From positions 1 through 27,816 of the forward strand of contig DATDON010000178.1 of NCBI GenBank assembly GCA_035293225.1: a stretch of 27,816 bases of DNA. The letters run 5' to 3'. The translations under genes and the position numbers were made by a program. The DNA comes from Candidatus Manganitrophaceae bacterium. Lineage in GTDB: Bacteria; Nitrospirota; Nitrospiria; SBBL01; Manganitrophaceae. The notes below the pieces were generated by a model. That model did no database searches, was not told the origin of the DNA, and saw nothing but the letters and a program-made list of their open reading frames with translations. Below, piece after piece: positions 1 through 27,816 of this stretch. How positions within the stretch are numbered: position 1 is the stretch's first letter; each line of letters begins with the position of its first letter.

Positions 1-122
1 AACGCATACTGCCGGGTGTAGGAAGGGGAGATTACGGCGTTGTCCCGCTCGACCCATTTACGGGCTTGCGCCCCCGGAACGGCGGTTTTCAAAGCGGGCG
101 CTTTCAACTTCTTCTTTTTCAT
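1..122 (-). CDS. Class-III PLP aminotransferase (4-aminobutyrate/acetylornithine aminotransferase family), N-terminal fragment; runs off the window edge
   Basis: Not in the ORF track. ATG at 122 with AAGGA upstream. Translation MKKKKLKAPALKTAVPGAQARKWVERDNAVISPSYTRQYA matches the typical N-terminus of this family (P-G-x3-(R/K)-x3-RD-x4-SPSYTR). Only 40 codons are visible. Confidence 0.7.
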   Translation of the reverse strand, partial: MKKKKLKAPALKTAVPGAQARKWVERDNAVISPSYTRQYA

Positions 123-165
123 AAAAAATCCTTCGGACTGAATGAAACAGGGCGCGCCGCCCCTC

Positions 166-1086
166 TTACAAAAGCCGGAAGCGCTGGCCCTGAAGTTTTC
201 TCCGGTGAACGAGACCGAAAATCTCGGTGATGATCCGGAGCGCCGCAAAACTGGTGATATCGGAAACGTCTAGCGGCGGCGCCACCTCGACCAGATCGGC
301 GCCGACGAGCGGCAAGGGATGAAGGCGCCGGATCAAGGTCATGACATCCCGCGTGGAAAGCCCCCCCGCGTCCGGAATGCCGGTTCCGGGGGCGAAGGCG
401 GGATCGAGGGCGTCGATGTCGATCGAAAGATAGATGTTCTGAAGATGGCTGAGGCGTTTCACGATCTCATCGGCGACGGCGAGCGCCCCCCGATCCGCGA
501 TTTCATAGGCCGGGAACATCTTGATCTCATTTTCCTGAATGAATCGAAGCCCGGCGACCTCAAAACAGCGGGTCCCGACCAAGACGGTATTCTCCGGAGA
601 GAACTTTCCCTCTTCCATCGTCCGCCGCAAAGGGCAGGCGTGCGAATAAGGAGAGCCGTCGAAGCTGTCGGACAAATCGGTATGGGCGTCGACAAAGATC
701 AATCCGATTTCTTCGCTCGCGCTCATGCTGAGGGCGCGGTGGACCGGGATCGCGACCGAATGGTCCCCTCCCAACGTCAGGACAAAAGAAAAGGCGGCCC
801 GCGCCGCGATCTCCTTTTCAATCATCGGGAAAGAGGCGACGAAATCTTTTCCGAACCGAAGATTGCCGTCGTCTCGAACCACCAGCTCCTTTAAGATCTC
901 CCCCGTCTCGACCACCGGAGGAATTTCGGCCGAAATCGATCGGATTCGGTCGGGCCCTTTCGCCGCGCCGGCCCGGTAACAGACCGCCCCGTCGTACGGG
1001 ATGCCGACGATCGTGATGTCGGGGGCGGCGGCGTCCGGTCGGTTGAGACCCGCCCACAATCTATTTTTTTGAAGCCCCTTTCTCAT
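166..1086 (-). CDS. speB: Agmatinase / ureohydrolase (arginase family, binuclear Mn enzyme)
   Basis: Motifs GIPYDG..YRAGAAKGP, LGGDHS, DAHTD, SIDIDALDPAFAPGTG, GGLS and VEVAP. Substrate is assigned by family resemblance only. Confidence 0.82.
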   Translation of the reverse strand: MRKGLQKNRLWAGLNRPDAAAPDITIVGIPYDGAVCYRAGAAKGPDRIRSISAEIPPVVETGEILKELVVRDDGNLRFGKDFVASFPMIEKEIAARAAFSFVLTLGGDHSVAIPVHRALSMSASEEIGLIFVDAHTDLSDSFDGSPYSHACPLRRTMEEGKFSPENTVLVGTRCFEVAGLRFIQENEIKMFPAYEIADRGALAVADEIVKRLSHLQNIYLSIDIDALDPAFAPGTGIPDAGGLSTRDVMTLIRRLHPLPLVGADLVEVAPPLDVSDITSFAALRIITEIFGLVHRRKLQGQRFRLL

Positions 1087-1102
1087 CTTTCGAATCGGCC
1101 CC

Positions 1103-1318
1103 TTATTTCTTCTTGAGCCCGCTGATCAGTTTTTTTCGGAGGGGGAGATCTTCTCCCAATCTTTTCACCTTGGGCCAAATGTCGCCGCAATTTTTATAAA
1201 CCACTTCCACGATCCGATGGAACTTTTGATCGATCCCTTTTTTATTTTCCGGGGACGGTTTCACTCCCGCTTCATCGAAGATGCCCTTTACCTCTTTGTT
1301 TCTAAAATAACAAGACAC
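1103..1318 (-). CDS. Small hypothetical protein (71 aa) with MSCYF and YKNC..W motifs
   Basis: GTG start with a G-rich RBS. Fills the gap inside the operon and ends 16 nt before the agmatinase start. Confidence 0.7.
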   Translation of the reverse strand: MSCYFRNKEVKGIFDEAGVKPSPENKKGIDQKFHRIVEVVYKNCGDIWPKVKRLGEDLPLRKKLISGLKKK

Positions 1319-1350
1319 CCCATCCCCCTTTTTTAAAGTTTACCACGTTA

Positions 1351-1605
1351 TCAAAAAATTCCAAATCCCCGCCTTCCGATCGAAAAGGCGTCCACGGCCG
1401 AGACGATAAAAAAAACGATATTGAGAAGGATTCCTTTCGGTGTGTAATCCGAAATCATGTAAAAAAAGACGGACGGCGCCAAAAAACCGACGCCTCGGAT
1501 ATAGCGACGAAGGAAAAGATGTCCCAGGCCCGCAAAAAACAACGAGAGGAGAGCGGCGACCACCGCTCGCCAGACCGGCCTCGGCTCAGCCCGGTTGTCT
1601 GCCAT
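1351..1605 (-). CDS. Small membrane protein (about 84 aa, 2-3 TM; AALLSLFFAGLGHLF motif)
   Basis: Start reassigned to ATG 1605 (MADNRAEP; GAAGGGA RBS), overlapping the last 20 nt of the dehydrogenase gene. Contains hydrophobic segments. Confidence 0.7.
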   Translation of the reverse strand: MADNRAEPRPVWRAVVAALLSLFFAGLGHLFLRRYIRGVGFLAPSVFFYMISDYTPKGILLNIVFFIVSAVDAFSIGRRGFGIF

Positions 1606-2647
1606 GGTTTCCCTTCTCAAGCCGTTCCCGCGCCAACCGGTCGGCCGCTTCGGAAGTGGAAATCGATTCTTTTTTAGCAAGGGCGAAAACGGCTTTCAGC
1701 CGATCATAGATTCGCTCTATTTTTTGAGTCGCCCGCTCTTTAGAGTAGCCGGTCAGCTCATCGGAAATATTGATCAGTCCGCCCGCGTTGATGACATAGT
1801 CGGGGGCGTATAAAATCTTCCGCTCTTCCAAGAGGAGGGCGGCTTGGGGGGTCTCCAATTGATTATTGGCGGAGCCGGCGACGATCGGGCAGGAAAGCCG
1901 CGGGATCGTCCTCTCATTTAAGGACCCTCCCAAAGCGCAGGGGGCGTAAATATCGCATTCCACCCGATAAATCTCATGCCCTAAAAGGGGATCGGCGCTA
2001 AAGGCGCGGGTCCCCATCGCCACCCGCTCCGGGTCCATATCGGAGATATAGAGTTTGGCGCCCGCCTGATGGAGCAGTTCCGCCAAGGCGTACCCGACTT
2101 TCCCCATCCCCTGAATCGCTACCTTCTTCCCTTGAAAAGAGCCGCTCCCGAAAACTTCCTCGAGACAGGCGCGCATTCCGCAAAAAACCCCGTAGGCGGT
2201 CGCGGGTGATGGATCGCCGCTCCCCCCTTGCTCCAGGGGAAATCCGGCGACATACGGGGTGACTTGTCGCATCCGTTCGATGTCGGAAAGGCTGATCCCC
2301 ACATCCTCCGCGACAACATACCGCCCTCCCAGCGAGCCGACGTATTTTGCGAAGGCGCTCAACTTTTTTTCCGTTTTGTCTTTCCGGGGGTCTCCCCAAA
2401 TAATACTCTTCCCTCCCCCCAACGAAAGTCCGCTGATGGCCGCCTTGTAGGTCATCGCCTTGGAGAGGCGGAGAACATCGGAAAGGGCCGCATCGAAGGT
2501 CGGGTACGGCCACATACGGCATCCTCCCAGGGCCGGCCCCAATCGCGTACTGTGAATGGCGATAATCGCCTGGAGACCGGACGGAGCGTCGGAGCAGAAG
2601 AGGACCTGCTCATGCCCCTCGATTTTCATCCGTTCGAATAGATCCAT
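1586..2647 (-). CDS. ldh: Glu/Leu/Phe/Val dehydrogenase, leucine-dehydrogenase type
   Basis: GPALGGCRM, MTYK, GGGKS, AEDVG, GDPSPATAYGV, GMGKVG, PCALG, GSANNQL and YAPDYVINAGGLI. Start reassigned to MDLFERM (ATG 2647). Confidence 0.85.
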   Translation of the reverse strand: MDLFERMKIEGHEQVLFCSDAPSGLQAIIAIHSTRLGPALGGCRMWPYPTFDAALSDVLRLSKAMTYKAAISGLSLGGGKSIIWGDPRKDKTEKKLSAFAKYVGSLGGRYVVAEDVGISLSDIERMRQVTPYVAGFPLEQGGSGDPSPATAYGVFCGMRACLEEVFGSGSFQGKKVAIQGMGKVGYALAELLHQAGAKLYISDMDPERVAMGTRAFSADPLLGHEIYRVECDIYAPCALGGSLNERTIPRLSCPIVAGSANNQLETPQAALLLEERKILYAPDYVINAGGLINISDELTGYSKERATQKIERIYDRLKAVFALAKKESISTSEAADRLARERLEKGNHGRQPG

Positions 2648-2660
2648 CCGTTTTTTTCCT

Positions 2661-2722
2661 GTAAGGGAGCGCCGATGCGCGCCCCATTGAAGGGAGCAGG
2701 CACACACCGATCCGCCCCCTAC
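2661..2722. repeat. Degenerate GTAG-type REP-like inverted doublet
   Basis: Begins GTAAGGGAGCGCC..GCGCGCCCC and ends GGGAGCAGGCACACACCGATCCGCCCCCTAC: two GC-rich imperfect palindromes head-to-head with GTA(A/G)GGG...CCCCTAC ends. Only one clear copy in the window. Confidence 0.4.
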
Positions 2723-2731
2723 GTTTGACGT

Positions 2732-4006
2732 TTACGGATACAATCCCCGGGCCAGGTGCGCCTTGGCGATCCGTTCAATCCCGCTGATCAACGCCGCCAT
2801 CCGCATATCGATTTTATCCGAAAGCGACCGGGCCAGAACTTGTGAGAACGACCCCGTGATGATCTCCGCCAGACGGTCATGGATCTCTTTTTCTTTCCAG
2901 AAATAGTTTTGAAGGTCCTGGACCCATTCGAAGTAGGAGACGATCACCCCTCCCGCGTTCGCGAGGATATCGGGAATGACAAAGACGCCGCGATCCCGCA
3001 AGATCGCGTCGGCTTCCAGCTCCGTCGGCCCGTTCGCCCCTTCCGCCAAGATCCGGCATTGGAGACGGTCCGCGTTTTTAAGGTGAATCGCTCCCGACAA
3101 CGCGGCCGGGATCAGGACCGTGCAGGGGAGTTCCAAGAGTCGATCCGCCGGAACCCCTTCCGCTCCCGGAAAACCGACCACCGTTTTGTTCTCCTCTTTA
3201 TGGGCGAAAAGACGGCCGAGATCGAGCCCCTTCGGGTGATAGACCCCCCCTTTGGAATCGGACACCCCCACGACCCGAATCCCATGCCCGGACAACATCC
3301 TGGCGGCGTTTTTCCCGACATTCCCAAACCCTTGGATGATGGCGGCGCTTTCCGAAACCGGAATGCGCAGATGGCGCATCGCCTCCAAAATAGTCACAAA
3401 GAGCCCGCGGCCGGTCGCCTCTTCCCGTCCCAAAGAGCCGCCGATACTGATCGGCTTTCCGGTGACGACCCCCGGGACGGCGTAGCCGACCTGCTGGCTG
3501 TAGGTGTCCATCATCCAGGCCATGATCTGCTCGTTCGTTCCGACGTCCGGCGCCGGAATATCCTTATCGGGGCCGATCATCGGGAATATCTCGGCGGTAT
3601 AACGCCGCGTCAGCCGTTGCAATTCATTGCGGGAAAGGGACTTTGGATCGCACCGGATCCCCCCTTTCGCCCCGCCGTAGGGAAGTTGGACCAGGGCGCA
3701 TTTCCAGGCCATTCGCATCGCGAGGGCCGAGACCTCTCCCAAGTTGACGCCGGGATGGTAGCGGATTCCCCCCTTGAACGGGCCGAGGGCGGAGTCGTGT
3801 TGAACGCGATAGCCCCGGAAAACCTGGACCCGGCCGTCGTCGCGTCGGATCGGGACGCTGACGATAAGGGCCCGCTCGGGGGTCTTGAACCGCTCGCGGA
3901 GATTCGGATCGAGACGCATCAGCTCCGCGGCGCGTTCAAGCTGCCCCAGGGCCAAACGGTACTCCGATTGGTCAAACTCGTCCAGTTCGTCGGGTCGATT
4001 TTCCAA
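2732..4006 (-). CDS. gdhA: NAD(P)-dependent glutamate dehydrogenase
   Basis: TTG start. Motifs GPFKGGIRY, MAWK, GGAKGG, DIPAPD, GKP..GGS.GR.EATGRG, QGFGNVG, EGANGP and NAGGVIVSYFEW; substrate-binding Lys and Ser are intact. Confidence 0.9.
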   Translation of the reverse strand: MENRPDELDEFDQSEYRLALGQLERAAELMRLDPNLRERFKTPERALIVSVPIRRDDGRVQVFRGYRVQHDSALGPFKGGIRYHPGVNLGEVSALAMRMAWKCALVQLPYGGAKGGIRCDPKSLSRNELQRLTRRYTAEIFPMIGPDKDIPAPDVGTNEQIMAWMMDTYSQQVGYAVPGVVTGKPISIGGSLGREEATGRGLFVTILEAMRHLRIPVSESAAIIQGFGNVGKNAARMLSGHGIRVVGVSDSKGGVYHPKGLDLGRLFAHKEENKTVVGFPGAEGVPADRLLELPCTVLIPAALSGAIHLKNADRLQCRILAEGANGPTELEADAILRDRGVFVIPDILANAGGVIVSYFEWVQDLQNYFWKEKEIHDRLAEIITGSFSQVLARSLSDKIDMRMAALISGIERIAKAHLARGLYP

Positions 4007-4071
4007 TGTCGTCCTCTTCTGAGTCTAAGACTCCCTCCCTCCGTCGGAAGGGGCGGTATACCCCCGCGATC

Positions 4072-5067
4072 TCATTTCGCCGACGGCGCGGAAGCGTTTT
4101 CGATTTCAAATTGTATCGCGGCATGACCGATTTTAAAACGTTGACAGAGAAGGAAATTGATCGTTCTCAAAATATGCGCCGTCTCCTTTAGAGGCATGTC
4201 CTGCACCGCGACATGGGCCGACAGGGCGTACATCCCGGAGGTGAGCGTCCAAACATGAACGTCGTGCACGTCCCGCACCTCTTTAATCACCTTCACCGCC
4301 TCGATCACCCGCTCCGGGTCGATTTCCTTCGGCGTCGCTTCCAATAAGATATCGACCGAGTCGATCATGAGCCGAAACGCCCAAAAGAGAATAAAAAAAG
4401 ACAAAAGCGCCCCGACGAGGGGGTCCAAAAACCACCATTGCGTAAAATAAATCACCCCCGCGGCGGCCACGACCCCTACCGATGAGAGGGTGTCTCCCAT
4501 CAGATGCAGAAAGGCCGACCGGAGATTGATGCTCCGCCGCGTCGTCCCGCTTAAGAGGAACGCCGCGCCCAAATTGGCGGCCAATCCGATCAGGGCGATC
4601 ACCATCATCTCAAAGGAGGCGACCGGCTGGGGGGCGTAAAATCGGTGATACGCTTGGTAGAAAATCCAAAAGGTGACCAGAAGGAGAAGAAAGCCGTTTA
4701 AAAGGGCCGCTAAAATTTCAAGCCGGTAAAACCCGAACGTCTTTTTTGAGGTCGGCGGCTTCAGTGAAAAGACCAGCGCCAAATAACTGATCAACAACGC
4801 AAGGAGATGGGACAACATATGGCCGGCGTCCGATATCAGCGCCAAGCTGTTCGACCAGATCCCCCCGACCACTTCCAGGAGCATGACGGCGCCGGTCAAT
4901 ATAATCGCCCCGACTAATTTCCTTCGCTCCTCCGAACGGACGGATAAGGACGAAGGGGGAACCATCGCCTCGTGGGGATGATCCACATCAAAACCGCAGG
5001 TATGCTCATGGAGATGATAGATTTCCTTCTCCCCATGATGACTGTGATTATTATGGCGCCCGCTCAT
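4072..5067 (-). CDS. Cation diffusion facilitator (CzcD/ZitB-like) with His-rich N-terminus
   Basis: SNSLALISDAGHMLSH, FGFYRLEILAALLN, NLRSAFLHLMGD, DPL and the C-terminal HDVHVW...HV metal-binding domain. N-terminus RHNNHSHHG..HLHEHTC...DHPH. Confidence 0.9.
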   Translation of the reverse strand: MSGRHNNHSHHGEKEIYHLHEHTCGFDVDHPHEAMVPPSSLSVRSEERRKLVGAIILTGAVMLLEVVGGIWSNSLALISDAGHMLSHLLALLISYLALVFSLKPPTSKKTFGFYRLEILAALLNGFLLLLVTFWIFYQAYHRFYAPQPVASFEMMVIALIGLAANLGAAFLLSGTTRRSINLRSAFLHLMGDTLSSVGVVAAAGVIYFTQWWFLDPLVGALLSFFILFWAFRLMIDSVDILLEATPKEIDPERVIEAVKVIKEVRDVHDVHVWTLTSGMYALSAHVAVQDMPLKETAHILRTINFLLCQRFKIGHAAIQFEIENASAPSAK

Positions 5068-5085
5068 CCCCCACCTCTTTGTAAA

Positions 5086-5286
5086 TTATTTCCAGAGTCC
5101 TTTTAAACCTTTCCATGAAAAATAAAGGATTCCTAAAACCAAAAAATAAATGACGACCAAAGATATCTTAGGCCGGATCGGATAGAGGGTCAAGGCGACG
5201 TAAATAAGGAGGCCGAGTAAAAATTGCGCGACGAGAAGGCTCCCCCCTCCCTTTCCCCTTTTCGACGCCGGCTTCGATTCAGTCAT
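5086..5286 (-). CDS. Small membrane protein (66 aa, 2 TM hairpin)
   Basis: ATG with GGAG RBS; two hydrophobic segments; stops 18 nt before the CDF start. Confidence 0.62.
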   Translation of the reverse strand: MTESKPASKRGKGGGSLLVAQFLLGLLIYVALTLYPIRPKISLVVIYFLVLGILYFSWKGLKGLWK

Positions 5287-5545
5287 GATTCGACTCCATA
5301 CTATATCATACGGTCCGAGAAAACCAAATATCTCCTCCCGGCGAGCCGGACGGCGGGGAGACCGGCGTGTTTATCCGCTTCACAATCCTCACGGGATAAA
5401 TCATCTTTATGATCCGGCCTAGGCGCATATGGCGTTGAAACAGGTTTTTTGAGGATGGAAATAGAAAAGCGGCGGCGCCTCTTTGAGATAACAATAGGCG
5501 CGAGGAAAATTGCGAAGAAGTCATCTGATGAAACGGTGTCGTTGT

Positions 5546-5905
5546 TTAAGGGATCTCCTCGATTCCTTTATCCGGCTTTGATTCTTGTTTTTGGGTCATC
5601 TCTTCAAACGATTTCATAAGACTGTCGTGTTTTTGGATCATATCTTCGACCTCCCCGACCATGTCGGCCAGTTTCTTTTTCATCGCCTTTCGACCGGAAA
5701 CGGAGAGTTTCCCTTCCATAATCTTTTGAGTGGCGTCTACATTGTCTTTCATGACATTCAACATTTGATGCAGGAGGCGATGGTGTTCCCTTAAGACTTG
5801 ACTTCTGCTGATGGTCTCTTCCGCGTAAACCTTCCCAACCCCCTTCGCAAAAAATACGAAAACAACAGTTAAAAGAATAAGGCTCGCTCCGAACTTCAAA
5901 ATCAT
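5546..5905 (-). CDS. Exported helical His/Met-rich protein
   Basis: Signal peptide ending VYA. Mature part has 4 His and 8 Met in about 91 aa with a helical pattern. ATGA overlap with the upstream DUF507 gene. Confidence 0.75.
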   Translation of the reverse strand: MILKFGASLILLTVVFVFFAKGVGKVYAEETISRSQVLREHHRLLHQMLNVMKDNVDATQKIMEGKLSVSGRKAMKKKLADMVGEVEDMIQKHDSLMKSFEEMTQKQESKPDKGIEEIP

Positions 5906-6177
5906 TTTCTCCTTTTTTTCATTTCCTCATTAAATGTCTTTTGGTAAAGGATATCCCATTCAGGACTTCCTTCGACGATCTTTCTTGAATAAGAAGCCAA
6001 TTTCGCCCGGACCATCTCATCGAGCTGTTCGTCTTGCTTCATCTCTGAAAAAAAAATCCGCTTAATGCCCCGAAGAAGCTCCGGCTGGGAAGCCTTCCGT
6101 TCGACGTCCGGATCCTTTTCCAAACCCTGTAGAATGAGGTGGGAGAGGTGGTTGATTTTATCTTCGCTCAAGATCAT
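5902..6177 (-). CDS. DUF507 family protein
   Basis: Start reassigned to MILSEDKINHLSHLIL (ATG 6177). C-terminal EGSPEWDILYQK..NEEM is typical of this family as I recall it. Confidence 0.72.
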   Translation of the reverse strand: MILSEDKINHLSHLILQGLEKDPDVERKASQPELLRGIKRIFFSEMKQDEQLDEMVRAKLASYSRKIVEGSPEWDILYQKTFNEEMKKRRK

Positions 6178-6221
6178 GGAGTCCGATCCATTGCCCGAAC
6201 ACACCCCGTAAGAAATGCAGA

Positions 6222-6503
6222 TTAGAGAACCAGGTCCCGCTCTTTCACCAACTGCTTTTTGATCATTTGAAACATTTTCTGATAATCGACCTCGCCCTTT
6301 TCCATCTCTCGCTCGTAGCCTTTCAAGATTTCCTTCACTTCCGCGTTCAGACGATCCTCCACCTGCAAGTCGTCCAGAATAATCTTTTCTATTTTCGGCG
6401 CCAACGCTTCCTTTTTAGATCGCAGGCCAATAAGCCCTTCATGAAGGAGCGTTTCGGAAATGGTTTTTGAAAGGGCGGCGACCCGTTCTTTCGGAAGTCT
6501 CAT
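6222..6503 (-). CDS. DUF507 family protein
   Basis: Start reassigned to MRLPKERVAALSK (ATG 6503). Contains EDRLNAEVKEIL..YE.E...VDYQKMFQMIKKQL; tandem with its paralogue. Confidence 0.72.
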   Translation of the reverse strand: MRLPKERVAALSKTISETLLHEGLIGLRSKKEALAPKIEKIILDDLQVEDRLNAEVKEILKGYEREMEKGEVDYQKMFQMIKKQLVKERDLVL

Positions 6504-6605
6504 GCCCGGTAGAATAACAGAAGGCGGAAAGGGTGTCAATAAAGAGGGCCGCGCGCACGGGGTGAGCCGATGAGAAGATGGAAAACATTCTGGAGAAAAG
6601 GCCGC

Positions 6606-7028
6606 CTATGACTTTTCTCGAATAATCACTTCGGCGTCGATAAAAAACTCAAAGGGCCGGCCGGCCTGTCTTCCTTCCTTATGGTAGACCCCCTGGACGA
6701 GAACGTTATGTCCCTGGCGCACCGCCGGGGGGGTCAAACTGATGACCTTAATCGTTGAAGTGGGATCGATCGTGTTTGATCCCTCTTCTTCAAGGACCAG
6801 GATCACATATTCGCTTCCGCGTCGGCCGACTTGACCTTCAATCGATTGAACACGGCCGGTCACCACCACACGGCGCCCGTCGTACTCGCCCGACTCCGTC
6901 AACAGATCATTTAGCGTCACAAGCATCGGAAGCTCTTTGGAAGGCCCTTTTGCCTCCCCCCTCTCCCCGTTTGAAAGCATTAAAACCGCCGTCACGATCA
7001 ACAAGGTGAGAATTTTTTTCGAATACAT
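6606..7028 (-). CDS. Exported OB-fold-like protein
   Basis: Signal peptide (MYSKKILTLLIV..; alternative ATG at 7046). Strand pattern Y-DGRRVVVTGRV...ILVL...GHNVLVQGVY is typical of OB folds. Fold assigned by pattern only. Confidence 0.65.
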   Translation of the reverse strand: MYSKKILTLLIVTAVLMLSNGERGEAKGPSKELPMLVTLNDLLTESGEYDGRRVVVTGRVQSIEGQVGRRGSEYVILVLEEEGSNTIDPTSTIKVISLTPPAVRQGHNVLVQGVYHKEGRQAGRPFEFFIDAEVIIREKS

Positions 7029-7082
7029 ATGAATTTGCCTCTTCATTACAACGACCCTTTTAAATGGATCGGTCTTCTGATA

Positions 7083-7103
7083 TAATCCGCCTTAATCGGA
7101 TTA
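7083..7103. promoter_or_regulatory. Inverted repeat TAATCCG-N7-CGGATTA in a divergent promoter region
   Basis: Perfect 7-bp arms overlapping a TATAAT hexamer (7081-7086) in an AT-rich 100-bp divergent spacer. Confidence 0.4.
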
Positions 7104-7145
7104 AACATCTTACATATATATTATACAATATTTTAGGAGGTTTTA

Positions 7146-7691
7146 ATGAAGACTCGGTATATTTCCCCGCTCCTTTTAGCCGCCTTAATTCAGTTTTTCG
7201 CCTTAAGTATATACCGGATCGGGCATGTGGCCGAACCGGGGATAGAAACAGAAGCGTCGGAAGAGCGGGAAGTGAATAAAAAAATTTTAGTGGAGCTATT
7301 CCTGGCGGCTGAACGTAAAAAAGATACCGATTCCATCAAGAAGGAATTTGAAGCCCTCTCCGTTATCCGGGTCCGGCCTCAATTCTTCCGTCTCGGAAAT
7401 CCACCCGAAAACATCGCGATCGGAAAGAATGTTCCCGCGCCGGTCGCGCGCCTTGCGATTCAGATCGCATTGACCTACAACCGCGGAGTCAAGTATCTTC
7501 TTCCGGAGTTTCGGTACTTTCCTGAGCACATCGTCATCGGCTCATCCGCTTTCGACGAAGCGTCCCAGGTCCCGATTACCCCCGGAGACCTGGATAGGCT
7601 ATCCGATCCCTCCCTGTCAACGGAGGAGTTTCATACCCTTTACCGGCAGCTAACCGGAGAGGATAAACGCCTCCCCACATATCTGGATTGA
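7146..7691 (+). CDS. Exported/membrane-anchored protein of unknown family (paralogue of 15339-15899)
   Basis: AGGAGG RBS and hydrophobic N-terminus. Shares PP.N..IGK.V...ARLAI..A..YNRG and DL.RLSDP.LST..F..LYR.L with the 186-aa ORF. Confidence 0.8.
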   Translation: MKTRYISPLLLAALIQFFALSIYRIGHVAEPGIETEASEEREVNKKILVELFLAAERKKDTDSIKKEFEALSVIRVRPQFFRLGNPPENIAIGKNVPAPVARLAIQIALTYNRGVKYLLPEFRYFPEHIVIGSSAFDEASQVPITPGDLDRLSDPSLSTEEFHTLYRQLTGEDKRLPTYLD

Positions 7692-7695
7692 ATCC

Positions 7696-8565
7696 CTAGG
7701 GACTTTGGAGTTCCACGGTGGGAGGAAAGAGGTGTCGAGGTTGGAGCGCGGTTTCCAGGCGGTATTTGGTCTGCAGGTCATGCACAGGGATGTCCACCTC
7801 AGCCGCGTCAAATTCAAAATTCAACTCCACCTTTCCGTTCTCCGCCACCGTGATCTGTTGCGCCTGCGGCTTCATGTGCGGATGCCATGCGATCACATCG
7901 TATCTCCCCGACGGAAGGTCCGGGATCGTGAAGCTCCCATCTTGTCCCGTCACCGCAAAATAGGGGTTCCCGACCGCCATCCCCCACGATTGCATATAAT
8001 CATGCACCCCGCACTGCGTCCGAAAGATATAATGCCCCTTCCGAAGATGGACCTCCTTCGCGGCGATCGTCTCAGGCGTCAACGGCTTGTTGAACATCGC
8101 GAAGGTGTAGTCGTCTTTCAAGGTGTATCCCTGAATGTCGTGCGCGATGGTGTCTTTGTTGATCAGGGTAATCCGGTGGTTGTTTCGGACCGGCGCCACG
8201 AACGGGGCGATCCGGCAGTTCTCAACGGTCAACTCCGGCGTGTAGTCGAACTTCTTCCCCTTCTCGACCCCTACCACGGCGACGACGACATCCTGAAACC
8301 CGCCGTCTTCGGCGACTCGGAATTCCTTCAACAGCCGGTTCCCTTTTCCGTCGGAGATTCTTCCGCAGAAATCAAGATTTGGAGAGAAGATCAGGTGGAA
8401 GATCCGCGAGGGAGGCGGGGGGGCCTTCAGGAAAACCTTTCCCGCGACGACCCCCTTGGAGGTCACCGTGATCTCTTCGTACCCAAAAACGGCCAACGGA
8501 CGACCCGCCGTAACGGCAGCCCAAATACCCGCGGCAACGATCCATGTGACGAATCTTGGTCTCAT
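7696..8565 (-). CDS. Exported cupredoxin-like domain plus carboxypeptidase-regulatory-like (transthyretin-type) domain protein
   Basis: Start reassigned to MRPRFV (GGAGGAG RBS). Signal peptide; IAHD plus QCGVHDYM (H...C-x2-H-x2-M); C-terminal NPYFAVT..DGSFTI.DLP.G.Y...AWHP. Confidence 0.83.
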   Translation of the reverse strand: MRPRFVTWIVAAGIWAAVTAGRPLAVFGYEEITVTSKGVVAGKVFLKAPPPPSRIFHLIFSPNLDFCGRISDGKGNRLLKEFRVAEDGGFQDVVVAVVGVEKGKKFDYTPELTVENCRIAPFVAPVRNNHRITLINKDTIAHDIQGYTLKDDYTFAMFNKPLTPETIAAKEVHLRKGHYIFRTQCGVHDYMQSWGMAVGNPYFAVTGQDGSFTIPDLPSGRYDVIAWHPHMKPQAQQITVAENGKVELNFEFDAAEVDIPVHDLQTKYRLETALQPRHLFPPTVELQSP

Positions 8566-8576
8566 CTCCTCCTCCC

Positions 8577-9503
8577 TCAGCAATAGGGCGCTTCACAACT
8601 CTCCAGGTGATCGTGGGGACGCGCTTCGGGACCGACCCGAAATTTCTCCTGGCTTTCGTATTGCGGCCGGACCACCTGACTGGAGTCAAATTCAAAGTCC
8701 ACCGTGACGGCCCCGTTGGCCGAGACGGTCACCTCTTGTTCAATCGGTTTAAGATGGGGATGCCAAGCGGTCAGCTTATAGGTTCCGGGAGGCAATTGAT
8801 CAATCACAAATTCCCCCCCTTTTTTCGTCTTCGCGTAATAAGGATTATCGACCACGAATCCCCAGCTCTGCATGAACTCATGCATCCCGCAGATCATCTG
8901 TGAGATTCTTTTTCCGGATTTGAAATGAAGAACCCCCCCTCTCGGCTCGGTTGAAACGGGGAGCGGGAAGTTTAGAATGATATTCCCCCTTTCATTTTGA
9001 AAGACCTGGCCGTTATGGATGATCGGGTCTTTGTTGACCACCGAGATGGGACGATGGTTTTCCAAAACCATCACCAAAGGGTGCTCATGACGCAGTTTTC
9101 CTCCGGGAGCGGTTGAGAATTGCTCGCTGGACGGGACATCCGCAGGATGAAACATGCAGTCGACCGCGACCAATTCGTTTTTGATGTGTGGAAAGGGCTT
9201 CCCTTTTTTAACCCGTTGCACCGCCACGATGGCGTCCTGCATTCCGCCGTCGGAGGAAACGGCGAATTCCTCGAGACGGATGTTTCCCTGCCCATCCGAT
9301 ATTTTTTTGCAGAAAGGCCCGAATGGGTAGAGAACAAGGGGAAAGACGCGCGGTTCCGGGATCGCCCCTTTTAATTTGACCTTTCCGTTGATCGATCCGC
9401 CGTCCTCGACATTCATCTCTTCATAACCGAAGGCGACGCCTGTAAACATCGCGAGAGCCCCGACCCAGAACAAGCCCATCGCCAGAAGACTTGATTTCTT
9501 CAT
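8577..9503 (-). CDS. Exported cupredoxin-like plus carboxypeptidase-regulatory-like domain protein (paralogue of 7696-8565)
   Basis: Signal peptide; IIHN plus ICGMHEFM; NPYYAKT..GGEFVIDQLPPG.Y...AWHPH; C-terminal tail HDHLESCEAPYC. Confidence 0.83.
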   Translation of the reverse strand: MKKSSLLAMGLFWVGALAMFTGVAFGYEEMNVEDGGSINGKVKLKGAIPEPRVFPLVLYPFGPFCKKISDGQGNIRLEEFAVSSDGGMQDAIVAVQRVKKGKPFPHIKNELVAVDCMFHPADVPSSEQFSTAPGGKLRHEHPLVMVLENHRPISVVNKDPIIHNGQVFQNERGNIILNFPLPVSTEPRGGVLHFKSGKRISQMICGMHEFMQSWGFVVDNPYYAKTKKGGEFVIDQLPPGTYKLTAWHPHLKPIEQEVTVSANGAVTVDFEFDSSQVVRPQYESQEKFRVGPEARPHDHLESCEAPYC

Positions 9504-9523
9504 GTTGATACTCCCATCATAAG

Positions 9524-9563
9524 AAAAATCAGGACAGGGAATTTTCCCCCTGTCCTGATTTTT
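9524..9563 (-). terminator. Intrinsic terminator hairpin between the oxidase gene and the cupredoxin genes
   Basis: Perfect 16-bp inverted repeat AAAAATCAGGACAGGG-N8-CCCTGTCCTGATTTTT. On the minus strand the GC stem is followed by TTTTTCTT; the T tract on the other side makes it potentially bidirectional. Confidence 0.75.
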
Positions 9564-9588
9564 TAAATCATGCTATTTCCGCGATCCG

Positions 9589-12500
9589 CTATTTATGGAG
9601 CAGGGACATGGGCCCGGGGACTTCATCTTCCGTTCCGGTCGCCGTCTTAGTCCCCGGCGAACCGCTATTCAGCGGGAGAATCCTCCGGTCTCCTGCGTCA
9701 AGCACCCGCAGGTACCCCCACTGCCCCGCCGCCGCGTAAGGCATCCGATGATTCTGCCAGACATAGTCTCCCGGGATACGGAACGGCCCGCCGGCCCCCT
9801 CTTTTAAATAAACATCAAGTTGCTCCGACCCGCCGAATTGAAGGCTGCTGAGCATGTCGGCGCCCTCCATGTTCGGTTTAAACGGCCATTCATGCCCTTC
9901 GATGCTGAAGATCTGGTTCTGCTCGTTGAACGCTCCGAAGACATGGATCCTCACCGGATCGCCGGCGTGCGCCTGAATCACCGGCGTCGCCAGACCGCTC
10001 TCTCCCGCGACACAGGCGGTGAACATGTTTCCAGGCTCGCACCCTTGTTCCTCCCGGTAGAGCCACGGCTCGCTCCGGTAGTTCACCCCGGTCAATCCCC
10101 CGATCTGTTGAATGTACGGCATAAAGGAGGTCCCGATGATATTGTCCTCGTCCTGGAAGAAAAGGGAGGCGTCCCGGAAGTCGGACCGATTCGTGTTTTC
10201 CGGAATCGATCGATCGATGATCACATCCGCCTGCCAAGCGTTCTTCAACGAAACATCGTCCCCCGTCATCGGATCACGATATTTCGATCCCTTCGGCCCG
10301 ACGACGATCGCCCCAAACAGCCCGTCTCTCACGTTGTTGATGAAGTTCCCCCAGTCCCACACCAACGCCGCCGTCTCCCCATATTGCGGATGGGCGTAGA
10401 AGGTGTAGGTCCGGCTCTTTCCCGGCGCCACCGTCTGATCCCCGGGGTTCATCCCGACATTGACCCCATGCGAATCCTTTGGGTCAAAGGCGAGCATGTC
10501 GGCGCTGAACGAGGCGTGGCTCCCTTTCATCTCGTTCTTGAGGTTGATCTTAATACAGTCTCCGACGTTCACATGCAGGGTCAGCGGCATCGGCTGGAAT
10601 CCGTCCGTCGCCACTTTCGACTTCTCCCCTTCGAGCATGTAGATCTTCCCGCTGGGGTTCGCCACCTGCAGTTTCCGGTCAAAGTCGACCTCGATCAGGT
10701 CGGGCGCCTTGCTGTTGAACTTCAAGGCGCGGTCGGCGGCGATGACGTTGAAGCTCTTTACCGGCGCGTCCGCCGGGCAGACCGACTTCGCCGACGCCGG
10801 GATTTCATCCCGACCCGGGAGCTTCTTCAGATCGGGGGTCTCCTTGTCCAACACCCGGACAATCCCCCAACTCCCTTCCGAGAGGTGAGAGGCCCGGCCG
10901 TTATAATGGAGGTAATCCCCGGCGATCTGCTGGGCGCCTCCCGCTTTGGTGACCAGATCATACCGCTCCGCAATCCCGACATGATGGGCGTTCCGGAAGT
11001 CCGATTTCTCGGCGTACCGCTCCGTCCGGAAGGCGTGTCCGGCGATATGCCACACGTGGCTCTCGTTCATTAACGTATGAAGGAGCCTGAACACCATGGT
11101 GTCCCCCAGATAGGCCCGAAGGAGCGGCGTGCTCGGATCTTGATGGGCCTTGCTGGAGAAGATAAGGGTCGGATCCGGGTTCATCTTCAGCCGTCTCGCG
11201 ACCGATTCCGCCCGGAAGTTGAATCCCCCTCCGGTGGTGTGGGTCCCGCCGTTGATCATCTTCACCGCGATCTTATCGAGGTTATACGGCATCTGGAACG
11301 AGAGGGTCTGGCCGGCGTCGATCGCGACTTGGATCGACTGCCCCGGTGGATTTCCTTCGGTGACGACCTGCGCCGTGGTCGGCACGGTATCGTGCGGCAT
11401 CACCACCATCTCGCGGAAGCTTCCGTTTACCCCGTACCCGATCGGCTCGATCGAGCGAATATCGGCGATCGGGCCGCTCCGGACCGGCGCCCCGGTACTG
11501 GGATTGTGGTAGGTTGAGCCGACCGGCTCCACGATCATCGCCCCCACCCCGCCGTGCGGCCAGGTGGTAGCGCCGAAGGCGTGGTCGTGCCAGAAGACCG
11601 TTCCGATATCGGAATCGACCCAGTACCGCTCCCGGATAAACTCCACCGATATATTCTCCCCTTTTCTGTGGGCATGCTTTAACGGAGCGTTAAACGTGAT
11701 GGTGTCTCCTTTAATGTTTTTGATCCAAAGGATTTCAGCGCTCTTGACCTCATCGGTCCCAACCATCAAGTCGGTCCCGACATGGTAAGGGGTCGCCCCT
11801 TCGGCCATCTTGATCTTGATGCTCGTCGCCCCCGCCTTCGCATCCTCCGTCAAGAGGGCGTTCATCGGGGTCGGCAGGCCTTTGTGTTTCTTCTTCTCCA
11901 TCTGCGTGAACGGCCGGACCGACTGCTCGTAGGAGAAGCCGGTGATTACGCCGTCGGAGGATTGGTTGTCGAATTGGATGAAGTGGGGATGAATGTTGAT
12001 CTTCGACATCTGGAAGTTGGTGGTGTCGTTATCCTCCCATTCGCTCGTCAGGATCATGTCAACGCAATCATAGACGTTGGCGCGATAAACGAGCGGGATC
12101 GTCTTTTCACCGGCCGGGTTGGCCCGGACCTCCGCCTCTTCCTCGTGGAGGACATAGAGAAGGCCGTCGGGATCGACAACCGGTTTCTCTTTCCCCAGCC
12201 CTTTGCTTAACTGAATCGGGGTCTGGATGAAGTGAATCGAATATTGCTTTCGCCCCGCATTTTCAGGGCAGAGGCTCCATCGCCCATGCTCCCCTGGTTT
12301 GGCGGGCTGATTCGTCTCCTCACCCGGCGCTCCCTTCCCACCCGGATCGGTCGGCAATGCCCCGTTTTCTTTCATCATATGGATCGGCTCCAACCACGGC
12401 GCCGGACCATGATGACGGGCGAACGGAACCCGCTTCCCGAAGTGCGGCTTGAAATGCGGCCAGGCCAACTTTCCGGTCTTCGCTTCGAAGAGGAGTGGAG

Positions 12501-14478
12501 GCCGCTTGCCGGGTATCGGCGATTTGTACTTCGGATTGTCGAACTTTCCGGTCGCCTCCGGCTCTCCAAGGGCTTTATTTCCGTCCCAGGTCCAGTCCCA
12601 CACCGTGGCGTCGTAGGCGACGATCTGCCCCTTCTCATCCGAGGTATGGCCCGGCTGTCCGGCCGGCGGGAGCATCATTTTCACCCAATCCTTGACCGAC
12701 ACATCCGGAGTCGGCTTCGACCAATCCGATTTGTCTTTTGTAATGTTCCATTTCTTGTCGAACCAGTCCATCGTCCGGCCGACAAGATTGTCGGAGGTGA
12801 CCGCCGGCTTCATCCGTCCCTTCCGGTCGGGAAGCTCCTGCAACGGCGGCATGACGTCGGTGCTGGCCAAGGGATAATTCCCGGATTGAATGGTATTATA
12901 AACCCGCCAGTAACCCCACATGCCGGCGACATAATGGTGCGCCACATGGCAGTGGAAGAGAAAGTCCCCCGCCAGCTGCTGACAAAGACCCGAACCGCAT
13001 TCCGTCTGAAGATCAAGCACCTCGGAAGGGCCGATCACCTGGACATCGACCCGGTCGGAGGTCGTCCGGACCTCGGGATATTTCACCGGGCCGTTTCCCG
13101 CCGCGGTCATCAAGAAATCTCCCTTGCCGTCGGCCTTCGGCTGACGCAGCCAGCGGATCGTCCCGCCGTGGGGATGGTGGGAATGGAAGACCTCTCCCCC
13201 CCCGTGTACCAGGCGGAACTTGGCCGGATCCCCCATGTACGACCGGGGGATGGTGGTGGGAGCGTCGCCGAAGGTATAAGAGCTGTACGACATCGACTCG
13301 TCTTCAAAGTGGAAATATTTCTCTTGAACGGCGAGGTTGTTGACCCCGAACGGCTCGCTCCGATAGTTCATCGCCCGGGCGGAGGGACGGTAGGCGTCGG
13401 TGTTCGGATCCCGTTGCGGTATCATCTCTCCCTGCCGGTTCAACGGCCGGAACGACTCGTCCCCGATCTCATGGTAGATGAGGACGAATTCCCTGAAGTC
13501 GGGGCGGTTCGGATCTTCGATCATCACCTGCCAGCCGCTCTTGGTCTCCTTGCCGGTGATCGGATCAAGATAACGGGAACCGATCGGTTCAACGATAAAG
13601 GTCCCGATCATCCCAAGGCTTGATTGCTCCCGCCCGACATGGCTGTGGAACGCGTGCCCCCCCTCCTGCTCATCCGGCCGAATGTACCATTCAAAGACCT
13701 GCTTTTCGCCCGGCTTGACCGTGGACTCCGGATTGGCGATGGTGGCGGCCTTACCGCTGGCTCGCACAATGGCGCTTGAACCGTGGATATGAAGGCTCAC
13801 ATCTTCGCCGTCCAGTTTATTCTGGAGGGTCAAGACGATACAATCCCCCTGATTTCCGCGAATATTGAGCGGCTGGATCAGGTCGGTCTGAAGACCGTTT
13901 GAAACCGCGCCCGGATCATATCCCGGTTTGGCCCTCGCCTCTCTATTCTTCTTCTCCTCCTCCCGGACCTTCTCAAGGTTCTCGGTCAGAACATACATAT
14001 AGCCCGGATGGTAGTCGAGCCACTGGTTCAAGGTGACCTCCACGTTGACGGCGGAGACATCATATTCTCTCACCGAGGCGTTTTTGGGGCAGCGGCCCGC
14101 CGCCGCCACGCTCTCGCTCGCGCCGGTCGGACCGAGGAAGAAACTCCGGTCCATCTGCTGCATCATCGCCATCCCGCTGAAAGGCCCCGTCTCCCCGGCA
14201 TGACCGTCGTGGCCTTTGCTCCCTTTGGAGATCTCCTCCATCAGCTTATTCATCGCCGCTTCCACCTTGTCGGCATGCCCGGCGCGGCCTTCCATCTCAT
14301 CTTCCCTGGCAAGCTGGGCTTTAAACCGCTCTTCCCATCCCGCCGATGAGGCCGCCTGAGCGTCCGGGGCGCTTCCGTGGGCATGGTCGTCTCCTCCCGC
14401 GATCGCCCACTTTCCGGTTGAGACCGCCAGCAAGATTGCGAAGATCACATTTAAACAATTTCTCTTTGAGATTTTCAT
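9589..14478 (-). CDS. Large exported multicopper oxidase, six cupredoxin domains, MnxG-like
   Basis: Signal peptide; H230xH232, H278xH280, H432xxH435xH437, H509-C510-H511..H515..M520 (complete type-1 site), H830xH832, H964xH966 and H1141xxH1144..H1148, followed by degenerate motifs. Substrate cannot be determined from sequence. Confidence 0.9.
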   Translation of the reverse strand: MKISKRNCLNVIFAILLAVSTGKWAIAGGDDHAHGSAPDAQAASSAGWEERFKAQLAREDEMEGRAGHADKVEAAMNKLMEEISKGSKGHDGHAGETGPFSGMAMMQQMDRSFFLGPTGASESVAAAGRCPKNASVREYDVSAVNVEVTLNQWLDYHPGYMYVLTENLEKVREEEKKNREARAKPGYDPGAVSNGLQTDLIQPLNIRGNQGDCIVLTLQNKLDGEDVSLHIHGSSAIVRASGKAATIANPESTVKPGEKQVFEWYIRPDEQEGGHAFHSHVGREQSSLGMIGTFIVEPIGSRYLDPITGKETKSGWQVMIEDPNRPDFREFVLIYHEIGDESFRPLNRQGEMIPQRDPNTDAYRPSARAMNYRSEPFGVNNLAVQEKYFHFEDESMSYSSYTFGDAPTTIPRSYMGDPAKFRLVHGGGEVFHSHHPHGGTIRWLRQPKADGKGDFLMTAAGNGPVKYPEVRTTSDRVDVQVIGPSEVLDLQTECGSGLCQQLAGDFLFHCHVAHHYVAGMWGYWRVYNTIQSGNYPLASTDVMPPLQELPDRKGRMKPAVTSDNLVGRTMDWFDKKWNITKDKSDWSKPTPDVSVKDWVKMMLPPAGQPGHTSDEKGQIVAYDATVWDWTWDGNKALGEPEATGKFDNPKYKSPIPGKRPPLLFEAKTGKLAWPHFKPHFGKRVPFARHHGPAPWLEPIHMMKENGALPTDPGGKGAPGEETNQPAKPGEHGRWSLCPENAGRKQYSIHFIQTPIQLSKGLGKEKPVVDPDGLLYVLHEEEAEVRANPAGEKTIPLVYRANVYDCVDMILTSEWEDNDTTNFQMSKINIHPHFIQFDNQSSDGVITGFSYEQSVRPFTQMEKKKHKGLPTPMNALLTEDAKAGATSIKIKMAEGATPYHVGTDLMVGTDEVKSAEILWIKNIKGDTITFNAPLKHAHRKGENISVEFIRERYWVDSDIGTVFWHDHAFGATTWPHGGVGAMIVEPVGSTYHNPSTGAPVRSGPIADIRSIEPIGYGVNGSFREMVVMPHDTVPTTAQVVTEGNPPGQSIQVAIDAGQTLSFQMPYNLDKIAVKMINGGTHTTGGGFNFRAESVARRLKMNPDPTLIFSSKAHQDPSTPLLRAYLGDTMVFRLLHTLMNESHVWHIAGHAFRTERYAEKSDFRNAHHVGIAERYDLVTKAGGAQQIAGDYLHYNGRASHLSEGSWGIVRVLDKETPDLKKLPGRDEIPASAKSVCPADAPVKSFNVIAADRALKFNSKAPDLIEVDFDRKLQVANPSGKIYMLEGEKSKVATDGFQPMPLTLHVNVGDCIKINLKNEMKGSHASFSADMLAFDPKDSHGVNVGMNPGDQTVAPGKSRTYTFYAHPQYGETAALVWDWGNFINNVRDGLFGAIVVGPKGSKYRDPMTGDDVSLKNAWQADVIIDRSIPENTNRSDFRDASLFFQDEDNIIGTSFMPYIQQIGGLTGVNYRSEPWLYREEQGCEPGNMFTACVAGESGLATPVIQAHAGDPVRIHVFGAFNEQNQIFSIEGHEWPFKPNMEGADMLSSLQFGGSEQLDVYLKEGAGGPFRIPGDYVWQNHRMPYAAAGQWGYLRVLDAGDRRILPLNSGSPGTKTATGTEDEVPGPMSLLHK

Positions 14479-14669
14479 AACCTCTCTCCTTAATCCTCGG
14501 TTAGTAACGACTTTTATTATTTTATTTTTTGCTTAGATTTAAACTGATATTTTCGGCCTTGGTTCCAAATTAGAACAACTTCGTTTTTAAGTTGAAATGG
14601 AAATCATCCGAATGCGGGACGCAGGTGGTCTTCGAGGTTAATCCGCGCTACTTCTATGAAATTGGGGTG

Positions 14670-14698
14670 AATCTAGCATGTGGAATGAGGTGTGTCAA
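14670..14698 (-). promoter_or_regulatory. Sigma70-type promoter of the oxidase gene
   Basis: Minus strand TTGACA-17 bp-TAGATT with extended -10 (TGc). Implies a 5' UTR of about 185 nt. Confidence 0.7.
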
Positions 14699-14704
14699 GT
14701 ATTT

Positions 14705-14718
14705 TTTACATCTGTCAA
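14705..14718. promoter_or_regulatory. FNR/Crp-like near-palindrome TTGAC-N4-GTAAA
   Basis: One mismatch from TTGAC-N4-GTCAA; lies just upstream of the -35 element. Confidence 0.35.
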
Positions 14719-14732
14719 TCTTTTTTTACGTT

Positions 14733-14750
14733 GTGTAAGCATGCTTACAC
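14733..14750. promoter_or_regulatory. Perfect 18-bp palindrome GTGTAAGCATGCTTACAC (operator candidate)
   Basis: Self-complementary over 18 bp; core TGTAA-N6-TTACA; about 35-50 bp upstream of the -35 of the oxidase promoter. Confidence 0.55.
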
Positions 14751-14839
14751 TTGTCCATTAAAATTTACAGGATCAGGCGCAAGAGAGGAGATCAGAGCAA
14801 TAGGGAATCAGATCCCTCTTTAGGCGACCCATCACGATG

Positions 14840-15232
14840 TTAATTAGGAAAGCCGACCTTGAGGGTGACCCGGCTGTTTTTAATTTTGGGAAGAAAAGAG
14901 CTGATGATATATGAATCAGAAATAATCTCTATTTTTTGATGAGGATCGATATATCTGTTCGCCACTGCCCTGGCCGCCGGAACATTTTCAGCGTCTAAAA
15001 GATCGTAATAGACATAGACCCGTTTTCGCCGGTCGGAGTTGTTTCGGACGGTGGCGCGCCAAACGAATTTGGTTTTACCGATCAACCCCCAGACTTCGTC
15101 GGGACGCCAATCATGGCTTAAGACCTCCAGGTCTGAAATATCCCGACCTTCCGCTCCGGCAAGGCAAAGGGGGGTTCCCCCCAGGATCATCAGGAGAAGG
15201 AAAAGCGCCGAACACGCGTGTCGAACGTCCAA
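14840..15232 (-). CDS. Exported beta-rich (Ig-like, FxLYD-reminiscent) protein
   Basis: Start reassigned to TTG 15232 (AGGAGGA RBS). Signal peptide; alternating beta-strand pattern, e.g. VRNNSD...VYVYYDLLD. Confidence 0.68.
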   Translation of the reverse strand: MDVRHACSALFLLLMILGGTPLCLAGAEGRDISDLEVLSHDWRPDEVWGLIGKTKFVWRATVRNNSDRRKRVYVYYDLLDAENVPAARAVANRYIDPHQKIEIISDSYIISSFLPKIKNSRVTLKVGFPN

Positions 15233-15338
15233 TCTATCCTCCTGCGGCGATTTAAAGCAATCGGACGGCCATGCTTGTTCCATCCCGAAAACGAGCGGCG
15301 CGGAATCCGACGGAAGCGGGCTCGCCGGGTCGAATCTT

Positions 15339-15899
15339 CTATCGGCTTTCCTCCCGTTTCTCGCTTCCCATTCCGAAAGGGAGCTTTTTCTCCTTCATGG
15401 TGGCAAGCCGCCGGTATAGGTCTTGAAACTGATCTGTGGAAAGCGCAGGATCCGACAACCGCGCCAGATCTTCAGGGCTGACCGGAATCCAGGAGATTTC
15501 GGCCAAGTCGGTCGAACCGATTTTGATCCAATGGTGCGGCAAAATATCCTGCATAATGAGCCGTTCGATCCCTCGATTATATGCGATCGCTTCGCGGATC
15601 GCCAGCCGGGCCTCTTCCGCCGAGACACATTTGCCGATACCCATGTTGGCGGGAGGGTCCAAGAAGGGAAAAATTTTAACTCGGACCTTCATCGATTCAC
15701 GCCCCTCTGTGAACGAGCGCTTCACCTCTTCAACACGGTCTTTCCATTTTTTAGAAAGAACTACCTCGACGATCGTCGGCTTCTCCCGGTTCTCCGGCGC
15801 GCCGCAGTTATAAACCGTTTGCGCCCGGAGGATATCCGCGCTCCCCAGCGCCAAGAAGACAATCCAGCAGATTAAAAAAAATGTCCGAGACATGCCCAA
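15339..15899 (-). CDS. Exported protein of unknown family (paralogue of 7146-7691)
   Basis: Signal peptide ending LRA; shared motifs with the 181-aa ORF; two Cys in the mature part. Confidence 0.8.
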   Translation of the reverse strand: MGMSRTFFLICWIVFLALGSADILRAQTVYNCGAPENREKPTIVEVVLSKKWKDRVEEVKRSFTEGRESMKVRVKIFPFLDPPANMGIGKCVSAEEARLAIREAIAYNRGIERLIMQDILPHHWIKIGSTDLAEISWIPVSPEDLARLSDPALSTDQFQDLYRRLATMKEKKLPFGMGSEKREESR

Positions 15900-15919
15900 A
15901 CCCCTTCCGATAAACCTAA

Positions 15920-16933
15920 TTATTTCTTTTGAGCGGAATCCTTCGAAGAGGCGAGGCGGTCGAGATATTTTCGCGCCCGGCTGTTTTGGGGGTCGAGTTC
16001 GAGGGTCCGTTTAAATGATTCGACGGCCGATTTTTTTAATTGAACCTGCTGATCCGGGTCGGTTAAAGTCGCCGCCAGCATGATTTGGGCCTCCCCAAGC
16101 GCAAAAAAAATTTCAGGCGAATTCTGTTTGACCGTCGACAGCGTCGAATATTCCCGGACCGCGTCCTGATATTGTTCACCTCTAAAGTAAATCCTCGCCA
16201 GCCGTTCCCGTGCCCGCGACTCGTTCGGATCCTCTTCAAGGAGCGTCTTCCATTGCCCCACCGCCTTGGAAAACTCCCCCTTCTTCTCATAAATGAGGCT
16301 CAAGTTATACCGCGCTTCCGTCAGTGAAGCGTCCAACTTCAACGCCTCTTCAAACTCTTTTTCCGCCTTGGCGAAGTCCTTTCGGTTGAAGTAAATATTT
16401 CCGATCCCGGCGTGGACGACGGCGACCCGCGGCGTCAGCTTGTTCGCCTGAAGGTAGGCGTTCAACGCCTCTTTTTCCTTCCCCATCCGGAGATAAACAT
16501 GCCCCAATGAGATAAAGGCGTGCTCATCACTCGGCGCCAAACGGGCGGCTTCTTGAAACTCCCGAACGGAATCCTCCAGCGCCCGGCTCTCCAGGTAAAG
16601 CCGGCCCAGCCAATAGCGGACCGTCGCGCTTTTCGGATGCTCCTGCGCCATTTTTTTATAATAGAGGATCGCCTTCGGCCCCTGGCGCGTCGCCAAAGAG
16701 GTCATGACCAACGCCTGATGATACTTGTGGGTTTCAAGGCTCAATTCGACCGCTTGGGTCAATTTCGCGATCGCTTCATCGTAGCGGCGCAGCTTGTTCA
16801 GTTCGTTCGCCTCCTCCAAATAAGACTTGGCGCTCTCTTCATCGGAAGACGTTGCGAACGAAATGGCCGGCGAAAAGAGAAGAAGCAAGCCGACGATGTA
16901 AACATTCAGGCGCATTTTGTGGCGATTCATCAT
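15920..16933 (-). CDS. Exported tetratricopeptide-repeat protein (about 8 repeats)
   Basis: Signal peptide LLLLFSPAISFA; 34-aa repeats such as ATVRYWLGRLY...A.RLAP and TEARYNLSLIY...LEEDP. Start may be 16933, 16930 or 16915. Confidence 0.85.
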   Translation of the reverse strand: MMNRHKMRLNVYIVGLLLLFSPAISFATSSDEESAKSYLEEANELNKLRRYDEAIAKLTQAVELSLETHKYHQALVMTSLATRQGPKAILYYKKMAQEHPKSATVRYWLGRLYLESRALEDSVREFQEAARLAPSDEHAFISLGHVYLRMGKEKEALNAYLQANKLTPRVAVVHAGIGNIYFNRKDFAKAEKEFEEALKLDASLTEARYNLSLIYEKKGEFSKAVGQWKTLLEEDPNESRARERLARIYFRGEQYQDAVREYSTLSTVKQNSPEIFFALGEAQIMLAATLTDPDQQVQLKKSAVESFKRTLELDPQNSRARKYLDRLASSKDSAQKK

Positions 16934-16966
16934 TTAGTAAAGGGTCGTCTTAATATTGGAAAAAAC

Positions 16967-16995
16967 ATCATATCACCGGATGAAGGAAAAAACAA
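16967..16995 (-). promoter_or_regulatory. Possible promoter for the TPR operon
   Basis: Minus strand TTGTTT-17 bp-TATGAT with extended -10 TG; the -35 is weak. Confidence 0.35.
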
Positions 16996-17033
16996 CGGTC
17001 CCGGCGCCGGAAGGGCGGTTCGCCTCCGGCGTC

Positions 17034-17062
17034 TTGACTCCTCTTCTCCAACTCGTTACTAT
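17034..17062 (+). promoter_or_regulatory. Sigma70-type promoter of nrdJ
   Basis: TTGACT-17 bp-TACTAT, followed by AAGGAGG RBS and ATG 17083. Confidence 0.75.
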
Positions 17063-17082
17063 TTTCTTAAGGAGGCCCCAGA

Positions 17083-18822
17083 ATGAACGCATCCAAGAAC
17101 GTCCCGTTGACTTCCAACGCGGTCACTGTTTTAGAAAAAAGATATCTTAAAAAGGACGATAAGGGACGATTGATCGAAACACCGGATGAGATGTTCCATC
17201 GGGTTGCGGAGAATATCGCCCAGGCCGATCTCCCTTACGGCGGGCCCTCCAAAGTAAAAGAGTCGGCCGAGATTTTCTACAATCTCATGTCATCGCTCGA
17301 ATTTCTCCCCAACTCTCCCACTTTGATGAACGCGGGGAGAGAATTACAGCAACTCTCCGCCTGTTTTGTCCTTCCGATTGAAGATTCGCTCGAATCGATC
17401 TTCGAAACGGTCAAAAATACGGCAATCATTCATCAAAGCGGCGGCGGAACCGGTTTTTCCTTTTCGCGGCTCCGCCCGAAAAACGACCCGGTCCTTTCAA
17501 CCTCCGGGATCGCCTCCGGCCCGGTGTCGTTTATGAAAGTATTTAATATGGCGACCGAAGTGATCAAGCAGGGAGGGGCCCGGCGCGGCGCCAACATGGG
17601 GATTCTTCGGGTCGATCACCCCGATGTGATCGATTTCATCAAGATCAAAGAAGATCCGCGCGAGATGGTGAATTTTAATCTCTCCGTCGCCCTGACCAAT
17701 GATTTTATGGAAGCGTATCAAAAAAATGAAACATACCCCCTGATCAATCCCCGCGCCAAAAAGGAGGTCGGAAGGCTCCTTGCGCGCAAGGTTTTCGATC
17801 AGATCGTCGAATCCGCCTGGAAAACAGGAGAGCCGGGCATTATCTTTATCGACCGGATGAATCAATTCAACCCCACCCCCTCGTTAGGAATGTTTGAAGC
17901 GACAAATCCTTGCGGTGAACAACCCCTCCTCCCCTATGAATCGTGCAACCTCGGCTCCATGAACCTCGCCAGAATGCTCTCCCGCTCCGGAGGAAAGGAA
18001 ACGATTGACTACGAGAAGCTCCGGCGCGTCCTCTGGAACGCGGTTCATTTTTTGGACAACGTGATTGATCAAAACCGGCATCCTCTTCCTGAAATTTCAG
18101 CGGCGACCCTTCAGACGCGGAAGATCGGCTTGGGGGTGATGGGATTCGCCGATCTTCTGACGGCGCTGAGCATCCCCTACCACTCCGAGGAGGCGTTATC
18201 GCTGGCGCGGGAGATCATGGCGTATGTTCGGACGGAGGCGCGGGGGGCGTCGGCGGCGCTTGCGGAAGCGCGGGGGGTCTTCCCCGCCTACGATATAAGC
18301 GTCTATCCGGCGCAAGGATACCGTTTACGGAACGCCACGACCACCACGATCGCGCCGACCGGAACCCTCAGTGTGATCGCAGGCTGCTCCAGCGGAATCG
18401 AGCCCCTCTACGCCCTCTCCTATCATCGGCGCGTCCTGGGAGGGATACTTCTTCCCGAACTCAATCCGCGATTCTTGGAAATTTCGAAGAGAGAGGGTTT
18501 CTACTCGGAGCGCCTTCTCTCCCAGGTCGCCGCCGTCGGATCGATTCAAGGGCTTGAGGGCGTTCCCAAAGAGATCCGGCAGGTCTTTGTGACCGCCCAT
18601 GATATCGCTCCGGAATTCCACATGAAGATGCAGGCCGCTTTTCAGACGTATACGGACAACGCCGTCTCCAAGACCGTGAACTTCCCGAAGGAGGCCACTT
18701 TAAAAGAGGTCGAACAGGTCTTCCTTTTGGCTTATGAAACGGGATGCAAAGGGGTCACCATCTACCGGGACACCAGCCGGGAGGAACAGGTCCTCGCCTG
18801 CGCCCAAGCCGACTATTGTTGA
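17083..18822 (+). CDS. nrdJ: Class II (adenosylcobalamin-dependent) ribonucleotide reductase, compact form
   Basis: LEKRYL, PNSPTLMNAG, QLSACF, GGGTG, RRGANM, TNPCGEQPL..ESCNLGS, TIAPTGT, GIEP, VSKTVN and KGVTIYRD. No ATP cone and no adjacent nrdB. Confidence 0.9.
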   Translation: MNASKNVPLTSNAVTVLEKRYLKKDDKGRLIETPDEMFHRVAENIAQADLPYGGPSKVKESAEIFYNLMSSLEFLPNSPTLMNAGRELQQLSACFVLPIEDSLESIFETVKNTAIIHQSGGGTGFSFSRLRPKNDPVLSTSGIASGPVSFMKVFNMATEVIKQGGARRGANMGILRVDHPDVIDFIKIKEDPREMVNFNLSVALTNDFMEAYQKNETYPLINPRAKKEVGRLLARKVFDQIVESAWKTGEPGIIFIDRMNQFNPTPSLGMFEATNPCGEQPLLPYESCNLGSMNLARMLSRSGGKETIDYEKLRRVLWNAVHFLDNVIDQNRHPLPEISAATLQTRKIGLGVMGFADLLTALSIPYHSEEALSLAREIMAYVRTEARGASAALAEARGVFPAYDISVYPAQGYRLRNATTTTIAPTGTLSVIAGCSSGIEPLYALSYHRRVLGGILLPELNPRFLEISKREGFYSERLLSQVAAVGSIQGLEGVPKEIRQVFVTAHDIAPEFHMKMQAAFQTYTDNAVSKTVNFPKEATLKEVEQVFLLAYETGCKGVTIYRDTSREEQVLACAQADYC

Positions 18823-18840
18823 GCGCCGCGCGACCGTTTC

Positions 18841-18863
18841 GACACAAGACACGATACAAGACA
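18841..18863. repeat. Tandem direct repeat GA(C/T)ACAAGACA x2, 12-bp period
   Basis: 10/11 identity; ends 4 bp upstream of a TTGACA -35. Confidence 0.4.
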
Positions 18864-18867
18864 ATCG

Positions 18868-18897
18868 TTGACAACCTTTTTATAATTATATTATACT
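18868..18897 (+). promoter_or_regulatory. Sigma70-type promoter upstream of the 6S-like RNA and thiS
   Basis: TTGACA-18 bp-TATACT in an AT-rich stretch. Confidence 0.68.
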
Positions 18898-18903
18898 GAT
18901 GAT

Positions 18904-19069
18904 CGATCTTCCTCTCCGGCCCGGGCTCTTGAAACCCTTTTGGGTCGTATTGAAGCGGGCGCCCAAGTCGTTCGTTTGTCCTCCTCATCGGCGCGTCGTT
19001 TTTTAGCGAGCTTGCGCGAGGCCTGAAGAGGGCGATTCTCTCGGCGCCGGTCAAGTCCCGCGCAGGATT
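18904..19069 (+). ncRNA. ssrS: Probable 6S RNA
   Basis: About 165 nt starting right after a strong promoter. The 5' and 3' ends pair (TCCGGCCCGGG-CT-CTTGA with TCAAG-T-CCCGCGCAGGA), with a central bubble and an inner stem (GCGCCCAAGTCGT/GCGAGCTTGCGC). Motifs CTTGAAACC, GCCTGAAG and GGTCAAG resemble conserved 6S elements. Not verified with a covariance model. Confidence 0.58.
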
Positions 19070-19071
19070 TC

Positions 19072-19278
19072 ATGATTCAGGTCACCATTAACGGAACACG
19101 GGCAGAACTTCAACCGGGAACCCATCTCTCCCAACTTCTTGAGAAGTTAAAAATGCCTCCGGAGCGGGTTGCCGTCGAGGTTAATTTGTCGGTGATCGAT
19201 AAACAGAAGTACAGTCAGTTTCCCATTCAAGAAGGGGATCAAATCGAAATTATCGGTTTTGTGGGAGGAGGCAATTGA
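19072..19278 (+). CDS. thiS: Thiamine biosynthesis sulfur carrier protein
   Basis: [18 protein letters not shown] and [13 protein letters not shown] followed by one extra Asn; overlaps thiG (TTGA). Confidence 0.9.
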
Positions 19279-20057
19279 CGTCTCAAGATGGGCCTTTAAC
19301 CGTCGGGAACATTGAATTCCGATCTCGTCTCATCGTCGGAACCGGCAAATACGCCTCATTTGAAGAAACGAAAAAGGCGATTGAGGCCTCCGGCGCGGAC
19401 TGCGTCACCGTGGCGGTCCGGAGGGTCAACATCCTCGACCGGTCAAAGGAAAATCTTCTCGATTATATCGATCCAAAGGCTTATAAAATCCTTCCCAATA
19501 CCGCCGGTTGCTATACGGCCGAGGAAGCGATTCGGACCGCCCGCTTGGCGCGCTCCGCTGGGATTTCCGATCTCGTCAAGCTGGAAGTCATCGGCGATCC
19601 TAAAACACTATTTCCGGATAATGAAGCCCTCCTGGAAGCCACCCGGGTCCTGGTGAAAGAGGGTTTCATCGTCTTCCCCTATACCAACGACGATCCGATC
19701 ATGGCGAAGAAGTTGCAGGACGCGGGGGCGGCGGTCGTGATGCCGCTGGCGGCGCCGATCGGATCGGGATTGGGAATCCGTAATCCCTACAATATCAAAA
19801 TTATCCTAGAAACCGCTTCCATTCCCATCATTGTAGACGCGGGGGTCGGAACCGCTTCAGACGCCGCCTTGGCGATGGAATTAGGATGCGACGGCGTGCT
19901 GATGAATACGGCGATTGCCGGCGCAAAGAACCCGATCCAAATGGCCGAGGCAATGAATTACGCCGTCCGCGCCGGAAGATTGGCGTACTTAGCGGGCCGC
20001 ATCCCCAAAAAACTCTACGCCCAGGCGAGCAGTCCCGTTGAGGGGATGATCGAGTAA
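19275..20057 (+). CDS. thiG: Thiazole synthase
   Basis: [57 protein letters not shown] and LMNTAIA. Confidence 0.96.
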
Positions 20058-20223
20058 TCTCTCTTGATGTCGTCAGGCGCCCGATCGATCTTCGTTCGCG
20101 GGTGTTCCACCCCTATTCCGTCGTCATGCTCATCGGATCGAGATAGCCTCTCCCTGTCGCGCCGGAAACTTCTCCTTACGCGCCCGGACCGCCGCGCGAT
20201 TCGCCTTTCGTCTAAGGAATTCC

Positions 20224-20862
20224 ATGCCTCCAGTCGACTTTAAACTTTACTTCATCGGGGCCCGCCGACAGACCCAAGGAAGGCCGCTGGGCGAAGTCAT
20301 CCGACAGGCGGCTGAGGCGGGCGTCTCGGCCGTGCAGTTCCGTGAAAAAGACCTCTCGCTGCGGGACCAACTCCGCCTTGCTCAGGAGATTCAGGCGATT
20401 ACAAAATTAGCGGGGATGAAGTTGTTCATCAACGACCGAATCGATCTTTGCCTGGCGCTCGACGCCGAAGGGGTTCACCTTCCGTCGAAGGGCCTTCCGC
20501 CGCAAGTCGCCCGAAAGATGTTGGGAGAGAAAAAGTGGATCGCCGCCTCCTGCCACAGCGTCGAAGAAGCGCGCCGAGCCGAATCCGAAGGGGCCGACTT
20601 CGCCGTCTTGGGCCCGGTCTACGAGACCCCTTCGAAACGTCCGTACGGCGCTCCTTTGGGGATCGACACTTTTCGGAAGGCGAAGCGGTCGGTCACCATC
20701 CCTCTCTTTGCGATCGGGGGGATAAACCGCGCGCGACTCAAAGAAGTTTTCGACGCCGGAGCCGACGGCGTCGCCGTGATTTCCGCCATCACCGCCGCGG
20801 AGGATGTTCAAAAGGCGTCACAAGAGCTGTTGAATGATATTAAAAGGCTTCGGGCGACCTGA
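20224..20862 (+). CDS. thiE: Thiamine-phosphate synthase
   Basis: QFREK, INDRIDL, GVHL, SCHS, GPVYETPSK, AIGGI and GVAVISAI. Confidence 0.82.
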   Translation: MPPVDFKLYFIGARRQTQGRPLGEVIRQAAEAGVSAVQFREKDLSLRDQLRLAQEIQAITKLAGMKLFINDRIDLCLALDAEGVHLPSKGLPPQVARKMLGEKKWIAASCHSVEEARRAESEGADFAVLGPVYETPSKRPYGAPLGIDTFRKAKRSVTIPLFAIGGINRARLKEVFDAGADGVAVISAITAAEDVQKASQELLNDIKRLRAT

Positions 20863-20981
20863 ATTTACCTCCTGCATCCGTTTTTGCGACGGCCGTCGCC
20901 CGGTTCACATGCAATTTTTCTCGGCGAGGTTTCTAAGATTCATTTTTCGCCGCGACCTCTTCGTCATTCCCGGCCTTAGAG

Positions 20982-21010
20982 TTGACCGCTTGGGGAAGAG
21001 GTGATAGAAT
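20982..21010 (+). promoter_or_regulatory. Sigma70-type promoter of the Pup-proteasome operon
   Basis: TTGACC-17 bp-TAGAAT with extended -10 TG; short leader with a CCGAGG/CCTCGG hairpin and AAGGAG RBS. Confidence 0.75.
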
Positions 21011-21058
21011 TACTACCGAGGAGATTATTTTCACCTCGGGCGCTTGAAAGGAGTATGA

Positions 21059-22825
21059 ATGGCCGACTCAAAAAAAAATCAGGGAAAATCGAATCCATTT
21101 AAAAACACAATGAAAAAACTTTCGGAGCAATTTACCGGAAGCGATTCTGAAGCTAAAATCATCGAATACGAGCGTGAAATGGAAAAGCTGCTCGTTCAAA
21201 TCGCTTCAATGGAAGTCGAACTGAAGGAGTTGCGCCAGTCGCGGACCCAACTCGATCAGGCCTTCAAGCAAAACGAAAAACTCGCCGCTTCGCTCTTGGA
21301 AGCGAAAAATCGAATTGAAGCGCTCAAAATGGAGGTCGAAAAACTGACGACGCCTCCCGCCAGCTATGCGATCTTCTCGGGCGCCAATGAAGACGGCACG
21401 GTGAATGTCTTCGTAGGCGGCCGCAAGATGAAAGTGAATCTCCATCCGGACATTTCGATAAAAGATCTTAAAAAGGGACAACAGGTCATCTTAAATGAGG
21501 CGCTCAACGCGGTGGAGGCGCGCGGGTTCGATCTGCAAGGAGAAGTGGTTCGCGTGAAAGACCTTTTAGGAGAGGACCGCGTGATTGTCACGTTGCGCGC
21601 CGAGGAGGAGCGGGTTGTGGAGCTGGCGGATCCGCTGATGGGGGAACGCCTCTCGGTGGGGGACCATCTCCTGTTCGACGCCCGTTCCGGTTATGTTCTG
21701 GAAAAACTGCCGAAATCCGAAATCGAAGAGGTGGTTCTCGAAGAAATTCCAGACGTGACTTACGATCATATCGGAGGACTCGACGAGCAAATCGAGCTGG
21801 TCAAAGACGCCGTGGAGCTTCCTTTCCTTCATCCCGAACTTTTTGCGGAGCATAAGTTGCTTCCTCCCAAGGGGGTGCTTCTTTACGGCCCGCCCGGATG
21901 CGGCAAGACGTTGATCGCAAAGGCGGTCGCCGCCTCGATCGCGAAAAAATTGGGAAGCCGATCCGGCAAAGAGATCCGAAGTTTCTTTCTTCATGTAAAA
22001 GGACCGGAATTATTGAACAAGTACGTCGGAGAAAGCGAGCGTCAGATCCGGGAGGTCTTTAAGAAAGCGAAGGAGCGGGCCGAAGAGGGGCATCCCGTGA
22101 TCGTCTTCTTCGACGAGATGGACGCCCTTTTCAGAACGAGAGGGACCGGGATATCCTCTGATATGGAAGCGACGATCGTTCCGCAGTTTTTATCCGAGAT
22201 CGACGGCGTCGAGAGGCTTCGGAACGTGATTGTGATCGGCGCAAGCAATCGGCAAGATCTCCTCGACCCGGCGATTCTGCGGGCCGGCCGTCTGGATGTG
22301 AAGATTAAAATTGAACGGCCCGACAAGAAGGCGGCGATCGATATTTTCCGTAAATATTTGACGGTGGACCTCCCCTATCACGCTGAAGAATTGGAAAACG
22401 CGGGGGGAAACCGGGGGAAAATGGTCGATCACCTGATTCACGAAGCCGCCGAAGAGATGTACAGCGTCGTAGAAGAAAATAAGTTCTTGGAAGTCACCTA
22501 CGCCAATGGAGAGAAAGAAACGTTTTACTTCAAAGACTTCTCCAGCGGGGCGATGATCGGGGGGATCGTCTCCAGGGCCAAGAAATACGCCATCAAGCGG
22601 ATGCTGGAGACCGGGACCAAGGGTTTAAAATTGCAAGACCTTATCCGGGCCATCAAAGACGAATTTAAAGAGAACGAGGATTTGCCCAACACCACGAATC
22701 CCGATGATTGGGCCAAGATCGCCGGCAGGAAGAGCGAAAAAATTATTCATGTTCGCACAATGGGGGGTAGAACCGCGGCCGACACCAAAAAGATTGAAAC
22801 GGTGACCACAGGGCATTATTTATGA
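21059..22825 (+). CDS. arc: Proteasome-associated AAA ATPase (ARC/Mpa)
   Basis: N-terminal coiled coil, OB region, Walker A GPPGCGKT, Walker B FFDEMD, ELLNKYVGE pore loop, NTTNPDDWA, and C-terminal GHYL (GQYL-type docking motif). Confidence 0.95.
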   Translation: MADSKKNQGKSNPFKNTMKKLSEQFTGSDSEAKIIEYEREMEKLLVQIASMEVELKELRQSRTQLDQAFKQNEKLAASLLEAKNRIEALKMEVEKLTTPPASYAIFSGANEDGTVNVFVGGRKMKVNLHPDISIKDLKKGQQVILNEALNAVEARGFDLQGEVVRVKDLLGEDRVIVTLRAEEERVVELADPLMGERLSVGDHLLFDARSGYVLEKLPKSEIEEVVLEEIPDVTYDHIGGLDEQIELVKDAVELPFLHPELFAEHKLLPPKGVLLYGPPGCGKTLIAKAVAASIAKKLGSRSGKEIRSFFLHVKGPELLNKYVGESERQIREVFKKAKERAEEGHPVIVFFDEMDALFRTRGTGISSDMEATIVPQFLSEIDGVERLRNVIVIGASNRQDLLDPAILRAGRLDVKIKIERPDKKAAIDIFRKYLTVDLPYHAEELENAGGNRGKMVDHLIHEAAEEMYSVVEENKFLEVTYANGEKETFYFKDFSSGAMIGGIVSRAKKYAIKRMLETGTKGLKLQDLIRAIKDEFKENEDLPNTTNPDDWAKIAGRKSEKIIHVRTMGGRTAADTKKIETVTTGHYL

Positions 22826-24300
22826 TGAAGAGAATTTTAGGAACGGAGACGGAATTCGGAATCGGCGCCAAGAATTCCGAATCGGTCGATCCTGTCTCTA
22901 GCTCCATTCTTCTGATCAACAGCTATCCCTTTCTCCCTTCTTCGTCCGCCCTTTGGGATTATGAAAACGAAAACCCGCTCCTCGACGCGCGCGGGTTCGA
23001 AGCAGACGGAGAGAGAGAACGCCCCGGCCCGGAATACAACCGTCTCCTGAACAAGCTTCTTCCCAACGGGGGCCGTCTTTACGTGGACGGCGCCCACCCG
23101 GAATACTCCACCCCTGAATGCTCCAACGCGCGGGATTTGGTCGCCTACGAAAAAGTTGGAGAGCGCATCATGGAGACATGTCTTGAGATGGCCTCCCGGC
23201 TGAAGCGGGGTGAAGATCGTTTTTCAATTTATAAAAACAACACCGACGGAAAGGGAAACAGTTACGGCTATCATGAGAACTACCTTGTCGCGCGGGATCT
23301 TCCGTTCGACAAGATCGTCGCCCAGATGATCCCTTTCTTCGTCACGCGGCAGATTTTCGCCGGCGCCGGAAAGGTGGGATCGGAAAATAAAACCGACTTC
23401 GCCCATTACCAAATCTCGCAGCGCGCCGATTTCTTCGAGGTCTTGGTCGACCTGAACACCATGGTGAAAAGGCCGATTATGAACACCCGGGACGAACCTC
23501 ACGCCGACCCGGCCCGATACCGGCGGCTTCATGTCATTGTCGGCGACGCCAATATGTCGGAGTACACGACCTATCTCAAGGTGGGCGCCACCGCGCTGAT
23601 CCTGGCGATGATCGAGGAAGGGCGTGAAGTGGCCGGAGTGGATATAGAAAACCCGATCGGCGGGATCAAAGAGGTGTCCCGCGATCTGACCTTGAAAAAG
23701 AAAATCAAGCTCTCCAGAGGGGCCGAATGGACCGCCGTCGAGATTCAAAGGACCTACCTGGAGCAGGCTGAAACCCACTATGCCCGGAGCTCCGATCCGG
23801 TGACGCAGGACATCCTGAAACAGTGGCGCGATGTTCTCGACAAACTTGAAAAGGATCCAATGCAACTTTCAAGAAAAGTCGACTGGATCATCAAAAAACA
23901 ATTGATTGAATCGTATATGGAGCGTAAGAAATGCGATTGGAAAGATCCGCGTGTTTCGATGATGGACCTTCAATATCACGATGTCCGTCAGGACAAAGGG
24001 CTTTATTACGCCCTGGAACGCGGGAATTTTGTTGATAAATTGACCACGCCTGAAATTTTGGCCGACGCGCAAGAAAATCCTCCGAAAGATACGCGCGCCT
24101 ACTTCCGCGGAACCTGCCTTAAAAAATTTCCAAAAGAGGTCTACGCGGCCAGCTGGAGCTCGATTTTGTTCGATGTTGGAAACACAACGATTAAAAAGGT
24201 TCCCCTTTTAGATCCTCTAAAAGGCTCCCAGGCCTTGGTCGGTCCTCTTTTAAAAGGGGCGAGAACGGTCGAAGAATTATTGGCCACGATTGCGACATGA
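22822..24300 (+). CDS. dop: Pup deamidase/depupylase Dop
   Basis: GTETEFG, Dop loop WDYENENPLLDARGF, NNTDGKGNSYGYHENY, NTRDEPHAD..YRRLHVIVGD; ATGA overlap with arc. Confidence 0.93.
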   Translation: MMKRILGTETEFGIGAKNSESVDPVSSSILLINSYPFLPSSSALWDYENENPLLDARGFEADGERERPGPEYNRLLNKLLPNGGRLYVDGAHPEYSTPECSNARDLVAYEKVGERIMETCLEMASRLKRGEDRFSIYKNNTDGKGNSYGYHENYLVARDLPFDKIVAQMIPFFVTRQIFAGAGKVGSENKTDFAHYQISQRADFFEVLVDLNTMVKRPIMNTRDEPHADPARYRRLHVIVGDANMSEYTTYLKVGATALILAMIEEGREVAGVDIENPIGGIKEVSRDLTLKKKIKLSRGAEWTAVEIQRTYLEQAETHYARSSDPVTQDILKQWRDVLDKLEKDPMQLSRKVDWIIKKQLIESYMERKKCDWKDPRVSMMDLQYHDVRQDKGLYYALERGNFVDKLTTPEILADAQENPPKDTRAYFRGTCLKKFPKEVYAASWSSILFDVGNTTIKKVPLLDPLKGSQALVGPLLKGARTVEELLATIAT

Positions 24301-24314
24301 GGGGGAAAGCTTCC

Positions 24315-24515
24315 ATGGCAAAACAAGATAAAAAAAGAGAAAAAAAGAAAGACGTCGACAAAAAAGACGAAGCCGCGGGCGCCAACCCGGAGGTGGTTGA
24401 AAAGGGCAAGAAGCTCAAGGAAGACTTGGACACGCTGATGGATGAGATCGATGATGTTCTCGAAGAGAACGCCGAAGAGTTCGTGAAAAATTACGTCCAA
24501 AAGGGAGGAGAATAG
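24315..24515 (+). CDS. pup: Prokaryotic ubiquitin-like protein Pup (Glu-terminated)
   Basis: Start reassigned to ATG 24315. LMDEIDDVLEENAEEFVKNYVQKGGE C-terminus; charged, disordered N-terminus. Confidence 0.95.
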   Translation: MAKQDKKREKKKDVDKKDEAAGANPEVVEKGKKLKEDLDTLMDEIDDVLEENAEEFVKNYVQKGGE

Positions 24516-25315
24516 TGCCGCTGTTCCAATTCCACGATCCTGGCTCCAGTTTCTACCAATTATTGACATCGCAGTATCCTCAACTGCTCCCACGCCTGCC
24601 GGGTTACGCTCCCTCCGAGAAAAAGGAGATCGCCCAAATGGTTCCCCACGGCACGACGGTTTTAGCGATCCGTTATCGGGAGGGGGTGGTCATCGCGGGG
24701 GATCGGATGGCGACGGAAGGGTATTCCGTTTCGGAGCGTCGCATTGAGAAGGTGCATAAGACCGATCACTCCTCGGCCATCGCGATCGCGGGGGCGGCGG
24801 GGCCCTGTCTGGAGTTGACGCGGCTTTTTCAAATCGAGCTGGAACATTATGAAAAACTGGAAGGGGCCGAACTTTCAATGGAAGGAAAGGCGAATAAGCT
24901 CGCTCAGATGATCAAGGCAAATCTTCCGATGGCGATGCAGGGGCTGGTGGTGATCCCTATCTTCGCAGGCTACGATGTGAAGCGGGAAACCGGGCGGATA
25001 TTCAAGTACGATATCGCGGGCGGCCAATACGAAGAGGCGGAATACTACGCCATCGGCTCAGGCGGAAAAGACGCCCGCGGCACGATGAAAAAAATATTCA
25101 AGAAAGACCTTTCCGAAGAAGAGGCGATCCGGGTGGCGGTGGAGGCGCTCTACGACGCGGCGGAAGCGGATATCGCCACGGGGGGGCCCGATTTGACCCG
25201 CGGCATTTTTCCGACCGTCAAAGTCATCAAGGCGCAAGGGGTCATCGATGTCGAGGATGAACGGACCAAACGTCTTTTTCAAGAACTGATCCAACGACAG
25301 GGGGGAGGATTATAA
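24515..25315 (+). CDS. prcB: 20S proteasome beta subunit
   Basis: GTG start overlapping the pup stop. 46-aa propeptide ending PHG, then TTVLA (Thr1); AGDRMAT and AIGSGG. Confidence 0.95.
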   Translation: MPLFQFHDPGSSFYQLLTSQYPQLLPRLPGYAPSEKKEIAQMVPHGTTVLAIRYREGVVIAGDRMATEGYSVSERRIEKVHKTDHSSAIAIAGAAGPCLELTRLFQIELEHYEKLEGAELSMEGKANKLAQMIKANLPMAMQGLVVIPIFAGYDVKRETGRIFKYDIAGGQYEEAEYYAIGSGGKDARGTMKKIFKKDLSEEEAIRVAVEALYDAAEADIATGGPDLTRGIFPTVKVIKAQGVIDVEDERTKRLFQELIQRQGGGL

Positions 25316-25993
25316 ATGGCGCTGCCCTATTATGTATCGCCCGAACAGATGATGCAAGATAAGGCGGAGTACGCCAAAAAGGGAATCTCGCGCGGAAGAT
25401 CGATCATCGCCACGGAATATGAAAACGGAATCCTTTTGTTGGCGGACAATCCCAGCTCCCTCAATAAGATTTCCGAGATTTACGACAAGATCGCCTTCGC
25501 GGGCGCCGGCAAATACAGCGAGTTCGAAAATTTAAGGAAAGCCGGCATCCGCCACGCCGACATGAAAGGTTATCTCTATAGCAGGGAGGATGTGACCGCC
25601 AAGTCGCTGGCCAACGCCTATTCTCAATCTCTGGGAACCATCTTCAGCCAAGAGATGAAACCTCTTGAAGTGGAGATTCTGGTGGTGGAAGTCGGGACCG
25701 ATCCCCACCCGAACGAAATCTACCGGATCTCTTTTGATGGAAGCATCTTTGACGAAAAAGGCTTTACCGTCATCGGAGGAAAGTCGGAAACCCTCTTTAC
25801 CCACTTGAAAAACCATTATCGTCTCGGCTCGTTGAAGGAGGCGTTGCGATTTTCAGTCCAGGCGATGGAAGAAGGATACAATCAAGAGATCCAGCCGCAA
25901 GGATTGGAGGTCGCTGTTTTGGACAAAAGCCGCCCCGGCCGAAAATTCCGCCGTCTCACCGTTAAAGAGTTGACGGAAGATTTAAAAAAATAA
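25316..25993 (+). CDS. prcA: 20S proteasome alpha subunit
   Basis: PYYVSPEQMMQDKAEYAKKGISRGRS, KISEIYDKIAFAGAGKYSEFENLR and KPLEVEILV. Confidence 0.95.
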   Translation: MALPYYVSPEQMMQDKAEYAKKGISRGRSIIATEYENGILLLADNPSSLNKISEIYDKIAFAGAGKYSEFENLRKAGIRHADMKGYLYSREDVTAKSLANAYSQSLGTIFSQEMKPLEVEILVVEVGTDPHPNEIYRISFDGSIFDEKGFTVIGGKSETLFTHLKNHYRLGSLKEALRFSVQAMEEGYNQEIQPQGLEVAVLDKSRPGRKFRRLTVKELTEDLKK

Positions 25994-26035
25994 GCGTCGC
26001 GCCGGGATTCCGCGCGTCAAAGACATCAAATTCCG

Positions 26036-27403
26036 ATGAAAAACAGAATCTTTGGGCTTGAAAACGAATACGGCCTGATCTTTTCTCCAAATGGGAAAGT
26101 TTACCTCCCCATGGAGAAGATTTTAGGTTACATCTTCGAGGGGCTGATCCCGAACAGCTGGCCTTCGAACGCTTTTTTAAGCAATGGGGCCCGATTTTAT
26201 CAAGACACCGGCTGCCATCCTGAATATTCCACCCCGGAATGTGACAATGTTTTCGATTTGGTGGTCCATGACAAAGCGGGGGAGCGCCTTTTACAATCTT
26301 GCCTTCCCATCGCGGAAAAACGTCTCAAAGAAGAGGGGCTTTCGGGGGATATTTACATCTTCAAGAACAACACCGACTCCATGGGCAACACCTACGGCTG
26401 CCACGAAAATTATCTGATACGCCGCGACCTCGACTTTTGGAAGGTGACGGAGCAACTGATCCCCTTTTTCGTCACGCGGCAGATTTTCGCAGGCTCCGGA
26501 AAAGTTTTGAAGGTTTCAGGCAAGAGCCATTACTTCATTTCCCAACGCGCCCAACATATTCATGAAAAGACTTCTTCCTCCACCACCTCGTCGCGAAGCA
26601 TTATCAACACACGGGACGAGCCTCACGCCGACGCGGAAAAATACCGGCGGCTTCACATCATCGTCGGCGACTCGAATATGTCGGAGTACGCGACCTATCT
26701 GAAGGTGGGTACCACCGCGCTGGTCCTTTCGATGATCGAAGAAGGATTCAACGTCATCGGCATGGAGATGGAAGATCCGGTGAAGGCGATGCGGGAGATC
26801 TCCCGGGATTTGACCCTCAAAAAACGCATCCGGCTTGAGGGAGGGAAGGAGATCACCGCCATCGAGATTCAGCGGGTCTACCTGGAGAAGGCGAAAGAAT
26901 ACGCCGCTTCCGAAGAAGAGAACGAGATCACCTTCGATATCCTCGAACGATGGGGATATGTCCTCGATGAGCTGGAGGAGGACCCGATGCGGCTTTCGCG
27001 GGAAATCGACTGGATCACCAAAAAAGAGTTGATTACCGCATACATGGATAAAAAAGGGATCGGATGGGATGATCCCCGTGTGGCGATGATGGACTTGCAA
27101 TACCATGATGTGAATCAGAATCGCGGTCTTTATTACCTTCTGAGCCGGCAAGACTTGGTGGAGCGGATCGCTACGGAGGAAGATATCCAGCGGGCGATGA
27201 CCACGCCGCCCCAAACGACGCGGGCGAAAATCCGGGGCGATTTTATCCGTTTTGCGAAAGAGAAAAACCGCTCGTACACCGTCGATTGGACTTATCTCAA
27301 ATTAAACGGCTATTGGGAAGAGACCATCCTTTGTATGGATCCATTTTCGTCCGCCAACCAGCGTGTGAAGGAACTCATTGCAGCCGCCAATCTTCATAAA
27401 TAG
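26036..27403 (+). CDS. pafA: Pup-protein ligase
   Basis: IFGLENEYG, NGARFYQDTGCHPEY, KNNTDSMGNTYGCHENY, SRSIINTRDEPHAD..YRRLH, DLQYHD and QTTRAKIRG. Confidence 0.94.
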   Translation: MKNRIFGLENEYGLIFSPNGKVYLPMEKILGYIFEGLIPNSWPSNAFLSNGARFYQDTGCHPEYSTPECDNVFDLVVHDKAGERLLQSCLPIAEKRLKEEGLSGDIYIFKNNTDSMGNTYGCHENYLIRRDLDFWKVTEQLIPFFVTRQIFAGSGKVLKVSGKSHYFISQRAQHIHEKTSSSTTSSRSIINTRDEPHADAEKYRRLHIIVGDSNMSEYATYLKVGTTALVLSMIEEGFNVIGMEMEDPVKAMREISRDLTLKKRIRLEGGKEITAIEIQRVYLEKAKEYAASEEENEITFDILERWGYVLDELEEDPMRLSREIDWITKKELITAYMDKKGIGWDDPRVAMMDLQYHDVNQNRGLYYLLSRQDLVERIATEEDIQRAMTTPPQTTRAKIRGDFIRFAKEKNRSYTVDWTYLKLNGYWEETILCMDPFSSANQRVKELIAAANLHK

Positions 27404-27816
27404 TCTTAAGACGACCATACTCGTCTTGCCCTCCCTTTTAACTCTCGGCCTTTCCGAACAGGCGCTCAGGTCGGATGAAATCCCGGCCGCGCTCCAAGTT
27501 AAGCAAGGAGAGGTCGCTTATTTGATTCTGAAGCCGGAGCTGGGAACCGACGCCGTAAAGGGAAGGTTTTTGAACCAGCCGATCCCTTTTTTTAGGGCGT
27601 CCGGAGATGACTTCGCGGCGTTGATTGGAATCGATCTGGCCCAGGCCCCCGGCCCTCAGCCGCTTGAAGTCACATGGAAAAACGGTCAAGGGAACGGCTC
27701 GCGAACGATTCTGATCGAAGTTCTGGAGGCGACCTTTGGAACGCAAAATCTGACGCTTCCGAAGGAGATGGTCGATTTGGATCCTCCGACGCTCGTCCGC
27801 GTTGAGAAAGAGCAAC
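27378..27816 (+). CDS. Exported M23-family peptidase, N-terminal part; runs off the window edge
   Basis: Not in the ORF track. TTG 27378 with GAAGGA RBS, open to the window end: MQPPIFINSLKTTILVLPSLLTLGLSEQA...FAALIGIDLAQAPG...FGTQNLTLPKEMVDLDPPTLVRVEKEQ. This resembles the N-terminal domain of M23 peptidases; the catalytic HxH domain is not visible. Confidence 0.65.
   Translation, partial: MQPPIFINSLKTTILVLPSLLTLGLSEQALRSDEIPAALQVKQGEVAYLILKPELGTDAVKGRFLNQPIPFFRASGDDFAALIGIDLAQAPGPQPLEVTWKNGQGNGSRTILIEVLEATFGTQNLTLPKEMVDLDPPTLVRVEKEQ

Follow-up and report, generated by a model that had tools for sequence, protein, structure and literature searches.

The locus analysed here raises two linked questions: does a giant MnxG-like multicopper oxidase (MCO) act together with the exported proteins encoded around it, and where would its electrons go? 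The window, a 27,816-nt contig of a Candidatus Manganitrophaceae bacterium (DATDON010000178.1), had received an initial annotation in which a heme-free copper assembly, put forward as a candidate undescribed system, potentially linked Mn(II), Fe(II) or another substrate to respiration by way of cupredoxins.

Gene content and organization of the cluster

The open reading frames and coordinates of the initial annotation were reproduced on re-checking, and the cluster comprises the 1629-aa oxidase, two predicted type-1 copper paralogues, two paralogues without an assigned family, and Ig-like, OB-like and TPR proteins. This gene set is real and conserved. With one exception, all of the genes are on the minus strand. 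The upstream unit begins with the TPR-repeat protein TPR337 (15920..16933) and continues with the alpha/beta protein parB186 (15339..15899) and the signal- or membrane-anchored beta-sandwich protein p147 (14840..15283). A gap of 361 bp separates p147 from the oxidase gene (9589..14478), which is followed by cup308 (8577..9503) and its paralogue cup295 (7696..8583, with a true start that may be the ATG at 8565). The exception is parA181 (7146..7691, plus strand), a paralogue of parB186 that is divergent from OB146 (6606..7046, minus strand), a small protein with a possible OB-fold. Beyond these lie a DUF507 pair (Pfam DUF507; 5902-6204 and 6222-6539), the coiled-coil protein cc119 (5546-5905), a doubtful 72-aa gene without signal or match (5306-5524) and a CDF exporter (Pfam Cation_efflux; 4072-5067), all on the minus strand.

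A consensus scan placed a promoter-like site (TTGACA-17-TAGATT with a TG) at 14670..14698 on the minus strand, within the gap upstream of the oxidase gene, which suggests that MCO, cup308 and cup295 form a separate transcription unit; the same scan gave a second site at 7059-7086 in the parA181/OB146 region. Export was called from N-terminal hydrophobicity and visible A-x-A/G-type cleavage sites. By this measure cc119, OB146, parA181, cup295, cup308, the MCO, p147, parB186 and TPR337 all have signal-like N-termini and the DUF507 pair does not, in agreement with the initial view that nearly every gene but that pair encodes an exported protein. A motif scan of the cluster proteins found no CxxCH motif, and there are no NXR genes within the window.

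The giant multicopper oxidase

Pfam assigns Cu-oxidase_3 and Cu-oxidase_2 domains to the oxidase. Among solved structures Bacillus MnxG is the closest (PDB 9bxa, E 8.7e-98), with homology over several domains, and the next PDB match is ascorbate oxidase (5e-06); at 1629 aa it is indeed the giant MnxG-like enzyme it had been taken for. It is 82-84% identical to the Manganitrophus copies. The TIGR01480 score was 20.7 against a cut-off of 479, and the signal is Sec-type, without a twin arginine, which means that copper loading has to take place in the periplasm.

In 28 homologues drawn from Nitrospiria and Nitrospinales, the type-1 (T1) copper ligands H432, C510, H515 and M520 are invariant, as are the trinuclear-cluster ligands H435, H437, H509, H511, H830, H832, H964 and H966. 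Because all twelve are kept, the predicted enzyme has almost certainly retained O2 reduction, and this invariance argues against the proposal that electrons bypass O2 on their way to respiration. Domain 1 contains a further HIH/HSH motif, which is conserved in Troglogloeales.

Two predicted blue-copper proteins encoded behind the oxidase

The cup308 and cup295 proteins are 39% identical. Pfam recognizes only a C-terminal CarboxypepD_reg domain in each and returns no cupredoxin match for either, and a profile match to amicyanin sequences is marginal (E about 0.006). Nevertheless, the alignment of 18 cup sequences and the model of cup308 argue that both are genuine type-1 cupredoxin-domain proteins, as had been supposed. 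His163, Cys205, His208 and Met211, together with Cys65 and Cys116, are invariant in the alignment, and the CxxHxxM motif is kept in 120/120 of the best homologues of cup308. The AF2 model of cup308 (pLDDT 84.8) matches amicyanin, pseudoazurin and plastocyanin in Foldseek with probability 1.0, and the predicted architecture is an Ig-like N-domain, a type-1 cupredoxin domain and a CarboxypepD_reg/transthyretin-like C-domain. The cup295 protein lacks one insert of about 22 residues found in cup308 and has the same ligand set, within the motif CGVHDYM.

Where a locus extends far enough to tell, cup308 mostly comes directly after an MCO gene, and cup295 forms a separate orthologue line that is always distal to it. 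The family is not tied to the oxidase in every case, since some paralogues are encoded well away from any MCO gene (L059, L098 and L099). In AFDB clusters, the cupredoxin plus transthyretin-like module is fused to cytochrome c and also to membrane redox or permease proteins.

Other exported proteins of the module

The parA181 and parB186 proteins are 31% identical and match no Pfam or NCBIfam family, as the description "two paralogues of unknown family" would have it. The AF2 model of parB186 is confident (pLDDT 91), and no solved relative of it was found (best Foldseek E 0.09; best VIA Z 3.3). The family is present in 69 of 101 genomes of the class, usually no more than about 2 kb from an MCO gene, and the linkage is also seen in Nitrospiraceae.

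The Ig-like protein of the initial annotation is p147, a beta-sandwich with a weak NCBIfam match to FxLYD (E 2.8e-4) and DUF3426/YcfL-like structural neighbours in the Atlas (TM 0.55-0.61); its position between parB and the MCO is kept in family f4 and in other families. The proposed OB-fold of OB146 fared less well: feature matches to OB-fold clusters in the Atlas (0.89-0.92) provide a lead, but Pfam, NCBIfam and the PDB gave no match. OB146 follows parA in families f1 and f13 and in several further Nitrospirota metagenome-assembled genomes. For TPR337 the assignment is secure (Pfam TPR_2, TPR_11 and others, E 1e-30), and the gene is found upstream of the MCO in f4, f1, f13 and other families; in Nitrospira defluvii a HEAT/TPR protein occurs in the equivalent operon. 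We found no MnxE/F-like protein, in line with the initial reading, and the small proteins of the cluster are without any PDB sequence match. Synteny suggests helper roles for TPR337, parA/parB, p147 and OB146.

Conservation and limits of the module

The MCO is present in 59 of 60 sampled genomes of class Nitrospiria; about 190 genomes from the phylum's other classes all lack it. The order TPR-parB-p147-MCO-cup308(-cup308)-cup295-parA-OB146, with cup308 sometimes doubled, is kept across several families of order Troglogloeales. A minimal pair of MCO and cupredoxin-domain protein recurs throughout the class, including N. defluvii, and in Nitrospinales; it is seen in most loci reaching far enough in Troglogloeales, N. 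defluvii, other Nitrospiraceae, f12, f13 and Nitrospinales. Synteny of the oxidase with its neighbours thus extends well beyond this genome, and the stretch 6606-16933 is best explained as the form taken in Troglogloeales/Manganitrophaceae by a module that is conserved across Nitrospiria and Nitrospinota.

This is a narrower cluster than the one originally drawn. The CDF exporter adjoining it is clear, but it, cc119 and the DUF507 pair (4072-6539) keep their place only within Manganitrophaceae (Manganitrophus genomes L057 and L058), and in other families we did not find them next to the module. Gene order therefore suggests that these genes and the 72-aa open reading frame are neighbours rather than demonstrated members. 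The term heme-free likewise applies only to the locus in the window; in Nitrospinales a cup gene abuts, stop to start, a gene whose product contains cytochrome c sequence in three stretches as well as an NxrC-like EB_dh domain.

Expression in strain Mn1

Expression values for strain Mn1 were taken from seven transcriptomes (Yu et al. 2022, Table S6; PMC9040806). A paralogous MCO of Mn1, at a locus in a genus different from that of the window, co-varies (log values) with its own neighbours, namely cup (r 0.84), a CopD-like gene (0.97) and a sigma-54 regulator (0.96); the comparison gene EF-Tu gave r 0.19. The stress GTPase TypA also follows this MCO (r 0.95), and therefore a shared stress regulon could explain the co-expression. 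Expression of the orthologous cup gene is steady and just at the 65th percentile. One of the MCO copies is as high as the 95th percentile in Mn-oxidising growth, with a 60-fold spread among Mn-oxidising cultures.

Relation to known systems

The system cannot be called undescribed. In Fig. 6 of Lucker et al. (2013; PMC3578206), an MnxG-like MCO is drawn with "cupredoxin-like copper-binding proteins" for Nitrospina gracilis and Ca. Nitrospira defluvii. These oxidases are of the same family as that of the window (59-63% identity), and the same cup family stands directly behind the oxidase in N. defluvii (G098) and Nitrospinales; the two cupredoxin-like genes of that figure may be members of this cup family. 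In Troglogloeales the set is larger, with TPR-parB-p147 upstream and parA-OB146 downstream, and we found neither group next to the copies in N. defluvii. Yu et al. (2022; PMC9040806) reported "two novel MCOs" in the Ca. Manganitrophaceae core genome, that is, the same genes in the same family of organisms, and listed their partners as "carboxypeptidase family protein" with no mention of copper carriers. What is new relative to that study is the predicted blue-copper nature of the partners and their linkage to the MCOs.

The Mnx complex of Bacillus sp. PL-12/SG-1 (MnxG with MnxE/MnxF) is a known Mn(II)/Mn(III) oxidase, and its MnxG (9bxa) is the only strong solved relative of the MCO. Both have a six-domain layout, with the HxxHxH/HCH half of the trinuclear site in the first unit and the HxH/HxH half in the second, and in both cases a large oxidase is encoded with small accessory proteins. 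They differ in that the window MCO carries a signal peptide and has 1629 aa versus 1227 aa, that the domain-1 HIH/HSH motif is absent from Bacillus MnxG, and that predicted type-1 cupredoxin/Ig-domain proteins of about 300 aa take the place of MnxE/F; Mn oxidation here is putative. The cup proteins share with amicyanin and other single-domain type-1 cupredoxins the fold and the C-x2-H-x2-M spacing with an upstream His; unlike amicyanin, they embed the cupredoxin domain between the Ig-like and CarboxypepD_reg domains. CueO and the PcoA/CopA systems with PcoC/CopC and PcoD/CopD also pair a periplasmic MCO with small periplasmic copper proteins, and the CopD-like gene beside the paralogous Manganitrophus copy recalls them. 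Copper-resistance oxidases, however, have three domains and about 500-600 aa and are usually exported by Tat, and the partners in the window carry predicted redox-type T1 sites as opposed to CopC-type sites.

Discussion

With somewhat more belief than doubt, we favor a periplasmic oxidase that reduces O2 and has blue-copper proteins as its dedicated relay partners, helped by the other exported proteins. Three other readings have to be weighed against it. The oxidase might stand alone, oxidising Mn(II), Cu(I) or Fe(II) in protection against metals or reactive oxygen species (ROS), with the cup proteins and neighbours serving only copper delivery, folding or anchoring of an apo-enzyme exported by Sec, and not catalytic electron transfer. 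Consistent with this are the requirement for periplasmic copper loading, the CopD-like membrane protein and TypA that track the paralogous copy, and the presence within the operons of TPR/HEAT proteins, which are typical assembly factors. ROS defence, with Mn(III) as superoxide scavenger, was proposed for Nitrospina and Nitrospira in the text of Lucker et al. (PMC3578206) cited above, and in metaproteomes from the Pacific a correlation is seen between Nitrospinae "MnxG" and catalase (PMC9477243). We nonetheless judge this reading rather unlikely: a complete, invariant His-Cys-His-Met set is a redox site and untypical for a chaperone, the cytochrome c fusions and neighbourhoods point to electron transfer, and two anciently separated cup lines are maintained side by side. 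Known copper chaperones have Met/His or CxxC sites.

The energy-conserving route of the initial annotation would send Mn(II)/Fe(II) electrons from the T1 site through cup308/cup295 into the respiratory chain (bd-like terminal oxidases, reverse electron flow) as part of Mn lithotrophy. The genome is from Ca. Manganitrophaceae, one MCO copy is highly expressed during Mn-oxidising growth, and adjacent T1 cupredoxins would supply the periplasmic carrier that electrons must reach if the MCOs of this family are to serve lithotrophy (Yu et al. 2022; PMC9040806). Against this, the invariant trinuclear cluster and its Cys-His wire are a built-in sink for T1 electrons; the module is equally universal in nitrite oxidisers, comammox Nitrospira and Nitrospinales, where Mn-based living is not known; the 60-fold spread is unlike a core catabolic enzyme; and published comparative genomics favours Cyc2 and PCC_1. 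We regard this route as improbable. Least credible, and already disfavoured, is the idea that the genes form no functional unit and are simply co-inherited. Relatives are non-independent samples, and the DUF507 pair, cc119 and CDF genes are indeed conserved at family level only; yet the MCO-cup pair persists across two phyla at MCO identities down to 54-60% with changed surroundings, duplicate copies within a genome bring their own cup genes, and the neighbours are co-expressed.

In the favored relay reading, the core would be the six-domain MCO, which would leave the cytoplasm unfolded via Sec and acquire its copper in the periplasm. In its one canonical catalytic centre, the HCH motif would wire a type-1 copper to a trinuclear cluster that the first two-domain unit shares with the second, and this centre would reduce O2 to water using single electrons. 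From the same probable operon, cup308 and cup295 would be periplasmic partners, each with a predicted complete amicyanin-type site between its Ig-like and transthyretin-like domains, docking at the oxidase or close to it and relaying one electron at a time; their electrons would most likely come from other periplasmic carriers or the oxidised substrate and pass to the T1 site. TPR337, parA/parB, p147 and OB146 may be scaffold, assembly or copper-loading helpers. We know of no characterised multicopper oxidase with a dedicated cupredoxin as redox partner, so this mechanism would be without precedent. Gene content, ligand conservation, fold, synteny and the published co-expression of the paralogous copy are shown directly; from them we infer that the proteins are physical partners, which way the electrons flow, what the helpers do and what the substrate is, with Mn(II)/Mn(III) as the leading candidate by MnxG homology only.

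Gene content and conservation of the cluster

The cluster lies on one contig of a 2.0-Mb metagenome-assembled genome that is 79% complete. Public records name genomes of its family 'Ca. Manganitrophus sp. GAC4' and 'Ca. Manganitrophaceae bacterium' and use the name Troglogloeales for other families of the order; by family membership the host is therefore related to the only Mn(II) chemolithoautotrophs known. The window sequence is present only in DNA runs, from soil and groundwater.

In minus-strand order the first gene encodes TPR337, a TPR-repeat protein (15920–16933), and is followed by parB186 (15339–15899), by the gene for the Ig-like protein p147 (14840–15283), by a 361-bp gap in which a consensus scan found a promoter-like site, and by the gene for the oxidase itself, a 1629-aa MnxG-like multicopper oxidase (MCO; 9589–14478). 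Downstream are cup308 (8577–9503) and cup295 (7696–8583), encoding two paralogous proteins with a cupredoxin domain, then parA181 on the plus strand (7146–7691) and OB146 on the minus strand (6606–7046). Below OB146 lie a DUF507 pair, then cc119, which encodes an exported protein with a coiled coil, next an ORF of 72 aa that is doubtful as a gene, and finally a CDF exporter gene. The flanks of the window are housekeeping in character: arginase, two ELFV dehydrogenases, class II ribonucleotide reductase, thiG/thiE and a Pup-proteasome operon. The ELFV (glutamate/leucine) dehydrogenase genes stand in tandem at 1586–4006, and the upstream product, of 373 aa, has a far weaker Pfam match than the 424-aa one. 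The Pup-proteasome operon (21059–27403) encodes a proteasomal AAA ATPase of the Mpa/ARC type, a Pup-ligase family protein, two proteasome subunits and a further 455-aa ORF, a gene set typical of Nitrospirota and Actinobacteria.

The initial annotation had described this region as a run of exported proteins lacking heme-binding motifs. That observation was correct, because every protein from cc119 to TPR337, the DUF507 pair excepted, has a hydrophobic signal-like N-terminus and because none of them contains a CxxCH motif. Its proposal that the accessory genes keep company with the oxidase was also borne out: the order TPR–parB–p147–MCO–cup308(–second cup308)–cup295(–parA–OB146) repeats in families f1, f4, f13 and others, with MCO identities of 70–85%, and the shorter arrangement of an MCO gene directly followed by one or more cup genes is found in the window, in both N. 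defluvii copies, in other Nitrospiraceae, in family f12 and in Nitrospinales. In N. defluvii a HEAT/TPR protein gene follows the MCO–cup pair. The extent first drawn for the cluster holds from TPR337 to OB146 but has to be trimmed below that point, since cc119, the DUF507 pair and the CDF gene keep their position only in Manganitrophus genomes and this family-level synteny gives no ground for counting them as members of the system.

The multicopper oxidase

Among solved structures the sole strong relative of the MCO is Bacillus MnxG (PDB 9bxa chain A; E 8.7e-98 over six matched stretches), the next solved protein matching at E 5e-06, and the similarity to MnxG thus extends across several cupredoxin domains. 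The NCBIfam equivalog for Pseudomonas-type MnxG, NF041487, scores 134.8 bits against a cut-off of 3100 and fails; judged by sequence, the MCO is a member of a separate clade and not an equivalog of that MnxG. A copper-resistance oxidase of the CopA/PcoA/CueO kind was considered and rejected on size, model scores and signal type: those enzymes have three domains, whereas the window MCO has six in its 1629 aa and scores only 20.7 bits against a cut-off of 479 with TIGR01480.

Our alignment of the MCO with 28 homologues covers Troglogloeales, Nitrospinales, two other families and Nitrospiraceae, N. defluvii among the last. The T1 copper ligands (H432, C510, H515 and M520) and the eight trinuclear-cluster histidines (H435, H437, H509, H511, H830, H832, H964 and H966) are invariant throughout, so that the ligand set predicted for one canonical T1 plus trinuclear copper centre is complete. 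From this invariance the MCO almost certainly reduces O2. The ligand positions place the trinuclear cluster across the first and second two-domain units, where Bacillus MnxG likewise has its cluster split. Domain 1 carries an additional HIH/HSH pair that Troglogloeales conserve, that is degenerate in the proteins of Nitrospira and Nitrospina, and that Bacillus MnxG lacks; a second catalytic centre in this domain was rejected, as the pair is kept only in Troglogloeales and has no partner HCH half. The MCO signal peptide has no twin arginine and copper must therefore enter the protein in the periplasm. The mature N-terminus (within residues 1–130; window 14089–14478) is a low-complexity stretch of about 100 residues preceding the first cupredoxin domain, with the His/Met-containing runs DDHAHG, HDGHAGE and GMAMMQQM, and may be a copper-binding tail.

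The MCO family occurs in 59 of the 60 genomes sampled from class Nitrospiria, usually in at least two copies, and was found in none of about 190 genomes of other classes in the phylum. Its tree has two deep paralogue groups, the window MCO falling within an 'A-type' Troglogloeales clade. The Nitrospinales MCO is placed as sister to this clade, inside the Nitrospiria diversity (support 100/99, on a long branch), which hints at transfer between the two phyla. Transfer between these phyla has also been discussed for NXR.

The cup proteins

In both cup308 and cup295 the only Pfam match is to a C-terminal CarboxypepD_reg domain, from which the database names of the family follow, and no cupredoxin model in Pfam or NCBIfam matches either protein. 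A profile of the family matches amicyanin in the PDB marginally (E ~0.006). Residues His163, Cys205, His208 and Met211, in the canonical type-1 ligand order, are nevertheless invariant in 18 of 18 cup sequences, and CxxHxxM is present in all 120 of the best database homologues. In the AF2 model (pLDDT 84.8) the middle domain has a cupredoxin fold, and Foldseek matches it at a probability of 1.0 to amicyanin, pseudoazurin, plastocyanin and a Nitrosopumilus cupredoxin. Fold and ligand set are thus those of a type-1 cupredoxin, and it is recognition by curated sequence models that fails.

Elsewhere the cup-type architecture occurs in fusions with cytochrome c and with redox or permease proteins of the membrane. 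At one Nitrospinales locus (L117, 9986–12757) the stop of a cup gene abuts the start of a gene whose 635-aa product combines three cytochrome c stretches with a heme domain of the NxrC-like EB_dh type, and this pair is divergent from an MCO–cup operon; a thiol-peroxidase/SCO-like redoxin gene lies just upstream of it. With their invariant ligands, amicyanin profile match, predicted cupredoxin fold, redox fusions and this Nitrospinales neighbour, the cup proteins bear the marks of an electron-transfer module and not of a chaperone.

The cup family also has members independent of the oxidase, since at three Manganitrophus loci (L059, L098 and L099) paralogues with 52–70% identity to cup308 have no MCO within 10 kb. 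Their neighbours are 2-oxoacid dehydrogenase, sulfate permease, GGDEF/EAL and histidine-kinase genes; neither a bd-like oxidase nor a cytochrome was found beside those at L059 and L099. The C-terminus of cup308 (window 8577–8600) reads CEAPYC, as it does in one homologue (L026), most others having a different ending (EGEDRIIID); CEAPYC may represent a thiol pair specific to the lineage.

Small exported neighbours

The family of parA181 and parB186 is present in 69 of 101 class genomes, and in Nitrospiraceae, too, its genes stand no more than about 2 kb away from an MCO gene (for example G143, G207, G066, G083, G091, G038, twice, and G210). The AF2 model of parB has a pLDDT of 91 and its fold received no assignment: the best Foldseek match in the PDB is at E 0.09 and the best Z in the wide VIA-align search is 3.3, clusters of the AFDB returned only proteins without a name and weak LytR_C-like matches, and the protein atlas returned nothing for parB. 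An OB-fold for OB146 is only a lead. The initial annotation saw no MnxE or MnxF, and our sequence-level search agrees: no small neighbour of the MCO has a Pfam, NCBIfam or PDB sequence match. At that level the cluster differs from the Bacillus Mnx complex, in which MnxG is joined by MnxE3F3.

Expression of a paralogous locus in strain Mn1

Expression values were taken from Table S6 of Yu et al. 2022 (PMC9040806), which covers seven transcriptomes of strain Mn1 (Ca. Manganitrophus) grown on Mn(II) and gives one representative per gene cluster; exact orthologues of the window locus are at about Ga0306812_101928–101940. Values for the MCO Ga0306812_1011759 run from 35 in the lowest to 2200 in the highest transcriptome; this MCO stands at the 95th percentile and covaries with the cup gene 1011757, the CopD-like gene 1011760 and the sigma-54 regulator 1011761 (r 0.84–0.97 on log values). 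For comparison, its correlation with EF-Tu is 0.19. It covaries with the stress GTPase TypA as well (0.95). A matching locus in genome G005 has exactly the gene order of 1011757–1011761. This locus is a paralogue of the window locus, and the co-expression of oxidase and partners seen here is that of the paralogous copy. Expression of 101934, the orthologue of the window's cup gene, stays steady and ranks at the 65th percentile. No usable expression data for a Nitrospira MCO were found in our literature search.

In G005 (L129, C1:1815000-1835000, 14448–19973) genes for a CopD-like membrane protein and a PAS/sigma-54 activator stand ahead of the paralogous MCO locus. Beyond them, further upstream, come genes for a small TPR protein and for a two-domain MCO-like protein of 336 aa, and a gene in which cytochrome b and cytochrome c are fused; the two cup genes are followed by genes for a hemerythrin and a flavodoxin-like protein.

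Discussion

For Nitrospina and Nitrospira, an MnxG-like MCO is described by Lucker et al. 2013 (PMC3578206) and drawn with cupredoxin-like genes near the NXR cluster, MCO first and cupredoxin-domain genes after it, as in the window, and a defence against ROS via Mn(III) is proposed for it. The cluster presented there is linked to nxr genes, cytochromes c and a bd-like oxidase, none of which lies within the 27.8-kb window, whose flanking genes are those for GDH, CDF, RNR, thiamine and the Pup-proteasome. Saunders et al. 2022 (PMC9477243) found the Nitrospinae MCO to be highly abundant in the ocean, and in Pacific metaproteomes it is reported to rank second in abundance among oxidoreductases. 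Two novel MCOs are listed for the Manganitrophaceae core genome (Yu et al. 2022). Our additions are the setting in Manganitrophaceae, the accessory set of Troglogloeales, the linkage of parA/B to the MCO and the co-expression drawn from a published table.

We somewhat favour the reading that the cluster encodes an O2-reducing periplasmic oxidase in which cup308 and cup295 would act as dedicated blue-copper relays and the remaining conserved exported proteins as helpers of the MCO. Homology alone suggests Mn as substrate. That the MCO is a stand-alone protective metal oxidase, its neighbours serving only to mature it, seems to us unlikely. The initial annotation envisaged electrons passing to respiration instead of only reducing O2; this energy-conserving route is improbable, because the O2 site is invariant, the module is universal in nitrite oxidisers and expression of the Mn1 copy varies 60-fold during growth on Mn. 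The boldest version, which we consider highly doubtful, would make the Manganitrophaceae MCO the long-sought lithotrophic Mn(II) oxidase, with cup308 and cup295, mis-annotated as carboxypeptidase-like, passing T1 electrons to the respiratory chain and conserving energy, and with parA and parB, of confident predicted fold and no solved relative, constituting a novel class of periplasmic assembly factors dedicated to the oxidase. Least probable of all is a mere gene neighbourhood that forms no unit.

The MCO family spans nitrite oxidisers, comammox organisms and the only known Mn lithotrophs, as well as Nitrospina. The blue-copper proteins that stand beside MCOs in most loci under the label 'carboxypeptidase regulatory-like' are concrete, expressible targets for biochemistry, and the exported parA/B family, also tied to MCOs, is a second. 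Yu et al. 2022 allow the MCO a role in Mn lithotrophy only if a periplasmic carrier accepts its electrons, and leave copper carriers unmentioned; the candidate carriers cup308 and cup295 adjoin the MCO gene in Manganitrophaceae and bear on this caveat. If the cup proteins only feed an O2-reducing MCO, the module would be a non-conserving periplasmic electron sink or a protective system, a role that, if true, would matter to the question of how nitrifiers deal with oxygen and metals.
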